Shown here: positions 1-64,000 of the stretch, piece after piece
How positions within the stretch are numbered: the first letter of the stretch is position 1
Layout of the letters: the number at the start of each line of letters is the position of its first letter
Source of the DNA: an uncultured Candidatus Saccharibacteria bacterium
GTDB taxonomy: Bacteria > Patescibacteriota > WWE3 > 2-01-FULL-39-13
Length of the DNA stretch: 64,000 nt
Direction of reading: 5' to 3'
Assembly (NCBI GenBank): GCA_965230915.1
Contig: OZ246395.1
Span: 406,284 to 470,283, forward strand
The notes under the pieces: model-generated
Seen by the model: the letters and a program-made list of their open reading frames with translations, nothing else
The model's database searches: none
What the model was told of the DNA's origin: nothing
Position numbers and translations under genes: made by a program

Positions 1-1312
1 GTAGTTCTTTAATTTCGAATGGGATTTCATCTTCTCTCAAGGCAGAATCGTTCAATTCTGGAGGTTCTGTTAAATCTAGGCCTAAAACTTTATCTGCGTT
101 TTCTAGTAAAAAAACTAAATCCTCATCGCCTTCAGCTTCGGTTATTCCCTTTTGAAGGGCGGCTAAGGCCTGTGGCATATTTATATCATCGGCAAGTGCA
201 GATAAAAATAATTTCCAATTTTCGATTGCTGTTTTGCTTGGAGAATCTCCACTTGTTAAATTTTTTATTCGCAAACTAACCTTCCATAAATTTTCTAAAG
301 CCTTTTGAGAGGCATCTAGTGCTTCCCATGTAAAATTTATTTGACGACGGTAATGCCCTGTCAAATAAAAATATCGAAGTGCGAGTGGATTGTATCCGCG
401 ATTAATTACATCATGAATCGTATATGCGTTTCCTAAGCTTTTCCCCATACGACCACCGTCGACCAATAAAAATGCTCCGTGCATCCAATATTTAACAAAT
501 GGTTTATGACCGGTTCCGGCTTCGCTTTGTGCAATTTCATTTGGATGATGAGTACTTCGTAAATCTTCTCCGCCTAAATGTAGATCGAATTGTTCACCGA
601 GATATTTCATTCCCATTGCAGAACATTCGATATGCCAACCTGGAAATCCAATTCCCCATGGGGAATCCCATTCCATATCACGTTTTTCGTTGGTTGGAGA
701 AAATTTCCATAATGCAAAATCTCTTGGATCTTTCTTTTCCGGATTTATTTCGACACGAGCACCTTCCATAATTTTGTCCAGTGTAGAAAGTTCTCCATAT
801 TTATTGCCTTCGCTTTCGTATTTGGCGACATCAAAATAAATTCCGTCTGAAGTTTTATAAGTTAAGCCTCTTGCTTCTATTTTTTGAACTAAATCAATTT
901 GTTCAGAAATATGTTCGGTTGCCTTTGCAATTATCGTCGGGTGCACAATATTTAAATCCTTTAAAGAATCTAAAAAATCGGCGCCATAAAATGCGGCTAC
1001 ATCCCAGGCTGTTTTACCTTCTTTCTTAGCGGCTTTCTCTAACCTATCATCACCTGTACTTGAATCACCTTCATTGTCGCCTGTTAAGTGTCCCACGTCT
1101 GTTAGATTCATTACGTAGTTAACATCATAACCAAACAAAATTAATGTTCTATAAACAATGTCACCTAAGGTATATGTTCTCCAATTACCTATTGTGGCGT
1201 AACTATAGATAGTAGGTCCGCAAGTATACATTCCAACTTTAGGTGGATTCATTGGTTCAAAGTCTTCTTTCTTTCGATGTAGTGAGTTATAGATTTGGAG
1301 TTGAGTTTCCAT
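1..1312 (-). CDS. cysS: cysteinyl-tRNA synthetase, 3' end cut by the window edge; start codon at 1310-1312
   Basis: The reverse-strand translation from the ATG at 1312 reads MNPPKVGMYTCGPTIYSYATIGNWRTY... (a class I HIGH-region variant). It later contains RMGKSLGN, matching the KMSKS motif. The frame stays open to position 1. It is absent from the ORF track because it runs off the edge. Confidence 0.85.
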   Translation of the reverse strand, partial: METQLQIYNSLHRKKEDFEPMNPPKVGMYTCGPTIYSYATIGNWRTYTLGDIVYRTLILFGYDVNYVMNLTDVGHLTGDNEGDSSTGDDRLEKAAKKEGKTAWDVAAFYGADFLDSLKDLNIVHPTIIAKATEHISEQIDLVQKIEARGLTYKTSDGIYFDVAKYESEGNKYGELSTLDKIMEGARVEINPEKKDPRDFALWKFSPTNEKRDMEWDSPWGIGFPGWHIECSAMGMKYLGEQFDLHLGGEDLRSTHHPNEIAQSEAGTGHKPFVKYWMHGAFLLVDGGRMGKSLGNAYTIHDVINRGYNPLALRYFYLTGHYRRQINFTWEALDASQKALENLWKVSLRIKNLTSGDSPSKTAIENWKLFLSALADDINMPQALAALQKGITEAEGDEDLVFLLENADKVLGLDLTEPPELNDSALREDEIPFEIKEL

Positions 1313-1332
1313 TAAAGCCTATTATAGAGGAA

Positions 1333-1938
1333 TTATGGCTTATTTTCAGTAGGGAGCATTAGTTCTAAATATTCAAAAAATTCAGACATTGCAAATAGGT
1401 ATAAGGCACTAACATTTATTCTATTTGCGGCTTTTGACTTACCTGCTGGGTCTATTCCTTTTATAGACCTTAAGACATTCACTAATTTTCGCGTATTATC
1501 GTTCGCTAAATCGATTTGTTTTGTTGTATCGTAATATCTTCTAATAGATGAGTATCTTGCTGTGGGCATGTTTTTGGTTATACCTATGTATGATAATTCA
1601 GGGTCAGATCCCATAGAGACTGTATATGCTTCTATATTCCCCAATTCATCAGGTATACCTCTTCCTATTACGCAACAACTTTCAGGTTCTACCACCAACG
1701 ATAAATTTTCGATATGTAGTGATCTGATTGATTCACTTGAAATATCTGTTCCTGATAGGCATTCTTCGGCTAATCCTCTAAGTAAAGTATATGCGCGTTG
1801 CTCTATTGTTGAAATTGCGGGTTCATTGCTAGGCTTATCTTGAGGATGTATATTTTCTTCTGCCATTATTTCTGGTTCTTCGATTTGGTTTAACTCAGGA
1901 CCTTCATTAGACATGTTAGTTATATGAAACTCTTCCAC
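1333..1938 (-). CDS. hypothetical protein (201 aa) downstream of recR
   Basis: The ORF is long with normal composition and overlaps the recR 3' end by 22 nt, which suggests operon context. No motif was recognised. Confidence 0.4.
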   Translation of the reverse strand: MEEFHITNMSNEGPELNQIEEPEIMAEENIHPQDKPSNEPAISTIEQRAYTLLRGLAEECLSGTDISSESIRSLHIENLSLVVEPESCCVIGRGIPDELGNIEAYTVSMGSDPELSYIGITKNMPTARYSSIRRYYDTTKQIDLANDNTRKLVNVLRSIKGIDPAGKSKAANRINVSALYLFAMSEFFEYLELMLPTENKP

Positions 1939-2536
1939 TTAATGCATCGTTGATTGTTCGTTCATCTGTATATTCAATGTCTGCTCCAATTGGTAGTCCC
2001 TTGCCTATTCTTGTAACAGCGATTTCGCTATCAAAATCTTTGTGTATTTCTTTGCTTATATACATACAAGTTGATTCGCCTTCTAATGATGTGCTAGTTG
2101 CTAAAATTATTTCTCTAACTTTATTATCATTTGCTTTTGCATCACGAATGCGTTTTAAAAGTTGTGCAATAAAGATTTCATCTGGACCAATTCCGGCCAT
2201 CGGATTTATTACTCCATGCAAAACATGATAAACGCCTTTGTATCCTGATTTGTCGATTGCTATTAAATCAAGTGGAGTTTCAACTACACAAATTGTTGTA
2301 TTATCGCGTGCTGGATCAGCGCAAATATTACATAATGTGCTATCGCCTACGTTAAAACATCTTTCACAAATTTGTGTTTTTTCTTTTAGGTCTCGAAGTG
2401 CATCAGAAAATCTAAGTACATCTTCTTTCGGAATTCTCAGCAAGTAAAAAGCTAATCGGTTTGCACTTTTTGGGCCAATGCCAGGAAGCGATGCAAACGC
2501 ATCAGCTACATTTTGCATTGATTTAGGTAAATTCAT
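1916..2536 (-). CDS. recR: recombination protein RecR
   Basis: It has an HhH region, a C4 zinc finger (CERCFNVGDSTLCNIC) and a Toprim-like C-terminus. It is 206 aa and follows dnaX, as in many bacteria. Confidence 0.95.
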   Translation of the reverse strand: MNLPKSMQNVADAFASLPGIGPKSANRLAFYLLRIPKEDVLRFSDALRDLKEKTQICERCFNVGDSTLCNICADPARDNTTICVVETPLDLIAIDKSGYKGVYHVLHGVINPMAGIGPDEIFIAQLLKRIRDAKANDNKVREIILATSTSLEGESTCMYISKEIHKDFDSEIAVTRIGKGLPIGADIEYTDERTINDALSGRVSYN

Positions 2537-2557
2537 AAATAAGAGTATATCAAAGTA

Positions 2558-4171
2558 TTATTCTGCAGAGGTTGCGAGGTCTTCCCCAAAAACTTTTTCA
2601 AAAACGTCTTCTAAGTCTGCTTTTTGGGGAGGGTTAACAATATTTTTGTCAGTTAATTTTTCGGCGTTTGGATTCTTACTTGATAATTCGCATCTTAAAA
2701 CAACTGGTGCACCGACCATTTCTGAAGCGGTGTCTTGAATCATTTCACGAATTTTTGTGCTCATAATTCTTTCTTTATGGAATGAATAATTTGCTCGCAG
2801 ATCTAAATATTTTCCGTCAAAGTTAATAAATTCACATGGATGCATTATTAAATGTATAGCCTGATGTTTTGGCTTTACCGCTTCGATTAATTGTTTGTAT
2901 GAAAAATTTACTGATTTTGTTGGTTTTGTAATTTTTTCTTCCGGCACTGGTACTTTTGGCGCGGGACTCTTAATATCTGATTTCTTTAGTCTTATATCGA
3001 GTTTGGGTTCCTCTGTTTTTGTTGTAACAGTAACCGTTTTTACTTCCAGTTTTTGTTCAACAACTCTTTCTTTTATTTGTGGAGCTTCATTCTCGTTTTC
3101 GGTTATTTCATTTTGAGTCAATTCAATAATTGCGATTTCAAGCGGGAGTGTCGGAATAACTGCAGTTCTAAATTCTGACATTGACCCAGAAAATATTTCT
3201 AAAGACTTCTTAAATTTATTTTCTGAAGTTAATTTAATAATTTCATTATCAGCTTCTGTAAGCACAAAGTTTGCGTCATTAATTTTAACTCCTATTTTTT
3301 GAAGCATTAATGTTCGTAGATATCCTAAAAGTTTTTCGGTCCACGATTCTATATTTACTCCTGATTCATAAACTTTATGAATTGAATTTATTGCCTCTGC
3401 TCTATTACTTTCTAAAACGAATTTAAAAAATGCGCTGTAATCATTTGTTGATGATGCAATTAATTCCTGAAATTGAGATTCATCCGCCATAAATTGTTCC
3501 AATAGGGTTTCTGCATCACGGTATGCTCCTTTTGCTGCAATAGCAATCATTTTTAAATCGCCCTCAGAAATTTGATAATTTTTATCTTTTGCAATTCTGG
3601 CTAGTTTTGATACTAGATCATCCATTGATGGTCTTTTGAACTGAAATTGAAGGCATCTTGATTTAATTGTGTCTAAAACTTTTTCAGGGTTAGTTGTACA
3701 CAAAATAAAATAAACATGCTCTGGGGGTTCTTCTAGGGTCTTTAATAATGCATTAGAAGCTTCGGTTGTTAGCATATGAACTTCATCAATAATATAAATT
3801 TTTCGCTTTCCCATTGAAGGAGATAAATTTACACCATCACGAAGTTCACGAATATTATCGATACCGCGATTTGATGCAGCATCGATTTCTATTAAGTCGA
3901 GGTGATTTCCATTTTTAATGGCAAGACAACTATCACATTCTCCACACGGCTCATATTTAACAGCGACCGCATCCGAAATTTTCGGATTCTGACAGTTTAA
4001 AGCTTTCGCTAGCAGCCTGGCAGTGGTCGTTTTTCCTGTTCCACGTGAGCCGGTGAAAAAATACGCATGCGCCGGAGTTTCTTTCGCCAAAGTTGCAGTC
4101 ATCGATGCCACGATGTGGTCTGCACCAATTAGTTCCTTAAATTTTTGAGGTCTGTACTCGGTATAAAACAT
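2558..4171 (-). CDS. dnaX: DNA polymerase III subunit gamma/tau
   Basis: It carries an AAA+ Walker A (GSRGTGKTT), a zinc module (CGECDSC) and DEVHML. It is 537 aa. Confidence 0.95.
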   Translation of the reverse strand: MFYTEYRPQKFKELIGADHIVASMTATLAKETPAHAYFFTGSRGTGKTTTARLLAKALNCQNPKISDAVAVKYEPCGECDSCLAIKNGNHLDLIEIDAASNRGIDNIRELRDGVNLSPSMGKRKIYIIDEVHMLTTEASNALLKTLEEPPEHVYFILCTTNPEKVLDTIKSRCLQFQFKRPSMDDLVSKLARIAKDKNYQISEGDLKMIAIAAKGAYRDAETLLEQFMADESQFQELIASSTNDYSAFFKFVLESNRAEAINSIHKVYESGVNIESWTEKLLGYLRTLMLQKIGVKINDANFVLTEADNEIIKLTSENKFKKSLEIFSGSMSEFRTAVIPTLPLEIAIIELTQNEITENENEAPQIKERVVEQKLEVKTVTVTTKTEEPKLDIRLKKSDIKSPAPKVPVPEEKITKPTKSVNFSYKQLIEAVKPKHQAIHLIMHPCEFINFDGKYLDLRANYSFHKERIMSTKIREMIQDTASEMVGAPVVLRCELSSKNPNAEKLTDKNIVNPPQKADLEDVFEKVFGEDLATSAE

Positions 4172-4289
4172 GGCATAGTATCCCGACCATCTTGGGCGGA
4201 TGAGTTAGTGCAAAACAAAATAAATTTATCCTGCCTTCACTGTATGTAATTTTTAACACTAATGAGAAATTGGAGTAAGTTTCATTTAT

Positions 4290-4847
4290 TTACTCGAATC
4301 GAGCCAACCAGTTATTAATCTCACTAATAAGTGAGTTTTCTACTAGTTCAGAGATCTTTTTTTTATCGGTCATGCTAAAAGGAGACAAAACGTATTCCGC
4401 TGGATTTCTGCCACTTTTTTGCACACTACCTGCAATGTGTTCATCACGAACTCCAACTCGTAAATGCCAGAAGTCATTTGAATTTAAGTGTTCGTTAATT
4501 GAAATAACTCCATTATGAATTCTCGAACCTTTTGAATGGTTAATTTTGTATTCTCCAATAACTAAATCGAGCTCATCATAAATTATTAAAATATTACTAG
4601 GTACAACTTTGTAGTATTTGGAAATTGAAGAAATTGCTAATCCCGCGTCGTTCATATAATTAGTCGGCTTAACAGCCAGTGCCTTATCGTGTATATCTAT
4701 ATATTCACAATGCCATTCTTTTTTAGTTTTCCATTGTGGCTCGGAGAATTTCTTTTTTATATAGGCGTTTAAAACGTCTTTGCCGATATTGTGTCTTTGA
4801 TTTGTATGTTCGGGTTCCGGATTGCCAAGCCCAAAGATTAAATTCAT
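4290..4847 (-). CDS. pth: peptidyl-tRNA hydrolase
   Basis: The N-terminus LIFGLGNPEPEHTNQRHNIG matches the Pth signature. It is 185 aa. Confidence 0.9.
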   Translation of the reverse strand: MNLIFGLGNPEPEHTNQRHNIGKDVLNAYIKKKFSEPQWKTKKEWHCEYIDIHDKALAVKPTNYMNDAGLAISSISKYYKVVPSNILIIYDELDLVIGEYKINHSKGSRIHNGVISINEHLNSNDFWHLRVGVRDEHIAGSVQKSGRNPAEYVLSPFSMTDKKKISELVENSLISEINNWLARFE

Positions 4848-5548
4848 GATTCTATTATAGCTCTACGAAGGCGTAAATTTGCTACAGTTATTTTTCTCAT
4901 GGGCAAAACGGAATATTTATTTTCAGCTGCGAAGGATATTACCTCTCGTGTTATTTTCCATCCTGAGTTTACTTCGACCAATAGTTCAAACTGTCTATTC
5001 TTCCCTCCAAATAGTTCGATTTGTTTTGGCCTAGAAGAGATTACCTCTAATATATCTATGCCCTTAAGTAGCCCTCGTTCGGGCAAACTTTCAAAACTGA
5101 TAACTTTAAAATTATTTCCAAACATTCTTAGATCTGGCTCTACCTTTTTTGCCAGTGAAGCTAATATAAGATCGAACTGTCTCTTTTCTGTGTCGGTCAT
5201 GTGATGAATATTTCTCTGATCTGGTTCTAAAAGAGTTGACCTATTAGATTCGGGATTAGGAAAGAATTCTAGAAAGTGATTTTTATCGGTGTTTTGCTCA
5301 TCTGAAGATGTGCATATAGTTACTCCAACATATGGTCGATTTGTGAATCTGCTAATTGTTACTGCCTTAGGATCTTCATCGTCCGATGTAGAAGGTTCTT
5401 CTACATTTATAACTTCGTATGATATTCCATTCCTATTGCCGGATTCAAGGCAGCCCGCAGCATCAGCGGTTAAAAATACCTGGTCCCAAATATACCTGGA
5501 ATCAGTTTCATATTCTAAATCAATTGGTTCTTCTGCCAAGGGTTCCAT
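4844..5548 (-). CDS. hypothetical acidic protein (234 aa)
   Basis: It has normal composition and overlaps the pth start by 4 nt, which suggests an operon. The opposite-strand ORFs are S/F-rich shadows. Confidence 0.4.
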   Translation of the reverse strand: MEPLAEEPIDLEYETDSRYIWDQVFLTADAAGCLESGNRNGISYEVINVEEPSTSDDEDPKAVTISRFTNRPYVGVTICTSSDEQNTDKNHFLEFFPNPESNRSTLLEPDQRNIHHMTDTEKRQFDLILASLAKKVEPDLRMFGNNFKVISFESLPERGLLKGIDILEVISSRPKQIELFGGKNRQFELLVEVNSGWKITREVISFAAENKYSVLPMRKITVANLRLRRAIIES

Positions 5549-5580
5549 TAATGGGATATTATAAGCATTTTTGCTAGAAT

Positions 5581-5883
5581 ATGCTCATGGAAATTCCCCA
5601 TAAAAACACAAAAATAAATGTTCACCTAGTTGGAGACGCCGAAATACAAAGGCTTAACAAGCAGCATATGGGCAAAGATTACCCTACCGACGTTTTGTCT
5701 TTTAACATAGATGAAAAGCTTCCTGATGGAGAATATTACTTGGGGGACATTATCGTAAACGTAGATGAGGCCGAGCGCCAGATGAGAGATTATGGCAATA
5801 CAGATGTAAGGCACGAAATTGCTCAATTAGTAGAACATGGAATGCTTCATTTAATGGGGATTCATCACGAGCACGACGATTAG
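5581..5883 (+). CDS. ybeY: rRNA maturation endoribonuclease YbeY (short form)
   Basis: It carries the H-x-x-x-H...H metal-binding motif HGMLHLMGIHHEH. It is 100 aa. Confidence 0.8.
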   Translation: MLMEIPHKNTKINVHLVGDAEIQRLNKQHMGKDYPTDVLSFNIDEKLPDGEYYLGDIIVNVDEAERQMRDYGNTDVRHEIAQLVEHGMLHLMGIHHEHDD

Positions 5884-5994
5884 GTGAAAAACCTCTAAAA
5901 AATTCTTCGAAACGTCCTCACCTACAAACGGATTTTTAGCAAAATTCTAAAGATTGTGGAATGTTTCTATAAATTTTTTAGAGGTTTTTCAAGC

Positions 5995-6441
5995 CTAGGA
6001 AGCTGATATAAGTTTATTAGCGATCTGTGATACGAGTTTTCCGTCAGCTTTACCTTTAAATTCGGGCATTATAATTTTCATTAAATCTCCGAAAGCGACT
6101 CCAGGATTTGCATCAACTGTAGCTTTTATAATAGATTCAATTTCCACTTCTGACATTTGTTCTGGTAAGTATTCTTCTAAAACAGCTAATTCAGCCTTTT
6201 CTTTGTCGGCTAAATCGGATCTGTTTTGTGCGGAGAAAATTTCGATGGATTCTTTGCGTTTTTTCGCTTCTTTTGTGATGACCTTAAGAACTTCTTCGTC
6301 GGTCATAGTTTTCCCGGAAGGACGCAACCCGATTTCAGCATTCATAATCTCTGCTGAGAGCATTCGCAATGTACTGAGTCGAACTGCGTCTTTATTTCTT
6401 AATGATTCCGTTTGATCTGCTTTGATTTTTTCAATAAGCAT
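5995..6441 (-). CDS. GatB/YqeY domain protein
   Basis: It is 148 aa with the typical YqeY helical pattern and lies immediately downstream of rpsU. Confidence 0.85.
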   Translation of the reverse strand: MLIEKIKADQTESLRNKDAVRLSTLRMLSAEIMNAEIGLRPSGKTMTDEEVLKVITKEAKKRKESIEIFSAQNRSDLADKEKAELAVLEEYLPEQMSEVEIESIIKATVDANPGVAFGDLMKIIMPEFKGKADGKLVSQIANKLISAS

Positions 6442-6442
6442 A

Positions 6443-6643
6443 TTAATTGTATTTATTATATTTATTAATATTGGCGCGTTTTTTCTTTTCTTTTTCGCGT
6501 CTGAGCTTGGTTGGCTTTACATAATATCGTCTTTCTTTCAAAGCATTGATATCTTCTTCCATTATTGATTTAAGCTCACGAAGAGCCTGTTCGATAGATT
6601 TCTTTGATTCTTTTAAATCTATTGCAACACCTTTTTGTGCCAT
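6443..6643 (-). CDS. rpsU: 30S ribosomal protein S21
   Basis: It is a 66-aa basic protein ...YYVKPTKLRREKEKKKRA, in the rpsU-yqeY arrangement. An AGGAGG Shine-Dalgarno sequence lies upstream. Confidence 0.7.
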   Translation of the reverse strand: MAQKGVAIDLKESKKSIEQALRELKSIMEEDINALKERRYYVKPTKLRREKEKKKRANINKYNKYN

Positions 6644-6759
6644 AAAAAGAGCACACCTCCTAAAAAATATACTAATTAAGGGAACTTAAACTGTTGAGAC
6701 TATTATAAAGGACGGCAAAGTATATCACAACCGACAGATATTCAAGGTATGACTTGAAA

Positions 6760-7098
6760 TTATAGGTTGTCCGAAGGTTTCCATGAATTACCTCCCATTA
6801 TATGAATATGTTCGTGGTCGATTGCGTGAAAACCTGCACCATTATTGACTATTCTGTAGCCGGTTTCATCAAGCTTTAGCTTTTTAATTATGTTATTGGC
6901 CTCAAGCATCATTTCTGACCATAATTCCGGATGTTTGCCTGAAATTGAGTCTTTTTTATCAATATGTTCTTTCGGAATCAGCATTACATGAACTGGAGCA
7001 CTTTTATTAATATTATCGAAAGCTATAAATTTATCTGTTTCGTAAACGATTTTAGCCCGGGCAACTTTATTGGCTATATCACAAAAAATGCAGTCCAT
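6760..7098 (-). CDS. HIT family hydrolase
   Basis: It carries the histidine triad HAIDHEHIHIMGG. Confidence 0.9.
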   Translation of the reverse strand: MDCIFCDIANKVARAKIVYETDKFIAFDNINKSAPVHVMLIPKEHIDKKDSISGKHPELWSEMMLEANNIIKKLKLDETGYRIVNNGAGFHAIDHEHIHIMGGNSWKPSDNL

Positions 7099-7208
7099 AT
7101 GTGCGAATTATAGCAGTCCTAGCATTTTAAGCACCTTTTAATTTTCATAATATATCCTATAATATTGGCACTTGAACTTTAAATTACCATGTTCATAGAG
7201 GGGCTAAA

Positions 7209-7526
7209 ATGCGCAAATTAGCTATAGCGTTAAGGGTTCTTGCGGGTGTTTTGGGATTTGGAGGCCTATCTTTGATATTGTTTGCTCCGGCCTTCGAATG
7301 GAATCCAAAGATTGTAGCTCCGGCTATGATTATGTTGTTTATATTGGCCGGGATATGCTTCCTGAGTTCCGAATCTATCTCGGATCAGTTAGACGCGGAG
7401 GTTCCTGATAGGCCCAATAAAGAAAAGTACAAGTGTGCTTATTGCAGATCCGATTCTGATCATGGCAAAGGCAAATGTTCTAACTGTGGGTCGGAAGTCT
7501 ATATAAAGATTGAAGATGATTTATAG
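7209..7526 (+). CDS. small membrane protein with C-terminal CxxC...CxxC zinc ribbon
   Basis: It has two predicted TM helices followed by CAYCRSDSDHGKGKCSNCGSE. Confidence 0.45.
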   Translation: MRKLAIALRVLAGVLGFGGLSLILFAPAFEWNPKIVAPAMIMLFILAGICFLSSESISDQLDAEVPDRPNKEKYKCAYCRSDSDHGKGKCSNCGSEVYIKIEDDL

Positions 7527-7548
7527 TATAGACTATCCTTTATTCATA

Positions 7549-7578
7549 GGTGGATGAAAATTAAAACTTTCATCCACC
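7549..7578 (+). terminator. perfect 11-bp stem hairpin (ggtggatgaaa...tttcatccacc) between the zinc-ribbon membrane gene and the ATL gene
   Basis: The inverted repeat was read directly. It is followed by a weak T tract, gtagttt. Confidence 0.4.
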
Positions 7579-7585
7579 GTAGTTT

Positions 7586-7966
7586 ATGTCTCAATTCAAA
7601 CAAAAAGTTATTGAAATAGTGAATTTAATTCCATACGGAAAAGTTGCCAGTTATGGCCAAATTGCCGTAATGGCAGGAATGCCCCGAATGGCTCGCCATG
7701 TCGGAAATGTTTTGAATAAATACGATGGTGAAACCGAAATTCCCTGGTGGAGAGTGGTTAATAATTCTGGTCGATTAACTATTAAAGGGTCGGTTTTTAC
7801 ACCAGATGATCAGAAAGATTTCCTAGAATCTGAGGGCCTAAAAATTAGTAATGATTACGCCTTTGATATAGAAAAATATCGATTTGTTCCAGATATAAAA
7901 TTCTTAAGAAATATAAAGTTAGATGACGAATATATTGAGATTTTGATGAGAAAGTTTGTGGTTTAG
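7586..7966 (+). CDS. alkyltransferase-like (ATL) protein of the MGMT DNA-binding family, with the active-site Cys replaced by Trp
   Basis: It carries PWWRVV in place of the PCHRV of Ogt/Ada. The Trp substitution is the hallmark of ATL proteins. Confidence 0.8.
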   Translation: MSQFKQKVIEIVNLIPYGKVASYGQIAVMAGMPRMARHVGNVLNKYDGETEIPWWRVVNNSGRLTIKGSVFTPDDQKDFLESEGLKISNDYAFDIEKYRFVPDIKFLRNIKLDDEYIEILMRKFVV

Positions 7967-9213
7967 CCAAGTTTACTAATAAGATCCACTAGGCTCATAT
8001 TAGTAACTTCGTCAGTCATTCTGTTTTTTACTTCGAATATATCGCCTTCGCTTTTTGCTGAAACTACTAATCGATAAGGCATTCCCATTAGGTCTGCGTC
8101 TGCGAATTTTTCGCCTGCATTCACACCTTCGCGGTCATCAAAAATTACTTCGATTCCCCTATTATTTAAAGTTTCATAAACTTTTTCGGCTTTTGCTTTA
8201 ACTTCCTGATTGTCTAAATTAAGCCCAACAATATGAATACTATATGGAGCAACAGACATTGGCCACTTAATACCTTTGTCATCAGAAAAATGTTCGACTA
8301 AAACTCCCATTAAACGTGTGATTCCAATTCCATATGAACCCAAGTGAACAGGAACTTCTTTGCCATTTTCATCAATAAAGTTAAGATTCATTTGTTCGGA
8401 CTTTGTTGTTCCGAAATTAAAAATGTTTCCGACTTCTGCTGTTTTTACTTCTTCGAGATCCTCGCGAGAAATTCCCAGGTCTTTTAACGTTTTTTCGTTT
8501 AGGACTTCTTCGTTAATTGCGATATTTCTCTCTCTGTTTATATAGATAACATCTTCACCTGCATCGGTAATAGTTTGAAATTCGTGGCTAAATTCTGTGA
8601 AAGCTCCACCTGATGCAAAAGTTACGAAAGTGTTGTCGCCAAGCCCCACGCGCATAAAAACATTCATGTAAGCATCTATTGTGGCATTGTAAAATTTATT
8701 ATGCTGATCGGCATCGATTGCATATGAATACATGTCTTTCATAACAAATTCGCGGCCACGCATAATTCCACTTTTGGCCCTTAGTTCGTTACGGAGTTTA
8801 GTCTGAAACTGGTAAACGAAAATCGGTAAATCTTTGTAACTACTTATATAGTTCTTCATCATTTCGCTAATTGGTTCTTCGTGAGACCAGCCGAATCCGA
8901 CTTCTGTGTCGTTTTTGAGTTTGGATTTAAACCAGACATCGACTTTTTCATCATCCCAGCGGTCTGTTACTTCCCATAATTCTTTGCGTTGTAATGCGGT
9001 CATTATGATTTCTTGCCCGCCTATTTTATTCATCTCTTCACGGGTTATTTGTTTGATTTTGTCTACGACTCGTAATCCTAAAGGCAAATATGCATAAACT
9101 CCGGCCATTTCTTTGTAAACGAATCCGGCTCTAATTAAAAGCTGTGCGTTTTTACTTGGTTCATCCTTTGGAGATTCTTTTCGGGTTTTTGTAAAAAGTT
9201 GTGTGAATTTCAT
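7963..9213 (-). CDS. proS: prolyl-tRNA synthetase (short form, 416 aa, no INS editing domain)
   Basis: The N-terminus FTKTRKESPKDEPSKNAQLLIRAGFV and the class II core match ProS. Confidence 0.9.
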   Translation of the reverse strand: MKFTQLFTKTRKESPKDEPSKNAQLLIRAGFVYKEMAGVYAYLPLGLRVVDKIKQITREEMNKIGGQEIIMTALQRKELWEVTDRWDDEKVDVWFKSKLKNDTEVGFGWSHEEPISEMMKNYISSYKDLPIFVYQFQTKLRNELRAKSGIMRGREFVMKDMYSYAIDADQHNKFYNATIDAYMNVFMRVGLGDNTFVTFASGGAFTEFSHEFQTITDAGEDVIYINRERNIAINEEVLNEKTLKDLGISREDLEEVKTAEVGNIFNFGTTKSEQMNLNFIDENGKEVPVHLGSYGIGITRLMGVLVEHFSDDKGIKWPMSVAPYSIHIVGLNLDNQEVKAKAEKVYETLNNRGIEVIFDDREGVNAGEKFADADLMGMPYRLVVSAKSEGDIFEVKNRMTDEVTNMSLVDLISKLG

Positions 9214-9228
9214 ATCAAATTTATCGTA

Positions 9229-10032
9229 TTATAAGCCAAAATCCGCTTGTTCGAAATATTCAAATGTCTTTTTATCGGCCGGAGTGTGAAATTCGATATT
9301 TATTCTTGGGTCATCTAGCAATGGCACATTAAATAAGTGAAATGATAGATTTTCTTTTTTCCCGCGTGCCGGGGTTACGTAGTCAGAAAATGTATAATTA
9401 TCAATCATTTTTTCGTGGTCAATATTTTGCGTTTTGGCCCAGGCATTTCTAAACGCTTGGTTTGGCAAAAGTTTTTTTATTAGATTGTTAACATTTTCTT
9501 CCCCACCTATTCTTTTTTGGTCAATACGATATTGTGTTAAGGCTAGTATCAATTCATTTTCGGGGCCATTCGAATCGGTTGCATATTTATTTAGGGGATA
9601 TTCTTCGCTAAACACAAGTTCAAAAATATTCGGAGTATTTTTTTCAACTTCTTTTGCCTGGGAGTCATTTTCATAATAAATATATTTGCAGATTTTATTT
9701 TCGTGGATGATTCTCCAAGAAAGGTCATATGCCGTAGCAGGATACTTCCAGCCGTTTAAAAGGTGATCTATATTTGCCCGAATTTTGATAAGTTCGTTTT
9801 TATCTGGTAAGTAATTTCCGGCAAGTAAAATTTCATTTTTCTCTCGCAAGGTTAAAGCGAGTATTTCTGATAGTTTTTCGATTACATCGCGCGCGGGTTT
9901 TTCTACAACGCTTTGTTCAATTCGGCTTAATATCGAGCCGTCCTTCCATCCCATGGCTGCGGCTATTTCTAATTGAGATAAATTTTTTTGTAAACGAAAA
10001 TCTTTTATTAATCCGCCCAAAGTACTTGTCAT
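9229..10032 (-). CDS. XRE-family HTH transcriptional regulator with an uncharacterised C-terminal domain of about 200 aa
   Basis: The N-terminal LSQLEIAAAMGWKDGSILSRIE is a Cro/C1-type helix-turn-helix. Confidence 0.6.
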   Translation of the reverse strand: MTSTLGGLIKDFRLQKNLSQLEIAAAMGWKDGSILSRIEQSVVEKPARDVIEKLSEILALTLREKNEILLAGNYLPDKNELIKIRANIDHLLNGWKYPATAYDLSWRIIHENKICKYIYYENDSQAKEVEKNTPNIFELVFSEEYPLNKYATDSNGPENELILALTQYRIDQKRIGGEENVNNLIKKLLPNQAFRNAWAKTQNIDHEKMIDNYTFSDYVTPARGKKENLSFHLFNVPLLDDPRINIEFHTPADKKTFEYFEQADFGL

Positions 10033-10047
10033 ATAAAATCATTTTAC

Positions 10048-10284
10048 ATGACGCAAGTATTTGACTCAAGAAAAAGATTTGTGTTAGATTGCAATTATAT
10101 GCCAACAATAGTGGTAGATGAATCAAAACAAGAATTTTTTTATTACCTTCGGCGTTTGTTTAAAAAACTTGATAAGAAAGTTGATCCGCTTCGGGATTAC
10201 AGCACCTACGAAATTTTTATTATTAAATCCACTTCAAAAACAAAAAAAGTAAAAGTTTATGGAGCTCTTATAACAGCAAAATAG
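10048..10284 (+). CDS. small hypothetical protein (78 aa), divergent from the HTH regulator
   Basis: ORF only. Confidence 0.25.
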   Translation: MTQVFDSRKRFVLDCNYMPTIVVDESKQEFFYYLRRLFKKLDKKVDPLRDYSTYEIFIIKSTSKTKKVKVYGALITAK

Positions 10285-10399
10285 TTAATTGTATTTTGCC
10301 TTCTTTATTGCATGAAGTACTGCGAAATAATTTTTAAATAAGCGCGTTTTAGTGAGACTTCTCTTATGCTATCATTCATCCAGAGATTTAATTCTGCCC

Positions 10400-11524
10400 A
10401 TGCCGCAAACTGTTTTAGGCCTCGACATAGGAAGTAGCCATTTAAAGGCTATATACGTTGATAAAAGCACTAACCCCAATAAATTATTGAGGTATGCGAT
10501 GGTACCCTCAGCCAACCTCGGTGAAAAAGTTTTTTCGGGAACAGAACAAGACGCAGAAGATGCATCAGCATTTATAAGAGAATTTTTGCACGATGCAGGC
10601 TTTCCAAGTACCGGCCAAGTTGTTGCTGTTTTACCTGAAACCAAAGTCTTTAGCAAAGTTATAAGTATGCCAATGCTTAAAGGTAAAGAATTTGAAGAAG
10701 CAATTAAGTGGGAAGCCGAACAACATATTCCAAATCCGATATCAGAAGTTTATTTAAAATATACGCTTTTAAAAGAAGATGAAACTAAAAAAGCTCCAGC
10801 TAAAGATTTGCTCGATGTCGTTCGCGGCAAAGTAACGGGCAACGACACTGAAGAATTCGGTACTATGGAAGTTCTATTGGTTGCGGCGCCAAAAACTTTA
10901 GTAGATCGATATATGAAAATATTTTCCAGGGCCGGTCTTGAAACTTTAGGACTTGAGCCAATTTCAATTTCAGTTATAAGATCAACTGCTACGGCTAAAG
11001 AACTTGCTGTTCCATCTATAATAGTAAATCTGGGTCAAACTAGTATTGATTTCTATTTTTCACTCGAAAACAATTTAAGATTTGTTAATACCACTAGTTT
11101 TGGAATATCCAGTGTAATAAAAGCAATCGAAAAAGAATTAAATATTTCACCTATACAAGCCGGTGAATACTTATTTACTTACGGATTTCGCGAAGGTGAA
11201 TTAGGCGGAAAAATAAAACAAGTTATCACACCTGTATTTTCTTTAATTGCAGATGAATTAAGAAAAACTCAAAAATATGTAGAAAATCGCTCTCAATATT
11301 TTTCTGAAAATGATTATGGCGGAATTCGCCGTGTAGTTTTAACCGGTGGCGGAGCTTTAGTTCCAGATTTAATGTATTACATGGCTTCTGAAGTAAAGCC
11401 GGAAGTTCAATATGCTAATCCGTGGAAATTAGTGGATATGTCAGGAATTACAGAACAAGCTAGGAAACAATTAGAAACATTAGGACCGCTTTTTGCGCCA
11501 GCCGTTGGAGCTGCCATTAAGTGA
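10400..11524 (+). CDS. pilM: type IV pilus assembly ATPase-fold protein PilM
   Basis: The actin-like N-terminus LGLDIGSSHLKAIYV matches PilM. The in-frame ATG at 10400 is preferred over the track start at 10352. Confidence 0.8.
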   Translation: MPQTVLGLDIGSSHLKAIYVDKSTNPNKLLRYAMVPSANLGEKVFSGTEQDAEDASAFIREFLHDAGFPSTGQVVAVLPETKVFSKVISMPMLKGKEFEEAIKWEAEQHIPNPISEVYLKYTLLKEDETKKAPAKDLLDVVRGKVTGNDTEEFGTMEVLLVAAPKTLVDRYMKIFSRAGLETLGLEPISISVIRSTATAKELAVPSIIVNLGQTSIDFYFSLENNLRFVNTTSFGISSVIKAIEKELNISPIQAGEYLFTYGFREGELGGKIKQVITPVFSLIADELRKTQKYVENRSQYFSENDYGGIRRVVLTGGGALVPDLMYYMASEVKPEVQYANPWKLVDMSGITEQARKQLETLGPLFAPAVGAAIK

Positions 11525-11565
11525 TCTTTGCTTAGCAGTTTAATTTATGTACAATATTAGTAACC

Positions 11566-12141
11566 ATGCCCAATGCTTTTAGTGATGTAAACTTCATTCC
11601 CGATGAAGTCGTTTCAGACAGAAAACGCAATTCTCAAGTAAAGAGCCTTAATAAACTAGCCGTTGGTGCAATGATATTAGCATTGATAGTTGGCGGCGGA
11701 CTTTTTGGTTATAACCTTTATACAAAAAATAAAATCACAACTTTAAAAACTGATGTTACAAAGAAGCAATCTGAGATTCAGGAATTGAATGAATTTGCTA
11801 AAGATGGTTATAAACTTGGTCTTAGGTTATCTAGCGTAAAAACTATTCTAAGTGAAAGGCCTTATTACGGAAAAATTGTTGAAGAACTTTATAATCAAGT
11901 TCCAGAAGGTGTCGGTATAAAAGATATTCAGGTAGATGATGAAGGAAGTGTTATTTTGACCGGGATCGCTGTTCCAAATTATATTCCAATAGCTACTTTT
12001 CAAGATAATTTAAAAGCTTCTGATAGCCAGTATTTTACAAAAATAAGATTAAGATCAGCAGCTCTAGAAAAGACAACTGGAAGTGTATCTTTTACATTAG
12101 AATTCGTAATTGATTTAACAAAAGTCCATGAGCCTATCTGA
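11566..12141 (+). CDS. pilN: type IV pilus assembly protein PilN
   Basis: It has a single N-terminal TM helix, a periplasmic domain, and lies downstream of pilM. Confidence 0.7.
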   Translation: MPNAFSDVNFIPDEVVSDRKRNSQVKSLNKLAVGAMILALIVGGGLFGYNLYTKNKITTLKTDVTKKQSEIQELNEFAKDGYKLGLRLSSVKTILSERPYYGKIVEELYNQVPEGVGIKDIQVDDEGSVILTGIAVPNYIPIATFQDNLKASDSQYFTKIRLRSAALEKTTGSVSFTLEFVIDLTKVHEPI

Positions 12142-13081
12142 AACAGTTGAGGAAACAATTGAAAAACTAAAACCACATCACCAGGAAGCTCAACCTGCCC
12201 CTGCTCCGTCAGTTCAGGCTGAAGCTTTACAAACTAATGAAGCAAGTAAATCTTCGTTTAGTATGGATGATTTAAAGGATTACATTGTGATAATAGTCTG
12301 TACTGCAATATGTTTAGCTGCAGTATTTTTATTAATAATTCCACAATACGAACAAATTTCCACAGTTAGTTCAGAATACACTTCAGTTCAAACCGAGCTT
12401 GGTGAACTTACAAAACAAGGTGAATACTTACAGAGCCTAGTTGGATTAAAAGACGAACTTGAAAAGAAAATTGAGCTTGCTTATCAGGCTTTGCCAAGTA
12501 ACGAAGAGAAGGTTCCATATACACTCGACCAAATTGTTCAAATTGCGGATAAAAGCGGAGTTTCTGTTGATACATTAAGTTTGAGTGGAATAACTGACCC
12601 TGAACAAGGTTCGGCTGATAACTTAAGAACCGTTATGATTCAATTAAGCGTCACCGGTCCACACGATAGTATCCAAGCTTTTATTTATAGCCTAGAAAAG
12701 GCTCGAACGATTGTTGATGTTTCAAATTTCCAAATTTCAAATCAAGAAACAAGTGATACAACAACAACTGATAGCGGAGAAATTATAACTACAACAACGA
12801 CTCAAGAAGAAGCTACCATGTCTTTAAGAGCATATTTAAAGCCTGAGGCTGAATCTGAAAATGTAGATTTATCAGCATTAGCTAATTCACCAAATTACGA
12901 TAAAGTAATTGAGAAGCTAAACAGCATGGATTTTTATGAAACGAAGCCGACTGACATTGAATTTGGAAGACCTGATCCTTTCGGTGTGGGTGAATCTACT
13001 TCAAGTGCTCAAGAGGAAAATCAGACAGAAACCAATCAAACTGACAATGAGGACGACGATTCTAGCGGATTCAGTAATTAA
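12128..13081 (+). CDS. pilO: PilO-like pilus assembly protein with a T-rich low-complexity segment and an acidic C-terminus
   Basis: It has a TM helix (IVIIVCTAICLAAVFLLII) and sits in the position expected for the third gene of a pilMNO module. Confidence 0.55.
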   Translation: MSLSETVEETIEKLKPHHQEAQPAPAPSVQAEALQTNEASKSSFSMDDLKDYIVIIVCTAICLAAVFLLIIPQYEQISTVSSEYTSVQTELGELTKQGEYLQSLVGLKDELEKKIELAYQALPSNEEKVPYTLDQIVQIADKSGVSVDTLSLSGITDPEQGSADNLRTVMIQLSVTGPHDSIQAFIYSLEKARTIVDVSNFQISNQETSDTTTTDSGEIITTTTTQEEATMSLRAYLKPEAESENVDLSALANSPNYDKVIEKLNSMDFYETKPTDIEFGRPDPFGVGESTSSAQEENQTETNQTDNEDDDSSGFSN

Positions 13082-13104
13082 ATTGAATTAAGCGGGAAAT
13101 AAGT

Positions 13105-13383
13105 TTATTCCGAAACTTCTTCTAATTTGTGCTCTGGGGTCCCAGCAACTCTAACATCTACGTAAGATTTCTCTTTTATAGCTTTAACTTTAGCAATAGA
13201 TCTGATACTTCTTATAGTTTGACCCTTTTTGCCTATTACGGCTCCTATGTCTTGGGAATTTAAGTTGATTGTATAAACTTCTAAAGTATTGCCGCTAGGA
13301 ATAGTCTCCTCTGATCTTTCGATACTAACATCATCGGGATTAGCTACTATATTTTTAACAATATATTCTAAAAGTAATTGCAT
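13105..13383 (-). CDS. KH-domain RNA-binding protein (YlqC/UPF0109)
   Basis: It contains the GxxG KH motif AVIGKKGQTIRSIR and lies downstream of rpsP. Confidence 0.85.
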   Translation of the reverse strand: MQLLLEYIVKNIVANPDDVSIERSEETIPSGNTLEVYTINLNSQDIGAVIGKKGQTIRSIRSIAKVKAIKEKSYVDVRVAGTPEHKLEEVSE

Positions 13384-13388
13384 AAGTT

Positions 13389-13727
13389 TTATTCTGAAGC
13401 TGCTTCTGTGGTTTCTGCTGCTTCTGTTGGTGTTTCAGTTTCAGCTGCTACTTCAGCGACTTCTTCTTTAGCGTTTGGGTCATACTTTTTAAATTTGTAT
13501 GTTCCAGCGACTAATTTTGTAATAGCTTCGCTTGGTTGTGCTCCTACTGATAGCCAGTAATCGTATCTATCTTGCTTTAATACTACTTTATCAGGGTTTT
13601 CTGTTGGATTATAGTGTCCAATCAATTCGATATATTGGCCGTCTCTTTTGGCTTTTCTATCGTTGACCACTATCCTATATGCTGGAGCATTTTTTCTGCC
13701 AGCTCTTGTTAATCTAATTCTTACCAT
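13389..13727 (-). CDS. rpsP: 30S ribosomal protein S16 with an acidic C-terminal extension
   Basis: The N-terminus MVRIRLTRAGRKNAPAYRIVV matches S16. Confidence 0.9.
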   Translation of the reverse strand: MVRIRLTRAGRKNAPAYRIVVNDRKAKRDGQYIELIGHYNPTENPDKVVLKQDRYDYWLSVGAQPSEAITKLVAGTYKFKKYDPNAKEEVAEVAAETETPTEAAETTEAASE

Positions 13728-13771
13728 GGGGAATATTATAAGATATATCTAATTTATTGTCATCATCAAAT

Positions 13772-14503
13772 TTACGATAATAACGACATTTTGGGCCCTT
13801 CTCCTGACTCTTCTTTTTCTATAGCTGCCTGCGCGGCTGATTGCTGGGCTTTGCGTTTGCTTGCTCCCGTTCCAAAAGCTATTAGTTGATTGTCTAAATA
13901 TACGCCAACTTTAAAGGTTTTTTGATGGTCTGGGCCTTCGTCGTCGAGAACTTTATATGTAGGCGTTATGCCATATTTCTCTTGGGCGATCTCTTGGTAA
14001 AGGCTTTTTGAGTCTTTTAGCTCCCCTTCTTCTAGTATCTGAGGAATCTTGTAGTAGAGCTGTTTGCTTAGGTATTTTCGGCATAATTCGATATCTTTCG
14101 AGTCGAGGTATATTGCGCCGAGTAAAGCTTCGAATGTGTCGGCCAAAATATAGCTGCTTTCGGCTGCGGTTTCTCGTTCGCCTTTTGAGATCATTAGGTA
14201 ATCGCTTAAATTTAGGCGTGAGGCCTCCTGTGCGAGTGATTCAGTGTTCACAATTCTCGATCTGAGGTTTGTTAGGTTTCCTTCGGTATAGTCGCTGTAA
14301 TGCTCGTATATGTGCTCTGAGGTTAGGAATTGAAGCACGGCATCGCCTAAGAATTCTAAACGTTCATTTGATGATGTGACTCCGGTATTATTTTCGTTTA
14401 AATAAGACCTATGTATAAAGGCCTGTCTTAGAATATTTTGGTCTTTGAATTTGATTTTGATAGCCTTTTCTAGGCTTTCGTGGTTGAAATCGGCAGAGCT
14501 CAT
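13772..14503 (-). CDS. rnc: ribonuclease III
   Basis: It has the ERLEFLGDAVL signature and a C-terminal dsRBD. Confidence 0.9.
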   Translation of the reverse strand: MSSADFNHESLEKAIKIKFKDQNILRQAFIHRSYLNENNTGVTSSNERLEFLGDAVLQFLTSEHIYEHYSDYTEGNLTNLRSRIVNTESLAQEASRLNLSDYLMISKGERETAAESSYILADTFEALLGAIYLDSKDIELCRKYLSKQLYYKIPQILEEGELKDSKSLYQEIAQEKYGITPTYKVLDDEGPDHQKTFKVGVYLDNQLIAFGTGASKRKAQQSAAQAAIEKEESGEGPKMSLLS

Positions 14504-14925
14504 AAATCTTTAACAACACCTGCTAGTATACCATTTATAAATTTAGGAGACTCGGTTTCTCCGAATTCTTTGGCCAGTTCGACGGATTCATCTATAACTA
14601 CTTTCATTGGAGTTTGGCCGAATTTTATCTCCCAGATAGCGCTATAAAGAATGGATAGGTCGATCTTATAGATTTTATCGATTGCCCAATCGATCGAATT
14701 TTTAAGGATAATTTCACGGATTTCAGCTTTGTGAGCATTGACTCCACTTAATATGGATAAAAGCATATCTTTATCATATCGGTCGATTTCTAAGCCTTCT
14801 TTTGAGGTCTCAACAATTTCATCTGTAGGAACAATTAAAGCTGTAGGATTAGATACTTCTGAGGAATATATGATGCTTATAGCTAAACGCCTGGCTTGGT
14901 GCCTAGGATCATTTGATGTTTTCAT
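14500..14925 (-). CDS. nusB: transcription antitermination factor NusB
   Basis: It is 141 aa with the NusB helical pattern RHQARRLAISIIY. Confidence 0.85.
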   Translation of the reverse strand: MKTSNDPRHQARRLAISIIYSSEVSNPTALIVPTDEIVETSKEGLEIDRYDKDMLLSILSGVNAHKAEIREIILKNSIDWAIDKIYKIDLSILYSAIWEIKFGQTPMKVVIDESVELAKEFGETESPKFINGILAGVVKDL

Positions 14926-15000
14926 CTATAGATTTAGGCGGTGAGGTTGTCAGCGCCAGAATTATTTATTAGACGCGAATTCTTCGATTTCGCTACCAAC

Positions 15001-15156
15001 TTATTTGTTGTAAGTGCCACACTTTTTACAGATAGTGTGATGCTTTGTTTGTGCTCCACATTTGCTGCAAGCAACGCTAGTTGCGCTTATAGCTTTATGA
15101 TGTGATCTTCGCTGATCTCTTCTTGATTTTGAGGTTCTCTTCTTTGGTACACCCAT
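15001..15156 (-). CDS. rpmF: 50S ribosomal protein L32 (51 aa), not in the ORF track
   Basis: The reverse-strand translation reads MGVPKKRTSKSRRDQRRSHHKAISATSVACSKCGAQTKHHTICKKCGTYNK. This has the L32 N-terminus and a CxxC...CxxC zinc knuckle. Confidence 0.8.
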   Translation of the reverse strand: MGVPKKRTSKSRRDQRRSHHKAISATSVACSKCGAQTKHHTICKKCGTYNK

Positions 15157-15169
15157 GTCGGTAAGTTTA

Positions 15170-15739
15170 TTATACTATAGTTATAAAATCAACAGTCGTG
15201 ACGCCATATTCTCGCGAATCGACGACTTTTAGGGCTGGATTCGTTTCGGCTAAGTTGATTTCACTATCCGTGGCGTGAAAATAGACTATTATTCCATCCT
15301 TTTTAATAAGATCATGAATATATTTTAAGGCGTGTTTTACAGGAAGTTCATATGGAGGATCCCAGAAAACGATGTCGTATCGATTTGAATCGTTGGCTAT
15401 AAAACGAGTCATATCACTTTTTATCAACTTGGCTATATCGGTTTCATGAAATTTGTTTGGATTTGCTTCTAGTCCTAAAACTGACTTTATGTTGTCTTTT
15501 ATAGCGGCTACAGCATCAAAATCTTCCTCTACGAATGTGGCATTTTTAGCACCACGGCTTATGGCTTCAAGGCCAAGATTTCCGGTTCCAGCGCATATAT
15601 CGATAACTTCAGAATTGTTAATTTTATCGTCTAACATCGAAAATACAGCCAATTTAACCCTTTCACGTACGGGGCTAGCTGATTTTGGCACTTTTAATTT
15701 CTTGTTTTTATATTGACCGGCGGAGATTCTTAGTTCCAT
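15170..15739 (-). CDS. rsmD: 16S rRNA (guanine966-N2)-methyltransferase
   Basis: It has a SAM-binding site (DICAGTGNLGLEA) and a DPPY motif. Confidence 0.85.
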   Translation of the reverse strand: MELRISAGQYKNKKLKVPKSASPVRERVKLAVFSMLDDKINNSEVIDICAGTGNLGLEAISRGAKNATFVEEDFDAVAAIKDNIKSVLGLEANPNKFHETDIAKLIKSDMTRFIANDSNRYDIVFWDPPYELPVKHALKYIHDLIKKDGIIVYFHATDSEINLAETNPALKVVDSREYGVTTVDFITIV

Positions 15740-15756
15740 TGGTCGCTATTATAGCT

Positions 15757-17784
15757 TTAATTCTCCTCCACATATAGCCGTTTTTTGAGTTTTTCAGCTA
15801 TTTCAGGGTAATCATTAATTTGGCTAAATACTTCTGTGGCAGTTTCCTTTGTTTCTTTAACCAGCTCAATATCAGTAATATTTGCCGCTTTTAGGTTGCC
15901 AAAGCCACTTTGGTTGGTTCCATAAATATCTCCGGGGCCACGAATTTCCAGATCGATTTCGGCCAATTTGTTACCGTTATGTATTGTTTCCATGTATTTG
16001 AGGCGTTGAATTGATTGCCCTGAATTTGTAGAGGTCATAAGTAAGCAAAATCCTTCTTCGTTACCACGACCGACTCTTCCCCTTAATTGATGAAGCGACG
16101 CGAGTCCAAAGCGTTCGGGGGTTTCGATCAAAATGATATTTGCGTTTGGAATATCTACTCCAACTTCGATAACAGGAGTTGTAACTAAAATATCTATTTT
16201 ATGGTCGAGCATTTGTTTTATAACTTTATCTTTTTCATCGCTTTTTAAACGACCGTGCATTAATCCCAATTTTAAATTTGGAAATATTTTTTTTAGTTTT
16301 TCGAATTCAATTTCAGCCGCTTTTACATTTTGAAATTGTTCATTCTCTGATTCTTCTATAAACGGACATACGACAAAAACTTGAGTACGTTTTGTTAAAA
16401 CTTGTTCTTCGATCCATTGATACGCCCCTCGTCGTTTTTGTTCGCTAACTAACCATGTTTTAACGCCTTTTCTATTTTTAGGAATTTCATCGATGACAGA
16501 TAAATCGAGATCTCCATAAAAAGTTAAAGCTAAACTTCTAGGAATCGGTGTTGCGGTCATTGTTAACAAGTTCGGAAGTGTATCGACAAGGTTGCCCTTT
16601 TTTGTGTAGTGGTCGACAACAATGGTTCGCTGTTCTACGCCAAATTTGTGTTGTTCATCGACGATAATTAATCCGATGTCGTTAAAACTTTCTAGGTTGT
16701 GCAAAATTGCGTGTGTTGCAACGACAACATACGGAGCCTTTAAATTTTTAGGTTTATCTTTACCTGTTAAAAGAACGGTCGAAATATTAAATTGTCCTAA
16801 AACTTTTTGAAGAGTTTTATAATGTTGTTCAGCCAAAATTTGTGTCGGAGCAATTATTATTGAATTAAAATTTGATTCTGCAGCGGCTAAAATTGCACCA
16901 GCGGCAACAACTGTTTTTCCGCTACCGACATCGCCTTGCAATAAACGATTCATGGGAGATTGTTCGTTAAGGTCGTTTAGTATTTCATTTAACGATCTTT
17001 CTTGTGCGCCGGTTAATTCGAATGGAAGATTTTTCTTGAACTCCCCTAGCCTTTTATCTGAAATTTTTATTATGTGACTATTTTTCTTTTGACTCCATCT
17101 GTTTCGAATATATAAACCATGTAAATGTAAAAATAATAATTCTTCAAACGCCAAACGTCTTTTTGCATTTGGAATTTCATCGAGGTTTTCAGGATTATGC
17201 AAAATGTTTAATGAATGTTTGAAATCTAAAAGTTTATGTTTCTGTAATATTTCTTCTTTTAGTGAATCGTTAATTTCATATTTTGCTAAAACTGCTTGAA
17301 TTTTTGTGCGTAAAAAATTATTTGATACACCATTTGTAGTTGAATACATTGGTATGTATTTTTCATTTTCATCATCTGAAAATAATTCCCATTCGGGGCT
17401 TATGAACTGTGGCTTCTTTGAATCGTTACTAAGCTGACCATATAATTTTACGGTTGATCCGACAGGTATAGATTTCTTAAGATAAATTTGATTGAACCAC
17501 ATGGCTTCTAATTTACCTGTTTCATCGCTAAAAACACCTTTTGTTAATTTTTTGCCGTAGCGTGTAAAAACATTGTCGATTTTTTCACAAGTCACGATTA
17601 CAACAGCCTTTTCGTTAGCAACTAGTTCAGATATTTTTTTTATATTGCTTCGGTCTTCGTATCTAAATGGAATATGCCACAATAAATCTTCTACAGTTTT
17701 AATATCTAATTTTTCAAGAAGAATTTTATATTTATTGCCTATACCAGAAATTTCTGTGACCGAATCGGTTAATTTCATACTCAC
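15757..17784 (-). CDS. recG: ATP-dependent DNA helicase RecG
   Basis: It has a wedge domain, a Walker A (GDVGSGKT), a DEQH box and a helicase C-terminal domain. It is 675 aa. Confidence 0.95.
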   Translation of the reverse strand: MSMKLTDSVTEISGIGNKYKILLEKLDIKTVEDLLWHIPFRYEDRSNIKKISELVANEKAVVIVTCEKIDNVFTRYGKKLTKGVFSDETGKLEAMWFNQIYLKKSIPVGSTVKLYGQLSNDSKKPQFISPEWELFSDDENEKYIPMYSTTNGVSNNFLRTKIQAVLAKYEINDSLKEEILQKHKLLDFKHSLNILHNPENLDEIPNAKRRLAFEELLFLHLHGLYIRNRWSQKKNSHIIKISDKRLGEFKKNLPFELTGAQERSLNEILNDLNEQSPMNRLLQGDVGSGKTVVAAGAILAAAESNFNSIIIAPTQILAEQHYKTLQKVLGQFNISTVLLTGKDKPKNLKAPYVVVATHAILHNLESFNDIGLIIVDEQHKFGVEQRTIVVDHYTKKGNLVDTLPNLLTMTATPIPRSLALTFYGDLDLSVIDEIPKNRKGVKTWLVSEQKRRGAYQWIEEQVLTKRTQVFVVCPFIEESENEQFQNVKAAEIEFEKLKKIFPNLKLGLMHGRLKSDEKDKVIKQMLDHKIDILVTTPVIEVGVDIPNANIILIETPERFGLASLHQLRGRVGRGNEEGFCLLMTSTNSGQSIQRLKYMETIHNGNKLAEIDLEIRGPGDIYGTNQSGFGNLKAANITDIELVKETKETATEVFSQINDYPEIAEKLKKRLYVEEN

Positions 17785-17925
17785 AGAATATCAGATTTTT
17801 TAGGTTACATTATAAAAGGAAGAATTGTGGACATGACAATTGATGCAATGATAATAACAACAAGAGTCATTTTTATTACTTTTTCATTTTTATGAAAGAA
17901 TCTGTTCATATTGGTATTTTATCAC

Positions 17926-19224
17926 CTACTCGCACACAACTACTTTTGATTTCACATAACTTACTACGGGCGGTTTTCCTTCAACTTTTTTCATATCTTT
18001 AATCGCAGTAAATTGTGGGTATGGAGTACTTCCTTTTGTAATCCAACTAAAATGATCGTGTGGAGGATTGTACCTAATTGTAAATGGAGTTACTGCAACA
18101 ACTTTATCATCTTTTAGCCAAACATCTTCAAATGCAATTCGATAATAATCTGCCGCTTGATATTGATTTAACGGATAGTTGCCTCCCATTGATCCGTCTT
18201 CGGATTCGGTTTCACGGTGAGCCCACCCTGTTTCAGTAATAAAAACTGGCAATTTTGAAGTATCGATTCCAAATCGGCGCTTTAATATCGATAATTCCCA
18301 ATCGTATGCACGAATGCTATCTCGCCCAGTTGCATATGGAGACCCCGCAAAATTTGGTTGAGGATAAGGGTGCGATGCCCATCCGTCTAATTTTTCAAAA
18401 ATACCTGGAACTTCAGAATTCATGCGAATCAAAAAGCTTTCTTCATCTAGGTAGTCTCCTCCAGTTCGTGCTGATGCATTAAACGCGCCATTCATCATAA
18501 AAAACTCTTCGTTTAAATTATTGAACGCATCTATTGTTTCATCTAAAACTTCAGCATATTCTTCTGGGTTAACATCACCTTTCCAAAATTTTGCATCATT
18601 TACTTCGTTGTAAACTGAAATATAACGATTTTTTATTGGCCACTGCAGACTGTTTAAAAATTTTGCCGAATCTTTTATTTGTTCTTCTCGCTTTTCTTTG
18701 TGTTCGAGATCGAGATCCCATAGCTGAACAATCGGAATTAAATGCGCTTCACTTAAATTTTGAAATAATTTGCCCCATCTATCTGTATCTCGATCTTTTA
18801 CATTATATGGAACTAAAACGTATCCCCAGTCTCCACCATTTGAATTTGCAAGTTCTGCTGCAACATTTGTGAATTCTTCGACCTCGGCATAAATATATAA
18901 TCCGACTTTATTGTTTTGGTATCCGATAATATCCTGAACATCGTCTTCGCGACTTGGCTCAGAGACAACTTTTTGAACAAGATCTTTATATTCGCAAACC
19001 TGTTCCTTATTATCTATTGGAATGGCCGCTTGTTGATTGTAGTCTTCTTTTCCGAAATTTTTTACGATTATTGTAGAAACTCTAATTGAATCATAAGTGA
19101 AGAATAATAATAGGAGTGAGACTATTAATAATATGATCCACCCTATTCTGGTTTTTGGTTTTTTTCTTTTTATATTAGTTATATTTATACGTCGCCTTAT
19201 CAGTGTGACGGTTCTTTTGATCAT
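17926..19224 (-). CDS. membrane-anchored clan GH-A glycoside hydrolase, GH17-like (beta-1,3-glucanase/transglycosylase-like)
   Basis: It has an N-terminal TM helix, YNEVND (NE acid/base) and VFITETGW. The last matches 9 of 13 positions of the GH17 signature ...[STAG]-E-[ST]-G-W-P. Confidence 0.55.
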   Translation of the reverse strand: MIKRTVTLIRRRINITNIKRKKPKTRIGWIILLIVSLLLLFFTYDSIRVSTIIVKNFGKEDYNQQAAIPIDNKEQVCEYKDLVQKVVSEPSREDDVQDIIGYQNNKVGLYIYAEVEEFTNVAAELANSNGGDWGYVLVPYNVKDRDTDRWGKLFQNLSEAHLIPIVQLWDLDLEHKEKREEQIKDSAKFLNSLQWPIKNRYISVYNEVNDAKFWKGDVNPEEYAEVLDETIDAFNNLNEEFFMMNGAFNASARTGGDYLDEESFLIRMNSEVPGIFEKLDGWASHPYPQPNFAGSPYATGRDSIRAYDWELSILKRRFGIDTSKLPVFITETGWAHRETESEDGSMGGNYPLNQYQAADYYRIAFEDVWLKDDKVVAVTPFTIRYNPPHDHFSWITKGSTPYPQFTAIKDMKKVEGKPPVVSYVKSKVVVCE

Positions 19225-19263
19225 GACGGTAATATTTTACCAGAGAATGAGAGATTAAAGGCT

Positions 19264-19545
19264 TTAATTGATTGGGTTAGGCACAGATTGTTTTATTATT
19301 TCGCTTGCGGGTTTGGCGATGTCACCTACTACAGGTATATATTGTAATTCGTTAAGAATCCATATAGCTAAGCCTAGAATTAAGGTAACACCTATTGTCG
19401 CGCCTAATCCGCCTAGTACTCCACGTAAAAATGCCTGACGTTTTCCTAGAAGATAATTTGTTCTTTGAAGTGTTTTTACTAATTTTTCAGTGGAAGCTTC
19501 ATATGACATTAATAAAATATTACATTTAAATTTAAAACGTGACAA
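19264..19545 (-). CDS. small membrane protein; the true start may be the internal Met (MSYEAS...) near 19509
   Basis: Hydrophobic helix GGLGATIGVTLILGLAIWIL. Confidence 0.35.
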   Translation of the reverse strand: MSRFKFKCNILLMSYEASTEKLVKTLQRTNYLLGKRQAFLRGVLGGLGATIGVTLILGLAIWILNELQYIPVVGDIAKPASEIIKQSVPNPIN

Positions 19546-19570
19546 TTGATTGTTTAATACGTTCCAATAA

Positions 19571-19760
19571 GTGAGGAGGCAAAGTCATGTTTTATGCAGA
19601 CTTCAAAGCGCCGTTCAGTAGAGCGGCGCTTTTCCTTTCCCCAACGGACGAAAGAAAAAGCAGGGAGCGTAGCGAGTGCTCTTTTCCTTTTCACTTGAGT
19701 GCAGCATAAAAATTAAAATAATTCTGAGAAATTTGCTTGAAAGTTAAATTTTGAAGAAGG
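19571..19760 (+). other. G+C-rich structured intergenic element with two hairpin/U-tract motifs, a strong Shine-Dalgarno sequence and a 40-codon ORF. It is a candidate sRNA or leader.
   Basis: GTGAGGAGG lies 7 nt before an ATG at 19587. A perfect 8-bp hairpin aagcgccg-N10-cggcgctt is followed by ttttcctttcc. A second hairpin gagcg...gtgctc is followed by ttttccttttc. Confidence 0.3.
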
Positions 19761-19773
19761 ATTTTAATTTTTC

Positions 19774-21642
19774 TTACGTTCGTTTAAACATCTTCGATAA
19801 TTCTTTTAGCGAAATCTCAACTTTTACAGGTCTACCGTGAGGACAAGTATATTTATTGTCCATCGTATCGAGTTGTGAAATTAATTCCGCGATCTCTTCT
19901 AATGGAATTGTATCTCCTGCTTTATAAGCCAATCGACAAGATAGATAAGTTAAAATTTTATTTGATTGTGAATCAATTTCTTTGTTGTCTGAATGTTGTA
20001 GATCTTCGATTAGCTCGTGAACCAAAGTTTTTATATCAACTTTCTGCATTACAACCGGTATCTGTGTAACTTTATAAGTATTCGGGCCAAATTCTTCTAA
20101 AATAAAACCGGCTTCAGCAAGTTTAGGTAAAATCGGATTTATAAATTCCGATTCATTAATTGATAAATTAATAACAATTGGAGTGAACAATGGTTGTGCA
20201 GCTGTATCTAAATTATCTTCGGCATGTTTTTTTGTTAATTTCTCGTATAAAATTCTTTCATGGACTGCATGCTGATCATAAATATCAATTCCGCTTTCTG
20301 ATTCCACAATAAAATATAAATGATGCACCGATAATATTTTCGGCTGGCTTTTTGGAGCTATTTGAGTGTTTGTACTAGCTGTGTCGTCTTCTTCCCAAGG
20401 CAATTTATCCCACAAACTATCACTTTGTTGTGCGGCAGGTTTATTAAATGGACTTGCAGGTCTCGGAAACGGCGTATTAAATGGATTTGGTTTTGCAAAC
20501 GGTGAATTTTGCATCGGACTTCTTGGCATTTGCGGGTTACCAGCAAAAGGCGAACTAAATTGAGGAGCATTCGGCATTTGAGGCATTGCTGAACCTGAAC
20601 TATTTTGCGCAGCAAAACTTCCTCCACTGCCCGGCAATGAACCTGGTGTTAAATTTGCGCGATCTAGCGATTTTTTAACGGCAGATTTTACTGAATCAAA
20701 AATCAAATGATCGTTTGTGAATTTAACTTCTTCTTTTCTTGGATGAACATTCACATCAACAATATTCGATGCAACATCTATAAAAAGTACAAAAACTGGA
20801 TAAGTATTTTTGGGAATTAAACTGCTATATGCATCTTTTGCAGCAAATGCGATTGATTTATTTTCAATGTTTCGTTTGTTAACAAAAATATATTGATGCT
20901 TTTTTCTTTCACTTGCGAGTTCCGGTTTTCCTACGTATCCATAAATTTCTAGATGCGGATGCTCAAAAAATAGTGGAATTAATTTTTCGTAGTAATCGTT
21001 ACCGAGAATTTCTCGGACACGATCTTCGAGCTGATGATTTTTTGGAAAGCTAAAAACAGTTCGAGCATTATTTATTAATGTGAGTCCAACTTCGGGTTTC
21101 GCCATTGCATGAGCATTTACTACTTCTAAAATATCTTTGTATTCGGATGCAGCAGCTCGTAAAAATTGTTTGCGGGCCGGAACATTATAAAAAAGATCTT
21201 CGATTAAAAGTGAAGTGCCGACTGCTCCACCCGTTTCTGTTTCGCTTATTATCTGGCCGCCTTCGATTTTTATTTCGGTTGCCATATTTGCTTGTGATGT
21301 GCGGGTTTTTAATGTTACTTTTGAAACTGCAGCTATTGATGCGAGGGCTTCTCCGCGAAATCCGAATGATTTGATATTAAGTAAGTCATCGTCTGATGAA
21401 ATTTTTGAAGTTGCGTGGGCTTGAAATGCTAACTTAGCATCATCGGGATCCATTCCCGAACCATTATCGACGATATGAATTTTTTTAATTCCACCTTCTT
21501 CGATATCGATTGAAATTTGGTTTGCTCCGGCGTCGAATGAATTATCTAAAAGTTCTTTGACAATTGAGGCTGGTTTTTCTACTACTTCTCCTGCGGCGAT
21601 TCGGTTGACCAATTCTTGAGGTAAGACTTTAATTTTTCCCAT
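19774..21642 (-). CDS. mutL: DNA mismatch repair protein MutL
   Basis: It has a GHKL ATPase N-terminus (LDNSFDAGA, DNGSGM). Confidence 0.95.
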   Translation of the reverse strand: MGKIKVLPQELVNRIAAGEVVEKPASIVKELLDNSFDAGANQISIDIEEGGIKKIHIVDNGSGMDPDDAKLAFQAHATSKISSDDDLLNIKSFGFRGEALASIAAVSKVTLKTRTSQANMATEIKIEGGQIISETETGGAVGTSLLIEDLFYNVPARKQFLRAAASEYKDILEVVNAHAMAKPEVGLTLINNARTVFSFPKNHQLEDRVREILGNDYYEKLIPLFFEHPHLEIYGYVGKPELASERKKHQYIFVNKRNIENKSIAFAAKDAYSSLIPKNTYPVFVLFIDVASNIVDVNVHPRKEEVKFTNDHLIFDSVKSAVKKSLDRANLTPGSLPGSGGSFAAQNSSGSAMPQMPNAPQFSSPFAGNPQMPRSPMQNSPFAKPNPFNTPFPRPASPFNKPAAQQSDSLWDKLPWEEDDTASTNTQIAPKSQPKILSVHHLYFIVESESGIDIYDQHAVHERILYEKLTKKHAEDNLDTAAQPLFTPIVINLSINESEFINPILPKLAEAGFILEEFGPNTYKVTQIPVVMQKVDIKTLVHELIEDLQHSDNKEIDSQSNKILTYLSCRLAYKAGDTIPLEEIAELISQLDTMDNKYTCPHGRPVKVEISLKELSKMFKRT

Positions 21643-21676
21643 GGAATTATTGTAGCACTAGGCTTATAAGTTATAT

Positions 21677-22282
21677 ATGAATCAAACACTTTATATAAAT
21701 ATAGGAGATGGTAATGCATATGAGCTAACGGTAGATGATTTTAATTTTCATCCTGTATTGAGAGATGTGGAAAATGTAATCTTATTTTTCTTATTGTCAA
21801 ATAGAGCACTGACTTTATTCGATACGCAAAAGATATTATTGGCGGATGAAGTGTTTTCACCTTATATAAAGAAATATAATCAATTGGTTGGGATTAATTT
21901 CATCAAGAATGAGGACAGTAACGAATATATTGCAACATTAAACATACAAAGCCAGATGATATTTCTTGGGAAAGCAATAGCTACTCTTTTGTTCGATTAT
22001 ATTCGCGCTTCGGACTATAATTCTAAGTTAAAAAATACTAGTAAGATGAGATTTTTAAGACACATTAGAAATGGAGCCGCGCATAACAATTGTTTTAATT
22101 TAATAGATGAAGATGGTAATTGGAAAATAAGTGAGAAAAAACCTATTGTTTGGCATAATAAAAAAATTGAGAGAAGTTTACAAGGTCGACAGATTTTCAC
22201 TCAGTTTGTATCTCTGAATGACATGATTCTATTGGCAAGTGAATTTTCAAAGGAATTATTAGCTATAGATAGTAAACCCTAA
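21677..22282 (+). CDS. hypothetical protein with a candidate HEPN-type R-x4-H motif (IRNGAAH)
   Basis: It is 201 aa. RFLRHIRNGAAHNNCF lies in the C-terminal third, as in Abi/HEPN families. It sits divergent to mutL and upstream of dinB. Confidence 0.4.
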   Translation: MNQTLYINIGDGNAYELTVDDFNFHPVLRDVENVILFFLLSNRALTLFDTQKILLADEVFSPYIKKYNQLVGINFIKNEDSNEYIATLNIQSQMIFLGKAIATLLFDYIRASDYNSKLKNTSKMRFLRHIRNGAAHNNCFNLIDEDGNWKISEKKPIVWHNKKIERSLQGRQIFTQFVSLNDMILLASEFSKELLAIDSKP

Positions 22283-22308
22283 TTGTAATTTAGGTTGCTT
22301 TAGATTTT

Positions 22309-23598
22309 CTACCTCCCAAACGCAATCGCATCGGGTGCAAGATTCTCGGTTGCCAACATCTGTGCCGGTTTCACCGTGAACTTTCCAAATTTTTCATTTA
22401 TAGAATCAATCGATTTCATATAATTATCTTTCTTTAAAACGTCATCGAAAAATTCTAATTGTAATCCTTCGTTTTTTGTAACGAAAAAAGTTCCGATAAC
22501 AATTTGGCGAATCGGCATTTTTAATGGCCGTGCATCAAGGATTTGTTTTGCTGCATGATATAAATCGATCGAATCGAAAATTTCTTTCATGCCGGTGTGC
22601 GCGTCTCCCCAATATAAATGCTGTTTGCCCCAATGTGATCGTGATTTTAAATTTAAGTTATCAATTGGAGTGTTTAATTTTTCATATTTTATATTTACAA
22701 AAACTCCTCTAGCTTTATAGCCTTCTTGACGCATTTTGAACGCAACTTTTTCGACTAATTTTTGCAATAAACGACCGATTTCCATTTCGGTAGAAATTGG
22801 TTTATTTAACATATATGAATGTGAAAAACTTCCACGATGAGTTTCGAAATCGTCGATTTCCCAGCCGCGTAATTTTAAATACCAATAATATGCGGCTATT
22901 GATTGAAACGCCGATCTTAATTTAAAAAAGCTGGCGTTATAAAAATCGGTTACATTCATAATGCCGACTCTTTCGAGCATCGCAGAATTGCCGCGCGATA
23001 TTCCACATAAATCTTTTAATTTCATTTTCGAAAAAATTTCTTTGTGGTTATATTGATTAATTTCGTTTAAACCATTTGGTTTTATTAAACCTGCTCCGGT
23101 TTTTGCTAAAAATCTATTTGGAGCAATTCCGATCGATGTTGTTATGTATTCACCTATTTCAGCATTTATTCTAAATTTAATTTCGTCGGCCAAATCAAAC
23201 ATGCTGTGCTTTTTTATGTATGGATAATTTTCCATATGTAAAACAAATTCATCAATAGATTTTGGAATAACCTTTGCGGTGTAATCGAGCAATAAATTTT
23301 TTAATTGTTTGTGAACTTTTCTATAAAGATCCGGACTTGGAGTTAGTGTGATTAATTGTGGGCAAATATGTTTTACTTCGAACATTCGCATGCCGCCTTT
23401 TACCCCCAGTCTTTTTGCTTCGATTGATGCGGCAAGAATACATCCGCTTGGTCCTTCGCGTGTAACAACTGCAACGGGCTTATAGCGAAGTGATGGATTA
23501 TATTGTTGCTCGATTGTCGCGAATGCAGAATTAATATCAATGTGCAAAACTGTCGAAGGAGCTGTATTGAATTTCAAATTGTAAAATTCAGTGACCAT
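22309..23598 (-). CDS. dinB: DNA polymerase IV (Y-family)
   Basis: VLHIDINSAFATIEQ is the Y-family catalytic N-terminus. The start was moved to the internal Met (MVTEFYNL...), because the track ORF 5' extension overlaps the divergent gene. Confidence 0.9.
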   Translation of the reverse strand: MVTEFYNLKFNTAPSTVLHIDINSAFATIEQQYNPSLRYKPVAVVTREGPSGCILAASIEAKRLGVKGGMRMFEVKHICPQLITLTPSPDLYRKVHKQLKNLLLDYTAKVIPKSIDEFVLHMENYPYIKKHSMFDLADEIKFRINAEIGEYITTSIGIAPNRFLAKTGAGLIKPNGLNEINQYNHKEIFSKMKLKDLCGISRGNSAMLERVGIMNVTDFYNASFFKLRSAFQSIAAYYWYLKLRGWEIDDFETHRGSFSHSYMLNKPISTEMEIGRLLQKLVEKVAFKMRQEGYKARGVFVNIKYEKLNTPIDNLNLKSRSHWGKQHLYWGDAHTGMKEIFDSIDLYHAAKQILDARPLKMPIRQIVIGTFFVTKNEGLQLEFFDDVLKKDNYMKSIDSINEKFGKFTVKPAQMLATENLAPDAIAFGR

Positions 23599-23612
23599 GC
23601 ATCGAATATATA

Positions 23613-23630
23613 CCCGAATATAACCCGAAG
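23613..23630 (-). promoter_or_regulatory. candidate LexA operator, a direct repeat TTCGGG-ttata-TTCGGG, 15 nt upstream of the dinB start
   Basis: It shares sequence and spacing with the repeat inside the lexA promoter. Confidence 0.35.
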
Positions 23631-23674
23631 TCAATCGTGTTGACGAATTAATTTTCTCCATGTAAGGTTTAAAC

Positions 23675-24418
23675 ATGGAACATCATAAATCATTACTCTC
23701 AACCCTGATCGGAATTTTCGTTTTGTTCATACTCGTCTACTTTTTTCCATGGAAAAACATCAACTGGGGCACGCTTAATATGCAACCTGGCGAAGTAGTA
23801 ACTGTCACAGGATATGCCGATTCCCAACAAGGCAATCAAAAAGCTACATTTACAGCTGGAGTTTCGGCCGTTAACGACGACAAACAAACAGCTATGGATG
23901 AAGTTAACAATAAAACAAACGAAATCGTAACTAAAGTTAAAGATTTTGGTATTGCCGCTGAGGATATAAAAACTCAGAACATGAATATTTATCAAAATCA
24001 GGAACCATATACCGAAAATGGAGTTACCAAATACAGACTCGGTCAATGGAGCGTAAGCAACAGTATCGAAATAACACTAAATGATGTAGCTAAAGCAAAT
24101 GATTTAGCAAACTTACTTGCATCAACAGGTGCGAACAATGTTTGGGGACCTAACTTTACAACCGGTGATTCTAGAGATGCACAAAAAGCATTAATGTCTG
24201 CTGCTATTGAAGATGCACGCGGAAAAGCAGAAGAAGCTGCAAAAGCTTCAGGTAAAACGCTCGGAAAAGTTTTATCAATTACCGAAGGTGGAACTTCAAA
24301 CGTTTATCCAATGGCAATGTATGACCGAGCAGCTGGAATGGGCGGCGGTGGAATTGGTTTAGAACCGGGATCTACTACTGTTTCACAGAGTGTGGTTGTG
24401 ACGTTTGAACTTAACTAA
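23675..24418 (+). CDS. SIMPL/DUF541 (YggE-like) membrane-anchored protein
   Basis: It has an N-terminal TM helix and the DUF541 pattern ...VTVTGYADS...KVLSITEGG...TVSQSVVVTFEL. Confidence 0.85.
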   Translation: MEHHKSLLSTLIGIFVLFILVYFFPWKNINWGTLNMQPGEVVTVTGYADSQQGNQKATFTAGVSAVNDDKQTAMDEVNNKTNEIVTKVKDFGIAAEDIKTQNMNIYQNQEPYTENGVTKYRLGQWSVSNSIEITLNDVAKANDLANLLASTGANNVWGPNFTTGDSRDAQKALMSAAIEDARGKAEEAAKASGKTLGKVLSITEGGTSNVYPMAMYDRAAGMGGGGIGLEPGSTTVSQSVVVTFELN

Positions 24419-24428
24419 GATTTTCGAT

Positions 24429-24457
24429 AAGCGGCGCTAAATGCGCCGCTTTTTTTT
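24429..24457 (+). terminator. rho-independent terminator after the SIMPL gene
   Basis: The stem aagcggcgc-taaat-gcgccgctt is followed by T8. Confidence 0.7.
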
Positions 24458-24511
24458 ATGACTTTTGCGAAAGCTTTTTATATTATTGATGTAGGATAAG
24501 AAGTTTATAAT

Positions 24512-24769
24512 TTAAGTCTGGCTATAATAATATAACCCGCCTAAGAAGAGTATAATTCCTAGAATTTTCATAAACATTTTTATATTTTTGGTGGGGTTTG
24601 TTTTTGCCTTCTTTTTCTCTAGTAAAAGTAGAGCATCTATAAGCTCATAAAAAAAGAAGAAAAGTACTCCAAAGAAGATTAATACACCGGCTTTTGTAGT
24701 GGTACTCATATGTCCTGAAGACCCCGCTGCTGCAGCGGCTAAAATCGGTACAAGCGAATAAATTAACAT
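24512..24769 (-). CDS. small membrane protein (85 aa)
   Basis: Two hydrophobic helices. ORF only. Confidence 0.3.
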   Translation of the reverse strand: MLIYSLVPILAAAAAGSSGHMSTTTKAGVLIFFGVLFFFFYELIDALLLLEKKKAKTNPTKNIKMFMKILGIILFLGGLYYYSQT

Positions 24770-24800
24770 TAAGTTTATGTTAGCACTTAATATATGCTGC

Positions 24801-27278
24801 TTAAATATCTAGTTTCATCTGCGCACTAGTATTCTGCTGTAATATTTCCTTTGCTCGATTCACAACTTCATCCGGAATCCCTGCTAATTTTGCGACTTCA
24901 ATACCATAACTTTTATTTGTTCCGCCCTTCTCTACTTTGTGTAGAAATTTAATTTCTCCATTATCTTCTGAAACTTTTACATGGTAATTTTCGATTTTCT
25001 TAAAGCGTTGGTCTAATCCGACTAATTCATGAAAGTGTGTTGCGAATAAAGTTTTTGCTTCAATTTTATTGTGAATATATTCGAGAACTGAACGTGCGAT
25101 GCTGAACCCATCTATTGTAGAAGTTCCACGTCCGACTTCGTCTAAAATTATCAAAGAATTTTTTGTAGCATTGTTTAGAATTTTTGCGGTTTCGATCATT
25201 TCGACCATAAAAGTACTTAAGCCTTGCGAAAGCGCGTCGCCTGATCCGATACGAGTGTAGATTCCATCGACAATAGCAATTTCTGCTTTTTGTGCAGGAA
25301 CAAACGATCCGATCTGAGCCATTAACTGAATAATCGCAACCTGACGAATATAAGTCGATTTACCGGCCATATTAGGGCCTGTAATTATCTGTATAAAATG
25401 TTTTTCATCTAATAATGTTGAATTAGGTGTGAATTCTCCTGCTGGTAAAACTTTTTCGACTACCGGATGACGTGCTTCAATTAAATTTAATTTGTAATCG
25501 GTAGAATCTAGCAAAACTGGTTTTACATAATTTGAGGCCGATGCATTTTCTGCAAAACTTACAATACAATCAATTTTTGCTATAACCTTTGCGAGTTCTT
25601 GAATTTTTTCGGCATCCTGTAAAACTTCTCTAACTAATGCAATAAAAATCTCGTATTCCAGTTCATCAATTTTTTCTTTCGCATTCAAAACTATATCTTC
25701 ATGAGCTTTTAATTCTTGAGTAATAAATCTTTCGGCATTTACTAAAGTTTGTTTACGAACATAATTAGCGGGAACTAAATTCGCATTGGCTTTACTTACT
25801 TCGATGTAATATCCAAATACAGAATTAAATCCGACTTTTAAAGTATTTATACCGGTTTTTTCGCGTTCCTGAGATTCAAGTTCGGCGATCCATTTTTGGC
25901 TTTCTGAAATACTTTGCTTAATATTGTCTAAATCTTCGTTGACTCCGTCTTTTATTAGTCCGCCTTCGCGAACAGAAAACGGCGGATCATTCTTTAATTT
26001 AGAACTTATATTGTTGTAAATTGTTTCAGAAGAATCGATAATCTCAGCCACATAATGTGGAAGTAGAGATTCTGCCATTTCAGTTTCTTTTAAGATCTTA
26101 ATAAGCTCAGCAGAATTTCTCATTGAGATACTTAAGCCATATAAATCGCGTCCGTTAACGGTTCCAGTTCCTAGTCTGGCGAATAATCTTTCAATATCCA
26201 AAATACGGCTTAATACATTTATAGATTCTGATCTTAATTTGTGATTTGCAATAAATCCCTCTACGCTTTTATACCTTTCTTCAATTATTTCTTTATTGTT
26301 TGACGGATAAACTAGCCATGTTTTTAATAACCTTGCTCCCATTGGAGTTGAGGTTTTATCGATCACGTCGAACAAGCTATTAGCTTTTTTATTTGCATAT
26401 GAAGTTCTAGATGATTCAAAAATTTCTAAATTCTTAAAAGTTTCAGGGTCAATTCGTACGCAATTTAAATCGGTATTATTTTTAATACTTTTTATGTGGA
26501 ATAAATTATCTTTTTGTGTGTAATTTAGGTAAGCCAATAAATTATATATAGCTTCTATTGAAACTTTGTCGGTTTCTTCGATTCCATAAATGCTAAGAGA
26601 TTTAATATTAAAAAAATCTTTTAGCCAATCACACTGAGTTTCTGTCTTTTTGAAATCTTCTCTTAGTGGATAAATATTTGCCTGATCAATATTCCTTAAT
26701 TCTTTGATAAGTGAAAAATTATCATATAAATCAGGCTTTAAAATGATTTCTGAAGGGCCAATCTTTTTTACACCATTTGTGATTGTTGCCAAAAGCTCAT
26801 CTGCTTTTTTAAATGCAACTTTATTCAAAATAAAGTCTCCCGTGCTTATATCGGCATAAGCAAATGCGACTTCATTATTAGAATTGCTCAAAGTCAGAAT
26901 AAAATTATTAGACTTGCCATCGAGCATCTTTTCATCTGTAATTGTTCCCGGGGTAATTATTCGAACCACTTCGCGTTCTACAATTTCTGGCCCTTTAGAT
27001 GGTTTAGATGTTTGTTCGCAAATCGCGGCTTTATAGCCGGCTTTAACAATTTTAGATAAATATGAATCGATTGAGTGAAATGGAACCCCACACATCGGAA
27101 TTTTTCCGTCTTTGCCTTTTGATCGTGCGGTTAGTGTTATATCTAGAACTTTTGATCCAATTTCGGCGTCTTCTAAAAATAATTCGTAAAAATCACCCAA
27201 TCTAAAAAAAAGCAGACAATCGGGATATTTTTCCTTTATCTTTTCGTATTGTTGCATCATTGGAGTTTCGAAGTTCAT
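24801..27278 (-). CDS. mutS: DNA mismatch repair protein MutS
   Basis: It has a mismatch-binding N-terminus and a Walker A (GPNMAGKST). It is 825 aa. Confidence 0.95.
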   Translation of the reverse strand: MNFETPMMQQYEKIKEKYPDCLLFFRLGDFYELFLEDAEIGSKVLDITLTARSKGKDGKIPMCGVPFHSIDSYLSKIVKAGYKAAICEQTSKPSKGPEIVEREVVRIITPGTITDEKMLDGKSNNFILTLSNSNNEVAFAYADISTGDFILNKVAFKKADELLATITNGVKKIGPSEIILKPDLYDNFSLIKELRNIDQANIYPLREDFKKTETQCDWLKDFFNIKSLSIYGIEETDKVSIEAIYNLLAYLNYTQKDNLFHIKSIKNNTDLNCVRIDPETFKNLEIFESSRTSYANKKANSLFDVIDKTSTPMGARLLKTWLVYPSNNKEIIEERYKSVEGFIANHKLRSESINVLSRILDIERLFARLGTGTVNGRDLYGLSISMRNSAELIKILKETEMAESLLPHYVAEIIDSSETIYNNISSKLKNDPPFSVREGGLIKDGVNEDLDNIKQSISESQKWIAELESQEREKTGINTLKVGFNSVFGYYIEVSKANANLVPANYVRKQTLVNAERFITQELKAHEDIVLNAKEKIDELEYEIFIALVREVLQDAEKIQELAKVIAKIDCIVSFAENASASNYVKPVLLDSTDYKLNLIEARHPVVEKVLPAGEFTPNSTLLDEKHFIQIITGPNMAGKSTYIRQVAIIQLMAQIGSFVPAQKAEIAIVDGIYTRIGSGDALSQGLSTFMVEMIETAKILNNATKNSLIILDEVGRGTSTIDGFSIARSVLEYIHNKIEAKTLFATHFHELVGLDQRFKKIENYHVKVSEDNGEIKFLHKVEKGGTNKSYGIEVAKLAGIPDEVVNRAKEILQQNTSAQMKLDI

Positions 27279-27279
27279 A

Positions 27280-28698
27280 TTATAAGTTTTCTAGGATATC
27301 AGATGGAGTATATACCTGTTTGGGCAATGGAATCGGTGTCTTTTCTGATGTATATAAAAATGTTCCCGGATGATATAAGAAAACTGCCGGAACTTTTGTA
27401 TACATAACATCTTGGAAAATATTGTAGTGCAATAAACGATCATCGAAACTGAAAACATGCCGACCTTCTTCTAGAGCTTTATCTGCACGAAGGTCAACAA
27501 AGTTTGCTATGTTTAAATTCCTTGTTTGAGTTGAATGCCAAAATGTATAACGATCGGGATCCGGAGTTACTTCATGTCCAATCAAAATCACATCAAACTC
27601 TCCTGCTCTTCCACTATCGATTAATTCGTCAATGTCGTAATACTGAAATTCTAATTTTAGACCAAGTTGTTGCTCCCAACTTGTTTTTAAAAAGTCTTCA
27701 AGCTGACGGCCATCCTGATTATTGGGAAGAAGAATCTTTAATGGATCTTCAAATAATGCTTTTTGGCTCTCAGTTAATTTTGCTGTCGGGTCATAATATG
27801 GCTTTTTAAATGTTTCTCGTGTATATGAAGAATAGCTAATCGGACCTTGTGCCAAAATACTATTTTTAAAATAGTTTCGTTTAATAAGTTCTTCCACATT
27901 AATAGCTTTTGCCATAATAGTTCTAACTTCTGGCGCTGAAAGTGCGCTAGACCTTGTATTGAAGTTTAAAGAAAATGTTCTTCCAATAAAGGTTACCGGT
28001 TCAGCTTTAACATGTGGATAATCAAATTCAGTATTACTAAAAAAAGCTGATATTTCGCCTAATTTATAAGCTGTCTTTAAGTCATTATCTGTATCGTAAA
28101 AAGAAAAGTATATTTTATTGTACTGTTTGCCCTTTTTGAACGACTGTAAAATTATTCCCTGTAATTTATCGCGTTCCATAATCACGCGTGATATTCGATA
28201 ACTGGTTGATCCGATAGGCATTAATTTTTGTTGGTTCGGAATATGTGCAGGCTCGATTCCAAAGGTTAATAATGAAGGTAAAATTGCATTTGGAGTTTTT
28301 AGTGAAATGGAAACTTCTTTATCGCTTATTTTTTCAATTTCTATTTCGTCTCTTAAACTTCTATTCATTGTTAAAGTGTAAATAACATCATTTGAAGTTA
28401 TTGATTCTCCATCTTGCCAGTAAATGCCGTCTTTTAGCTTAATGTTATATGATTTTTTATCCTCTGATGTGCTCCAGTCCTCAACTAGATCATTTATTAA
28501 TTCTCCGTCACGGTATTTAAATAATTTTCTAAAAACGAGGTCAGAAACCATTTGCTCGCTAGTTATTTGCGATTCATGTGGAAGAAAACTTATGGGATTT
28601 CCCGTTAGCCCAATTGAAATTGAGCTTTGAGGCCATAAGGTTGCAATAGCAAGAAAAATATTCAAAATTGTTATTTTTATCGCTTCAAAAAAAAGCAT
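27280..28698 (-). CDS. extracellular solute-binding protein, family 5 (oligopeptide-binding-like), abutting mutS
   Basis: It has a signal/TM N-terminus and an SBP_bac_5-like pattern. No permease or ATPase partner is adjacent. Confidence 0.65.
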   Translation of the reverse strand: MLFFEAIKITILNIFLAIATLWPQSSISIGLTGNPISFLPHESQITSEQMVSDLVFRKLFKYRDGELINDLVEDWSTSEDKKSYNIKLKDGIYWQDGESITSNDVIYTLTMNRSLRDEIEIEKISDKEVSISLKTPNAILPSLLTFGIEPAHIPNQQKLMPIGSTSYRISRVIMERDKLQGIILQSFKKGKQYNKIYFSFYDTDNDLKTAYKLGEISAFFSNTEFDYPHVKAEPVTFIGRTFSLNFNTRSSALSAPEVRTIMAKAINVEELIKRNYFKNSILAQGPISYSSYTRETFKKPYYDPTAKLTESQKALFEDPLKILLPNNQDGRQLEDFLKTSWEQQLGLKLEFQYYDIDELIDSGRAGEFDVILIGHEVTPDPDRYTFWHSTQTRNLNIANFVDLRADKALEEGRHVFSFDDRLLHYNIFQDVMYTKVPAVFLYHPGTFLYTSEKTPIPLPKQVYTPSDILENL

Positions 28699-28840
28699 AA
28701 GATTCAGACGTACGTTTAATTTTTAAAAGCTAATAAGTTCCTCGGCACAACCTTTGTTTTGAAATATAAGTCTTTTGGGCCGTTGCGCGCGCACTCGCTT
28801 GCGAGTGTAAGCTTTTCGAAATTAAATGTAGTCTTCATAT

Positions 28841-29053
28841 CTAAATAAAGAGTCCAGCCAGTGAAAGCACGATGAAAAGGAATCCGAAGACCATGGTTAA
28901 GTTATAAACCAATTTGTCGGCACCTCTGCGAGTTCTATTTATGTTTGAGGTATTAGAATAAAAACCTGATTCCTGTTGCTGGATTATCACTAGAAATATT
29001 ATTGCGATTGATATTACTATTAATAAGATGTTAATTATGTCTTGTATAGTCAT
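28841..29053 (-). CDS. secG: preprotein translocase subunit SecG
   Basis: It is a 70-aa two-TM protein. TM1 is followed by IIQQQESG, and the second half is NRTRRGADKLVYNLTMVFGFLFIVLSL. This parallels B. subtilis SecG. Confidence 0.65.
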   Translation of the reverse strand: MTIQDIINILLIVISIAIIFLVIIQQQESGFYSNTSNINRTRRGADKLVYNLTMVFGFLFIVLSLAGLFI

Positions 29054-29106
29054 AAACTTCAGTTATTATATACGTTTTACTATATAAAGAAAACGTCGTT
29101 GGGCTC

Positions 29107-29514
29107 CTATAAAACAATTTTCCTTAATATCCAAGTTATTGTGCTAATAACCATCGCCGCGGAGATTATATTTAAATACCAAGAAGACAGTGCAATAGTT
29201 GGAAGGTTTATGCCAAAATAATTTATGGTCAAAATACCCGTTTCGGCTATATTTATTCCTCCAACCAAATAAGAAGTTAAAAAAAGCATGGCAGCGCTAA
29301 TAACTACACTAAAAAACCCCAATGTGATGAAATTTATTGGAAACGAAACCAATGTGACTACTGGTTTTATAAAGAAATTGACTAAAACCAGCACAACGGC
29401 AGCTATTACAACAGTCGCCACACTATTATCTATTTGAAAGGCTGTGACTATAAATGGAGTTAAAACGAGCGCTAATCCAGTTGCGACAATACTTCTTATG
29501 AAGTTCTTAACCAT
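29107..29514 (-). CDS. DUF360 (YvlD/phage-holin-4-2-like) membrane protein
   Basis: The pattern AAVVLVLVNFFIKPVVTLVSFPINFITLGFFSVVISAAML matches the DUF360 core. Confidence 0.65.
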   Translation of the reverse strand: MVKNFIRSIVATGLALVLTPFIVTAFQIDNSVATVVIAAVVLVLVNFFIKPVVTLVSFPINFITLGFFSVVISAAMLFLTSYLVGGINIAETGILTINYFGINLPTIALSSWYLNIISAAMVISTITWILRKIVL

Positions 29515-29517
29515 ATT

Positions 29518-30891
29518 TTAATTATACATATTTTTACGGTGTAATTTTCTATAGTAAGTTATTCCAAATCTATGAGCTTCATCTCGACCACGTTTTAATA
29601 TATTTAATGCGTCAGAGTTATCAGGTAACTTCACGATTTTAAAATCAGTTGGAGTCTTAATTACAATTTCTTCTTCCCTCTTTGCCAAGCCTATTATTGG
29701 AATATTTATGCCGTATTCTTCAAGAATTTCGATTGCTGAGGACAATTGGCCTTTTCCTCCATCTATAACTATTAGATTTGGGTCAATCCACTTATCTTCA
29801 GCATCGATATTTACCCGTTTTAATCGACGACGTAACATTTCCTGCATCATGTGAAAGTCATCAGGAGTATCTTTTGTCTGAATCTTAAATCGGCGATATT
29901 CTTTTTTATCCGGAGACCCACCGGTCATTACGACCATCGATCCTACTGCATTTGACCCCTGCATATTAGAAATATCAAAAATTTCGATTCTAAAACTTTC
30001 AATTTCATATGGATCAAACAAAAATCCCGCTTCTATTTCCAGTATGTCTAGTAAGGCCTGTAATCCCTTTTCAGCGCGGTCTTCTATCAAATTAGGAGCA
30101 TTTATATATTCTTTAACATCACGCCTCTGCTGGGTTAAATAGTTGTAGCTATTAATCTGATCCCTTAGATAAGCGGCTGTTTCAAAATCTTCCCGTTTTG
30201 AGGCATCCTTCATTTCCTTTTCTAATCTCTGAAATAGCCTTTTTTTATCTCCCTTTAAATATTCGCCAATCTTTTTTACATTTTCATTATTGGTTTCGCC
30301 AGCTTCAACATTTTGGCACGGAGCGGGACAAAGCCCAATGTGTCCATACAAACACGGTCTGCCGGCTTTTTTATAGCGATTAAATTTTTGAATTGTGCAG
30401 TCACGATATGGAAAAACTCTACGTAAACTTTTTATAATTAGATTTACTGATGACCCTTCAGGAAAAGGCCCGAAATATTGTGCTTTATCGTCACGTTTAG
30501 TTCGAGTTTGTGTAATAGTTAACAAAGATTTCTCTACTTCTGTTTTATCTTCTTGGTTAGGTAAAGATAATTTAGTGCCTTCAATTTTTATGTATTTATA
30601 GAATTTATCGTCTTTGAGATCGATGTTATATGGAGGTTTATATTTCTTGATTAAATCCGCTTCTAAAAGTAAGGCCTCAACTTCGTTTTCAACTTTAATA
30701 AATTCAAATTTTTCAATTTTCTCAACTAAAGCTTGAGTTTTTGGAGCCAAAGCATCAAATTTCTGGAAATAGCTTTTTACGCGGTTTTTAAGATTTATGG
30801 CTTTACCGACATAAATAACACGATTTTTGCTATTTCTAAAGATGTAGACGCCCGGAGTTTCTGGAATTTCGTACTGATTGATGTCTATCAT
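29518..30891 (-). CDS. uvrC: excinuclease ABC subunit C (short, 457 aa)
   Basis: It has a GIY-YIG N-terminus (PGVYIFRNSKNRVIYVGKA), a UvrBC-interacting region and an RNase H-like endonuclease domain. Confidence 0.9.
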   Translation of the reverse strand: MIDINQYEIPETPGVYIFRNSKNRVIYVGKAINLKNRVKSYFQKFDALAPKTQALVEKIEKFEFIKVENEVEALLLEADLIKKYKPPYNIDLKDDKFYKYIKIEGTKLSLPNQEDKTEVEKSLLTITQTRTKRDDKAQYFGPFPEGSSVNLIIKSLRRVFPYRDCTIQKFNRYKKAGRPCLYGHIGLCPAPCQNVEAGETNNENVKKIGEYLKGDKKRLFQRLEKEMKDASKREDFETAAYLRDQINSYNYLTQQRRDVKEYINAPNLIEDRAEKGLQALLDILEIEAGFLFDPYEIESFRIEIFDISNMQGSNAVGSMVVMTGGSPDKKEYRRFKIQTKDTPDDFHMMQEMLRRRLKRVNIDAEDKWIDPNLIVIDGGKGQLSSAIEILEEYGINIPIIGLAKREEEIVIKTPTDFKIVKLPDNSDALNILKRGRDEAHRFGITYYRKLHRKNMYN

Positions 30892-30933
30892 TAGGCATAT
30901 TATGCCACAGAATATTTCTTAAGACGCGATGTT

Positions 30934-30986
30934 AATAAAAGAAAAAACGCGCTGCAGACACTTTTTGTTGTGTCTACAACGCGTTT
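30934..30986 (-). terminator. rho-independent terminator after the alpha-CTD-like gene
   Basis: On the minus strand, the stem caaacgcg..gtagacac-loop-gtgtctgc..cgcgtttt is followed by TTTTTTCTTTTATT. Confidence 0.55.
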
Positions 30987-30997
30987 GTTTAAAACTT

Positions 30998-31366
30998 TTA
31001 CGCCTTCTTATTGGCGTATTCAGGCCCAGGCCCTTCTAGCCGCATTCTTGCTTGTAGTATCATTATTTCACGCAAGCCCGATTCACCAATAGCCCTCAGA
31101 GATAATATTCTCTCCGCTGTTAGCTCAAAAAGTTCACGAAGAGAAGATATTTTGTTCCTTCCGAGCGCAGTGGTCACTCTATTTGATAGTCCTCTTGATT
31201 GGCACCACTTTCTAAAAAAAATAGGTTCCAGATCGTCTGGAGGAAAATCCTTTGCAATGAATCCATGCTTCACTACATTTAATTCTGTCATTCGCCCAAA
31301 ATTTTCTAGCACATTGGGTTCATCGCCCTTTATTGTAGCGAAAGTAGCCTTTACCAGAATAAGCAT
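30998..31366 (-). CDS. small protein (122 aa) with a C-terminal RNA polymerase alpha-subunit CTD-like HhH domain
   Basis: LSNRVTTALGRNKISSLRELFELTAERILSLRAIGESGLREIMILQARMRLEG parallels the alpha-CTD pattern LSVRSxNCL...GdL...ELLkipNfGkKSLeEI. The region is slightly G+C-richer than its flanks. Confidence 0.5.
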   Translation of the reverse strand: MLILVKATFATIKGDEPNVLENFGRMTELNVVKHGFIAKDFPPDDLEPIFFRKWCQSRGLSNRVTTALGRNKISSLRELFELTAERILSLRAIGESGLREIMILQARMRLEGPGPEYANKKA

Positions 31367-31439
31367 GTCCGTATTCTCCTATTTAGTCCTGAATGGCTGA
31401 TTGGGATATTATACATTACCACGTGTGTAATGCTATGGG

Positions 31440-34370
31440 TTATTTCTTCTTTTCTAATGATTCCCTTAGTGCAATCGCTGTATATGAAGTCGGATGTTTA
31501 ATAACTTCTTCTAAAGTTCCTTTTGTAATGATTTCTCCGCCATATTTTCCGCCTTCCGGGCCAAGATCAATAATCCAGTCGGCATTTTTAATAACGTCGA
31601 GGTTGTGTTCGATAACTAAGACTGTGTTCCCTTTTAATACTAAGCGCTTAATAATTGCGATTAATCTTTCTAAATCAGCAAAATGCAAACCGGTTGTTGG
31701 TTCATCTAATATATAGAAAGTTTTACCTGTACCCTTTTTAGCCAATTCTGAGGCTAGTTTTATACGTTGGGCTTCTCCGCCAGATAATGTCGGAGCTGGT
31801 TGGCCAAGTCTCATGTAACTTAATCCAACATCATATAAAGTTGTTAAACGATGATAAATTTGTGGATGATTTGAGAAAAATCCCAATGCATCTTCGACGG
31901 TTAAGTCTAGAACCTCAGCAATATTTTTGCCCTTATATTCAACTTCTAAAGTTTCACGGTTATAGCGTTTTCCTGCACAAACTTCGCAGTCTACATAAAC
32001 ATCTGGCATAAATTGCATTTCGATTTTAATTTGACCTTCGCCTTGGCAAGCTTCGCAGCGACCTCCTTTTACATTAAACGAGAAACGTCCAGATTTATAA
32101 CCCCGCATTTTTGCTGCTGTTGTTTGGGTGAAAAGTTCGCGAATGTCGTCAAAAACTTTTGTATAAGTAGCAGCATTACTTCTTGGTGTTCTACCAATTG
32201 GTGTTTGATCTATGCTAATTATTTTATCGATTTCATCGGCACCTATAATTCCTTTATTTTCTGCAGGTTTTTCATCATTTTTTAGCCCTTTTGCTTGGCG
32301 TAATTCGGCTAACAAAGTTTCGTTAATTAAAGTAGATTTACCAGACCCTGAAACTCCAGTTATACATACAAATTTATGAAGTGGAAATTCAACGTCGATG
32401 TTTTTTAAATTATGTCCACTGGCGCCTAATAATTGAATTGATTGGGTGTCTTTACCTGGTCCCCTTTTTGCTAAACCTTCTTTTTCGTCGGCAGTCAAAT
32501 AATCCATGATATCAACTTTTTTTCGACCCGATAGATATGCTCCTGTTAACGAGTTAGGATCTTTCATAATTTCTTCAGGAGTTCCATGTGCAGTCACGTT
32601 TCCACCTTTGTGACCGGCTCCGGGACCAAAATCAAAAATGTAGTCTGATTCATACATTGTTGTGTCGTCGTGTTCGACTACAACGACTGTGTTTCCCAAG
32701 TCCCTTAACTCTTTTAAGGTTTTTATTAATTGTTTGTGGTCGCGTGGATGCAAACCAATTGAAGGTTCGTCTAAAACATACAAAACACCTGATAATTTTG
32801 AACCAATTTGTGAGGCCAAACGAATACGTTGGGCTTCTCCCCCTGCTAATGTTGATGAGGTTCGGCTAATTGTTAAATATGTAAGCCCAACATCGACTAA
32901 AAAGGCTAGGCGTGACTGAATTTCTTTAATAATTGGTGTCGCAATTTCTTGTTCGCGCTTTGATTCCGGCGCATCACTTAAAGTATTTATCCAGTCCAGA
33001 CATTCTTTTATTGCTAAATCAGAAGTTACAGCGATATTTTGATCTTTTATAGTCACTGCCAATGCTTTTTCATTTAAGCGCGTACCTTTACATTTTGGGC
33101 AAGGTTCCTTAACCATAAATCTTTCAATTTCTGTTCGAATATAATCTGAATTAGTTTCTGTATATCTTCTTTCTAGATTTTTTATAACGCCTTCAAATCT
33201 TGCGTCGAATACGCGCCCTTTGTACATTACTTTGAATTTTTGGTCGCCTACTCCATTAAAGAAGATCTTTAAATGTTCTTTTGGGAGTTTAGAAACGGCT
33301 TTATTTAGGTCAATTTTGTATTCTCGGGCGACGGCTTCGATAATTGTACGGTTCCATGAATTTTTCTCCATTAATGAAGCCCAGGGAATAATGCCACCTT
33401 CTAAAATGCTCAGCTCTGGGGCTAATAAAGCAGCTTCATCGACTTTTAATTGTGTTCCGAGACCTGTACAAACCTCGCAGGCTCCGTGTGGGGAGTTAAA
33501 TGAGAATGTTCTAGGTTCGATTTCAGGCAATGAAATATTATCTACAGGACAAGCAAATCGCTCACTATATAAATGGTCTTCCATTTTTTCTGGCATTTCA
33601 GGAAAGTCAAAAGAATTGTCTAAAACTTCAGCTGCGATTACATATCCGTTTCCAAGTCCGAGTGCGGTTTCAACTGATTGTGAGACTCTAGTAATGGTTT
33701 CTGGCTCTGGAGCTTTTTTTGGTTCAATAATGATTCTATCTATAACAGCTTCAATAGTATGTTTGTTTGTTTTTATTAAATTTATTTCGGTATCTAATCT
33801 GTAAATTCTTCCGTCTATTCTTGCTCTCGTAAAACCCTGCTTTTGTAGGTTTTTGAAAAGTTGAGAATATTCGCCTTTTCTATCTTTAACAATGGGAGCC
33901 AAAATCAAAAATCTCTTTTGCTTTTTAGAATCTGCACCTGTAGAAAGCATTAGATTTACTATTTGGTCTACTGATAAATGTGAAATTTCGCGTCCGCAAA
34001 TTGGACAATGTGGGTGCCCTATTCTTGCGTAAAGCAAACGTAGGTAATCGTAAATTTCGGTAACAGTTCCTACTGTAGATCGTGGATTATGAGAAACGGT
34101 TTTTTGGTCTATAGCAATAGCGGGAGATAACCCTTCTATAGATTCTACTTCAGGTTTTTTCATAACTCCCAAAAATTGGCGAGCATATGAAGATAGCGAT
34201 TCAACGTATCTTCTTTGTCCTTCTGCATAAATAGTGTCCATTGCAAGAGATGACTTTCCTGACCCGGAAACTCCCGTGAATATAACTAATTTATTTTTTG
34301 GAATATCGATGCTTACGTTCTGAAGATTGTGTTCTTTAGCGCCACGAACTTTGATAAATTGTTCTGCCAT
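31440..34370 (-). CDS. uvrA: excinuclease ABC subunit A
   Basis: It has two ABC ATPase modules (GVSGSGKSSL and GVSGSGKSTL) and zinc fingers. It is 976 aa. Confidence 0.95.
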   Translation of the reverse strand: MAEQFIKVRGAKEHNLQNVSIDIPKNKLVIFTGVSGSGKSSLAMDTIYAEGQRRYVESLSSYARQFLGVMKKPEVESIEGLSPAIAIDQKTVSHNPRSTVGTVTEIYDYLRLLYARIGHPHCPICGREISHLSVDQIVNLMLSTGADSKKQKRFLILAPIVKDRKGEYSQLFKNLQKQGFTRARIDGRIYRLDTEINLIKTNKHTIEAVIDRIIIEPKKAPEPETITRVSQSVETALGLGNGYVIAAEVLDNSFDFPEMPEKMEDHLYSERFACPVDNISLPEIEPRTFSFNSPHGACEVCTGLGTQLKVDEAALLAPELSILEGGIIPWASLMEKNSWNRTIIEAVAREYKIDLNKAVSKLPKEHLKIFFNGVGDQKFKVMYKGRVFDARFEGVIKNLERRYTETNSDYIRTEIERFMVKEPCPKCKGTRLNEKALAVTIKDQNIAVTSDLAIKECLDWINTLSDAPESKREQEIATPIIKEIQSRLAFLVDVGLTYLTISRTSSTLAGGEAQRIRLASQIGSKLSGVLYVLDEPSIGLHPRDHKQLIKTLKELRDLGNTVVVVEHDDTTMYESDYIFDFGPGAGHKGGNVTAHGTPEEIMKDPNSLTGAYLSGRKKVDIMDYLTADEKEGLAKRGPGKDTQSIQLLGASGHNLKNIDVEFPLHKFVCITGVSGSGKSTLINETLLAELRQAKGLKNDEKPAENKGIIGADEIDKIISIDQTPIGRTPRSNAATYTKVFDDIRELFTQTTAAKMRGYKSGRFSFNVKGGRCEACQGEGQIKIEMQFMPDVYVDCEVCAGKRYNRETLEVEYKGKNIAEVLDLTVEDALGFFSNHPQIYHRLTTLYDVGLSYMRLGQPAPTLSGGEAQRIKLASELAKKGTGKTFYILDEPTTGLHFADLERLIAIIKRLVLKGNTVLVIEHNLDVIKNADWIIDLGPEGGKYGGEIITKGTLEEVIKHPTSYTAIALRESLEKKK

Positions 34371-34598
34371 TTCTTTTAATTGAATTAATTTCTACGAAAC
34401 TTTTTGGAGAAGCTTCCGCAGGCTAAGAAAGTTAGTATTACAGATCCAAGGTTGTGCACTCTCCGAGTACCCCTCGTTCCATGTGCTCACTTTATTCGCA
34501 CGGAACTCGGTGCCGAGGATTATTAGCTTCGATAAAAAGGCTTCGTCAAAAATTAAATTTAACATAGAAAAGTGTTTGGGTAAAGTTCGGGATTATGC

Positions 34599-35441
34599 CT
34601 ACGGCATTGGTACCGGTTCGGTTTCTATGATTGGGTTACTTGGCTCTTCAGCTCCTGTTGGAACAGTCTGAGCTTCGCCCGCACTAGTCTGCAATTCATT
34701 GTCTATATTTGTGAAATCTATTGATCTTATATGCTCGTTCAAACTCATTGTTTCAGGCGTTGATGTCGCCTCCCTTTGCGTCATTTCCATTATATATGGG
34801 TCAATGTCAATTGGGCTTGTCTCTACTACTGGTTGCTCTTGTGGCTGTTCAACTACTGGTTCGGGTTGTTCAGGAGTTTCAGCCGGTTTCATCATTGTTA
34901 AGTAATAATATCCTCCACCTGCTAATACTAATAAGGCAATTCCGGCAATAATGGCTATCATCGCAAATTTATTTCTAGATGCTGGAGCGGTTACTTCATT
35001 ATATGCGTTTGTGCCTGTGGATGGTGGAGCTTGCATTGTTGAACCCGTCTGTGGGCCAGATGTTACTGATGAAAAAGAAAATTTTTTATGCTTATCTTGA
35101 TTTTCTTCAACTCCTCCTACTAATGTTTGATTGGCTAAATTACCAGCTGGTGTCGGATCTGGACTGCTGAATGGATTAGACGGAATACTAGCTGGCTCGG
35201 CCATTGGTTTTACAGGTGCTGTAGATATACTCTGAGCTGGCATTGGACTCGCAGGCATAGAAGTCATAGGGTCCGAAGAAACAGGCTCTGCCGGCATAGC
35301 GGGCTTTGCTTCCGGAAATCCTTGTACGGCTGGTTGTGCTGGAGGTGTTGGGGTTCCAGTTGGCACATTGTTTACGGGAATTGAGCCGAATCCTGATATG
35401 CCTGAATTATTTTGATTGTTAGGTGTCTGTGGAGTATCCAT
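34599..35441 (-). CDS. Pro/Thr/Ser-rich low-complexity membrane protein with a single TM helix
   Basis: It has a central TM helix (FAMIAIIAGIALLVLAGGG) with P-rich flanks. Confidence 0.45.
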   Translation of the reverse strand: MDTPQTPNNQNNSGISGFGSIPVNNVPTGTPTPPAQPAVQGFPEAKPAMPAEPVSSDPMTSMPASPMPAQSISTAPVKPMAEPASIPSNPFSSPDPTPAGNLANQTLVGGVEENQDKHKKFSFSSVTSGPQTGSTMQAPPSTGTNAYNEVTAPASRNKFAMIAIIAGIALLVLAGGGYYYLTMMKPAETPEQPEPVVEQPQEQPVVETSPIDIDPYIMEMTQREATSTPETMSLNEHIRSIDFTNIDNELQTSAGEAQTVPTGAEEPSNPIIETEPVPMP

Positions 35442-35442
35442 T

Positions 35443-36054
35443 TTATTGTAGTTGTGTAACTAATTTTGATAATGTCGCTTTTGTTGCTAGTAATTGAGCT
35501 GTTATGGCTGCAGATTTTGCTCTTAATAATGGTGCTGATGTTGCAAGTTCAGTATCCATTGATCCGCTAAATGCATCTACTGTTGCATCATAATCGTTTA
35601 TTAAAGTTGCAATTTTAACCATTTCTTGGGAGGCACTATTTAAGTCAGCTTCAGTAATTGCTGGTTGCATTCCGCTATTAACACCTGAACCTTGGTTTAC
35701 AATATCGATATTTTGTAAGTAATTTATATATGCTTCTAAAGTTTTATGGTGTCTCGCGGAAACCATAATGGCAGCTAATTTATAGCTTGATGCATTGGGC
35801 TGAACAGATGGATCAGATTGCATTTGTAAGCCAGCTGTATATTTTTCCCTTTGGCTTTGAAGTTTGGTTTGCTCATCTGTTTTTAACCCTGCTAATAATT
35901 GGGTTCTGTCTACCATAAGTGCTGGTTCTGGTGTGGTAGTAGTTGGGGGTGTTGTCTCAGGAGCGAATCCATCAAAATCTTGTGCAAATGCGACGGTAGA
36001 TAATGATAAGAAAACTGCTAACGAAGTTGTTACAATAAAAAGTGATTTGGACAT
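35443..36054 (-). CDS. secreted hypothetical protein with a signal peptide
   Basis: The N-terminus MSKSLFIVTTSLAVFLSLSTVAFAQD is a signal peptide. Confidence 0.45.
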   Translation of the reverse strand: MSKSLFIVTTSLAVFLSLSTVAFAQDFDGFAPETTPPTTTTPEPALMVDRTQLLAGLKTDEQTKLQSQREKYTAGLQMQSDPSVQPNASSYKLAAIMVSARHHKTLEAYINYLQNIDIVNQGSGVNSGMQPAITEADLNSASQEMVKIATLINDYDATVDAFSGSMDTELATSAPLLRAKSAAITAQLLATKATLSKLVTQLQ

Positions 36055-36103
36055 TACTAATTATTTTAGACGGTTAAGTTTAGTAATTCAACCCAACAAA
36101 ATT

Positions 36104-38149
36104 TTAGGCGCTTTTCAGTTCTTTAATCTTATCTCTTATTTGGGCAGCTGTTTCGAACTCCATTAATTCTGCGGCTGTGCGCATTTTATTTTCAAGGTCC
36201 TTAATTAATGTTCGTTGGTTTTTCTTGCTCATTGTCTTAAATTCATAATCAGCAACATTTTCTTCTTCTAAAAGTCCGAGTGTTTCTTCGACTTGTTTTT
36301 CCATTAAGCGCTCGCGAATTGGTTTAGAAATAGTTTTCGGAGTTATATTATTGTCTTTATTGTATTGTAGTTGTACTTCACGGCGACGTTTACCCTCGTC
36401 GATTGCCCGCTGCATCGAATCTGTTATTTTGTCGGCATACATCACAACTTCTCCATCGACATGACGAGCGGCTCTTCCCATTGTCTGAATTAATGAGGTG
36501 TCACTTCTTAAAAATCCTTCTTTATCGGCGTCTAAAATAGCGACTAACGAAACTTCGGGTAAGTCTAGACCTTCTCTTAATAGATTGATTCCGACTAAAA
36601 CATCGTAAGCTCCCTTTCGGAGGTCATCCAAAATGTCAGAACGCTCTAAGGTTTCGATATCGCTATGCAAATATGCAACTTTGAAGCCTTTTTCTTTGAG
36701 ATAGTCTGATAATTCTTCAGACATACGTTTTGTTAAAGTGGTTACTAAAGTTCTCTGTCCTGAAGCTACTTTTGCAGCAATCCGTTTTTCAAGATCCTGA
36801 ATTTGTCCTGCCGACGGAAGAATTGTAATTTCTGGGTCGACTAATCCGGTTGGTCGAACTAATAGTTCAACGACTTGTTTGCTACGTTGTAATTCCCAGT
36901 CATTTGGAGTTGCCGATGTATAAAGAGTTTGACCCATTCGGCGTTCAAATTCATCAAATTTTAAAGGACGGTTATCGAGCGCTGATGGCAACCTAAATCC
37001 GTAGTCTACTAAAGTAGTTTTACGTGCGCGGTCGCCGTTATACATTCCGCGAATTTGTGGAACTGTAATATGAGATTCATCAATCACCAGTAAATAATCT
37101 TTTGGAAAGAAGTCTAATAATGAATATGGAGGGTCACCGACTTTTCTACCGTCAAAATATCTTGAATAGTTTTCGATACCTTTGCAGTAGCCAATTTCTT
37201 GAATCATTTCAAGATCATAGTTGGTTCTTTGCCCTAATCTGTAAGCTTCTAATTTTTTACCTTCTTTATTCAATTTTTCTAGTTGAATTTGTAAGTCTTT
37301 TTGAATTTCATTAATTGCTTGTGTAAACATTTCTTTCGGAGCCACATAGTGTTTTGCCGGGTATAAAGTTGCTGAATTTGATTTTGGTTCGTACTGATTA
37401 TTCTTTTTGAAATCTTCTTGTGCTCGACTTAGCTTGTCCCCTTTTTGTTCGCCTTGTAAATAATCCCCCGACATCGGGTCAAAGTATCTTAGAGAAGAAA
37501 TTTTATCTCCTAAAAACTCAACACGTAGTCCAAAATCTTGGTAGGCAGGAAAAATGTCGATAGTGTCACCTTTTACTCTAAAAACTCCACGCTTAAAATC
37601 GAAGTCATTTCTTTCATAATAGAGCTGAGTTAGTCGAAGCATTAAGTCTTGTTGGCGATATTTCATACCTTCAACTAAATTAATAATTTGCTTCTGGTAT
37701 TCGACTGGAGATCCCAAAGAATATATACATGAAACCGAAGACACAACGATAACATCTTTTCTGGTCATTAATGAAGCCGTAGCTGATAAACGCATTTTGT
37801 CGATTTCTTCATTTATATCGGAATCCTTTTCTATATATGTATCGGTTGCAGGTAAATAACTTTCAGGTTGGAAATAATCGTAATAACTAACAAAATATTC
37901 AACTGCATTATCAGGAAAGAAATCTCTGAATTCCTGATATAGCTGAGCAGCCAAAGTTTTGTTATGAGAAATTATTAAAGTTGGTTTTTGAACTTCTTGA
38001 ATTACATTTGCAGTCACAAAGGTTTTCCCAGATCCGGTTACTCCTAAGAGCGTCTGTTCTTTGTTACCTTTATGTGCGCCTTCCACCAATTTTGCAATTG
38101 CATCTGGTTGGCCTCCGGCTGGCTTGTAATTTCCTTTTAGATTAAACAT
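36104..38149 (-). CDS. uvrB: excinuclease ABC subunit B
   Basis: It has a helicase fold (GVTGSGKT), a beta-hairpin and a C-terminal UVR domain. It is 681 aa. Confidence 0.95.
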   Translation of the reverse strand: MFNLKGNYKPAGGQPDAIAKLVEGAHKGNKEQTLLGVTGSGKTFVTANVIQEVQKPTLIISHNKTLAAQLYQEFRDFFPDNAVEYFVSYYDYFQPESYLPATDTYIEKDSDINEEIDKMRLSATASLMTRKDVIVVSSVSCIYSLGSPVEYQKQIINLVEGMKYRQQDLMLRLTQLYYERNDFDFKRGVFRVKGDTIDIFPAYQDFGLRVEFLGDKISSLRYFDPMSGDYLQGEQKGDKLSRAQEDFKKNNQYEPKSNSATLYPAKHYVAPKEMFTQAINEIQKDLQIQLEKLNKEGKKLEAYRLGQRTNYDLEMIQEIGYCKGIENYSRYFDGRKVGDPPYSLLDFFPKDYLLVIDESHITVPQIRGMYNGDRARKTTLVDYGFRLPSALDNRPLKFDEFERRMGQTLYTSATPNDWELQRSKQVVELLVRPTGLVDPEITILPSAGQIQDLEKRIAAKVASGQRTLVTTLTKRMSEELSDYLKEKGFKVAYLHSDIETLERSDILDDLRKGAYDVLVGINLLREGLDLPEVSLVAILDADKEGFLRSDTSLIQTMGRAARHVDGEVVMYADKITDSMQRAIDEGKRRREVQLQYNKDNNITPKTISKPIRERLMEKQVEETLGLLEEENVADYEFKTMSKKNQRTLIKDLENKMRTAAELMEFETAAQIRDKIKELKSA

Positions 38150-38153
38150 AAAA

Positions 38154-38624
38154 TTATGGTCGATTGACTAATTCACTTATCACGATACCACATGCTGTTG
38201 CTACGTTTAAAGATGAATGGGTCCCTATCCTAGGTATTTCAACGATTTCTGACGCGATTGACAAACCTTCTGGAGTTATTCCGTCGACTTCGTTTCCAAA
38301 AAGATAAATAGCATTTTTAGGTGGAGTCCAATCATATAGATTTTTAACGTTATCTTTATTGTTTTCGATAGCTACAATTGGAAGCTTGTATTTCTTTAAG
38401 TCCTCAACTTTTTCAGCGGTTTCAATTTCGACTTTTGGCATCGCTCCAAGTGAAGTCTTCTTTAACTTTCTATGAATCATATCTGGCTCATTTTTATCGA
38501 TTCCAGAATATCCAATAAGAATAACCTTTTTTATTCCAAAGAATTCGGCAGTACGGATGATCGCGCCGATATTGTATAAGCTTCTTATATTTTCTAGGGC
38601 AATATAAATTTCTGGTTTATTCAT
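38154..38624 (-). CDS. SpoU-class (TrmH/TrmL-like) RNA 2'-O-methyltransferase
   Basis: The SPOUT pattern is LYNIGAIIRTAEFFG...LFGNEVDGIT...SLNVATACGIVISE. Confidence 0.85.
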   Translation of the reverse strand: MNKPEIYIALENIRSLYNIGAIIRTAEFFGIKKVILIGYSGIDKNEPDMIHRKLKKTSLGAMPKVEIETAEKVEDLKKYKLPIVAIENNKDNVKNLYDWTPPKNAIYLFGNEVDGITPEGLSIASEIVEIPRIGTHSSLNVATACGIVISELVNRP

Positions 38625-38698
38625 TGTGAAAATGATGAAATCAGATAGAATTATAACGTATTTCGTAATGTGAAGGTGTTAGTGAAAGGATTCCGATT

Positions 38699-38974
38699 AT
38701 GTCTGATGTCATGATTGAAAGTCCACCTTTGGTGGGCTGGACAGTTGCGACTGTGGCTCAAGTCGAAGCACCATCCGAGCAGTCGGAGAAATTTGCACCC
38801 GTAAGGGAGCTTGAGTGCCCGGAATGCTTTGACGATGTGACGATTCCCGCGAAGACTCAGTCCAATGAAATCCTTCAATGCCAAGGATGTGGGACAGATC
38901 TCGAGATCCGAAAGATCGAAGGGGAATGGCGATTAGAGGTTGCTCCCGAAGAGGAGGAAGACTGGGGTGAATAG
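38699..38974 (+). CDS. LysW-like zinc-ribbon amino-group-carrier protein with an N-terminal extension of about 35 aa
   Basis: The C-terminal 55 aa read ECPECFDDVTIPAKTQSNEILQCQGCGTDLEIRKIEGEWRLEVAPEEEEDWGE. This is a C4 ribbon plus the EDWGE C-terminal tail characteristic of LysW/ArgW. The segment is clearly G+C-richer than its flanks. Confidence 0.6.
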   Translation: MSDVMIESPPLVGWTVATVAQVEAPSEQSEKFAPVRELECPECFDDVTIPAKTQSNEILQCQGCGTDLEIRKIEGEWRLEVAPEEEEDWGE

Positions 38975-39008
38975 CCTTAGTCAGTTGTCGTCCATGTGAT
39001 TGTTTGTA

Positions 39009-39073
39009 CAGAGAACACAGGTCTCAACCATCTGGTTGAAAACAGCTTTTTAAGCTGATCTGTGTTCTCTCTG
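39009..39073 (+). promoter_or_regulatory. long inverted repeat (acagagaacacag ... ctgtgttctctctg) flanking an internal hairpin caacca-tc-tggttg followed by aaaacagcttttt, between the LysW-like gene and lexA
   Basis: The repeats were read directly. This is a possible terminator/insulator or an insertion boundary. Confidence 0.35.
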
Positions 39074-39134
39074 ATTTCTCCAATATATTTTTTAATACTT
39101 TCTAAAACATTGAGTTACGGGTCTTATTTGGTCG

Positions 39135-39163
39135 TTGACCGTTCGGGTCATGTTCGGTACATT
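39135..39163 (+). promoter_or_regulatory. candidate lexA promoter, TTGACC-17-TACATT, with an embedded direct repeat TTCGGG-tcatg-TTCGG (candidate autoregulatory LexA operator)
   Basis: The hexamers and the repeat were read directly. The ATG at 39173 lies 10 nt after the -10 hexamer, so the transcript is possibly leaderless. Confidence 0.3.
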
Positions 39164-39172
39164 AGATCTACT

Positions 39173-39793
39173 ATGCCTGTATATCTTTACCCACGTCAAA
39201 GAGAAATCTATGACTTTATAAAACAATATATTCAAAAAGTAGGAACTTCCCCTACTCTAAAACAGATTGCGGAAGCAATGAACTTAAGTTCGTTGGCAAC
39301 TGTCTCAGAACACTTATATGCTCTCGAGAAAAAGGGACTTATCGAAAGAGTTTTTGGCGAGGCTAGAGGTATACGAATTCTGGAAGAATCAAATGCAATT
39401 TACGATCCAGTAGAAAGCATCGAAGTTCCTGTTTTAGGTTACATTGCTGCCGGAAAGCCAATTGAGATTAATGAAGATCATACTGAAACAATCAGTATTC
39501 CCTCAGATATGGTTAGTAGAACAAAAAGAACTTTTGTTTTACAGGTTGTTGGAGATTCAATGATTGAAGATTATATCGTGGATGGCGATCAGGTTATTGT
39601 TGAGCAAGTCAGTGATGTTGCTGAAGGAGAAATTGTTGTAGCCGTTGTAGATTCAGATTACGCGACCTTAAAGAGATTTTATAAAGAGAACGGAAGAATA
39701 AGATTACAGCCATCAAATTCACAAATGGAACCTATATACGCAACGAATGTTGAAATTAAGGGTCGGGTGATCGGTGTAATACGAAAGTATTAA
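39173..39793 (+). CDS. lexA: LexA repressor
   Basis: It has a winged-HTH N-terminus (PRQREIYDFIKQYIQKVGTSPTLKQIAEAM), an AG cleavage-site region (GYIAAGKPI) and an S24 peptidase domain with Ser (GDSM) and Lys (LKR). The track start at 39062 (GTG) is taken to be read-through. Confidence 0.85.
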   Translation: MPVYLYPRQREIYDFIKQYIQKVGTSPTLKQIAEAMNLSSLATVSEHLYALEKKGLIERVFGEARGIRILEESNAIYDPVESIEVPVLGYIAAGKPIEINEDHTETISIPSDMVSRTKRTFVLQVVGDSMIEDYIVDGDQVIVEQVSDVAEGEIVVAVVDSDYATLKRFYKENGRIRLQPSNSQMEPIYATNVEIKGRVIGVIRKY

Positions 39794-39820
39794 ACGCTTT
39801 TTATGATGATAATAAGAATT

Positions 39821-39850
39821 GCCGTTAATAGAAATATTACGGCTTTTTTT
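39821..39850 (+). terminator. putative terminator after lexA
   Basis: The stem gccgt...acggc is followed by T7. It overlaps the stop codon of the convergent DedA gene. Confidence 0.4.
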
Positions 39851-40526
39851 ATTTCTCCTCGAATTGTGAAGTCTCTGTAGCAGCTTTAGGCTTAAACATC
39901 GCAATAACTCTATCTCTTTTGTAGTAAAGAAATGCTAGAAGCGCGATAACAATTGCAAGTAGAACGAAATGTTCGTAACCTGATGAAAATTCGACCACAG
40001 CATTCCAATTATTTCCTAAAACAAAACCTGCGTACGTTAATATAAAACACCATACAAATGTTCCAACGAATGTAAATACGCTGAATATAAAAAAGTTCAT
40101 GCGTACAAATCCGGCTGGTATAGAAATTAAACTTCTACCAAGTGGAACAACCCTAAATAATAAAATTGTCCAGGGTCCGTATTTTTCAAACCATTTTTCG
40201 GATTTTTCTAGATCTTCAAGAGTGATAAATAGAAACCTACCATACTTATCGACAAAAGCGCGTGTTTTTGGTCCGTTAAATCTAGTTCCAAGATAATATA
40301 AAACCCATGCCGCTAAAAGTGATCCTAACGCTCCGCTTAGTGAAATTAAAAGAATATTCAATCTCCCTTGCGATGCCAAAAATCCAGCCCAGGGAAATAC
40401 AAATTCTGACGGAATAGGCGCGATAATATTTTCTAAAAAGGTAATTATAAAAATTCCAATGTATCCAAATCTGACTATTAAGTCGGAAAAAAATTGAATG
40501 AGTGGTTGTAGTAATTCGCTAAGCAT
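39849..40526 (-). CDS. DedA-family (SNARE-associated) membrane protein
   Basis: It has the DedA motif FLENIIAPIPSE...G..R. Confidence 0.85.
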   Translation of the reverse strand: MLSELLQPLIQFFSDLIVRFGYIGIFIITFLENIIAPIPSEFVFPWAGFLASQGRLNILLISLSGALGSLLAAWVLYYLGTRFNGPKTRAFVDKYGRFLFITLEDLEKSEKWFEKYGPWTILLFRVVPLGRSLISIPAGFVRMNFFIFSVFTFVGTFVWCFILTYAGFVLGNNWNAVVEFSSGYEHFVLLAIVIALLAFLYYKRDRVIAMFKPKAATETSQFEEK

Positions 40527-40611
40527 TAGGGAATTTTAGCACTAAACTAATAATTACTAAACTGATTACTGCCTTGTGGCCAATAAGATCTTAAAACCCT
40601 ATAATATGTGA

Positions 40612-41337
40612 ATGAGTATTCTATATATAGTGCCGACCCCAATTGGGAACATAAAAGATATAACTGTAAGAGCAAAAGAAATTTTGGAACAGACTAATAC
40701 CATCTTAAGCGAAGATACCCGTATGACCCGTAAGTTATTTTCACTATTAGGCATAGAGGCTAATAAGAATTTTATTAGCTTTTTTGAGCATAATGAACGT
40801 CAAAAGACCGGTTTTGTAATCGAACTTTTAAAAAGCGGTCAAGATATTGCCTTGGTTTCGGATGCCGGAACTCCGTTGCTTAGTGATCCTGGATTTCCAC
40901 TTATTCGCGAAATTAGAAAGTTACAAAAAACAGATAGCGATGATTTTGCCGATATTAAAATAGAAGTTTTACCAGGGGCATCATCAATTACTACAGCTCT
41001 GGTATCTAGCGGATTTCCAACTGATAAATTTACATTTTTGGGATTCGCTTCTCATAAGCCTGCTGATAAGAAAAAACTATTAAGACAAGTAAAAAAGTCG
41101 GCAAACCATATAAAGGCTACATACATAATGTTTGATACTCAGCACAGAATTTTAAGTACGCTCAACTTTATAAAAGAAATACTTGGAAAAAATACATCAG
41201 TATGTTTGTGTCGTGAATTAACTAAACTTCACGAAAGTATTGAATATGGAAATGTTTCGGACATAATAGAGATGGTCGAAGGCAAAAAAATCGACATGCG
41301 AGGAGAAATAGTTCTCCTTTTCAATTGTAATTTATAA
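40612..41337 (+). CDS. rsmI: 16S rRNA (cytidine1402-2'-O)-methyltransferase
   Basis: The N-terminus LYIVPTPIGN...SEDTR is characteristic of RsmI tetrapyrrole-methylase-fold proteins. Confidence 0.9.
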   Translation: MSILYIVPTPIGNIKDITVRAKEILEQTNTILSEDTRMTRKLFSLLGIEANKNFISFFEHNERQKTGFVIELLKSGQDIALVSDAGTPLLSDPGFPLIREIRKLQKTDSDDFADIKIEVLPGASSITTALVSSGFPTDKFTFLGFASHKPADKKKLLRQVKKSANHIKATYIMFDTQHRILSTLNFIKEILGKNTSVCLCRELTKLHESIEYGNVSDIIEMVEGKKIDMRGEIVLLFNCNL

Positions 41338-41398
41338 GATTAATTCAGATACAATTGGTAGCCTAAGCGATAGCGGAGGCGCCGAATTCTCATTATAG

Positions 41399-42151
41399 AT
41401 GGATGACAAATTATTCGAACAAATAAAGAAAGCTTCTGAAGATTCAATTAAAAACCCGGGGCAAAACGATAAGCCACTTCCAAAAGATGAATCCCCTACT
41501 GATCCTGAAATTTATGTATTTCGCCACGGAGAAAGTGAAGATAATGTAAGAAAAATATTTTCCGGTTGGAGAGATGCGAATTTAACCGAAAAGGGCCGTG
41601 AACAGGCAGAGGTGTTAGCCGAAAAGTTAAAGAGAAAAAATATTCAGCTTTGTATAATGTCTCCTCAAATTCGTTCAAAAGATACTGCAAGAATTGCTCT
41701 TAAGTACCACAAGGATATTGTGTTTGAAATTGATCAGCGCATTATGGAAAGAAATTATGGAGATTTAACAGGCCAAAGCAAAGAAATCTGGATGAAAGAG
41801 CACCCCGAACTTGCAGTTAAATATAGACGGGGGTACGATTTTCCTCCACCTAATGGCGAATCTTTAAAGATGGTTGAAGAACGTGTTTTCCCTTTTTGCG
41901 ATGAAGTTGTGGAACGTGCCAGAAGAAACAATATGAATATCGCAATTTCTTGCCATGGGAATTCTATGCGTGCTATTAGAAGGTATTTTGAAAAATTATC
42001 GATTGTAGAAGAACTTACTTTAGAAAATCCGTTGGCTCAAGATTATGCAGAATATGTTGTGCGTAACAAAACAGAGCAGCAATCAGAGAAAAAATTACCT
42101 TTAGATTATTTGAAGAAGCTTTTTATTCCGAATAAGAAATTTTTTAAGTAA
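41399..42151 (+). CDS. histidine phosphatase family protein (phosphoglycerate mutase-like)
   Basis: It has the catalytic motif IYVFRHGESEDN and a downstream His in SCHGNSMRAI. Confidence 0.8.
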   Translation: MDDKLFEQIKKASEDSIKNPGQNDKPLPKDESPTDPEIYVFRHGESEDNVRKIFSGWRDANLTEKGREQAEVLAEKLKRKNIQLCIMSPQIRSKDTARIALKYHKDIVFEIDQRIMERNYGDLTGQSKEIWMKEHPELAVKYRRGYDFPPPNGESLKMVEERVFPFCDEVVERARRNNMNIAISCHGNSMRAIRRYFEKLSIVEELTLENPLAQDYAEYVVRNKTEQQSEKKLPLDYLKKLFIPNKKFFK

Positions 42152-42156
42152 TTGAC

Positions 42157-42477
42157 TTAATTTGTAGAGCTTGCGATAAGTGCTACGATAAAAGAGAATA
42201 CAATTGTTATTGTAATTATTATTCCCAGCAAGGCAAAAATTCTAGCACAGGAAACGCTAGATTCTAATTTAGAGTCCTCAGATGGCACAAGCAACCACAA
42301 GGCAATATATATTAAAAACCCGCCACCACCAGCCCCGGAAAGCAAAAGAAAAATTATTCTAAATACCCATGGGTCAAGATCGAAATATTTCCCTAGGCCT
42401 GCACAGACCCCACCAAGAATTGCACCATGAGATGAACGTCTTAATTTCTTGACTGAGGTTTTTGTGTTTTGATCCAT
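42157..42477 (-). CDS. PspC-domain membrane protein
   Basis: The PspC N-terminus KLRRSSHGAILGGVCAGLGKYFDLDPWVFRIIFLLL is followed by a TM helix. Confidence 0.8.
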   Translation of the reverse strand: MDQNTKTSVKKLRRSSHGAILGGVCAGLGKYFDLDPWVFRIIFLLLSGAGGGGFLIYIALWLLVPSEDSKLESSVSCARIFALLGIIITITIVFSFIVALIASSTN

Positions 42478-42492
42478 TAATAAAATTGTAAA

Positions 42493-43623
42493 TTAATTAT
42501 TAATAATTTCCAGTAATCTATTATATTTCGAAACTCTTTCGCCCCTAGCAGGTGATCCAAATTTTGTGTAGTCGGCTTTAGCTCCAATGGCTAAATCTGC
42601 AATGAAGTCATCATTTGTGTCGGTTCCTCGATGAGAAATAATGACTCTCCAATTTGATTCTTGAGCTTGCATAATAACATCTAGTGTTTCTGTTAATGTA
42701 CCTATTTGATTTGGTTTTACTAAAATAGAATTACCTACGTCACGCTGAATACATTCTCGTAATGTCTTTATATTTGTCGTGGTTAAATCATCTGTTACTA
42801 CATTTATTTTATCTTTGTATTTTCGCGAGAAACTTTCCCAGCTGCCCCAGTCATTTTCAGAATAAGGGTCTTCGACCGAAATTATTGGAAATACGTCAAG
42901 CATAGTCTCGTAATCGGGGATATCTGCCGGATTCTTAATTTCGCTGGCTGCAACATCTAGAGCAATTTTTGCTCCATTTAGATGAGCATTTAGAAATTTG
43001 AGTGTTTTAAAGTTGTCAAAACCTTCAGGTGAAAATGCTCCTTCTGCTCCTACATTAGTTGTTTTGCCGGCCTCTTGAAGTGCTGTTTTAACTTCATTGT
43101 AGATTTTTGCGCCTTGGCCAACAGTATCAACTACGGCCATAAATTCTTGAATCGATGCTCCGCTATCTCCATGAACTCCACCTTCGAAAATAAGCATGAG
43201 CATTTGTGGCATTGTAAAAGTAATTTCGTCGAGTGAAATTTCAGGTTCAACAATCGTGTGAATGTATTGATATGTTTCTATCTTTTTAGATTTAGCTGTG
43301 GCTTTGCAAAATGCAATTGATAATGAGAGCAATGTGTTTCCGCCTAAATTGGATTTATCGTGTGATCCATCAGTTTTTATCAAAAGTTCATCGAACTGCC
43401 TCTGAGATGAAAAATTTACACCTATTAGTTTATCTTTTAGAGTTTCAATATTTTCAATCGCATTTTCAGGTTCAATTGAAACAACTTCGCGTTCACCGCG
43501 GGAGATTCCTCCGGGTACCGATGCAACGCCAATAGATCCATCTTCTAGAGTGATCTTAGTTTCAATGGTCCATTTAGCTCCGGAATTTAATATTTTTCGA
43601 CTGGAAATATCTTTGATTATCAT
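42493..43623 (-). CDS. eno: enolase (short form, 376 aa)
   Basis: It has ILVKPNQIGTLTET, ISHRGTDT and a Mg-binding pattern. Confidence 0.9.
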   Translation of the reverse strand: MIIKDISSRKILNSGAKWTIETKITLEDGSIGVASVPGGISRGEREVVSIEPENAIENIETLKDKLIGVNFSSQRQFDELLIKTDGSHDKSNLGGNTLLSLSIAFCKATAKSKKIETYQYIHTIVEPEISLDEITFTMPQMLMLIFEGGVHGDSGASIQEFMAVVDTVGQGAKIYNEVKTALQEAGKTTNVGAEGAFSPEGFDNFKTLKFLNAHLNGAKIALDVAASEIKNPADIPDYETMLDVFPIISVEDPYSENDWGSWESFSRKYKDKINVVTDDLTTTNIKTLRECIQRDVGNSILVKPNQIGTLTETLDVIMQAQESNWRVIISHRGTDTNDDFIADLAIGAKADYTKFGSPARGERVSKYNRLLEIINN

Positions 43624-43632
43624 GACTTCCTC

Positions 43633-45927
43633 CTATTTTTTCTTATGTGCCAGTTCGAATTCAGATTCTGAAACTATTTTTCTGGTTAAATAAGCTACAT
43701 CGGCTGAAACCGAAACTGATGTTGCTCCCCATGCGACTAATTTTTTGGTTAGGTCAGGATATCTTGATGGAGCTTGTCCGCAAATCGATGACTTAATATT
43801 ATGTTTTTTTGCTGTTGTTATAGCATGTTCAAGAGCCCACAAGACTGCAGGGTTTCGCTCATCATATATATGTGCGATTTTTTCGTTATCGCGGTCGACA
43901 CCAAGAATTAACATAGTCAAATCATTTGAACCGATAGAGATTCCATCTATTCCGACTTTTATGAATTCTTCTAATAAAATTACAGCTGAAGGAATTTCCA
44001 CCATCATATAAAGTTCAAAACTTCCACCTCTATTTAGTCCATATGTTGTTAAAAGTTTTTTGATTTCTTTTAATTCGTCAACAGTGCGAACGAAAGGCAA
44101 CATTAAATGTAAGTTTTTATAACCTTTTTTGTTTCGAATTATTTTAATCGCCTCGACTTCTAGTTTAAATACTTCGGTATCAATTAAATATCTTGAAACT
44201 CCACGGTATCCGATTAATGGGTTTGATTCTTCACCTTCGTATTTATCTCCACCTTTTAGTGACCGGTATTCATTGGTTTTAAAGTCGGTTGCGCGGTAAA
44301 TAACTGGTTTTCCATCAAATGCCTTTACAAAAACTTCTAGGTTTTCTACCAGTTTGTCTGTGAATTGTTTACCCTTGCCTTCTTCGATAAATTTCTTTGG
44401 GTGCTTACCTATTTTTTCGGCAATCATGAATTCAGCGCGTAGTAGTCCAACACCGTCGACTCCCATTTTTGCAATTTCTGGAGCTTGTTCCGGTTCGCCT
44501 AAGTTTACATAAACTTTTGTAGCTGTCTTTGTATTTCTGTATTCAGAATAATCTTGCTCCGGTTTTGCATCTTTTAACTTTTTAGCATGATCTCCGGAAT
44601 AGATTTTTCCTTTATAACCATTAACTGTAATAATTTCGCCGTTTTTAAGCATTGTTGTTGCAACGCTAGTTCCGACAACCGCCGGAATACCAAGTTCTCT
44701 CGAAACAATAGCTGCGTGAGATGTCGCTCCGCCTTTGTCAGTAACAATAGCTGCGGCACGTCGCATAGCAGGAACAAAGTCAGGATTAGTCATTTCGGTG
44801 ACTAATATTTCACCTTGTTTTACTTTATTAATTTCTTTTGCCTCGTGGATTATCCGAACTTTTCCGGAACCGTAGCCTGGAGATGCAGGCATTCCCTCAA
44901 ATAGTAAGTCGCTGATCGAAACTTCATCATTTGAGCCTTCATTTCCAACATTAACTTTGTTTTTCTGATTTAAAGTCGTAATTGGGCGTGTTTGTACGAT
45001 ATATAGTTTGTTCCCTGCCATACCCCATTCAATATCTTGAGGGTGGTTATAATGGTCCTCAAGTTGTTTACCAATGTGGGCAAGTTGAACGATATGTTTA
45101 TCGGATAATTTTTGAGCTTTCTGGAAGTCGCGCGAAATTTTTATACGCCCTTTTTTAGTTAATTGCCATGTTTGTGGAACAATATTTTTCTTTTGAATTT
45201 TAAAACCGTTTTTTGAAACAATATATTGATCAGGCGTAATTTCTCCAGAAACAACTGTTTGACCTAGCCCATACGCGGCTTCAATTGAGATTTCATCTTT
45301 ATTGTATGTAAGTGGATTAACCGTGAACATGATTCCGGAGGTTTCGCTTTGAACCATTAGTTGAACTGGAACTGCGATACCAATCTTAAAATGGTCGAAT
45401 TTCTGCTGAACACGATAGTAAATTGCACGTGCTCCAAATAATGAAGCCCAGCATTCTTGTGTGTACTTAACAACTTCGTTCCATCCAATAATATTTAGGT
45501 ATGTCTCTTGTTGACCGGCAAAACTTGCATCAGGTAAATCTTCTGCGGTTGCAGATGAGCGGACGGCTACAGGTTTGTCTGTGTTGCCGCATAGCATATG
45601 ATATGAATCTTTAATAGAAAGCTTAATGTCTTCTGGCATTTTTTCGCCCAATATCATTTTTTGGACTTTTTCTGCTTTTGATTGAAGTTTTTTAGAGTTT
45701 TCGACATCTAGCCCTTTTAATTCTGCCTTAATTTTCTTCATTAAACCTGTTTTTTCTATAAATTCGTAATATGCATGTGAAGTTACAACGTAACCATCAG
45801 GTACAGGTATGTTTGCTCTGAACATTTCGCCAAGGTTTGCACCTTTTCCACCTGCAATAGGAAGGTCTTTTTTAGAAATATCAGAAAATGGAAGAGTATA
45901 ATGGTTGGATTTTGTATCTTTAGGCAT
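43633..45927 (-). CDS. ppsA: phosphoenolpyruvate synthase (pyruvate, water dikinase)
   Basis: It has an ATP-grasp N-terminus (IAGGKGANLGEM), a phospho-His swivel domain (GGATSHAAIVSRELGIPAVVG) and a PEP-utilising TIM barrel C-terminus. Confidence 0.9.
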   Translation of the reverse strand: MPKDTKSNHYTLPFSDISKKDLPIAGGKGANLGEMFRANIPVPDGYVVTSHAYYEFIEKTGLMKKIKAELKGLDVENSKKLQSKAEKVQKMILGEKMPEDIKLSIKDSYHMLCGNTDKPVAVRSSATAEDLPDASFAGQQETYLNIIGWNEVVKYTQECWASLFGARAIYYRVQQKFDHFKIGIAVPVQLMVQSETSGIMFTVNPLTYNKDEISIEAAYGLGQTVVSGEITPDQYIVSKNGFKIQKKNIVPQTWQLTKKGRIKISRDFQKAQKLSDKHIVQLAHIGKQLEDHYNHPQDIEWGMAGNKLYIVQTRPITTLNQKNKVNVGNEGSNDEVSISDLLFEGMPASPGYGSGKVRIIHEAKEINKVKQGEILVTEMTNPDFVPAMRRAAAIVTDKGGATSHAAIVSRELGIPAVVGTSVATTMLKNGEIITVNGYKGKIYSGDHAKKLKDAKPEQDYSEYRNTKTATKVYVNLGEPEQAPEIAKMGVDGVGLLRAEFMIAEKIGKHPKKFIEEGKGKQFTDKLVENLEVFVKAFDGKPVIYRATDFKTNEYRSLKGGDKYEGEESNPLIGYRGVSRYLIDTEVFKLEVEAIKIIRNKKGYKNLHLMLPFVRTVDELKEIKKLLTTYGLNRGGSFELYMMVEIPSAVILLEEFIKVGIDGISIGSNDLTMLILGVDRDNEKIAHIYDERNPAVLWALEHAITTAKKHNIKSSICGQAPSRYPDLTKKLVAWGATSVSVSADVAYLTRKIVSESEFELAHKKK

Positions 45928-45966
45928 TACTAAAATGATAGCACCAAAATCCGCTATCGGGAAAGT

Positions 45967-46386
45967 TTAAGACGCCAATTTTCGAATTGCAGCTCTTAGA
46001 TCAGAGAATCCATTTCTAATTACATTTTCGTTGAAATTTGAATCGATTTCGTGAACAAGTCTGTTTCTTAGCTTATGAGCTTCCCAGATTTTGTTGTACA
46101 TATTTCTTTCGAATCGTTTTTCAGCATTTTTTAGTCGATCGCCCATTGTTTCTCCACGAAGTCCGCTTGATTTCATAACAAAGTCTAAAAGTTTATCAGC
46201 GTCTATTAAGGCTGACTTTTTGTGTAAAAAGTCCCCACTTTGAATACGATTTTCGAGCTCGGCTAAGTTTGCGAGTGCTTTATCTTTCCAAGCAGATTTT
46301 TTAGGTTTGGCGAGTAAAAATAATCCGCCGACTAAAACGAGTGCGAGAACCGCAAAGATTATTGGTAGTAATGAGGAAATGTCCAT
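45967..46386 (-). CDS. membrane-anchored hypothetical protein with a candidate R-x4-H motif (LRNRLVHE)
   Basis: It has an N-terminal TM helix and a helical soluble domain with RNRLVH near the C-terminus. Confidence 0.4.
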   Translation of the reverse strand: MDISSLLPIIFAVLALVLVGGLFLLAKPKKSAWKDKALANLAELENRIQSGDFLHKKSALIDADKLLDFVMKSSGLRGETMGDRLKNAEKRFERNMYNKIWEAHKLRNRLVHEIDSNFNENVIRNGFSDLRAAIRKLAS

Positions 46387-46387
46387 A

Positions 46388-47767
46388 TTATGATTTTATC
46401 AGGTTTTCAACCTCTTTTACTTTTTCATCAACCAAATTTTGGGATTTTGCTTCTACATTTAAACGAACAACCGGTTCGGTATTTGATTTTCGTAAAGAAA
46501 ACCTCCAGTCGCGGTCTGAATCTACTGCAACTCCATCAAGTTTATCTATTGGAAGCCCCGCTTCTTTATAATGAGCTTCGACTTTTTCTAAAACTTCATT
46601 GGCATCTTCAACTTCGTAGTTTATTTCTCCACTAATAAAGTATTTTGATTTGTATTCGGCTAACATTTCGCCCAGCGACTTACCTGAATCTTTGATAAGT
46701 TCAAGAATTAGAGCAATTGTTAGAGCTGAACTATCTGCGTAATATAAATCTTTATAAAAGAAATGAGAGCTGGTTTCTCCACCAAATACTGAATCGATTT
46801 CGCGCATTTTGGCTTTTAGAAATGCGTGTCCTGCAATATATTCGACTGGAATTCCACCTGCCGCTGTAACCGTATCTTGAATCGCCCATTTTAAGCGGTT
46901 TTCGTGCACTATTTTTGCATGCGGGAATTTTTCTAAGACTTTTTTACCTAAAAGACAGATTATAAAGTAGCCCAAAGAAAATTCGCCCTTTTCGTCAATA
47001 AAGAAGCAACGATCTGCATCACCATCTAGAGCAATTCCCAGGTCGGCTTTTTCTTCGATAACTCGGTTTTTTAAGTCGGCAACATTTTCTTCTTTAATTG
47101 GATTTGCTTCATGGTTTGGAAAAGTTCCATCGGGTTCAAAATACATCGGAACGACTTCTAAATTTGTTCCGCCAAATACTCGCTCGAACATTTCACCGCC
47201 CATTCCATTTGCAGCATCAACTACAACTTTTAATTTTGGAAGTTCGTGTAAATTAACGATTTCATGAATCGCCTCGCGAAAAGGAACATACGGATCTAAA
47301 TCACGAACCTGAATTTCCTTTTTTAGCATTTCATAGTTTTGTTTTGCTACAAAGTCACGAAAATCATACATTCCAGTGTCAGCTCCAACTGGAACTGAGC
47401 CTTTTGTTACCATTTTGAATCCGTTGTATTGTTTTGGGTTATGAGAGGCAGTAATCATTATTCCAGCCTCTAAGCCGAACTTTCCGACTGTAAAATACAT
47501 TACTTCTGTTGGAACACGACCTAAATTTACTACTAGCGCATCGGCATCGGCGATACCTTGAGTAAGTGCTTCCCACATAGATGGGGATGAAATACGCATA
47601 TCGTAACCGACTGCAACTTCTTTGACTTTAAAATAATCTACAAATGCGCGGCCTACTGCATATGCAGTATCTTCATTTATTTCATCGGGAAAAACACCTC
47701 GAACATCGTATGCTTTAAAAATTGATGGATTAATTGGTGTCATATGTTTGCATTCTGCACAATGCAA
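46388..47767 (-). CDS. phosphomannomutase/phosphoglucomutase (alpha-D-phosphohexomutase)
   Basis: It has the active-site TASHNP motif and four-domain length (459 aa). Confidence 0.9.
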   Translation of the reverse strand: MHCAECKHMTPINPSIFKAYDVRGVFPDEINEDTAYAVGRAFVDYFKVKEVAVGYDMRISSPSMWEALTQGIADADALVVNLGRVPTEVMYFTVGKFGLEAGIMITASHNPKQYNGFKMVTKGSVPVGADTGMYDFRDFVAKQNYEMLKKEIQVRDLDPYVPFREAIHEIVNLHELPKLKVVVDAANGMGGEMFERVFGGTNLEVVPMYFEPDGTFPNHEANPIKEENVADLKNRVIEEKADLGIALDGDADRCFFIDEKGEFSLGYFIICLLGKKVLEKFPHAKIVHENRLKWAIQDTVTAAGGIPVEYIAGHAFLKAKMREIDSVFGGETSSHFFYKDLYYADSSALTIALILELIKDSGKSLGEMLAEYKSKYFISGEINYEVEDANEVLEKVEAHYKEAGLPIDKLDGVAVDSDRDWRFSLRKSNTEPVVRLNVEAKSQNLVDEKVKEVENLIKS

Positions 47768-47836
47768 ATAGTGTTGTCAATGAAAAGACCTATTATCGAT
47801 CGGGTATAACTATGGGGCTAATGTATAATTATATTC

Positions 47837-48586
47837 ATGGTTTTAAACATAAATAAGCCTCTTGGAATCACAAGCTACGACGTTATTCGAAGACTAAAAA
47901 AGCAATACCCAGGAGAAAGAATTGGTCACGCAGGAACGCTAGACCCTTTGGCTGAAGGTATTTTAATTTGCCTTGTAGGCAAACAAGATACCAAGCGCCA
48001 GTCAGAATTTATGGGAGTTGTTAAGGAGTATGAGTATGAAATGGTATTTGGATTCGACACCGATACTTATGATGTTTTAGGTCTTGTTAATGCTTCAAGA
48101 GAATATACTCCAAATGACATTGAAGCAAAAATAAAAAATAACCTGCAAACTAGAAAATTAAAACAGAAACTTCCGCCATTTAGCGCATCTAAAGTTAACG
48201 GAAAACCTTTGTACCGTTGGTATCTTGATGGACAAATTGATCGAGTGGAGATTCCCGAAAATAATATTGAAGTTTTGGAACACGAGTTGATGTCCACCAA
48301 TGTAGTTTCAAAATCGGATTTGCACGTAAAAGTTAATGAACTTGTTAACTTGGTTAATTCACGTTTTAGAAAAGATCAGGTTTTAAAGTCGTGGGAAGAA
48401 ACTTTATCAAATACTAATCAGACAGAATTTTTGACGGCCAGACTTCGCGCGAAAGTTTCAAAAGGAACTTATATTCGTGGATTAGCTAATGATTTAGGAA
48501 ATAAACTTGAAACAGGTGCGTGCACCTTAACTATAAAGCGCACGCAAGTTGGAGATTTTAAAATCTCTGATTCAGTTTCAATTTAA
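47837..48586 (+). CDS. truB: tRNA pseudouridine(55) synthase
   Basis: It has the catalytic Asp motif HAGTLDPLAEG. Confidence 0.9.
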   Translation: MVLNINKPLGITSYDVIRRLKKQYPGERIGHAGTLDPLAEGILICLVGKQDTKRQSEFMGVVKEYEYEMVFGFDTDTYDVLGLVNASREYTPNDIEAKIKNNLQTRKLKQKLPPFSASKVNGKPLYRWYLDGQIDRVEIPENNIEVLEHELMSTNVVSKSDLHVKVNELVNLVNSRFRKDQVLKSWEETLSNTNQTEFLTARLRAKVSKGTYIRGLANDLGNKLETGACTLTIKRTQVGDFKISDSVSI

Positions 48587-51417
48587 TTATTCGAGCTTAA
48601 CAAGTTTGTAAGCTTATAGAAGTTAATAACTTCTGGAGATGTTTTAACTTTTGTTGCAACGCCATTCGAATTTAAATCATTTGAAATAATAAAGTTATTA
48701 GAAGCCTTATCTAAAAGGTAAATTGCAGTTTTATTATTTGTAATTGAATTCAAGCTAATTTCATTGTCGCTTGTTTTAATATATGCGGCATTTGTATTGT
48801 CAGCTAATACGTTAGATCTGAAAATATTTCCGTTTGAATTTCCATAAACATAAATTCCGTGTCGGCTACTTCGCAGAACTTCATTATTAAGAACATAATT
48901 TTTGCCGCTATCTTCGTTTAGACGAATGCCATTTACGCTATTATTTACTTTGTTTCCTTCGATTAGATTTCCAGTAGAAGCCCAAATTGCGATTCCATCA
49001 TTATTATTTTCTATGATATTGTTGCGCACGATATTATCGTTTGAAGCCATATGCAACATTATTCCATGCAGCTTATTATCGCGTGAAATATTATTAACGA
49101 TTATATTGTTGTAGCACCTTTTTGAAAAAATAATTCCATGTATGCCATTTCTTTCAGCAATATTATTTTCAACAATAAAGTTATTCGAATCGTCATGTGG
49201 ATCTAGACCGTATACAACGTTGTCGTTAAATTTATTGTTTTTCCAGACGATTCCGGTAGCCCCATAAGTATATGCTCCAAAATAATTATGGTGATAATTA
49301 TTTCCGATTGATTCTCCTGTCGAAACATAGTGAGGATATGTTCTGGATGGGATTCTCCATGAAACTCCGTATGTTCCTCCTGCAGTTGTTAAATCTTTTT
49401 CTTTATAACCGAGCCAAGCCATTTCTGAGTTATAAATATCAAGTCTAGAATTTGCCTTCATTAAAACATAGCTTCGGCCATCATTATATTCTTCGTCGAA
49501 ATTATTTTTGTCGGTATCCCAGGAAGTTACTTTTGTATCCCGAATTGTTAAACGGCCATTATATCCAATTAAAGTCGCAAATCCTGAAGTGGTACTTTTC
49601 ATTTTTAGCCATGTTACATCTGGCGAAACGATATCTAGTGATGTTCCGCTTTCCATATATATATTTGCAGATAAAACCCATATGCCATCAGATTCTTTGG
49701 TTAAATGTGTATATCCGTCTTTCGCAGCAATGTCAGCAATTGTGAATTTGTGTCCGCGACCGGAAAGATAAATTGTATTAGTTGCCGCATCATATCTTTG
49801 TCCTCTCGCAGTTGGAGTTTTTCTTTGGTAATTGAACATTGTTAAAGGTTCATATTTAACCGGTTTAAGTGGAATAGTCAAAATATCTCCAGGGTTTACA
49901 CGGTCCCAGTTTGGCAAAATTGGGAAATTGAATTTCACAATCTCGGAAACAGGAATATTATATTCAGCAGCAATCTGTGAAAGGCTTTCGCCACCTTTTA
50001 CTTCGCGGCGAATTAAGCTTGGAGATGTATCAAGTTTATTTAATTCGTCTAAATTTGCAGAAATATCTTTAGTGGTAAGAGCTGAATCTTCTTTTAGATT
50101 TTGAGCAATTGTCATTCGAGCAGCATTAGCTTTCACTTCCATATCATGAAAGTGAAGATAAGGAATTGATGCAACAGCAATTAAGACATAAGCAGTATAA
50201 ATGTATGCTCCAGCTGTATTAATAATATTGGTTTTGCTCATTCTAGAAATATCCCAGCGTGTTAACCAACCTTGTGTTCTGATAGTTATTAAAGCAAAAA
50301 TACGTATTACGCCTGACCAGTATGAATAAATAATATAAGTAGGAATATGAATTATATGCATCGGATATCTTTTTAAATGTGGATATACTTTTATAGTACG
50401 GGTAATTAACCACCAAGCCAAAAGTACCGCAGCTGAAATAAAGTGTCCGTATGCTAATGAAATTGCAAAGAATGCAAATCCGTAAACCATTGTAAAAGGA
50501 GCAATAAATCTATCTACCAAAAAGAATAATAGATGTGGGTGTTTGCGAATCCATTTGCTACTAAGTGCTTTAGTGTCTGCTCTCCAGCTATTTCGTGCCC
50601 AACGAATTTTTTGTTTTGCGAATGTTTGAAAATCTTCTGTTCCTGGTGTTAATACAACTGCATTTTTCTGATAAACAGTTTTCCATCCGTCTGCTTGGAC
50701 TAGATTTGTTAAGCATTTATCATCACCGCTAATTGATTTCTTCCCCCAGAAATGTTCGTTTGTAAGTTGGTCGAGTAATGGTTTTACAGCTGAAGTTCTG
50801 TAAAATGCAGTTCTTCCCGATAAGCATGAAAGTGCATTTCCCATTCCAGATAAATATGGCATTTCGTCGAAGTAACGAAGGTCTAAAAGTATATCGAATA
50901 AAATTCGAGTTAAAGTATTTGGATTAGTAACGTTTTGCCTTGTTGCAACTCCTCCGACTTTTTCGTCAGCAAATGGAGCAAGTGCATTTTTCATAACCCC
51001 TTCTGTCCATTCTGTATCACTATCGATAAGTGCAACAATTTCATATTTTGCAAGTTTCATTCCTGTTGCTAAAGCTTCTCGTTTTCCGGGGATTTTTGTA
51101 ATTTCTAAAACTCCGTTTTTATATTTTTTCTGAAAGTCTTTAAAAACTTTTATCGAAGATTCGTCTGTATAGTCGATAACAGCAATAATTTCTGAAGGTT
51201 TTTCTTTGGCCCAAGAATCTAGCGCTTTTCTAAATCCAATTGGATCTTCATTATAAACTGGAGTAATAACCGAAACTTTTGCATTATATTCTGTTGTTTT
51301 TACTTTGTAGTAAAGGTGGCCACAGATTTTTTTGTATCCCCAGACGCTCCAGCGCCATAATCCAATCAAACCTATTGGAAGATACTCAACATAAGGAATT
51401 TCAGAGAACGATATCAT
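48583..51417 (-). CDS. fusion protein: processive GT2 polysaccharide synthase, TM helices, LysM domain and a right-handed beta-helix with a DPHD motif (mannuronan C5-epimerase-like)
   Basis: The GT2 part has VITPVYNE, IDSDTEW (DxD) and QKIRWARN (Q-x-x-R-W). Several TM helices follow. The LysM domain is GGESLSQIAAEYNIPVSEIVKF...GDILTIP. The PbH1/CASH repeats are NNIxxNxxHGI..., with GLDPHDDSNN. Confidence 0.8.
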   Translation of the reverse strand: MISFSEIPYVEYLPIGLIGLWRWSVWGYKKICGHLYYKVKTTEYNAKVSVITPVYNEDPIGFRKALDSWAKEKPSEIIAVIDYTDESSIKVFKDFQKKYKNGVLEITKIPGKREALATGMKLAKYEIVALIDSDTEWTEGVMKNALAPFADEKVGGVATRQNVTNPNTLTRILFDILLDLRYFDEMPYLSGMGNALSCLSGRTAFYRTSAVKPLLDQLTNEHFWGKKSISGDDKCLTNLVQADGWKTVYQKNAVVLTPGTEDFQTFAKQKIRWARNSWRADTKALSSKWIRKHPHLLFFLVDRFIAPFTMVYGFAFFAISLAYGHFISAAVLLAWWLITRTIKVYPHLKRYPMHIIHIPTYIIYSYWSGVIRIFALITIRTQGWLTRWDISRMSKTNIINTAGAYIYTAYVLIAVASIPYLHFHDMEVKANAARMTIAQNLKEDSALTTKDISANLDELNKLDTSPSLIRREVKGGESLSQIAAEYNIPVSEIVKFNFPILPNWDRVNPGDILTIPLKPVKYEPLTMFNYQRKTPTARGQRYDAATNTIYLSGRGHKFTIADIAAKDGYTHLTKESDGIWVLSANIYMESGTSLDIVSPDVTWLKMKSTTSGFATLIGYNGRLTIRDTKVTSWDTDKNNFDEEYNDGRSYVLMKANSRLDIYNSEMAWLGYKEKDLTTAGGTYGVSWRIPSRTYPHYVSTGESIGNNYHHNYFGAYTYGATGIVWKNNKFNDNVVYGLDPHDDSNNFIVENNIAERNGIHGIIFSKRCYNNIIVNNISRDNKLHGIMLHMASNDNIVRNNIIENNNDGIAIWASTGNLIEGNKVNNSVNGIRLNEDSGKNYVLNNEVLRSSRHGIYVYGNSNGNIFRSNVLADNTNAAYIKTSDNEISLNSITNNKTAIYLLDKASNNFIISNDLNSNGVATKVKTSPEVINFYKLTNLLSSNN

Positions 51418-52312
51418 CTGCTTTCTCCTCTACATTTACGGGCGTGCTTTGTTGAATAAGTCTGTTGTTAACTTCGACTGTAGCTCTTAAATGAATAGGA
51501 TCGTGTCCTTGGCTTTCGGCCCAGGTTAAAAATCCTTGCGTATCTTTTGGTAAGCAAACTCCTCCGAATGGACCCATGTCTTTTGTTCCATATTTCGGAT
51601 TCCAAAGTGCCTCTGCACTCTTTGTTACCAAATCAAAAACTTTTTCAGTATCTAGTTTTAGGGATTTTCCAATTTCTCTCATTTCATTAAAGAAAGAAAT
51701 TTTTGCAGCGTTCAATAAATTATGAACATATTTTTGGAATTCTGCTTCTTCTATTGTTAATCGATGAACTTCAGGAGCAAAGTCTTTATAAACTTTTTGC
51801 AAGATTTCAAAAGATCTGTCATCGTAAGCTCCGACAACTACAATCCAAGGGTTATCAAAGTCTTCAACTGCTTTATATGCTCGTAAATATTCCGGATTCA
51901 TACAAAGTCCAAAATCTTCGCCGACTTTTTTGCCTGAAACTTCTTCAGCTTTTTTTGAAAGTTCAACTGTTGTTCCTGGTGGAAGTGTGCTTCGTGTAAC
52001 TATAACTTGATAGTTTTTGTTATTTTTTATGACAACTCCAAGTTCTGCGACCGCACTTTGTAAATATTGAAGATCTACACTTTTATTTACAGTCGGAGTT
52101 GGGACCGCTAAAAAGTTTACGATCTCCTCACCTTTTTTGTATTTTGTGGATTTTAATTCTTCAGCGGAAATTGCCTTATAGCCTTCTGCTTTAATTTGCT
52201 CAATTCTAATCGGATTAACATCAACGAATGTGACGTCAAATCCACGTTTGAGGAATCCTCTGCCTGTAGCATAACCAACTACTCCTGAACCGATAACATT
52301 TATTTTGATCAT
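51401..52312 (-). CDS. UDP-glucose/GDP-mannose 6-dehydrogenase family protein, C-terminally truncated (303 aa)
   Basis: It has GSGVVGYATG (Rossmann fold), VPTPT, NPEYLR and the catalytic Cys in FGGVCLPKD. It stops about 45 aa after the Cys, so it has no nucleotide-sugar-binding C-terminal domain. It overlaps the GT2 start by 17 nt. Confidence 0.75.
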   Translation of the reverse strand: MIKINVIGSGVVGYATGRGFLKRGFDVTFVDVNPIRIEQIKAEGYKAISAEELKSTKYKKGEEIVNFLAVPTPTVNKSVDLQYLQSAVAELGVVIKNNKNYQVIVTRSTLPPGTTVELSKKAEEVSGKKVGEDFGLCMNPEYLRAYKAVEDFDNPWIVVVGAYDDRSFEILQKVYKDFAPEVHRLTIEEAEFQKYVHNLLNAAKISFFNEMREIGKSLKLDTEKVFDLVTKSAEALWNPKYGTKDMGPFGGVCLPKDTQGFLTWAESQGHDPIHLRATVEVNNRLIQQSTPVNVEEKADDIVL

Positions 52313-52363
52313 ATATTTGAAATTGATTTAGGCAGTGAAATCTTTTGGAGTGTATCACCCGAA

Positions 52364-53758
52364 TTATTTTTCAGTCAATAATTTTATGTCGAATTTCTTA
52401 TTTGTTGTTGAAGTTCCTTCGGTTGGTTGTTCATATACGATATAAAAATTATTATCATAATTATTTTTCGCGGCTAAATGAGGATAGTAAATATTTTCTC
52501 CTAATAAAATTTTGTATGTAAACTTATTTTCGAGCGAGTCGAACTTTGAAAAATATCCTTTAGAATCGATCGGGTCTTCTCTCGGGAATTCACTCTTATT
52601 TTGGTTTTCTAGCCAAACAATACCGACTTCATCATTTTTATTTGTTCCGAGTACAGGAAAGAACTGATAGGCATCACTTTCTAATACCGTTTGAGGCTTT
52701 GTCCAATTGCGGTTTTCTAAGATAGAAAAATATAATTCGGCTTTATCATCAACATCACTTCTCCAAGTCGCAATGATTTTGTCATTGTATTTTACGGCGG
52801 ACACATGACGTGAGTCATCAAACCCATTACTTATGTTTTTCCAATCGCTCCATGTTTCACCTTTATCATAAGAAATTGCGTGCCAGATTTGTTGGTCATT
52901 GCTTTCACGGCTTGAATAGAAAAATAAATTTAAATTATTATTAGAATCCAATAATAAATATGGTCGGGATTGAGTGTTATTCGGACTTGTATTAATGTTT
53001 TTCCATTGTGACCAAGTTTTACCACCATCATTTGATTTTATAAATTTAGCTTGCTGGTTTCTATTTTCCGAATCCTTCCCTTCCCAAACTATGTAGAGGT
53101 TGTCGCCTTCTGTTAGTATCTGCGGGTGCTCCTGCCAGTAATCTTCATCATCAGTGTATCCTTCAACTAAACTTGGAATAGTTGGTTTCGACCATGATTT
53201 TCCGTTATCAATGGAGCGAATATACTTAACCTGTCGACCATTATTGCTGCCTTCAGTAAGGCCATACCAAACTACATGAATTGTGTCGTTTTGATCTACC
53301 GCAATCGATGGAACGCGTTGGGTTGCCCCATCTGAATCAGTTACGACTTTATTGGATATTAATTTACCGTTTTTTGATTTAGATATATATATTTCGAAGT
53401 CTTCTTTAGTTTTTGCTCTGTAAGCTGTAAAGATTTCGCCGTTACTATTTATCGCTACTTTATCCTGACCCGTATATCCTAAGCCTTTATTATCATCAGT
53501 TGATCCTACTTTTACGATTTTGCCTGATGGGCTTGATTCCTTAATATAATCGTTCGGGCCGGTTGTTAATATTTGTTCTACTGTTTGTGAAATATCCGAA
53601 AATTCGACGGGGGAATCAAAGTCTTTATTAGAAAAAGTCCGGTACATAAGCGCCGAAACTACTATTATTGGAGCAAGAGCTACTGGTATATAAATGAAGC
53701 TCCACTTGAATTTGGGCATAACTTTAATAACTTTAGCCCGTAATCTAGGTGATTTCAA
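52364..53758 (-). CDS. BNR/Asp-box repeat protein (sialidase-like beta-propeller), N-terminally membrane-anchored
   Basis: It carries repeated S-x-D-x-G-x-T-W motifs: SIDNGKSWS, SNDGGKTWS and SYDKGETWS. Confidence 0.7.
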   Translation of the reverse strand: MKSPRLRAKVIKVMPKFKWSFIYIPVALAPIIVVSALMYRTFSNKDFDSPVEFSDISQTVEQILTTGPNDYIKESSPSGKIVKVGSTDDNKGLGYTGQDKVAINSNGEIFTAYRAKTKEDFEIYISKSKNGKLISNKVVTDSDGATQRVPSIAVDQNDTIHVVWYGLTEGSNNGRQVKYIRSIDNGKSWSKPTIPSLVEGYTDDEDYWQEHPQILTEGDNLYIVWEGKDSENRNQQAKFIKSNDGGKTWSQWKNINTSPNNTQSRPYLLLDSNNNLNLFFYSSRESNDQQIWHAISYDKGETWSDWKNISNGFDDSRHVSAVKYNDKIIATWRSDVDDKAELYFSILENRNWTKPQTVLESDAYQFFPVLGTNKNDEVGIVWLENQNKSEFPREDPIDSKGYFSKFDSLENKFTYKILLGENIYYPHLAAKNNYDNNFYIVYEQPTEGTSTTNKKFDIKLLTEK

Positions 53759-53885
53759 CGATTTTATTATATGAATTACCCTAAAATGGCAAAAAAGGCT
53801 GATTTGGCGGCTTTAAAAATTAGGCTTATGAATGCTATAATATTTCGGTACTTTTAAGTGGGTTCCCACATTTTTTCCGCTTCGC

Positions 53886-53962
53886 GGGCCAGTAGCTCAG
53901 TTGGTTAGAGCACCTGCCTTTTAAGCAGGGTGTCGAAGGTTCAAATCCTTCCTGGCTCACCA
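53886..53962 (+). tRNA. tRNA-Lys (anticodon TTT)
   Basis: A cloverleaf was folded by eye. The acceptor is GGGCCAG/CTGGCTC, the D-arm is GCTC/GAGC, the anticodon stem is CCTGC/GCAGG with loop CTTTTAA, and the T-arm is GAAGG-TTCAAAT-CCTTC. A CCA end is present. Confidence 0.85.
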
Positions 53963-53968
53963 TTTAAT

Positions 53969-56113
53969 CTAATTAACTTTGATAGTCTTAATCTCGGACT
54001 TATTCCCTGCTCTATCTTTTATATATACATCAAAGACATATTTCGAGCCGTTAATATCTGCCGGCAATGTGCAGGTAAAATTACCCTCATCCTCTAAGCC
54101 GCAAGATAAATTTGTGAATTTAATAGACTTGTCTGCATTATAAATATCAATATTTAAGGTACCCTTATCATTTGAAGACCCTTCGATATTTAAAGTTTTA
54201 GATGGACTAATTTTGATAGTAACTGCGTTTGTTATATTTTTAGAGTTTATTTTTGATATTGTAAATTCTGTTGGAGTTTTAGTATCGACAGTAAACTTAT
54301 ATATTTCAGATTTAACAGAAATATTAGTCGCATCAATAGAACTTATATACCATTCATATTTCCCGTCTTTTAAATTAGTAAATGTATAATTTGTTCGATC
54401 TTTATCTGTGCTGGCTATTCGGTTAAAAGTTTTATCTTTTCCAATTCGCTTAAGATGAATATCATACTTTACGGCTGCTGTAACCTTATTCCAAACTACA
54501 GTTACATCATCTGATTTGCTGTACCCATTATTTAAAGTTGGGTATTGTTTCTTCTCGCGGCCGCTACTATCTTCATAGGAATATTTTTTCTTAGTATTTG
54601 TTATTGCCGTTGCTCCTAAAGATGCAGCATCAGAATCTTCTAATCTTAAGAGATAACCATCATAATTATCATCAATATTGGGTTCTCTAGTATCCCCACC
54701 TAGATAATGGTTGAAGTCAGTTTCTTTTGAGAATGCGCCTGCTGCATATATGTATCCATTTTTTTCATTAAAATCTATTGATTGAACCAATGATCCGGCC
54801 TCTTCACTATAGTAAGAATGAACCCATCTGAAATTGCCATTTTCATCGAGAGCAAGAATATAACCAGCCCTGGCATCAGCATCGTATATTGCGTCAGATG
54901 GACCCGGGTCAAAATCCATAAACAGGTTATAATTGCTCCCCAGGTATACATTGCCGTCGCTTGTGACTGCCATGCTTTCCAAATTTTCTACATCATCAGT
55001 TCCGTATGTTACAGTCCATCTATATGTGCCGTCTGTAGAAAATTTACTAACATATACATCTGAATTAGCAGGTTCAGCAACCGTATGTATATCTTCGCTA
55101 TCTGTAGGATCAAAATCTATATAACCAGATCTAATGTATCCTCCACTATATACATTTCCTTTATTATCAAGCCTTACAAGTTGAGGAAGGTCATTCCCAG
55201 TACCCCCAAAAGTTTTGCTCCAGATAAAATTTCCATTGGAGTTATACTTAACCAAAAACCCATCCAGGCCGCCATTTGAAGTAACTGATGATGTACCTGG
55301 AGTTCCATCTAGATCTGCGCCATCAGAATACGAACCGACAGCATAAATGTATCCGTTCTTATCAATTGCTACGCCATAAACATAATCATTGTCTAGCCCA
55401 CCTAAAGTTCTTGTCCATTTATAATTGCCATCTTTATCGTATTTGGATATGAAACCTTCATAATTCTCTCCTGTAAGTAAATCTATACCTGATGTAGCAT
55501 CCATATCTATATCGATTCCACCAAAATCTCCGACAAGATAGATATTATCGCCATTCTGATCAACAGCTATGTCACTTGGTTCTACCACACCAGTGTCATA
55601 AGCTTTATACCAAAGCAAGGTGCCATTCTTATCATATTTAGCAAAAACAAGTGCTGCATCATCATTTGGTGTTACATTCGTTGTGCCTGAATTTGGATCA
55701 AGATCGAAAGTCCCATCAAAATAAAATGCTATATATATATTCTTATTTTTATCAACTGCTATGCGCGTAGAATTAGCATCCCCGTCGCCAATTATTCCTT
55801 TTGTCCAAATTTCATTGCCATTTTTATCAGTTTTACTAATAAAGACATTGTATCTGGATGTCACAGCAGTCAAATTATGAACTCCAGAACCCGGATCAAA
55901 ATCCGTTGTTCCTTTAAATCGTCCCATGGTCACAATATTTTCATCGGAATCGTGGGATATTCTTTCGAAAAAAGTTGTATCTGTTCCCGGATATGTTTTT
56001 GTAAAATTATATTTATGGTTGTCAGCGGCAAGTACCGGTTTAGTCATATAAAATATGGCGAGGATTAGAATAAATATTGCGGATAAAAATCTTTTGGCAG
56101 AAAGAAAAAGCAT
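53969..56113 (-). CDS. secreted SBBP-repeat (beta-propeller) protein with C-terminal Ig/Fn3-like domains
   Basis: It has a signal peptide and repeated D.NGN..W...GG..D..VA.D..GNIY..G and DFDPG.G units. Confidence 0.65.
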   Translation of the reverse strand: MLFLSAKRFLSAIFILILAIFYMTKPVLAADNHKYNFTKTYPGTDTTFFERISHDSDENIVTMGRFKGTTDFDPGSGVHNLTAVTSRYNVFISKTDKNGNEIWTKGIIGDGDANSTRIAVDKNKNIYIAFYFDGTFDLDPNSGTTNVTPNDDAALVFAKYDKNGTLLWYKAYDTGVVEPSDIAVDQNGDNIYLVGDFGGIDIDMDATSGIDLLTGENYEGFISKYDKDGNYKWTRTLGGLDNDYVYGVAIDKNGYIYAVGSYSDGADLDGTPGTSSVTSNGGLDGFLVKYNSNGNFIWSKTFGGTGNDLPQLVRLDNKGNVYSGGYIRSGYIDFDPTDSEDIHTVAEPANSDVYVSKFSTDGTYRWTVTYGTDDVENLESMAVTSDGNVYLGSNYNLFMDFDPGPSDAIYDADARAGYILALDENGNFRWVHSYYSEEAGSLVQSIDFNEKNGYIYAAGAFSKETDFNHYLGGDTREPNIDDNYDGYLLRLEDSDAASLGATAITNTKKKYSYEDSSGREKKQYPTLNNGYSKSDDVTVVWNKVTAAVKYDIHLKRIGKDKTFNRIASTDKDRTNYTFTNLKDGKYEWYISSIDATNISVKSEIYKFTVDTKTPTEFTISKINSKNITNAVTIKISPSKTLNIEGSSNDKGTLNIDIYNADKSIKFTNLSCGLEDEGNFTCTLPADINGSKYVFDVYIKDRAGNKSEIKTIKVN

Positions 56114-56217
56114 TAATAAAATTGTAACAATTGAAATATTTAAGTCTATATAGTGAATTATGATAATCGATCTAGAATTTTAGATCTTGCCATTTAAAAT
56201 AGTTTATACAAATCAAC

Positions 56218-56886
56218 CTATTTATTTGTTTTGAAAAGTATCGTTATATTTTCACCGTAAACTTCTGAGGTAGAATCACTCATGGAATCAACTTTTTTAG
56301 CTGGTTCATCGAAATTTTTCCCACTGGAAGTATTAAAATTGGTCTTCACTGATTTAATTTCAAAGGAGTTACCTTCAGCCGGTTGATCAAAGGTATCGAT
56401 CAGCTCTATATGTTTTTCCCCTTTGTTTAGAGTGCCACACTTTACCTTTGTATCCCTACCCTCAGGTCTGTCATATGCAGTATGAGTGAACTTAACATCA
56501 ACAGTAACTTCTACTGCCGTTTTTTCTTCTATGTTTTCAACTAGGATAAAGACTAAATTTTTATTTGGTGGATCTGCTCGTTGAAAATCATTAATTAAAT
56601 TACGGACATTATCTTTTGTGGCCAAAATGGGATATTTAGAAATAAACGCATCATCAATTTTGCTTGCTAAAATAAATTTAACTTTAATGTAAGGAAGTAC
56701 TTCACTATGAATTGTATGCAGAAGAGTTTTATAAGTAAGATATACGAAGACTAAGGTGAAAACAGCATTTATCACACCATCGTATCTAGAAAATTCATCT
56801 ATACTTCTCCACGCAAAGTAGGCTAGTGATAGTATAGCTAAACCTAATATTATTTCTGGGAGGTTGCTTTTAAAGTTCAATTTCAT
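56218..56886 (-). CDS. hypothetical membrane protein (222 aa)
   Basis: It has two N-terminal TM helices and overlaps the upstream ORF by 17 nt. Confidence 0.35.
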   Translation of the reverse strand: MKLNFKSNLPEIILGLAILSLAYFAWRSIDEFSRYDGVINAVFTLVFVYLTYKTLLHTIHSEVLPYIKVKFILASKIDDAFISKYPILATKDNVRNLINDFQRADPPNKNLVFILVENIEEKTAVEVTVDVKFTHTAYDRPEGRDTKVKCGTLNKGEKHIELIDTFDQPAEGNSFEIKSVKTNFNTSSGKNFDEPAKKVDSMSDSTSEVYGENITILFKTNK

Positions 56887-57190
56887 CCCTCCCGCTAAAA
56901 TTGTCCGTCTTACCTTTCAATTCATCTACGGCACTTTTTATTCTCGATTTTAGAAGCTTGATGAAATCCTCTGCGCTTTGTTCATCAGAAAATTGAAAGC
57001 TTGTATTTAGGCTTGTAACGGGGATTACGCTTCTCGCCCGTCCGTTATAATATATAGTTTCTGGCGCTATCGATATAGAAGGCGCTCCGAATCTTTTCAC
57101 ACGATCAATTTCGTCTTCCGAATACTCTGTTATCTCGACATTAACTAGATAGCTGCCAGCTTTTAAGTTTTTTTCTATTACAACCTTCAT
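56870..57190 (-). CDS. hypothetical protein (106 aa)
   Basis: ORF only. It is co-oriented and overlaps the next gene. Confidence 0.3.
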   Translation of the reverse strand: MKVVIEKNLKAGSYLVNVEITEYSEDEIDRVKRFGAPSISIAPETIYYNGRARSVIPVTSLNTSFQFSDEQSAEDFIKLLKSRIKSAVDELKGKTDNFSGRDEIEL

Positions 57191-57255
57191 AATTTACATA
57201 TATATTATGCATTTTAATCGCGTTACTACAAGCCCTTCATGATTTTAGGAAATTT

Positions 57256-58521
57256 TTATTTCACCACCACACTCACAGCCGAAGGCATCTTAGACTCGCC
57301 TAACTCGCTGTCCTCATCATTTTGATACACAGCAGATACTTTATAAGAATATGATCCTGCAGGTTTTTGAACTGTTGCGTCAGTATTTGTTGAGATCAAA
57401 ACATATTTATAATCTGATGACGATGTCTTTTCATAAATTTTATAGCCAATTATTTCGGCGTCGTCTTCGCCGGGAGCTGCTTTCCACGAAAGTTTTATTC
57501 CACCTGCAACGGCTGACCATTTAAGATTTGTTGGCTTTTTGTAATCTCCAACTTTTAAACTTGCGAATCTTTCATCAAATGCATCATCTGTAATTACAAT
57601 TTGTTCAGGTTCAGTAACTTCTGATTCTGTAGTGTTTTCAGTTTCAGAAACTTCACCAGATGTACCTGCTCCATTTCCGGTACATGTTCCATTATGACAA
57701 ACTTGTAATCCATAAATTGTTACTTGTGCAAAATCGCATTCACCTGCATCAGGTCCATCGGTAAGTTTTGTGCAATTATCGCCCGATTGGTTGTATGCTC
57801 CAGCTTTAAAATAAGCGCCGCTAAAGGTTTTATTTTTAACATATGGAAGGTCTGCTCCATTGTATACGTAATTGATTTTTCCATTTGATACTTTAAATCC
57901 TATCGAGAATTTGTGCCCTAAAGCATAACTATTTGTTACTAAATATCCATGGGTCGTATCGCCATCGGTGATCCAAATGCTATTTAGATTGCCATCACCT
58001 GTGTTACCTCCATATTTATTTGATTCGATTCTAAAGACAGTTACATCGTCATCCGAATCATGAATTTGCCCGGCAACTACAACCGGTTTATCGCCAATTG
58101 GTAAGATGTCTACAGATTGTTCGATAATCATTGAGTGATTTCCGGAAGTCGAAGACCACGATGCGTTATCTTTTCCATCATTTTTCATTTCTCGAAGTTC
58201 CGACCTCGGATTATTAGAACCTGAGGTCGTTTCGCCATCTGTTCGAACCTTAAAAACTACCCCATTTGCAGCTTCATTTAGATAAAACCACTCGTCTGCA
58301 TAAGTTTTTAGGCTTGGTGATGAGCTTATTTTAATCTCTTTGCCGTCATCGATCGGTAAAGTTAGTTTCCAATTTTTGGATCCGATAAGGTCCATCGGGT
58401 ATGTTATGCTGGCGTCAGATTCCTTCGGCATTTTTGAAAATGCAATGAATGCAATAATCGATAGTATTACAGCTCCAATGACTAAAAAAATGTTCATTAG
58501 CTGACTTGTCGCAATTTTCAT
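57256..58521 (-). CDS. PL7 family polysaccharide (alginate/polyuronate) lyase with an N-terminal membrane anchor and a C-terminal Fn3-like domain
   Basis: All three PL7 signature blocks are present in order: RSELREM, QIH (AGQIHDSDDD) and YFKAGAYNQ. Confidence 0.8.
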   Translation of the reverse strand: MKIATSQLMNIFLVIGAVILSIIAFIAFSKMPKESDASITYPMDLIGSKNWKLTLPIDDGKEIKISSSPSLKTYADEWFYLNEAANGVVFKVRTDGETTSGSNNPRSELREMKNDGKDNASWSSTSGNHSMIIEQSVDILPIGDKPVVVAGQIHDSDDDVTVFRIESNKYGGNTGDGNLNSIWITDGDTTHGYLVTNSYALGHKFSIGFKVSNGKINYVYNGADLPYVKNKTFSGAYFKAGAYNQSGDNCTKLTDGPDAGECDFAQVTIYGLQVCHNGTCTGNGAGTSGEVSETENTTESEVTEPEQIVITDDAFDERFASLKVGDYKKPTNLKWSAVAGGIKLSWKAAPGEDDAEIIGYKIYEKTSSSDYKYVLISTNTDATVQKPAGSYSYKVSAVYQNDEDSELGESKMPSAVSVVVK

Positions 58522-58552
58522 ACCTATATAATAGCAAAATATATGCGCTTAA

Positions 58553-58975
58553 ATGTCAATTTCTGTTAATATAAACCCATCAGTTAATTTTATTGCTATG
58601 AATCCAACAGACCATCTAAAAGCTGCACGCATATTTGCAAAAACGATGGATAACCAGTTCCAGATCATGGGAATCGGAATCGGTATAGACAGCATCATCG
58701 GTCTTTTTCCATGGGTCGGAGATCTTCTTTCTATGGTTCTATCTTTTTACCTTGTATGGATTGGCGTTCAAATGAAGCTTCCTGCGGATAAAATTGGGCA
58801 AATGATAATGAACATAATTGTAGATACAGTTATTGGATATGTCCCAATTCTCGGAGATGTAGCCGATGTATTTTATAAGGCCAATATTAAGAATTTAAAA
58901 ATTCTTGAAGACTTTGCCAAAAGCAGTAATAACGGAATTATTGAAGGTGAAATTTTAGAACAACCTGCTAGTTAA
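58553..58975 (+). CDS. DUF4112-family membrane protein
   Basis: It has the GIDSIIGLFPWVGD motif typical of DUF4112. Confidence 0.6.
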   Translation: MSISVNINPSVNFIAMNPTDHLKAARIFAKTMDNQFQIMGIGIGIDSIIGLFPWVGDLLSMVLSFYLVWIGVQMKLPADKIGQMIMNIIVDTVIGYVPILGDVADVFYKANIKNLKILEDFAKSSNNGIIEGEILEQPAS

Positions 58976-59174
58976 AATACCTTTCGGAATATTCTAATTT
59001 ATTATCTTCTGATTTTTCTGACCTAATTTTATCTAATATTCCTAGAACTAAAAGACAAATAGCTGTTGTTATAACTAATATTGTAAGTAATTTGTTAATC
59101 GTAAAAGTCATTGCTAGATTATACTATCCAAAGCAAATGTTTACATTCAAAAAATATCTATTTAAGATATAGAT

Positions 59175-59396
59175 ATGCCACAAAAATCTGCCCCAAAATC
59201 TACCCGTGCTAAAAAGTCTTCTAGTTCAAAGTCAATGAAAGTTACTGAACCAAAATCGAACAGGCCATCGGCATTAGTTCCATTTTTAGTTGTATGTATA
59301 ATATTTGCTGCATTTATTGGATATTATATTGCCGATCAAAGAGCTATCATCGAAATTCATGGGATTTTGGCTAAGTGCCAACAAGCTTTAAGATAA
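59175..59396 (+). CDS. small basic membrane protein (73 aa)
   Basis: It has a K/S-rich N-terminus and a single TM helix. Confidence 0.25.
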   Translation: MPQKSAPKSTRAKKSSSSKSMKVTEPKSNRPSALVPFLVVCIIFAAFIGYYIADQRAIIEIHGILAKCQQALR

Positions 59397-59843
59397 AAGA
59401 TTTGCAATTTCTTCCGCCGCCTTATTTAAGTTATAGTTTGAGGGGATATGAATGAATGCGTAATTATTTGAGCTCATATTCGAAGAAATAAGGTATGAAA
59501 TTAAGTTGCAATAAGAAGACCCCATAGATTTATGTTTTTTTGCATTAGTAATAAAGTCTGCGATTTTTATTTTCTCCAAAGATCTTCGGGTGCTGTTTCT
59601 AAATATATTGGTACATTCGGACTCAATATGCAATTCTTTTGTTCCATTTGTCTTTCCCAATCCTAAAACTAAGTCGGTGGCTGATATACTACTTGTTATA
59701 TATTTTGCAAATTTTCGTATAGTTTCGGCATTTGAATCAATAAAATATTTATTTTTTACTGAAAGTAACTTCAAAACATCTTCGGAAATATTACCTTTGA
59801 ATGCAAAAATGTGGATATTCGATGGGTTTATATTATTGGGCAC
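59388..59843 (-). CDS. short pyroglutamyl-peptidase I (C15)-like protein
   Basis: SSYCNLISYLI is similar to the GTFVCNHVMY Cys motif, and AFIHIP is similar to GFIHVP. At 151 aa it is shorter than canonical Pcp. Confidence 0.4.
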   Translation of the reverse strand: MPNNINPSNIHIFAFKGNISEDVLKLLSVKNKYFIDSNAETIRKFAKYITSSISATDLVLGLGKTNGTKELHIESECTNIFRNSTRRSLEKIKIADFITNAKKHKSMGSSYCNLISYLISSNMSSNNYAFIHIPSNYNLNKAAEEIANLLS

Positions 59844-60507
59844 AATTGAATTGTTTTAAGCAAGCAGTTTTATCTCCAGGTAAGCTATTGCATACCGCAC
59901 ATGGGTCTTGCATTTTAGGTATATCATTCATCATTGCTGACATATCTATAAATTCTATATCGCTAGGTGGAGTAAACATATTATCATCTACATTCCAGCT
60001 ATCGCATTTGTATTCCATTTCTTTATTTATATCAAACGGAGCAGGGTTCGATGGTTGACCTGGCTGGCTTTCACTTTTCTCATATTGTGCCTGAAGTTCT
60101 TCTAAATCATATTGCATCATTACACCCTGTTGCATTTGGGAACTCCAGATATACATTTTATCTCCCATTTTGATCATGCTACCGGTCATATTTTGAGTTG
60201 GCTCATCACTTGTGATCTCATAATTGGTTCGCATATTATCTCCGGAGATGAAAACTGCACCAGAGATTGTTTTATTGTCTTGCATAAGTTCGTATGTACA
60301 GGTTTTGTTTTCGCCTGATTGTAGTAATGAGGCTAAATTTTTAGGTGTTAATTTTTCTGTGGTTTCACTGTTTGTGGTTTCTGTAGCTTGGTATGTAGTT
60401 TCTGTTTCTGGTGTGGGCTCTTCTGTGCTTTTGAACCATTTATAACCTGCAATTCCAAATAGTAAAACAGCAATAATTATAAAAATTGTAATAACTGCAC
60501 TTTTCAT
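59833..60507 (-). CDS. membrane-anchored/secreted hypothetical protein with a Cys-rich C-terminus
   Basis: It has an N-terminal TM helix and a T/E-rich linker. Confidence 0.35.
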   Translation of the reverse strand: MKSAVITIFIIIAVLLFGIAGYKWFKSTEEPTPETETTYQATETTNSETTEKLTPKNLASLLQSGENKTCTYELMQDNKTISGAVFISGDNMRTNYEITSDEPTQNMTGSMIKMGDKMYIWSSQMQQGVMMQYDLEELQAQYEKSESQPGQPSNPAPFDINKEMEYKCDSWNVDDNMFTPPSDIEFIDMSAMMNDIPKMQDPCAVCNSLPGDKTACLKQFNCAQ

Positions 60508-60557
60508 AATTCCGTTTTATCAGTTATCAGAAAGTATGTCAATTTTATGGAGGGATT

Positions 60558-61178
60558 TTAAATTTGTCCTAGAATTTTATATGCAATTAGTGCTATTGGT
60601 TCACGGAAAAAATAAGTTGAGAAATAAGTCCATTTATTCCAACATGGGCTTGTTAAAGTTGGAGATATGTAAAAGTTCAGGCCCATTCTCTCTGCTATAA
60701 GTTTTGCACGTGGAGAATGAAATGGCTCTGTCACTATTATTGCCGAATGCAGGTCATTTTCATTCATGATTTTTTGTGAGAAAGCCAAATTTTCATATGT
60801 TGATGTGGAGTCATCTTCTATTAAGATATTTTCTTCTCTTAAATTTTCATCATAGCTAAGGGCTATCTTTTTCATTTCTAAAGCTTCGTTCGTATCTTTA
60901 AAGGTAGGTCTTTTATCAGTTCCGCCAGATAGAATAATCTTTTTTGCATATCCGTCGTTATATAAATCAACGGCATGTGTAACTCTTGCGACGACGCACT
61001 GGTTTACTTCATTGTTAACGAAACTTCTAGCGCCAAGCACAATTACTGCATCTGACTGGGTTTTATTATCAAAGTAAACATTTTTAGCTATATAGATGGC
61101 TATAAATATATATATAGTAAGCCCCAGTAAAATAGCTGAAATAGCGGCATATTTTATGATTTTCGCTTGTTTTCGCAT
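60558..61178 (-). CDS. DUF218 (YdcF/SanA-like) membrane-anchored protein
   Basis: It has an N-terminal TM helix and DAVIVLGA...ILSGG. Confidence 0.75.
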   Translation of the reverse strand: MRKQAKIIKYAAISAILLGLTIYIFIAIYIAKNVYFDNKTQSDAVIVLGARSFVNNEVNQCVVARVTHAVDLYNDGYAKKIILSGGTDKRPTFKDTNEALEMKKIALSYDENLREENILIEDDSTSTYENLAFSQKIMNENDLHSAIIVTEPFHSPRAKLIAERMGLNFYISPTLTSPCWNKWTYFSTYFFREPIALIAYKILGQI

Positions 61179-61580
61179 TAATTAATTCTAGTTCTAACGG
61201 ACTAAATTGACAAATAAAATTGCCGGTGCTAGGATCTTTCTCGCTAAACCTGCGTTTTAAATTCCTCCCAAAAATAAAGCATATGGTTCTTGAAAACTTA
61301 ATAAATCTGTCTGCCAATATGTGTGAATACACGTTTGCCTTACAGGCTTTGCTGTTGGCACAATTTTTGGCCCACTCAATGCTTTTTTCGATGAAATCTA
61401 CTAATTCGGGTAAATTTCACGGAACTATGATGGTTGCCTCCCCCGTAGCTTTATTTTTCTTCGGTTCATGCTTAAATATGGTAGTTGTTTCGTCATTTTT
61501 TTTGGGATTATCCTTTATGATTTTGGGAAGAATCGTGAGATATGGATATTTGCGCCGAAATCGCTAATATATAGTCATAT

Positions 61581-62249
61581 ATGAAAAAATTAGCTGCCCT
61601 TTTTCCACTAGTAATAGCCATCGGATTGGCGTTTTTCGCCTATTTTCAGTTTTTAAAACCACAACCTAAACCTGAACCTGAAGCCACAGCATCTCCTGTA
61701 AAATCTGAGCCTATGCCTATAGAAGAGGTGCTTGGAGAATATTCGGAATCAGCACGTAAATTTAAAATTGCAGAAGGCTCAACTGTAAGTTACAAAGCTT
61801 TAAAAAATTTCTTTAATAAGCCTGAGGAGCAGGTAACGGGAACCTCAGACCAGATTTCAGGAGAAGGCTGGTATTATGAACCAGCTAAAAGTGCTTATGT
61901 AATGGTTAAATTAAACATAGATAGTGTGAAAACTGATAATTCTAAGCGAGACAATGATGTACAGAAGCTTTTTACCGATCATAATGTTGTTTTTGAGTCA
62001 TATTTGCCTTTTACAACCATAACTCCTGGTCAAGATTTCGAAACCGATGCCCTAGGCAATCTTACTTTAAATGGTGTCACTAAAGTCGTGACCTTTAAAG
62101 TAAAAGGACTAATTAACAGCTCAGGATTAACCGCAAAAGGTACTACTACAATAAAAATGAGCGATTTTGGGATAAGCCCACCATCGCTGGTAAATGTTTC
62201 GACTGTTGATGATAATTTAGACTTAAATTTTGATATTAAAGCCAGATAA
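61581..62249 (+). CDS. YceI-like domain protein with a signal/anchor N-terminus
   Basis: The YceI pattern ...SKRDNDV...LTLNGVTKVVTFKV is present. Confidence 0.7.
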   Translation: MKKLAALFPLVIAIGLAFFAYFQFLKPQPKPEPEATASPVKSEPMPIEEVLGEYSESARKFKIAEGSTVSYKALKNFFNKPEEQVTGTSDQISGEGWYYEPAKSAYVMVKLNIDSVKTDNSKRDNDVQKLFTDHNVVFESYLPFTTITPGQDFETDALGNLTLNGVTKVVTFKVKGLINSSGLTAKGTTTIKMSDFGISPPSLVNVSTVDDNLDLNFDIKAR

Positions 62250-62344
62250 AAACGCCAATTTAAGCGCTTTATAATAGGCTTTTCTTTGATATAATTACGC
62301 AGGTAATTAGTGCAGAAAGTATTTTGTGCCTAATCCTCTCATGT

Positions 62345-62421
62345 GGCCCCGTCGTCTAGCGGTTTAGGACATCAGGTTTTCATCCTGAAGATCGCGGGTT
62401 CGAATCCCGCCGGGGTCACCA
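62345..62421 (+). tRNA. tRNA-Glu (anticodon TTC)
   Basis: A cloverleaf was folded by eye. The acceptor is GGCCCCG/CGGGGTC, the anticodon stem is TCAGG/CCTGA with loop TTTTCAT, and the T-arm is GCGGG-TTCGAAT-CCCGC. A CCA end is present. Its layout parallels E. coli tRNA-Glu. Confidence 0.85.
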
Positions 62422-62430
62422 TAAGATAAC

Positions 62431-63246
62431 CTACTCTTTTATCCGTTTTATTATTATCAAAGTTCTATCATCAGAAGATTTGGTTGATGGGTATTTAAGA
62501 TATCGGTCAGGGTCGTTGGCCTGAACTTCCTCAAATGCTTCTTCCCAATTATTAATGCTTGAGCCTTTTGGAATTAGAGGGTATCCGTCTGTGAAAAGTT
62601 CTAAAGTATTTATTTCTGATATAGGTATCGTATATACGCCTATAAATTTTTTTGGAGTTTTTGTGCCGTCTATCACACCATATCCCAATGGGTGGCTAGA
62701 ATTATTTTGGTAATACAACAATTGTCTTTCTAGTAAGGGTAAGATGTAATCTCTGGAGCCTTTAATGTCTTTTGTGGTCTTTATATAATCAGACCTTGCC
62801 GAAGAATGTAATTTATCACATAGTGTTTCGGGTAAATATAAAGTTGATGCGTTTACTCTAAATCCAGTGTTGTTTACCTGTGTGATCACTAGGTTTTCTT
62901 CCACTTTTCTTACACACAAGAGTGAAGCGGCAATTCTATTAAATGCTGTTGATTGATCAATTCCAGTTGAGAAGTAAAATTTCTTAAGTGCTTGATTAGC
63001 GGCATTAACTAGTTTATATCCTATCTGAGTACTTGTTTCGCATGTGTGGATCACTATATCTGCTGCAACTTTCCCGCCCGTTATGCCGTTGAAATTTATT
63101 TTATCCCCTTTACTTGAAGCGCCGTCAGATAGAACAATTGTATTTTGAGAAATACTATAAGCATCTTCATTGTTTTCGGGCAAGTTTAGGTCTTTTGAGG
63201 CGGTAAAAGTTTCAATAATAAATCCAGGTATGTGTTCGCTATTCAT
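62431..63246 (-). CDS. PP2C-family Ser/Thr phosphatase-like protein
   Basis: The motif order is EDAYSI, IVLSDGAS, ELFTDGY and SDDRTLIII, paralleling the PP2C motifs ED, DGHGG, TDG and DNIT. Confidence 0.55.
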   Translation of the reverse strand: MNSEHIPGFIIETFTASKDLNLPENNEDAYSISQNTIVLSDGASSKGDKINFNGITGGKVAADIVIHTCETSTQIGYKLVNAANQALKKFYFSTGIDQSTAFNRIAASLLCVRKVEENLVITQVNNTGFRVNASTLYLPETLCDKLHSSARSDYIKTTKDIKGSRDYILPLLERQLLYYQNNSSHPLGYGVIDGTKTPKKFIGVYTIPISEINTLELFTDGYPLIPKGSSINNWEEAFEEVQANDPDRYLKYPSTKSSDDRTLIIIKRIKE

Positions 63247-63366
63247 ATTTTCAATTATATATGGTGGAACTTAATTCTTTTTTGCAATATTTTTATTAGG
63301 AGAATATTCTGTCTTACTAATGTACATGTAAACCTAAGTCTTGTGTGGATATGCTATAACTTAGTT

Positions 63367-64000
63367 ATGGCCGATAACTCTTACTGGATAGAAACCTTTT
63401 CATCAGATAAAAAGCAAAAATTTCCTTCTCTAGAAAAAAATATTTCAGTCGATGTAGTTGTAGTTGGGGGTGGAATCACCGGCATTACTACTGCTTATCT
63501 ACTTTCAAGGTCGGGCAAAAAGGTTGCCTTGGTCGATAAAGGGTCACTTCATTCGGGTGAAACAGCTTATACAACCGCCTTTTTAACTAGTTTTCCTGAT
63601 GCTAAGCTTTCCTCAATTGAACATAAATGGGATATTGAAAAGGTTAAATGGGTTTTAAGATCAGGCGACGAGTCAATAAATATTATCGAAAAAATTTCAA
63701 AAGATGAAAATATCGATTGTGACTTTAAACGCTGTCCTGTTTTTATTTATGCCATTAACAGTTCGCATGCAGAAGATTTAGAAAGTGAATCAAAGATTGC
63801 AAGACAAGCGGGTTATAAATTCCATTTCAAAAGCGATTCTGCATTGCCCTTCGAAAATTCGGGATATTTAGAACTGCCTAACCAGGCCAAATTTCATCCA
63901 CTTAAATATTTATCAAAATTATCGGATGTATTAGGCAAAAACGGCGTAGAAATTTATGAAAACACTTTGGTTACAAATCTTGATGATAATAATGATGGGG
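63367..64000 (+). CDS. FAD-dependent oxidoreductase, 3' end cut by the window edge
   Basis: The N-terminal Rossmann fold VVVVGGGITGITTAYLLSRSGKKVALVDK matches. The ORF starts at the ATG at 63367 and stays open to the window end. It is not in the ORF track. Confidence 0.7.
   Translation, partial: MADNSYWIETFSSDKKQKFPSLEKNISVDVVVVGGGITGITTAYLLSRSGKKVALVDKGSLHSGETAYTTAFLTSFPDAKLSSIEHKWDIEKVKWVLRSGDESINIIEKISKDENIDCDFKRCPVFIYAINSSHAEDLESESKIARQAGYKFHFKSDSALPFENSGYLELPNQAKFHPLKYLSKLSDVLGKNGVEIYENTLVTNLDDNNDG

Follow-up and report, generated by a model that had tools for sequence, protein, structure and literature searches.

Does a 12-kb stretch of an uncultured Candidatus Saccharibacteria genome encode the synthesis and modification of a uronic-acid polysaccharide, and which of its genes act together? 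We analysed it within a window of 64,000 nucleotides, the whole stretch of DNA under study, and favour, at a rough probability of 0.62, a two-gene, synthase-dependent system that makes an acidic (polyuronate) surface polysaccharide. The earlier proposal that synthesis and modification of such a polymer are encoded here is supported by a homologue of AlgG, an AlgD-like dehydrogenase and a PL7 lyase resembling polyguluronate lyases. Judging from sequence comparisons, the polymer is most likely alginate-like, with GDP-mannuronate (GDP-ManA) or UDP-glucuronate (UDP-GlcA) as the candidate donor.

Layout of the locus

ORF calling across the 64-kb window recovered all ORFs at the positions previously assigned to them, and every domain and motif named in the initial annotation was found by Pfam profile search or by reading the translations. 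That annotation had passed over TruB, a tRNA-Lys gene, the missing C-terminal domain of the dehydrogenase and the occurrence of the fusion protein in other genomes. The features of the stretch are as follows.

46388-47767, minus strand: phosphomannomutase/phosphoglucomutase (PMM; Pfam PGM_PMM domains I-IV)
47837-48586, plus strand: TruB, between PMM and the fusion
48583-51417, minus strand: 944-aa fusion protein (Pfam Glyco_tranf_2_3, 4.7e-25; LysM, 1.7e-6; NosD/Beta_helix, 1.8e-22)
50083-51417, minus strand: synthase half of the fusion, aa 1-445, collinear with Alg8 and CvHAS
49870-50061, minus strand: LysM domain of the fusion, aa 453-516 (Pfam LysM, 1.7e-6)
48613-49800, minus strand: AlgG-like beta-helix of the fusion, aa 540-935, from alignment to AlgG (4ozz)
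51401-52312, minus strand: 303-aa nucleotide-sugar 6-dehydrogenase (Pfam UDPG_MGDP_dh_N and central domain)
52364-53758, minus strand: membrane-anchored BNR/Asp-box beta-propeller (Pfam BNR_2, 4.5e-14)
53886-53962, plus strand: tRNA-Lys(UUU) (ARAGORN and Rfam)
53969-56113, minus strand: SBBP propeller (Pfam SBBP and Big_13)
56218-57190, minus strand: two ORFs without a Pfam match
57256-58521, minus strand: membrane-anchored PL7 lyase with a C-terminal fn3-like domain (Pfam Alginate_lyase2, 2.1e-39)

The BNR, SBBP and PL7 proteins each carry an N-terminal hydrophobic anchor, and the remaining part of the window holds housekeeping genes. The Patescibacteria-like context suggested for this DNA was borne out, as the best named UvrB homologues come from candidate division WWE3, the Patescibacteria group and Saccharimonadales; the contig that contains the window measures 945 kb. 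The 12 kb do not form a single operon: the plus-strand TruB splits off PMM, and the plus-strand tRNA-Lys together with a variable segment splits off PL7.

A conserved gene pair and its neighbours

To define the extent of the system, the locus was compared in 11 relatives across Patescibacteria, including Saccharimonadia-like genomes and Roizman-, Davies-, Ames- and Chisholmbacteria. The dehydrogenase adjoins the fusion in all 11, and the two genes often overlap where one stops and the other starts; in the window, the dehydrogenase stop overlaps the fusion start by 17 nt. The conserved core is this gene pair, dehydrogenase plus fusion. The BNR protein is an accessory partner of the pair, and five of the 11 relatives encode it directly upstream of the dehydrogenase. 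It has only weak sialidase-repeat matches in the PDB and may have its true start codon at an internal position.

The view of the 12 kb as a single coherent locus did not hold, as proximity to the core is not conserved for PMM, SBBP or the two unknown genes. In a 74%-identical relative, different genes take the place of SBBP and the two unknown ORFs. These make up the variable segment (53969-57190), which lies outside the system and is set off from the core module by the tRNA-Lys. PMM, which matches Pfam and NCBIfam families (the latter below equivalog cutoffs), neighbours the pair only in a 70%-identical relative; in L001 it lies about 3 kb away. It is a possible supplier of sugar-1-phosphate, encoded in a separate transcription unit whose linkage to the pair is not conserved.

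The lyase was correctly recognized as a member of PL7. All three motifs reported for it (RSELREM, QIH and YFKAGAYNQ) are present in the translation and fit the R(S/T)ELR, Q(I/V)H and YFKAG(x)Y signatures of the PL7 beta-jelly-roll domain, PF08787 is matched at 136 bits (cutoff 29.7), and the protein is closest to the polyguluronate lyase AlyPG of Corynebacterium sp. ALY-1 (PDB 1uai; 49% identity over the whole catalytic domain, E = 2.9e-48). In the window the gene is 3.5 kb from the core, past the tRNA and the variable segment, and its product could instead act on foreign alginate-like polymers; both points count against the main reading.

A polysaccharide lyase gene (PL7, or PL9-like in one case) adjoins or lies near the pair in 5 of the 11 relatives. 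In four relatives a PL7 gene is no more than 10 kb from the fusion: three (Amesbacteria, Chisholmbacteria and L097) have it directly beside the pair and in the same orientation, and the closest relative has it no more than 6 kb away. In a genome of ~1 Mb, chance alone would put any one single-copy gene within 10 kb in about 2% of cases. The gene neighbouring the pair in Roizmanbacteria encodes a Pel9A-like beta-helix lyase, and no lyase was found within 8-10 kb of the pair in the other six relatives.

Part of the locus could nevertheless be a coincidence, with only the dehydrogenase and the fusion cooperating, with or without BNR; PL7 would then be a nutrient-scavenging or host-attack enzyme for a foreign alginate-like exopolysaccharide, and PMM, SBBP and the unknown genes would be unrelated. 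The breaks in the gene run at TruB and tRNA-Lys fit this explanation, as do the exchanged segment, the linkage of PMM in a close relative only and the six relatives without a nearby lyase. The repeated same-strand adjacency of PL7 to the pair and its proximity in the closest relative, set against the chance expectation, argue otherwise, and we consider the coincidence unlikely while giving it real weight.

A synthase half related to Alg8 and hyaluronan synthases

From its N-terminus onwards, the fusion has a transmembrane helix, a processive synthase of family GT2 with its membrane channel helices, LysM and a right-handed beta-helix of the AlgG type. The synthase-epimerase fusion described in the initial annotation is real and non-canonical. 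Other genomes have the fusion too, with at least 540 full-length homologues, and we found no description of the architecture in the literature, though it is widespread. The top Foldseek matches of its AF2 model (pLDDT 90.5) are AlgG and hyaluronan synthase.

Within the synthase half, the N-terminal transmembrane motif IGxxGxWRWS is conserved and the motifs DSD, GDD and QxxRW (QKIRW, aa 269-273) are invariant; a gating-loop-like TQGWLTRWD is followed by a last transmembrane helix that is predicted to lead outside. All of P. aeruginosa Alg8 aligns collinearly with this half (23% identity over 349 aa, E = 6e-12), down to the N-terminal IGxxGxWRxS motif and the lone transmembrane helix that follows the gating-loop-like motif, and CvHAS is collinear with it too (26% identity, E = 1.4e-19). 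A specifically Alg8-like assignment could not be upheld: although the Alg8 homology is real, scores are somewhat higher against hyaluronan synthase and NodC. The family HMM gave ~98 bits (82+16) for Chlorella-virus hyaluronan synthase fragments and 76 bits for Alg8, BLASTP gave 77+35 bits for CvHAS and 55 bits for Alg8, and the top NCBIfam match was NodC (102 bits). That these UDP-sugar users outscore Alg8 counts against the main reading. The features of class I hyaluronan synthases (DxD, GDD, QxxRW, a WGTR-type gating loop and an integral channel) are all present, and the alignment to 7sp7 covers aa 109-393, taking in GDD and QxxRW (Foldseek E = 1.2e-17).

A dehydrogenase without a nucleotide-sugar-binding domain

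The dehydrogenase contains only the NAD-binding domain PF03721 (2e-30) and the central domain PF00984 (2.5e-17). It lacks the entire C-terminal nucleotide-sugar-binding domain PF03720, ending at aa 303, and alignments to full-length enzymes (436-478 residues) stop at about residue 282-317. To our knowledge, a PF03720-type domain binds the nucleotide in every characterised member of this family. The best 120 homologues are all 278-349 aa long and all lack PF03720, and residues T109, E141, K194, N198, C253, K256 and D257 of the catalytic site are invariant among the homologues. The AF2 model has a pLDDT of 93, and the sequence falls just short of the TIGR03026 cutoff (189.4 against 189.8).

The label AlgD/Ugd-like stands as regards the family, with AlgD the closest solved relative; at the finer level, the short enzymes form a truncated clade of their own that is supported neither with GDP-mannose nor with UDP-glucose dehydrogenases. 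In a neighbour-joining tree this clade has 100% bootstrap support, and its grouping with GDP-mannose dehydrogenases only 47%. The latter value and the absent nucleotide-binding domain both count against the main reading, as does the lack of any GDP-mannose pyrophosphorylase across the window and the relatives' flanks. AlgD is the top PDB sequence match (136 bits), nearly equalled by the archaeal UDP-glucose dehydrogenase 3vtf (129 bits). The AF2 model matches AlgD (1mfz) with a TM score of 0.86 and an rmsd of 2.3 Å, compared with TM scores of 0.61-0.70 for UDP-glucose dehydrogenases, and the best NCBIfam matches are the UDP-glucose dehydrogenases AglM and TuaD.

The same architecture could serve a glucuronate polymer (a hyaluronan-like, glucuronan-like or GlcNAc/GlcA chain). 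The dehydrogenase would then oxidise UDP-glucose, like its counterpart in the hasA-hasB pair, the beta-helix would turn GlcA into IdoA or cut the polymer, and PL7 would be a lyase of the glucuronan type. The best PDB and Foldseek matches of the GT2 (class I hyaluronan synthases), its NodC match, the AglM and TuaD matches and the high score of 3vtf are consistent with such a product, and PL7 also contains glucuronan lyases. The two most specific matches at the locus nevertheless indicate M/G chemistry, as the beta-helix matches mannuronan C5-epimerases only and the lyase is most similar to an enzyme specific for polyguluronate. Moreover, none of the UDP-glucose dehydrogenases superposes nearly as well as AlgD on the predicted dehydrogenase structure, and the GT2 half is clearly homologous to, and collinear with, Alg8 as well. 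We rate a glucuronate polymer as rather improbable.

An AlgG-like beta-helix predicted to lie outside the cell

LysM, which is kept in most fusion homologues, is presumed to bind peptidoglycan, marking that part of the fusion as extracytoplasmic. The beta-helix would also lie outside the cell, because stand-alone GT2s end just past the last transmembrane helix and stand-alone LysM-beta-helix proteins have an N-terminal anchor. The beta-helix with its DPHD motif proved to be a true AlgG homologue, matching PDB 4ozz (phmmer, E = 1.5e-27, over ~295 residues), NCBIfam AlgG (1.3e-36), 4nk6 in Foldseek (1.2e-18) and P. aeruginosa AlgG (26% identity, E = 5e-31). The AlgG equivalog level of NF038177 was not reached (126 bits against a cutoff of 700); on these scores, the beta-helix is an AlgG homologue and not an equivalog.

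Catalysis by AlgG involves a Tyr, a DPHD motif with His as the base and a charge-neutralising Arg (PMC4444821). The fusion reads YGLDPHD at aa 736-742 (nt 49192-49212), followed by K766/R767, so that the AlgG residues correspond to Y736, D739/H741/D742 and K766/R767, each invariant or at least 90% conserved in 61 homologues. Lys766 is aligned with the AlgG Arg, which lies 26 residues past the His, and is itself followed by Arg767.

Because a single catalytic site is common to the epimerases and lyases with this fold, and AlgE7 carries out both reactions (PMC4444821), sequence cannot tell the two activities apart. A depolymerase that sizes the nascent chain or degrades host or environmental polyuronate, for which the Pel9A-like neighbour in Roizmanbacteria could speak, is still improbable, as all significant matches are epimerases (AlgG, AlgE4 and AlgE6) and none is from PL1, PL6, PL9 or PL31, the proton-donor Tyr of AlgG is invariant, and the separate lyase gene accompanying the module in five relatives would make a second lyase redundant.

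Proposed mechanism

In the polyuronate system that we favour, the dehydrogenase would act in the cytoplasm, oxidising a nucleotide sugar with NAD to the uronic acid (most likely GDP-mannuronate, possibly UDP-glucuronate). The GT2 half would polymerise the uronic acid and thread the chain through its own membrane channel, and its last transmembrane helix would put LysM, as a cell-wall tether, and the beta-helix directly outside the cell. The beta-helix would there take the C5 proton off uronate residues and epimerise them (M to G if the chain is mannuronan). The membrane-anchored PL7 may trim, release or recycle the polymer, and the BNR propeller, or an fn3 protein in other lineages, may be an accessory surface partner. 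An alginate-like acidic surface polymer is predicted with far fewer parts than in known alginate machinery.

A more ambitious version, which we regard as speculative, is that Patescibacteria make a true alginate-like (M/G) polymer by a minimal two-protein machine in which the dehydrogenase, having lost its nucleotide-binding domain, docks on the cytoplasmic GT2 and passes the oxidised sugar straight over, while the tethered epimerase edits the emerging chain. If true, alginate-type systems would for the first time be known beyond Pseudomonadota and brown algae, and precursor oxidation, polymerisation and epimerisation would be coupled in a novel manner.

Comparison with known systems

The pathway predicted here resembles the alginate system of Pseudomonas and Azotobacter in starting from an AlgD-family nucleotide-sugar 6-dehydrogenase, in its GT2 membrane synthase collinear with Alg8, in its beta-helix, predicted to be extracytoplasmic, with AlgG catalytic residues and in its association with a polyuronate lyase. 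Unlike in that system, synthase and epimerase are one polypeptide with LysM between them, the dehydrogenase has no nucleotide-sugar-binding domain, the GT2 is no nearer to Alg8 than to hyaluronan synthase, the lyase is PL7 instead of PL5 and the host is a monoderm-like Patescibacterium. Genes for Alg44/PilZ, export, acetylation and AlgA are also missing from the neighbourhood: AlgA (PMI/GMP), AlgK/AlgE, AlgI/J/F/X and a PL5 AlgL were not found in the window or in the relatives' flanks, nor was an Alg44/PilZ-like ORF among the scanned ORFs of the window or in the relatives' gene tables.

Class I hyaluronan synthases (hasA-hasB; Chlorella virus HAS) match the GT2 and channel half best, in sequence as in fold; there, too, polymerisation and translocation of the chain fall to one protein, which is encoded next to a dehydrogenase. 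They lack an extracellular modifying domain, and the single transmembrane helix after the gating-loop-like motif of the fusion would place its C-terminus outside the cell. The partner domains (AlgG-like and polyguluronate-lyase-like) indicate ManA/GulA chemistry and, as far as such resemblance goes, argue against hyaluronan as the product.

AlgE1-7 and PsmE have in common with the fusion the beta-helix fold, the YG(F/I)DPH(D/E) motif and, as predicted for the fusion, extracellular action on the polymer, but match its beta-helix much more weakly than AlgG does (E = 1e-6 to 1e-8, compared with 1e-27). Unlike these enzymes, the fusion has no Ca-binding R modules, and it has a basic residue at the position of the AlgG Arg, fitting a Ca-independent type. 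AlyPG, finally, differs from the PL7 enzyme of the window in lacking the N-terminal membrane anchor and the extra C-terminal fn3-like domain, and the gene in the window is linked to a synthase and not to an alginate-utilisation pathway.

A conserved gene pair within a composite 12-kb stretch

The initial annotation described about 12 kb of this window as a single locus following the logic of alginate metabolism. Its open reading frames lie where it had placed them, each of its domain assignments was upheld by Pfam and NCBIfam, and the motifs QKIRW, YGLDPHD, RSELREM, QIH and YFKAGAYNQ are all readable in the translations. The Patescibacteria context also held, with the nearest named UvrB homologues coming from candidate division WWE3, the Patescibacteria group and Saccharimonadales. 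The source contig is 945 kb long, and the remaining genes of the window are those of DNA repair, type IV pili and glycolysis.

Genes of the 12-kb stretch (window positions, strand, product; entries ending in "P/N" were assigned with Pfam and NCBIfam)
46388-47767, minus, phosphomannomutase/phosphoglucomutase (PMM/PGM), P/N
47837-48586, plus, TruB
48583-51417, minus, 944-aa GT2-LysM-beta-helix fusion, P/N
51401-52312, minus, 303-aa nucleotide-sugar dehydrogenase, P/N
52364-53758, minus, BNR propeller, P/N
53886-53962, plus, tRNA-Lys(UUU)
53969-56113, minus, SBBP/Big propeller, P/N
56218-56886 and 56870-57190, minus, two overlapping ORFs without a family
57256-58521, minus, PL7 lyase, P/N

To assess conservation, we compared 11 independent relatives of the fusion (44-74% identity), comprising the 74%- and 70%-identical ones, GCA_964396025, those of Roizman-, Ames-, Davies- and Chisholmbacteria, and further metagenome contigs. 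In all 11, the short dehydrogenase directly adjoins the fusion, often with overlapping stop and start codons. A BNR protein lies ahead of this pair in 5 of the 11, and an fn3 protein adjoins in another five (ahead of the fusion in four, and after the adjacent PL7 gene in the Chisholmbacteria contig L096). Four relatives have a PL7 gene within 10 kb, directly adjoining and on the same strand in three (L096, the Amesbacteria contig L012 and a further Patescibacteria contig, L097); a Pel9A-like beta-helix lyase occupies that position in Roizmanbacteria. PMM neighbours the pair only in the 70% relative, where the whole local synteny matches, and on another contig, L001, it lies ~3 kb off, beyond RuvC and PfkB. 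Other genes replace SBBP and the two family-less ORFs, which adjoin the tRNA-Lys in our window, in the 74% relative. Given these neighbour patterns, the single-locus description does not stand: PMM, SBBP and the two family-less ORFs are not conserved neighbours, and the stretch is a composite of a core (BNR)-dehydrogenase-fusion unit and a linked PL7 gene, with unrelated or loosely linked genes between them. A promoter and terminator scan gave signal no better than shuffled controls.

In L097 (8001-15427), two tandem fusion paralogues (973 and 978 aa) flank one short dehydrogenase, followed by the PL7 gene. The glycolysis genes PGAM, enolase and PEP synthase (41399-45927) lie beside the module in the window, and in L096 (1-7000, 12180-13409) it sits among PMM, GPI, PEP synthase, enolase, iPGM and PGK; this central-sugar-metabolism neighbourhood recurs in distant lineages.

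A synthase fused to an epimerase-like domain

Significant PDB matches of the beta-helix were confined to mannuronan C5-epimerases: AlgG (E = 1.5e-27), then AlgE6, a mannuronan 5-epimerase (8xfq/8ja4) and AlgE4 at 4e-8 to 4e-6. AlgG also ranked first in Foldseek. The domain is 26% identical to P. aeruginosa AlgG over 415 aa (E = 5e-31; this sequence and that of Alg8 were taken from a P. aeruginosa metagenome contig) and matches the NCBIfam AlgG model at 1.3e-36, far under the equivalog cutoff. PMC4444821 assigns removal of the C5 proton to the DPHD His, placement of the proton-donating water to Tyr314 and neutralisation of the carboxylate to an Arg. The catalytic Tyr, His and Arg align with Y736, H741 and K766/R767 of the fusion; these residues and D742 are invariant among homologues, and D739 is conserved in at least 90%. 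Because epimerases and lyases use one common catalytic site (PMC4444821), the beta-helix could, by sequence, also be a lyase.

The GT2 half was originally called Alg8-like. P. aeruginosa Alg8 (L015:11439-12932) is indeed truly homologous and collinear (E = 6e-12, 23% identical across 349 aa). The alignment takes in the N-terminal IGxxGxWRxS motif, the GT domain and the membrane helices and extends to a gating-loop-like motif, after which both proteins have one transmembrane (TM) segment. The best PDB matches, however, are the Chlorella-virus and Xenopus hyaluronan synthases (E = 1.4e-18; Foldseek 1e-17), with BcsA and chitin synthases scoring below them, and NCBIfam scores were 3e-29 for NodC, 1.5e-12 for PgaC and 5e-4 for CelA. 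An HMM built from 120 fusions gave Alg8 76 bits and the Chlorella-virus enzyme 82+16 bits in two fragments. By these comparisons, the synthase is a member of the HAS/NodC/Alg8 group of processive GT2s and is not specifically Alg8-like.

At least 540 full-length homologues of the fusion were found, the named ones mostly from Patescibacteria and most matches being nameless. An exhaustive search returned 526 cluster representatives at E<=1e-30, among them stand-alone GT2s (~425 aa) and LysM-beta-helix proteins that stand alone behind an N-terminal anchor. From the N-terminus on, a confident AF2 model of the fusion (pLDDT 90.5) shows a TM helix, the GT-A domain, helices at the interface and in the membrane, the conserved loop TQGWLTRWD, a last long helix, LysM (aa 453-516) and the beta-helix (aa 540-935). 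LysM is an extracellular module, the stand-alone GT2s stop just past the last TM and the stand-alone beta-helices bear a signal anchor, from which we infer a position of the beta-helix on the outer side of the membrane, right above the synthase.

A truncated dehydrogenase family and a linked PL7 lyase

The short dehydrogenase consists of the NAD-binding and central domains only. Its best 120 homologues are likewise all 278-349 aa long and all without PF03720, which makes it one of a family; the reading as a pseudogene was rejected on this length and on catalytic residues kept in more than 100 homologues. Counterparts of AlgD Thr, Glu, Lys210, Asn214, Cys268, Lys271 and Asp272 are invariant in the short dehydrogenases. 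AlgD is the best solved relative both by sequence (136 bits, with Pyrobaculum UDP-glucose dehydrogenase at 129 and others <=96) and by fold (TM 0.86, rmsd 2.3 Å; others TM 0.61-0.70, 10-13 Å), and an SGKKxGxDFG stretch common to it and the short dehydrogenase is missing from the UDP-glucose dehydrogenases aligned. In a neighbour-joining tree, which did not separate an affinity to GDP-mannose dehydrogenases from one to UDP-glucose dehydrogenases, the short dehydrogenases form their own clade, whose union with AlgD-like enzymes has only 47% bootstrap.

A tblastn search of plasmids with AlgD, seeking an alg operon, returned only AlgD-like genes in Wzy-type clusters. Such loci lie at L014 10001-14549, L100 5177-10527 and L101 6619-12569. 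Deinococcus and Chondrinema plasmids carry a full-length AlgD-like dehydrogenase, ~55% identical to AlgD, in these clusters, with an 'alginate lyase family' gene directly upstream and a GT4 glycosyltransferase directly downstream. A GT4 also follows the AlgD-like dehydrogenase of a Rhizobium plasmid, with heparinase II/III and alginate-lyase-family genes downstream of the dehydrogenase.

The polyguluronate lyase AlyPG (1uai) shares 49% identity with the PL7 domain (E = 2.9e-48), AlgAT5 is about as similar to it, and the remaining PL7 structures score far lower. The domain carries QIH, which usually marks guluronate (G)- or mannuronate-guluronate (MG)-active enzymes, with exceptions (PMC6165035); it is preceded by an anchor at the N-terminus of the protein and followed by an fn3-like domain at the C-terminus. 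N-terminal membrane anchors are also present on BNR and SBBP.

A predicted minimal polyuronate system

All functions given here are predicted, on the strength of sequence, fold and linkage of the genes. Stated generally, the pair is predicted to be a polyuronate synthase-modifier module (probability roughly 0.6-0.7), the most economical reading being a minimal synthase-dependent polyuronate system. The cytoplasmic dehydrogenase would supply a uronate donor, the synthase would polymerise and export the chain, the tethered AlgG-like domain would modify it at the surface, and PL7 would be a lyase associated with the system. For three of the four catalytic components (epimerase domain, lyase and dehydrogenase), the best characterised relatives belong to alginate metabolism, and we therefore tentatively favour ManA/GulA chemistry, at a little under even odds. 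A GlcA-based polymer appears less likely.

The module is not a member of the canonical alg system: Alg44, AlgK/E, AlgI/J/F/X, AlgA and PL5 AlgL, which that system has, were found neither in the window nor in the regions flanking the relatives. The module probably works like the canonical system with a different, reduced architecture.

Full-text literature searches returned no account of this fusion, of alginate synthesis or GDP-mannose dehydrogenase in Patescibacteria, or, for the candidate phyla radiation, of C5-epimerases or genes resembling hyaluronan synthase, and databases give the proteins generic labels ('hyaluronan synthase', 'parallel beta-helix repeat protein', 'UDPglucose 6-dehydrogenase'). 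The module is widespread, conserved and uncharacterised, and its dehydrogenase, with two domains and no C-terminal nucleotide-sugar-binding part, is an enzymological puzzle in itself. The known makers of alginate-type polymers are brown algae and a few Pseudomonadota, the bacterial system comprising ~12 proteins across two membranes. If our reading is correct, such a system reduced to two conserved genes, in bacteria that are ultra-small and probably episymbiotic, would set the minimal needs for making and epimerising a polyuronate, and would identify a major surface polymer, which could mediate host attachment, for a poorly known branch of bacteria. It would also offer compact enzymes for designer uronans, namely a self-contained synthase-epimerase and a dehydrogenase of two instead of three domains.

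Other features of the window

The plus-strand tRNA-Lys(UUU) at 53886-53962 breaks the minus-strand gene run, and 53969-57190 looks like a variable islet beside it, since its gene content differs in the 74%-identical relative. The SBBP propeller resembles that of CylK (E = 6e-23), PDB matches of BNR and SBBP were to generic propellers only, and the two family-less ORFs had no match in Pfam or NCBIfam. The BNR (52364-53758) and PMM (46388-47767) ORFs, as called mechanically, start with TTG. The protein collection lacks the exact BNR translation, so both proteins probably begin at internal ATG codons (BNR M14, PMM M9).

Sizeable ORFs without a Pfam match lie at 17926-19224, 34599-36054, 59388-60507 and 62431-63246; they include one of 432 aa, two between uvrA and uvrB, two that overlap, and one of 271 aa near the window's right end. 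DNA-repair genes (RecR, DnaX, RecG, MutL, a Y-family polymerase, MutS, UvrC, UvrA, UvrB and LexA; 1916-4171, 15757-17784, 19774-21642, 24801-27278 and 29518-39793) are unusually dense in the window for a genome of ~0.95 Mb.

Follow-up and report, generated by a model that had tools for sequence, protein, structure and literature searches.

Gene Organization of the Locus

The window (the whole stretch of DNA analysed, 64,000 nt), from a tiny-genome bacterium of the candidate phyla radiation, carries a gene for a 944-aa protein in which a GT2 synthase, a LysM domain and an epimerase-like beta-helix are joined, accompanied by a short dehydrogenase gene and several further neighbours (Table 1). 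According to the original prediction, positions 48583-51417 form one ORF, which was borne out by the ORF check, with the minus strand coding and the plus strand riddled with stops. Pfam placed GT2 models at aa 48-276 (4.7e-25) and Beta_helix/NosD at aa 704-936, and the AlphaFold2 model of the protein reached a pLDDT of 90.9; both back the predicted combination of GT2, membrane helices (four by prediction), LysM and beta-helix in a single polypeptide. As well, every motif quoted in that prediction was located, namely DSD, inside IDSDTEW (aa 131-137), QKIRW (aa 269-273) and GLDPHDD, the last inside YGLDPHDD, and the estimate of at least 6 PbH1-type repeats was far exceeded, the beta-helix of the AlphaFold2 model running from about residue 539 to 935 with roughly 15 coils. 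Across 70 homologues, D132, D134, G231, D233, K234, Q269, R272, W273, Y736, G737, H741, D742 and D743 are invariant, and since these homologues share just 42-74% identity with the window protein, the motifs are not due to chance.

Table 1. Features of the locus, with positions in the window and residues of the 944-aa protein.
Feature	Residues (aa)	Position	Strand
Whole ORF: synthase, LysM and epimerase-like domains in a single polypeptide	1-944	48583..51417	-
N-terminal membrane helix, conserved IGxxGxWRWS motif in common with Alg8 (IGAVGIWRYS)	9-36	51310..51393	-
Cytoplasmic GT2 (GT-A) catalytic domain	48-290	50548..51276	-
Two membrane helices and interface helix, predicted translocation channel	294-377	50287..50538	-
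Cytosolic gating loop (GWLTRW), invariant W384, T386, R387, W388	378-397	50227..50286	-
Single membrane helix 3' of gating loop, taking the chain outside	398-420	50158..50226	-
LysM domain, preceded by helical linker (aa 421-467)	468-516	49870..50016	-
Extracytoplasmic right-handed beta-helix, AlgG-related	539-935	48613..49803	-
YGLDPHDD, aligned with AlgG DPHD active-site motif and AlgE4 YGFDPHE	736-743	49189..49212	-
HGIIFSKRC, invariant H760, G761, S765, K766, R767	760-768	49114..49140	-
Short NDP-hexose 6-dehydrogenase, 303 aa, overlapping the synthase start by 17 nt		51401..52312	-
Membrane-anchored BNR_2 beta-propeller protein, recurrent (22-23/82 loci, including Caldilineaceae)		52364..53758	-
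Membrane-anchored PL7 lyase with C-terminal fn3-like domain, recurrent (23/82 loci)		57256..58521	-
Phosphomannomutase/phosphoglucomutase, possible precursor supply		46388..47767	-

Synthase Domain and Its Relatives

The GT2 domain carries the motifs GKR (aa 111-113), DSDT (aa 132-135), CLSGRTAFYR (aa 198-207), GDDK (aa 231-234) and QKIRW. DSDT corresponds to the DxD nucleotide-sugar/metal motif and aligns with LIDSDT of Chlorella-virus hyaluronan synthase (HAS), and the GDD catalytic-base motif and QxxRW are likewise present. QxxRW and WxTR occur together in 72/72 long copies from related loci, and in the gating motif W384, T386 and R387 are invariant, while at the position of the HAS Gly the fused family has I, L, K or V. 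The processive-synthase gating motifs on which the original prediction depended (DxDT, GDD(K), QxxRW and the gating-loop motif) are all found.

In structure searches with Foldseek, the Chlorella-virus and Xenopus HAS were among the top matches (TM 0.63-0.67), and the predicted channel fold of the AlphaFold2 model superposed on Chlorella-virus HAS with a TM of 0.66 on the target and on Xenopus HAS1 with an rmsd of 4.7-4.8 A over about 460 columns. The family profile of the GT2 core scored 85 bits against Chlorella-virus HAS and 67-77 bits against Alg8, phmmer gave 69.7 bits for HAS and 40-46 bits for Alg8, and the best NCBIfam GT2 model for the window synthase was NodC. BLASTP against Alg8 yielded 22% identity and 55 bits, and hhalign of the family against Alg8 gave a probability of 97.8% (E 1e-12) over 353 columns that begin at the N-terminal GxWRxS helix and end with the Trp of the gating loop. 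In the window protein the G-R-x-x-x-(F/Y)-R segment reads SGRTAFYR, and in Alg8 TGRMSVFR. Relatives of the synthase are annotated in the source databases as 'hyaluronan synthase'.

As judged from these alignments, the GT2 domain is homologous to Alg8, with which it has its helix layout in common, and its distance from Alg8 is about the same as that from hyaluronan synthase. On balance, the motifs and fold lead us to predict that the ORF product is a GT2 polysaccharide synthase that is processive, sits in the membrane and belongs with Alg8 and the hyaluronan synthases in type. A class I hyaluronan synthase was also considered and dropped, since the protein has a single helix at the N-terminus and a single one behind the gating loop, together with GDDK and W-(I/L)-TR.

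Membrane Topology

Previous work on HAS-type synthases identified W-x-T-R as their gating loop on the cytosolic side (PMC11750622). In essentially all 70 family members, one hydrophobic helix only follows this loop, and K/R residues are clustered in the predicted cytosolic loops of the window protein, as seen by sequence inspection. Because only one helix comes after the cytosolic gating loop, LysM and the beta-helix are placed outside the cell, so that the GT2 domain should be cytosolic and the LysM and beta-helix domains extracytoplasmic. This topology, inferred from gating-loop position, helix count and K/R clustering, agrees with the arrangement first proposed, with the GT2 domain inside and the beta-helix outside.

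LysM and the AlgG-Type Beta-Helix

The LysM domain was recognized by Pfam at aa 473-516 with 28.3 bits (gathering threshold 20.9), and the AlphaFold2 model shows the beta-alpha-alpha-beta arrangement over aa 468-516 (strands 468-472 and 512-516, helices 479-485 and 490-497). It is more simply accounted for as a peptidoglycan anchor.

The beta-helix aligns with AlgG over about 300 residues (28% identity, E 1.5e-27), an alignment that takes in 'dn+vyg+dphd s' and 'hgii.s(k/r)', and the DPHD region aligns with AlgE4 and AlgE6 too, as had been anticipated for AlgG and AlgE4. Foldseek returned AlgG (4NK6) as the top match of the beta-helix (E 5.6e-18, TM 0.68 on the target) and also matched AlgE4 and AlgE6. 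According to a previous study, DPHD is the proposed active site of AlgG (PMC4436075). In the alignment, the Arg of the AlgG segment 'HGIIISRE' falls opposite K766, which is invariant together with R767. This Arg is the basic residue one coil past DPHD, with a role reported by Wolfram et al. 2014. The NCBIfam AlgG equivalog model scored 126.4 bits, far under its cut-off of 700, and by that measure the window beta-helix is a relative of AlgG, not its orthologue. Among 15 representatives of fused 50% clusters, 6 have a degenerate DPHD region with intact GT2 motifs, and therefore catalysis is not the sole role of the beta-helix in the wider family; the clade of the window protein keeps DPHD.

Dehydrogenase and Other Neighbouring Genes

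The dehydrogenase gene adjoins that of the synthase in 67/82 loci; it usually lies upstream, overlapping the synthase gene or a short gap away from it. It consists of the NAD and catalytic-Cys domains only, without the C-terminal nucleotide-sugar-binding domain, and thus departs from the three-domain layout of the UDP-glucose/GDP-mannose dehydrogenase family. The two-domain form is also found in 120/120 best homologues (278-349 aa). The catalytic residues are invariant. The best solved match by sequence is AlgD GDP-mannose dehydrogenase (1.4e-38), nearly equalled by archaeal UDP-glucose dehydrogenases (1.9e-36), while in structure the model fits AlgD with a TM of 0.86 and an rmsd of 2.3 A and UDP-glucose dehydrogenases with an rmsd of 10-12 A. 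Any assignment of its substrate is tentative, because the part of the enzyme that would ordinarily hold the nucleotide sugar is missing. Source databases annotate relatives of this dehydrogenase as 'UDP-glucose 6-dehydrogenase'.

The PL7 lyase carries the motifs RSELREM, QIHD and YFKAGAYNQ, and its best match is polyguluronate lyase 1UAI (2.9e-48); QIH is kept in 25/26 PL7 neighbours. The recurrent neighbour families identified comprise an fn3+TM protein, a beta-helix protein, PL7, BNR and sortase, with PL7 and BNR each limited to roughly one locus in four. Among the recurrent neighbours identified in the 82 loci, no PilZ co-polymerase (Alg44-like), outer-membrane porin or acetylation gene was present. 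The phosphomannomutase/phosphoglucomutase gene is weakly linked to the synthase, since the two are adjacent in just 3/82 loci, all from the lineage of the window.

Distribution of the Fused Family

More than 500 full-length homologues were found in Patescibacteria and Caldilineaceae, and the fusion with the same domain order occurs in >500 sequence clusters from two phyla. The synthase-epimerase fusion family is widespread, and no published description of it was found.

Proposed Function and Alternative Explanations

We propose, with a probability of about 0.55, that the locus encodes a pared-down machine producing a putatively alginate-like polyuronate in a cell with one membrane, synthase and epimerase being fused. 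In a single step, the 944-aa protein probably synthesizes an acidic capsule polymer, carries it out of the cell and remodels it. The short Cys-dependent NAD dehydrogenase, which is co-transcribed, would oxidise a nucleotide-hexose and so yield the hexuronate, with GDP-mannuronate from GDP-mannose as the likeliest case. The cytosolic GT2 domain, to which the motifs and fold point, would polymerise the uronate and drive the chain through the channel of its own helices. The chain would then exit beside the last helix, next to the tethered beta-helix, whose conserved motif suggests H5 abstraction and re-protonation to give C5 epimers of some uronates, presumably guluronate from mannuronate. LysM would keep the module at the peptidoglycan, and the anchored PL7 lyase, a relative of polyguluronate lyase, may trim or clear the polymer.

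The coupling of polymerisation, export and modification put forward in the original prediction is the best reading, with motifs, AlgG alignment and topology in agreement; on all three points named beforehand as able to overturn it (topology, DPHD alignment and gating motifs), the findings spoke for it. The further suggestion that LysM implies a mixed uronate/amino-sugar polymer rather than alginate is not favoured, given a dehydrogenase resembling AlgD, a PL7 lyase resembling polyguluronate lyase and a GT2 domain with Alg8-specific features, but it keeps some probability because the GT2 domain scores slightly higher against hyaluronan synthase.

Essentially the same idea returns as a rather unlikely alternative, in which UDP-sugars are the donors for a hyaluronan-like or other glucuronate-containing polymer (e.g., GlcA/GlcNAc), whose glucuronate is turned into iduronate by the beta-helix. 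Among solved structures the GT2 domain scores best against hyaluronan synthases, NodC is its top NCBIfam model, it carries the HAS signature motifs DxDT, GDD(R/K)xLTN, QxxRW and W-x-T-R, and both the near tie of archaeal UDP-glucose dehydrogenases with AlgD and the LysM domain would fit such a polymer. However, the three other parts are best matched by alginate enzymes (AlgG, polyguluronate lyase and an AlgD-like domain arrangement), the helix layout is Alg8-like rather than HAS-like, LysM is more simply a wall anchor, and we know of no AlgG-type beta-helix that acts on glucuronate. GDDK and the Gly-less gating motif are also as in Alg8, whereas the gating-motif Gly (G455) is essential in Chlorella-virus HAS (PMC11750622).

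Another alternative, which we regard as quite unlikely, is that the beta-helix is not mainly an epimerase but a lyase setting chain length, or else a guide without catalytic function, protecting the chain as it emerges and passing it on. Epimerases and lyases of the beta-helix fold have the H5-abstraction step in common, and AlgE7 does both. The 6/15 fused representatives that retain the beta-helix having lost DPHD and HGIIxSKRC would be consistent with this alternative, as would the finding that catalytically dead AlgG still shields nascent alginate from degradation (PMC4436075). Retained catalysis is nevertheless argued for the clade of the window, because Y736, G737, H741, D742, D743, H760, K766 and R767 are invariant at 42-74% identity to the window protein; moreover, the motif fits epimerases (AlgG, AlgE4), and the surroundings often include a PL7 lyase as a protein of its own. 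It is highly improbable that the LysM/beta-helix half acts on foreign material (host wall or exopolysaccharide) in episymbiosis, the lifestyle typical of candidate-phyla-radiation bacteria, with the fusion to the synthase being incidental. LysM binds peptidoglycan-type glycans, and 135 of the best 150 representatives have the LysM and beta-helix cassette unfused or in giant multi-module surface proteins, but the same domain order is kept throughout the fused clusters of both phyla, the linkage to a uronate-forming dehydrogenase is tight, and an incidental fusion is not expected to last at 40% identity.

Returning to the alginate-like machine, a more specific and tentative version is that candidate-phyla-radiation bacteria and some Caldilineaceae may possess a true alginate-type (mannuronate/guluronate) capsule built by a two-gene core, comprising an Alg8-like synthase-C5-epimerase fusion and a dehydrogenase docked on the synthase. 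Within this version, the dehydrogenase would probably be docked and pass the activated uronate directly, because its nucleotide-binding domain has been lost. If true, alginate biosynthesis would extend well past Pseudomonas, Azotobacter and brown algae, and a natural single-chain model of synthesis coupled to modification would be available.

Synthase-dependent exopolysaccharide systems (alginate, cellulose, Pel, PNAG) have been studied as multi-protein machines. How polymerisation is coupled to modification is still argued, e.g., for Alg8/Alg44/AlgG/AlgX (PMC4436075), and for studying this coupling by cryo-EM and reconstitution, a natural synthase-epimerase in one chain, confidently predicted, would be a compact subject. 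If hundreds of ultra-small Patescibacteria have an alginate-like pathway, this would bear on how episymbionts form a surface layer or adhere to hosts. The conserved dehydrogenase without a nucleotide-sugar-binding domain is an enzymological puzzle by itself, and epimerase fusions might serve the engineering of alginates with defined guluronate content.

Comparison with Known Systems

AlgG of Pseudomonas (PDB 4NK6, 4OZZ) has in common with the window domain the right-handed beta-helix, YG-x-DPHD and HGII-x-S-(R/K). Unlike AlgG, which is a soluble periplasmic mannuronan C5-epimerase and a subunit of a multi-protein two-membrane complex, the window domain is covalently joined to the synthase via a membrane helix and LysM, in a lineage apparently without outer-membrane parts. 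Alg8 of Pseudomonas (e.g. P0348) likewise has one N-terminal GxWRxS helix, DxDT, G-R-x-x-x-(F/Y)-R, GDDK, xxxRW and a Gly-less W(x)TR gating motif followed by exactly one helix. It differs by its low identity, by LxxRW in place of the QxxRW of the fused family, and by stopping about 40 residues past the gating motif; it also works with the PilZ protein Alg44, which has no counterpart among the recurrent neighbours of the fused family. In sequence as in fold, the GT2 and channel region is matched best by class I HAS (Chlorella virus 7SP6; Xenopus HAS1 8SMM), with DxDT, GDD(R/K)xLTN, QxxRW and the gating loop common to both, whereas the fused family has one N-terminal helix, one post-gating-loop helix, a 500-residue extracellular extension and W-(I/L)-TR instead of WGTR.

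For the short dehydrogenase, AlgD (PDB 1MFZ) is the top sequence and structural match, with the Cys, Lys, Asn and Asp set kept, but the entire C-terminal nucleotide-sugar-binding domain of about 130 residues is absent. PL7 of Corynebacterium sp. ALY-1 (PDB 1UAI) matches the window lyase over the whole catalytic domain, including RSELREM, QIH and YFKAGAY-x-Q, while the window lyase is extended by a membrane anchor at the N-terminus and an fn3-like domain at the C-terminus.

Streptomyces MatB, a PNAG synthase, has an intracellular GT2 domain, one predicted membrane helix and an extracellular polymer-modifying domain (PMC5972031). Compared by its described architecture, it follows the same design principle in a single-membrane bacterium, but it carries a CE4 deacetylase acting on poly-GlcNAc, with no LysM or beta-helix described. 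With respect to the canonical alginate operon (algD-8-44-K-E-G-X-L-I-J-F-A), the full set, with Alg44, AlgK/AlgE for export and AlgI/J/F/X for acetylation, is lacking, and the only counterparts recurring in the 82 loci are a truncated AlgD, Alg8, AlgG and a lyase of the PL7 rather than the AlgL type. By analogy, the locus would work like a stripped-down alginate-like pathway outside the canonical operon family.

Domain Architecture and Predicted Membrane Topology of the Synthase

The coordinates given in the original prediction (48583-51417) contain a single 944-codon open reading frame (ORF), which lies on the minus strand; a gene on the plus strand was ruled out by stop codons throughout. 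The motifs quoted in that prediction were all recovered, within IDSDTEW (aa 131-137), QKIRW (aa 269-273), and YGLDPHDD (aa 736-743). The top NCBIfam models for the protein are AlgG (1.3e-36, aa 558-834, a score far under the equivalog cut-off) and NodC (2.3e-28), while Pfam matches and the elements of an AlphaFold2 model, which was built from 70 homologues with a mean pLDDT of 90.9, are given in the table. A short TruB gene (47837-48586, plus strand, 249 aa) is convergent with the synthase gene, and the 3' ends of the two overlap by 4 nt.

Features of the window, of related loci, and of the 944-aa synthase
Feature	Position	Strand	Remarks
Short dehydrogenase	51401-52312	-
BNR_2 beta-propeller protein	52364-53758	-	membrane-anchored
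tRNA-Lys(ttt)	53886-53962	+	between BNR and SBBP genes, on the strand opposite to them
SBBP-repeat/Big_13 surface protein	53969-56113	-	714 aa; between BNR and PL7 genes
Two small ORFs	56218-56886; 56870-57190	-	no family matches; between BNR and PL7 genes
PL7 lyase	57256-58521	-	N-terminal membrane anchor; C-terminal fn3-like domain, aa 326-405
tRNA-Glu(ttc)	62345-62421	+
BNR_2 propeller, related loci	L052 5385-7181; L053 7299-8723
fn3 protein, example	L022 4855-5673
Second anchored beta-helix protein, example	L016 12098-13276
Sortase, example	L050 13920-14495
GT2 models	aa 48-276		Pfam, 4.7e-25
LysM	aa 473-516		Pfam, 28.3 bits (cut-off 20.9)
Beta_helix/NosD	aa 704-936		Pfam
N-terminal helix	aa 9-36		AlphaFold2 model
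GT-A domain	after helix 9-36		AlphaFold2 model
Helices	aa 263-287, 294-322, 326-343, 352-377		AlphaFold2 model
Poorly ordered loop	aa 378-397		AlphaFold2 model
Long helix	aa 398-440		AlphaFold2 model
LysM fold, beta-alpha-alpha-beta	aa 468-516		AlphaFold2 model
Beta-helix, ~15 coils	aa 539-935		AlphaFold2 model

The synthase half carries many residues that are invariant in the 70 sequences, including D132/D134 (DxDT), C198, G201-R202-T203, G231/D233/K234 (GDDK), Q269/R272/W273 (QxxRW), and W384/T386/R387/W388. In the alignment with the Chlorella-virus hyaluronan synthase (HAS; E 1.6e-18), LIDSDT, GDD(R/K)xLTN, QxxRW, and WGTR are in register, the last of which aligns with the invariant W384/T386/R387 and supplies the gating motif of the processive synthase that had been proposed. 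As well, HASs rank directly after AlgG in Foldseek searches, with Xenopus HAS1 superposing at an rmsd of 4.7-4.8 Å over ~460 columns. In HAS, QxxRW is located on interface helix 2, and the WGTR-type gating loop, which enters the cytosolic catalytic pocket, forms the link between interface helix 3 and membrane helix 5 (PMC11750622). In the window protein, just one hydrophobic helix comes after the gating loop, likewise in essentially all 70 members, and Lys/Arg residues are concentrated in its predicted cytosolic loops. From the homology of this loop to that of HAS, the single helix after it, and the Lys/Arg clustering, that is, from homology and hydropathy, we infer that the N-terminus lies outside, helix 1 crosses inward, and the GT2 domain is inside. 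Two membrane helices would come next, followed by the interface helix and gating loop on the inner side, and the last helix would cross outward to place LysM and the beta-helix outside. This topology agrees with the claim of a GT2 domain inside and a beta-helix outside. The LysM domain, which had been taken to imply an amino-sugar product, is better read as a peptidoglycan tether, and the earlier claim is not favored.

Epimerase-like Beta-Helix

Residues 560-856 align with Pseudomonas syringae AlgG (4NK6/4OZZ) at E ~1.5e-27, with 28% identity and 51% similarity, over a stretch that takes in 'dn+vyg+dphd s' and 'hgii.s(k/r)'. The A-modules of AlgE4 and AlgE6 also match (1e-6 to 1e-7), starting from four residues ahead of the DPHD motif, and the supposed epimerase-like DPHD region can thus be aligned with both kinds of epimerase. 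Y736, G737, H741, D742, D743, H760, G761, S765, K766, and R767 are invariant in the clade of the window protein. K766 lines up with an AlgG Arg, which we take to be the carboxylate-neutralizing Arg345; this role of Arg345 was reportedly put forward in the AlgG mechanism of Wolfram et al. 2014. The DPHD motif is the proposed active site of AlgG, and its mutation leads to non-epimerized alginate (PMC4436075).

A search with the C-terminal half as the query retrieved 330 representatives at E values up to 1e-30, and the best 150 of them (P0361-P0510) comprise 15 GT2 fusions and 135 unfused proteins. Among these 150, the unfused LysM plus AlgG-like beta-helix forms (e.g., P0369, P0364, and P0362) include stand-alone proteins of ~450-550 aa and very large multi-module proteins (1.2-3.6 thousand residues, one of these proteins being from Chloroflexales) in which two YGxDPHD modules are present; a LysM/beta-helix fusion to a PMT_2 membrane glycosyltransferase was also found once. 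DPHD is intact in 9 of the 15 fused representatives of this unbiased search, and the window protein is among the motif-intact majority; the share of 68/72 in the related-loci scan is biased upward because the scan patterns contained YG[LF]DPHDD. In 6 of the 15, the GT2 motifs are all kept while DPHD/HGIIxSKRC is degenerate, and across the wider family the beta-helix therefore serves a non-catalytic function as well. The motif-degenerate sister clades are P0370, P0386, P0400, P0410, P0415, and P0433, together with loci L065 and L046, and such degenerate beta-helices echo the protective role known for AlgG (PMC4436075).

Short Dehydrogenase

In 67 of the 82 related loci, the synthase gene adjoins a gene for a short nucleotide-sugar 6-dehydrogenase with a median length of 303 aa, which usually lies upstream and either overlaps it or is separated from it by a few tens of bases; the overlap with the synthase start amounts to 17 nt in the window. 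The window enzyme and its 120 best relatives (278-349 aa) possess the NAD-binding and central domains only, and none of GxGxxG, T109, E141, K194, N198, C253, K256, and D257 varies among 64 dehydrogenase neighbors. According to these invariant catalytic residues, the enzyme is an intact Cys-dependent alcohol-to-acid oxidoreductase without the usual nucleotide-sugar-binding domain. A frameshift or pseudogene was rejected, since the ~300-aa length is kept in the 64 neighbors and the 120 best relatives and the catalytic residues do not vary. No separate ORF for the C-terminal domain recurs near the dehydrogenase in related loci. It can be speculated that the dehydrogenase docks on the synthase.

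Genomic Neighborhood

A PL7 lyase is present within a few kb of the synthase in 23 of the 82 loci, and QIH is found in 25 of 26 PL7 neighbors; the window enzyme carries RSELREM, QIHD, and YFKAGAYNQ. A membrane-anchored BNR_2 propeller, which occurs near the synthase in 22-23 of the 82 loci, adjoins it in Patescibacteria as well as in Caldilineaceae. Functional assignment of the BNR protein was dropped because its likeness to sialidases is limited to weak Asp-box similarity. Among the other lineage-specific neighbors, a protein with fn3 and C-terminal membrane helices is found in 28 loci, a second anchored beta-helix protein (392 aa) in 23, and a sortase in 13, while the phosphomannomutase adjoining the window synthase is a neighbor in only 3 of the 82 loci.

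The tRNA-Lys gene of the window lies between the BNR, dehydrogenase, and synthase genes on one side and the surface-protein and PL7 genes upstream of them on the other, and probably marks the upstream end of a BNR-dehydrogenase-synthase operon. A promoter and terminator scan of 48000-58800 gave counts that did not differ from those of shuffled sequence. The window, which has a G+C content of ~35% and includes genes for repair and glycolysis, is ordinary chromosomal DNA. A DNA-repair run at 15757-39793 (RecG, MutL, MutS, UvrA, UvrB, and LexA) is ordinary housekeeping, and the enolase ORF (42493-43623, minus strand) encodes 376 aa, compared with the usual ~430, with its Pfam Enolase_C match split in two; this enolase may be a shortened form.

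Alginate-like or Hyaluronan-like Product

The synthase might make a glucuronate-containing, hyaluronan-like polymer instead of an alginate-like polyuronate, which we regard as unlikely. Over the same core, the family profile scores the Chlorella-virus HAS at 85 bits versus 67-77 bits for Alg8, and the GT2 sequence is thus about equidistant from both. P. aeruginosa Alg8 was matched by BLASTP at 22% identity over 349 residues, including the N-terminal helix motif (LPIGLIGLWRWSVWG versus LLIGAVGIWRYSMGG), and profile-profile comparison of the family with Alg8 gave a probability of 97.8% (E 1e-12) over 353 columns, from the N-terminal helix to the gating-loop Trp. The Alg8 proteins used in every comparison are named mannuronan synthase by NCBI. 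Alg8 and the family have in common GDDK in place of GDDR, a G-R-x-x-x-(F/Y)-R segment, RW-x-x-N-x-x-R, and a gating motif without Gly that is followed by a single helix, and the helix layout of the GT2 domain resembles that of Alg8. Annotation as a hyaluronan synthase, which some sources give, was rejected because of the number of helices, the GDDK motif, and the form of the gating motif. For the dehydrogenase, the best solved match is the P. aeruginosa GDP-mannose dehydrogenase AlgD (1.4e-38), with an archaeal UDP-glucose dehydrogenase as a close second (1.9e-36). When its AlphaFold2 model (pLDDT 91.5) is superposed on AlgD, the TM is 0.86 and the rmsd 2.3 Å, compared with an rmsd of 10-12 Å on UDP-glucose dehydrogenases; the domain arrangement is predicted to be AlgD-like. 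In addition, the polyguluronate lyase 1UAI is matched by the catalytic domain of the window PL7 enzyme with an E value of 2.9e-48.

The alginate-pathway enzymes AlgD, Alg8 (tied with HAS), AlgG, and polyguluronate lyase are each the best or near-best characterized relative of one of four components. Given these relatives and the fused, outward-facing epimerase, a minimal alginate-like polyuronate pathway, which would be adapted to a single-membrane cell, is the most economical explanation, and from it we infer the identity of the polymer. The chain would be epimerized on leaving the synthase channel, by an epimerase that is fused to the synthase and predicted to lie on the outside.

Distribution and Comparison with Known Systems

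The same full-length architecture was found by protein search in at least 544 clusters at 43-74% identity, in which the source-named ones belong to Microgenomates-type candidate phyla and Saccharimonadales and carry generic annotation only. A protein identical to that of the window is encoded on an NCBI contig of 945 kb. When one genome was scanned for each species, 228 relatives were recovered, with Microgenomates, WWE3, Parcubacteria lineages, and the Chloroflexota family Caldilineaceae (38-41% identity) represented. Loci L013, L022, and L027 each carry two synthase-epimerase gene copies, with DPHD intact in both.

The literature searched on Patescibacteria/CPR and GT2-C5-epimerase fusions described no synthase/C5-epimerase fusion and did not report any bacteria of the candidate phyla radiation with alginate-type genes. 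[quoted passage not shown] A precedent for a GT2 synthase joined to an extracellular modifying domain is provided by Streptomyces MatB, in which GT2 is linked via a single membrane helix to a CE4 domain (PMC5972031).

Follow-up and report, generated by a model that had tools for sequence, protein, structure and literature searches.

To our knowledge, Pseudomonas and Azotobacter are the only bacteria whose alginate biosynthesis has been characterised, and there it depends on a 12-gene trans-envelope machine. The cell envelope and the host-attachment chemistry of CPR bacteria, in turn, are almost unknown. The lyase of the Pseudomonas and Azotobacter alg operon, AlgL, is a PL5 toroid that works in the periplasm of a diderm cell, as part of a trans-envelope machine with Alg8/44/K/E/X/G. 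There is precedent for PL7 lyases in producers as well: AlyA1-3 of A. vinelandii act on the producer's own alginate, with AlyA3 opening the cyst coat, and AlgE7, which detaches alginate from cells, is bifunctional, showing that a beta-helix of the epimerase type can have lyase activity too (PMC4444821). AlgG and AlgE share DPHD as their catalytic motif (PMC4444821).

The characterised PL7 enzymes closest to the one described here have been studied in other settings. ALY-1 (AlyPG, Corynebacterium sp. ALY-1, PDB 1UAI, EC 4.2.2.11) is a small, secreted, single-domain polyguluronate lyase from an alginate degrader, and its relatives, in a group with Streptomyces and Isoptericola enzymes, have been labelled PL7 subfamily 3 (PMC6117692). 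AlgAT5 (PDB 5ZQI) comes from Defluviitalea phaphyphila, a thermophilic alginate-utilising Firmicute, and has a catabolic context. The conserved regions of PL7 are RXELR, Q(I/V)H and YFKAGXYXQ, with QIH accompanying a preference for polyG or polyMG, to which exceptions are known (PMC7460543). In the literature that we searched, no publication ties CPR to alginate lyases, C5-epimerases or mannuronan. Here we describe a PL7 lyase gene in a 64-kb stretch of DNA (the whole of which we call the window) from a small CPR genome of about 945 kb, whose UvrB relatives (65-71% identity) place it approximately with WWE3.

Results

The lyase gene lies on the minus strand, and its product is laid out as follows, in positions of the window and residues of the protein:

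57256..58521, minus strand: PL7 polysaccharide lyase gene, 421 aa, ATG to stop; signal anchor, catalytic jelly roll, linker and Fn3
58435..58509, minus strand: putative N-terminal transmembrane helix or signal anchor, aa 5-29 (hydrophobicity and helix in the AF2 model)
57676..58413, minus strand: PL7 catalytic beta-jelly-roll domain, aa 37-282 (AF2 pLDDT >93 over aa 40-282)
58186..58206, minus strand: RSELREM motif, aa 106-112
58060..58068, minus strand: QIH motif, aa 152-154
57787..57813, minus strand: YFKAGAYNQ motif, aa 237-245
57547..57675, minus strand: acidic Thr/Ser/Glu-rich linker, predicted to be disordered, aa 283-325 (pLDDT <50 for aa 287-312)
57259..57546, minus strand: C-terminal Fn3-like beta-sandwich, aa 326-421 (PDB phmmer matches and AF2 strands)

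An earlier, sequence-only reading of this gene had recognised RSELREM, QIH and YFKAGAYNQ in the canonical order and spacing of PL7. Each motif occurs once in the protein, in that order, with 46 and 85 residues between them compared to 45 and 72 in ALY-1, and the difference stems from a 13-residue loop insertion between QIH and YFKAG. Membership of PL7 is fully supported by family model, motifs, catalytic residues and predicted fold. Pfam PF08787 (Alginate_lyase2) matches with E=2.1e-39 and 136.1 bits (gathering score 29.7) over profile positions 4-225 of 225, and phmmer against the PDB returns 1UAI (E=2.9e-48) and 5ZQI (E=9.7e-48); matches of this strength exclude a chance occurrence of the motifs. 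PA1167 (1VAV), a PL7 enzyme like AlyA1-3, is also matched (phmmer E=7e-11). The best characterised match is ALY-1, which is 44% identical over the whole catalytic domain and shares the three motifs, with R106, Q152, H154 and Y243 of the lyase aligned to its R72, Q117, H119 and Y195. The catalytic functions that we assign to these four residues are those known from structural work on ALY-1 and A1-II'. In an alignment of 51 PL7 homologues, R106, E108, R110, Q152, I153, H154, K239, Y243 and Q245 are invariant. Four Cys cluster near the end of the catalytic domain, within its final 35 residues, in a region that aligns with a Cys-containing C-terminal stretch of ALY-1; this favours display outside the cytoplasm. 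The AF2 model of the full-length protein (mean pLDDT 85.9) has AlgAT5 as its best structural match (5ZQI, Foldseek TM 0.92, E=1e-22, 42% identity) and also matches 1UAI (TM 0.89), and the top 43 Foldseek matches are PL7 structures throughout. An NCBIfam scan of the lyase matched no family, presumably as no model there covers PL7. As an enzyme, the lyase is ordinary, one more PL7.

Several traits set the protein apart from ALY-1: the signal anchor at its N-terminus, the long acidic linker and Fn3 tail behind the catalytic domain, the 13-residue insertion, and its place in a CPR genome with a synthase nearby. AlgAT5 likewise is without the TM-anchor and Fn3 architecture. The proposed membrane anchor is supported by a 21-residue hydrophobic stretch at aa 8-28 (Kyte-Doolittle 19-residue maximum of 2.88 at aa 11-29), which may be either a signal anchor that stays uncleaved or a signal peptide of unusual length with a possible cleavage site after A27-F28-S29 and before K30; both would place the catalytic domain outside the cell. 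An Fn3 tag had also been read from the sequence, and this is supported but divergent. With the tail as query, phmmer against the PDB returned solely Fn3 domains (1WJ3 at E=6e-6, FN3con at 0.0095, titin A77-A78 at 0.016), and in the AlphaFold model of the full-length protein aa 332-420 form a sandwich of seven beta-strands (pLDDT of 77-89). A Pfam scan of the tail alone at E<=10 gave neither fn3 nor any other match, and the tail modelled alone (aa 313-421, single-sequence AlphaFold) reached a pLDDT of 47. From the PDB matches and the full-length model, the tail appears to be a divergent Fn3 domain.

An orthologue on another contig, P0002, keeps the TM-PL7-linker-Fn3 layout. The two proteins are 77% identical in the catalytic domain, 72% in the Fn3 domain, 42% in the linker and 22% in the N-terminal helix region, which is hydrophobic in P0002 too despite the low identity. 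The drift of linker and TM segment beside a conserved catalytic domain points to purifying selection on the latter, and the identity of the Fn3 domain suggests that the tail is under constraint as well.

The surroundings of the synthase in the window comprise the following features:

46388..47767, minus strand: phosphomannomutase/phosphoglucomutase (Pfam PGM_PMM I-IV; NCBIfam PMM/PGM 2.5e-130)
48583..51417, minus strand: putative polyuronate synthase-epimerase fusion, 944 aa (Pfam, NCBIfam and PDB matches)
51401..52312, minus strand: short NDP-sugar 6-dehydrogenase, 303 aa, overlapping the synthase start by 17 nt
52364..53758, minus strand: BNR/sialidase-like beta-propeller protein with an N-terminal hydrophobic segment (Pfam BNR_2 4.5e-14)
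53886..53962, plus strand: tRNA-Lys(UUU) (Rfam 75 bits; ARAGORN)
53969..57190, minus strand: three lineage-specific genes between the PL7 gene and the module (Pfam, NCBIfam)

The fusion consists of a processive GT2 at aa ~48-390, a LysM at 473-516 and an AlgG-type C5-epimerase beta-helix at aa ~560-936. Its GT2 part carries the QxxRW motif (QKIRW at 269) and is closest to hyaluronan synthase and NodC (NCBIfam NodC 2e-28; hyaluronan synthase 7SP7 2e-18 in the PDB). The beta-helix matches the NCBIfam model epimerase_AlgG (NF038177) at 1e-36, which is below its equivalog cutoff, and AlgG 4OZZ in the PDB at 5e-28 to 1.5e-27; a DPHD at aa 739 aligns on the DPHD of AlgG, and the YG.DPHDD block around it is invariant in 27 homologues. 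The dehydrogenase consists of the Pfam N-terminal and central domains alone, without the C-terminal nucleotide-binding domain (TIGR03026 9e-56), and keeps the catalytic-Cys motif GGVCLPKD at aa 250. Its top PDB match is the GDP-mannose dehydrogenase AlgD (1MFZ, 1.4e-38), nearly equalled by the UGDH 3VTF (1.9e-36), and NCBIfam favours UGDH-type models (AglM 2e-47). With an AlgG-type C5-epimerase fused to it and an NDP-sugar 6-dehydrogenase as its partner, the synthase should make a polyuronate, which is the class of polymer that PL7 enzymes cleave; from these domains, the product is predicted to be C5-epimerised. The PMM/PGM gene, two genes below the synthase and in the same position in the related locus L001, is a possible precursor-supply step. 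The short dehydrogenase adjoins the synthase in 69/83 loci, and a BNR gene stands beside the pair in 26 of the 83, as well as in L001, L003 and the P0002 contig. Among the cluster's neighbours, Pfam and NCBIfam found no homologues of Alg44 (PilZ), AlgK, AlgE, AlgX, AlgIJF or PL5. Compared to the alg operon, synthase and epimerase are here one polypeptide, the lyase is of family PL7 and encoded outside the operon, and the organism is presumably a monoderm; the cluster does not belong to the alg operon family and could at most be an analogue with a comparable mode of working. The pairing of dehydrogenase and synthase-epimerase is undescribed in the literature that we searched, and looks like a minimal alginate-like pathway.

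The sequence-only reading had put the lyase next to the synthase, which is only loosely true: the two share a neighbourhood, but are 5.8 kb apart, with five protein genes and the opposite-strand tRNA-Lys between them. The tRNA parts the PL7-side genes from the BNR-dehydrogenase-synthase unit. Of the three genes adjoining the lyase, one encodes a surface protein of 714 aa (SBBP beta-propeller/Big) and two are orphan ORFs (222 and 106 aa); homologues of the three were found in none of the retrieved synthase or PL7 loci. A PL7-synthase operon is ruled out, given that the distance, the intervening genes and the opposite-strand tRNA exclude co-transcription. Scans for sigma-70 promoters and terminators over 53.7-59.2 kb gave counts equal to those of shuffled controls, and so do not bear on the transcription units. 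P0002 also lies close to a BNR-dehydrogenase-synthase unit, with different genes where the window has its three lineage-specific ones, and DUF218, DUF4112 and YceI are likewise kept near it; the closeness common to both could be plain synteny between relatives.

We then considered the synthase across genomes, with loci drawn from a GTDB genome scan in which the best match was 50% identical. The GT2-LysM-AlgG family is widespread in CPR/Patescibacteria and occurs in some Chloroflexota. A PL7 gene lies within 10 kb of the synthase in 19/79 GTDB-species loci (9/42 where flanks are full), which has P of about 4e-15 under a null that generously allows 2% per locus. In 17 of the 19 the two genes are no more than about 3 kb apart, and their relative orientation may be co-directional, convergent or divergent. 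These synthase-linked proteins, such as those of Levybacteria (L017), Amesbacteria (L023), Woesebacteria (L026), Roizmanbacteria (L078), Moranbacteria (L054) and Nomurabacteria (L072), are small, and every one carries the motifs (RSELR/QIH/YFK.G.YTQ) and an N-terminal hydrophobic segment. They stand beside the GT2-AlgG fusion and a short dehydrogenase, usually 10 bp to 3 kb from the synthase, as against 5.8 kb in the window, and none has an Fn3 tail. In the other 60/79 synthase loci there is no PL7 within 10 kb, and these include the closest WWE3/Saccharibacteria-labelled relatives (L003/L005, L006 and L058).

The window's lyase is only 36-43% identical to the synthase-linked CPR proteins, which form a separate monophyletic clade in a neighbor-joining tree, and both the tree and the identities rule it out as their orthologue. 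It groups instead with PL7s of the Chloroflexota type, to which it is 57-64% identical and which are not encoded beside a synthase; in the tree, it and P0002 sit in a sister clade with these, outside the ALY-1/actinobacterial clade. The Chloroflexota MAGs that hold these nearest relatives also encode the synthase family. GC across 56-60 kb, the lyase included, is 0.34-0.35, the same as in the rest of the window, which rules out recent horizontal transfer as the origin of the unusual clade; any transfer of the gene would not be recent.

Discussion

Taken as a whole, the locus is, by a slight lean on our part, best explained by an active, membrane-tethered PL7 lyase acting on an alginate-like polymer that the cell makes itself. 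On the mechanism that we envisage, the short dehydrogenase would supply an NDP-uronic acid, either GDP-ManA or UDP-GlcA, which the GT2 domain of the 944-aa fusion would polymerise and export, while the fused AlgG-type domain would epimerise some residues at C5 outside the cell. The lyase, held by its N-terminal signal anchor in the membrane of a monoderm, WWE3-related CPR cell, would cleave the 4-linked polyuronate by beta-elimination in the manner of ALY-1 and AlgAT5, with R106 neutralising charge and Q152, H154 and Y243 transferring protons, and could trim, size or release the polymer at the cell surface. Its role would then resemble that of AlgL, AlgE7 and AlyA3 in alginate producers, or of BcsZ or PslG in other synthase systems, and what it would have in common with AlgL, PA1167, AlyA1-3 and AlgE7 is that a producer encodes a lyase for its own polyuronate. 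We think that the lyase probably trims the polymer of the nearby synthase, with substrate and physiological role deduced from its relatives and its surroundings. The earlier suggestion of endogenous remodelling or release, as opposed to scavenging, is upheld in part: the synthase-epimerase and dehydrogenase are nearby and the linkage recurs in 19/79 loci, but the lyase gene is neither adjacent to nor co-transcribed with them, it belongs to a different PL7 clade, and the module accompanies only 2-5/79 of the closest metagenomic PL7 loci.

These last points are what give some weight to a different role, in which the enzyme would forage on, or open access to, exogenous polyuronates in the matrix of a neighbour or host or in algal alginate, and its proximity to the synthase would be coincidental or inherited synteny. 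The PL7s most closely related to it come from Chloroflexota and actinobacteria, and many of them carry fused CBM32/F5_F8 or other binding modules of the kind typical of scavengers; a lyase tethered to the surface and spaced from it by an Fn3 domain would likewise be suited to attacking an external matrix. We consider this role rather doubtful, though a serious contender. The 64-kb window contains no genes for uronate catabolism, an oligo-uronate lyase or sugar import, in a genome that is small (~0.95 Mb) but may hold catabolic genes elsewhere, and a placement within 6 kb of the synthase-epimerase module is expected by chance at only about 1% of positions in it. Moreover, an independent PL7 clade is recurrently tied to the same synthase family in CPR, which suggests that the product of the synthase is a PL7 substrate.

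A surface lyase would also be expected if the polymer were instead glucuronan or a GlcA heteropolymer made from UDP-GlcA, with the PL7 being a glucuronan lyase (EC 4.2.2.14). The beta-helix would in that case be a GlcA-to-IdoA type epimerase or a lyase, and not a mannuronan epimerase. The dehydrogenase matches UDP-glucose and GDP-mannose dehydrogenases about equally well, the nearest GT2 relatives, hyaluronan synthase and NodC, use UDP-sugars, PL7 does include glucuronan lyases, and the beta-helix fold of AlgE7 can act as a lyase (PMC4444821). We nevertheless regard this polymer as unlikely. The choice between alginate and glucuronan that the sequence-only reading had offered is narrowed by the lyase itself, which is 42-44% identical to AlgAT5 and the G-specific ALY-1, while the fungal glucuronan lyase 7NDE is distant (Foldseek rank 16, 18% identity), making a fungal-type (PL7_4-like) glucuronan lyase improbable. 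Further, all characterised AlgG/AlgE-type beta-helix epimerases act on mannuronan (PMC4444821), and a PMM/PGM gene lies beside the module, though it could serve either route. That the protein is a dead or decaying PL7 kept as a carbohydrate-binding surface protein is highly improbable, as nothing specific speaks for it (the 13-residue loop insertion is the only departure from ALY-1), whereas no invariant residue of the family is missing, the reading frame is intact over its full length, the fold is predicted with high confidence, and the catalytic domain has stayed close to that of P0002 while linker and TM segment drifted.

Returning to a lyase for the cell's own polymer, its significance would lie in its context: a polyguluronate-type lyase encoded close to a synthase and epimerase in one polypeptide, and immediately next to it in many related lineages. 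As a tentative extension, to which we give somewhat less than an even chance, CPR bacteria and some Chloroflexota would make a C5-epimerised, alginate-like polyuronate with a system of three to four genes, and the Fn3-tagged PL7 of the window, of the Chloroflexota type, would be a xenologous replacement of the lyase that usually accompanies the cluster. The minimal system would in that case consist of a truncated NDP-sugar dehydrogenase, the GT2-LysM-AlgG fusion, often a BNR propeller, and a membrane-anchored PL7. If this extension is true, the range of alginate-type biosynthesis is far wider than Pseudomonas and Azotobacter, and ultrasmall epibionts possess a defined capsule or matrix for attachment, along with an enzyme that remodels it. 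Should the prediction for the lyase hold, it would identify a surface polymer for CPR organisms and a compact set of two to four genes with which alginate-like polymers could be made and tailored, and would add a further case of a synthase-dependent exopolysaccharide system that carries a cognate glycan-cleaving enzyme.

The PL7 enzyme and its architecture

The open reading frame at 57256-58521 (-), the only PL7 copy within the window, runs from ATG to stop and encodes 421 aa. It covers the full profile of the PL7 family model PF08787 (Alginate_lyase2) at 136 bits (E=2e-39; gathering score 29.7), and a phmmer search of the PDB matches it to the polyguluronate lyase ALY-1 (1UAI, E=3e-48) and the PL7 lyase AlgAT5 (5ZQI, E=1e-47). 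The sequence-only reading had reported all three canonical motifs in canonical order and spacing; RSELREM (aa 106-112), QIH (152-154) and YFKAGAYNQ (237-245) indeed occur once each and in this order, and the spacing of 46 and 85 residues differs from the 45 and 72 of ALY-1 by one 13-residue loop. Judged by sequence comparison, the motif set and the family scores lie far above chance. Residues R106, E108, R110, Q152, I153, H154, K239, Y243 and Q245 are invariant in a 51-sequence alignment, and an AlphaFold model based on this alignment (mean pLDDT 85.9, above 93 across aa 40-282) returns PL7 structures for all of its best 43 Foldseek matches, with target-normalised TM scores of 0.92 to 5ZQI and 0.89 to 1UAI. 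The protein is thus a bona fide PL7 by its match to the family model, its motifs and catalytic residues, and the fold predicted for it; lyase activity is predicted.

The catalytic domain is flanked by an N-terminal hydrophobic segment and a C-terminal domain, described earlier as a membrane anchor and an Fn3 tag. A 21-residue hydrophobic stretch at aa 8-28 (Kyte-Doolittle maximum 2.88), modelled as a helix at 5-29, agrees with the former, and we read this as a signal anchor that probably stays uncleaved; it could also be a long signal peptide, cut at A-F-S|K, and under either reading the enzyme is predicted to be extracellular. A disordered, Thr/Ser/Glu-rich linker (aa 283-325) leads to a seven-strand beta-sandwich (aa 326-421, pLDDT 77-89). 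The Fn3 assignment holds for this tail in a divergent form: the Pfam fn3 model gives no match even at E<=10, whereas the PDB sequence matches are all Fn3 domains (1WJ3, 6e-6; FN3con, 0.0095; titin, 0.016). Among 5.8 billion clustered proteins there is a single full-length orthologue, P0002, which is 66% identical overall, with 77% identity in the catalytic domain, 72% in the tail, 42% in the linker and 22% in the TM region; these values argue that the Fn3 tail is under constraint. Taken alone, the PL7 adds a rarely seen architecture to a known family.

Genomic neighbourhood

The window has a GC content of about 35% and carries housekeeping genes for RecR, DnaX, PilMNO, RecG, MutS/L, UvrABC, LexA, enolase, PPDK and TruB; the nearest named relatives of its UvrB (65-71% identity) belong to candidate division WWE3 and other Patescibacteria. 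An identical PL7 protein is encoded on an NCBI contig of 945 kb, and the source is a CPR bacterium whose genome measures about 1 Mb. A PilM-PilN-PilO type IV pilus assembly set lies at 10352-13081 (+), as would fit the pilus-dependent lifestyle that CPR bacteria are reported to have. Between 58521 and 48583 the minus strand carries every protein-coding gene, in the following order from the PL7 to the synthase.

Features between the PL7 gene and the synthase
57256-58521 (-), PL7 lyase, 421 aa
56218-57190 (-), two orphan ORFs of 106 and 222 aa, directly downstream of the PL7, 17-nt overlap
53969-56113 (-), 714-aa predicted surface protein with SBBP beta-propeller repeats and C-terminal Ig-like (Big_13) domains
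53886-53962 (+), tRNA-Lys, flanked by the 714-aa and BNR genes
52364-53758 (-), BNR/sialidase-like beta-propeller protein, hydrophobic segment at the N terminus
51401-52312 (-), NDP-sugar 6-dehydrogenase, 303 aa, with N-terminal NAD and central domains and the catalytic-Cys motif GGVCLPKD
48583-51417 (-), 944-aa fusion of GT2, LysM and right-handed beta-helix (the synthase)

The PL7 had been placed next to the synthase. It does share the neighbourhood, but at a distance of 5.8 kb, and co-transcription with the synthase is impossible because the opposite-strand tRNA-Lys intervenes. The 714-aa gene between the PL7 and the synthase module is lineage-specific. Its product has an N-terminal hydrophobic segment; its SBBP repeats match the LipL53-like lipoprotein family at 4e-28, and a match to Y_Y_Y is faint and stays below threshold. 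The two orphan ORFs have no Pfam or NCBIfam match and no homologue in the 160+ fetched loci; an independent Logan contig (L166, SRR14271365) carries both of them together with the PL7. On the other side, the divergent starts of the PL7 (58521, -) and a DUF4112 gene (58553, +) are 31 bp apart (58522-58552), which leaves little room for two promoters, so that one of the annotated starts or the promoter architecture may be unusual. The contig of P0002 keeps the order DUF4112, PL7, three genes, BNR, dehydrogenase and synthase, with three intervening genes that differ from those of the window, one of them on the opposite strand; this shared order could reflect retained functional proximity or mere synteny of relatives.

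The synthase module and its predicted product

The GT2 part of the 944-aa protein is of the processive type (QKIRW at aa 269), with best matches to NodC (2e-28) and a Chlorella-virus hyaluronan synthase (2e-18). Its beta-helix best matches AlgG mannuronan C5-epimerases (PDB 4OZZ, 1.5e-27; NCBIfam epimerase_AlgG, 1e-36, under the equivalog cutoff because the domain alone matches). The block YGLDPHDD, invariant in 27 homologues, aligns exactly with AlgG YGIDPHDR, and DPHD is the catalytic motif common to AlgG and AlgE epimerases (PMC4444821). Three hydrophobic segments after the GT2 domain are consistent with a topology in which the LysM and epimerase parts would lie outside the membrane.

The dehydrogenase gene, overlapped by the 944-aa gene by 17 nt, is unusual in that its product has no C-terminal nucleotide-sugar-binding domain (PF03720). 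This product scores 1e-38 with the GDP-mannose dehydrogenase AlgD and almost as well, 2e-36, with a UDP-glucose dehydrogenase. Since this short form of about 285-305 aa adjoins the synthase in 69 of the 83 loci compared, it is a conserved truncated variant and no assembly artefact. The BNR protein is a frequent third member of the module (26/83 loci), and a BNR protein is likewise found near the Chloroflexota PL7 of locus L084. With a dehydrogenase, a processive synthase and a C5-epimerase that would act on the polymer, the module is predicted to make a C5-epimerised polyuronate, i.e. an alginate-like polymer, and substrates of just this class would suit an ALY-1-like PL7.

Linkage of PL7 genes to the synthase family

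The fusion family comprises at least 535 proteins at E<1e-10, almost all of about 960 aa and with the same domains: a processive GT2, usually LysM, and an AlgG-type C5-epimerase beta-helix in which DPHD is invariant. Members come from Roizman-, Davies-, Levy-, Ames-, Chisholm- and Woesebacteria, Saccharimonadales and WWE3, and their source annotations read only "hyaluronan synthase", "glycosyltransferase" or "parallel beta-helix repeat protein". A scan of one genome per GTDB species confirmed 323 synthase loci, of which 79 were kept, adding Moran-, Nomura-, Falkow- and Andersenbacteria and the Chloroflexota families Caldilineaceae and Ardenticatenaceae. Many loci with CPR-type genes and the synthase (including L008-L010, L014, L018, L020, L022, L046 and L047) are titled "uncultured Gammaproteobacteria bacterium" or "uncultured Bdellovibrionales bacterium", labels that look wrong.

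The window proteins were compared by tblastn with these 79 loci and four fetched earlier. A PL7 lies within 10 kb of the synthase in 19 loci, all from the genome scan, and within about 3 kb in 17 of them; of the 42 loci that extend at least 8 kb to either side, 9 have a PL7. Against a deliberately generous null of one randomly placed PL7 in every 1-Mb genome (2% per locus), the linkage has P of about 4e-15, for loci that are phylogenetically non-independent. The PL7 follows the synthase with a 10-16-bp gap or overlap in L046 and L078, follows synthase and dehydrogenase in L017, L023, L024 and L026, and is convergent with the synthase in L022, L054, L056 and L067 and divergent in L052, L060 and L077. 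Such varied arrangements and lineages argue for a maintained linkage. All 19 linked PL7s carry RSELR (RTELR in L022), QIH (QVH in two) and YFK(A/T/I/V)GxYTQ; an N-terminal hydrophobic segment is likewise present in 19/19, and an Fn3 tail in none.

On two metagenome contigs of GC 0.61-0.63 (L149, 1509-5746; L154, 5677-10660), a PL7 and a separately encoded AlgG-like beta-helix protein, 31% identical to fusion aa 541-862, lie within a few kb of each other, which suggests that the PL7-epimerase pairing also occurs outside CPR. Protein P0100 (593 aa, Logan) joins beta-helix domains (PF13229, PF07602, PF05048) and a PL7 in one polypeptide, and is by its predicted domains a direct fusion of the two activities encoded separately in the window.

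The window protein departs from the linked PL7s. In a neighbour-joining tree of catalytic domains, the 19 form one clade beside ALY-1 and actinobacterial enzymes, and the window protein and P0002 fall in another with Chloroflexota-type PL7s, to which the window protein is 57-64% identical vs 36-43% to the linked ones. As to subfamily, the protein is nearest to ALY-1, whose relatives have been called subfamily 3 (PMC6117692), yet it sits in a sister clade. The genes of its Chloroflexota relatives P0004 and P0012 lie away from any synthase, and the same MAGs encode the synthase family elsewhere (L071, JAPLGZ01; L037, JAWKOU01). A reciprocal metagenome scan with the PL7 alignment (79 loci, many on short contigs) shows the module clearly in L117 and L119 only and partially in L135, L142 and L162. 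The closest synthase relatives with flanking DNA (L003/L005, L006) have no PL7 within 10 kb, and the L001 sequence is truncated immediately upstream of the BNR gene. Plausibly, the lineage of the window employs a different PL7, of Chloroflexota type and with an Fn3 added, in the role that belongs elsewhere to the "native" cluster lyase.

Discussion

We lean slightly towards a surface-tethered endolytic polyuronate lyase with putative activity on the cell's own alginate-like polymer. It would size chains, release them from the cell or clear mis-localised polymer, with predicted cleavage at G- or MG-containing sites. The QIH motif points to this preference, as does the relationship to G-specific ALY-1 (EC 4.2.2.11), and it would fit a polymer already past an epimerase, although the QIH/QVH rule has exceptions (PMC7460543). 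The recurrent linkage is the strongest evidence that the product of the synthase family is a substrate for PL7 enzymes and that the system includes PL7s encoded by the producer itself. The earlier proposal of own-polymer remodelling rather than scavenging gains from this linkage and is weakened by the different clade of the window protein and by the missing operon link. The same clade membership and missing link speak for a foraging or host-matrix lyase, which we consider possible but doubtful, as the window holds no uronate catabolism or uptake genes and the PL7 is close to the synthase module. The same surface role on a glucuronan-type polymer is improbable, and that a protein with this motif set is catalytically dead has a nearly negligible probability.

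Synthase operons are known to encode cognate glycanases, such as BcsZ and PslG. For the surface-tethered lyase that we favour, analogues would be AlgL of alg operons, AlgE7, which frees alginate from cells, and AlyA3, a PL7 enzyme that opens the Azotobacter cyst coat (PMC4444821). The window system does not belong to the canonical alg cluster: no homologues of Alg44, AlgK, AlgE, AlgX, AlgIJF or PL5 were seen in the surrounding system, and its GT2 resembles hyaluronan synthase and NodC more than any protein that bears the label Alg8. Common to both is the logic of dehydrogenase, GT2, AlgG-type epimerase and lyase. In a collection of 8 million papers and preprints, we found no description of this system among those on CPR/Patescibacteria with alginate lyase, PL7, C5-epimerase, mannuronan or alginate biosynthesis. 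For specialists, it offers the testable prediction that a minimal set of genes may allow ultrasmall CPR bacteria to produce an alginate-like polymer and to tailor it.
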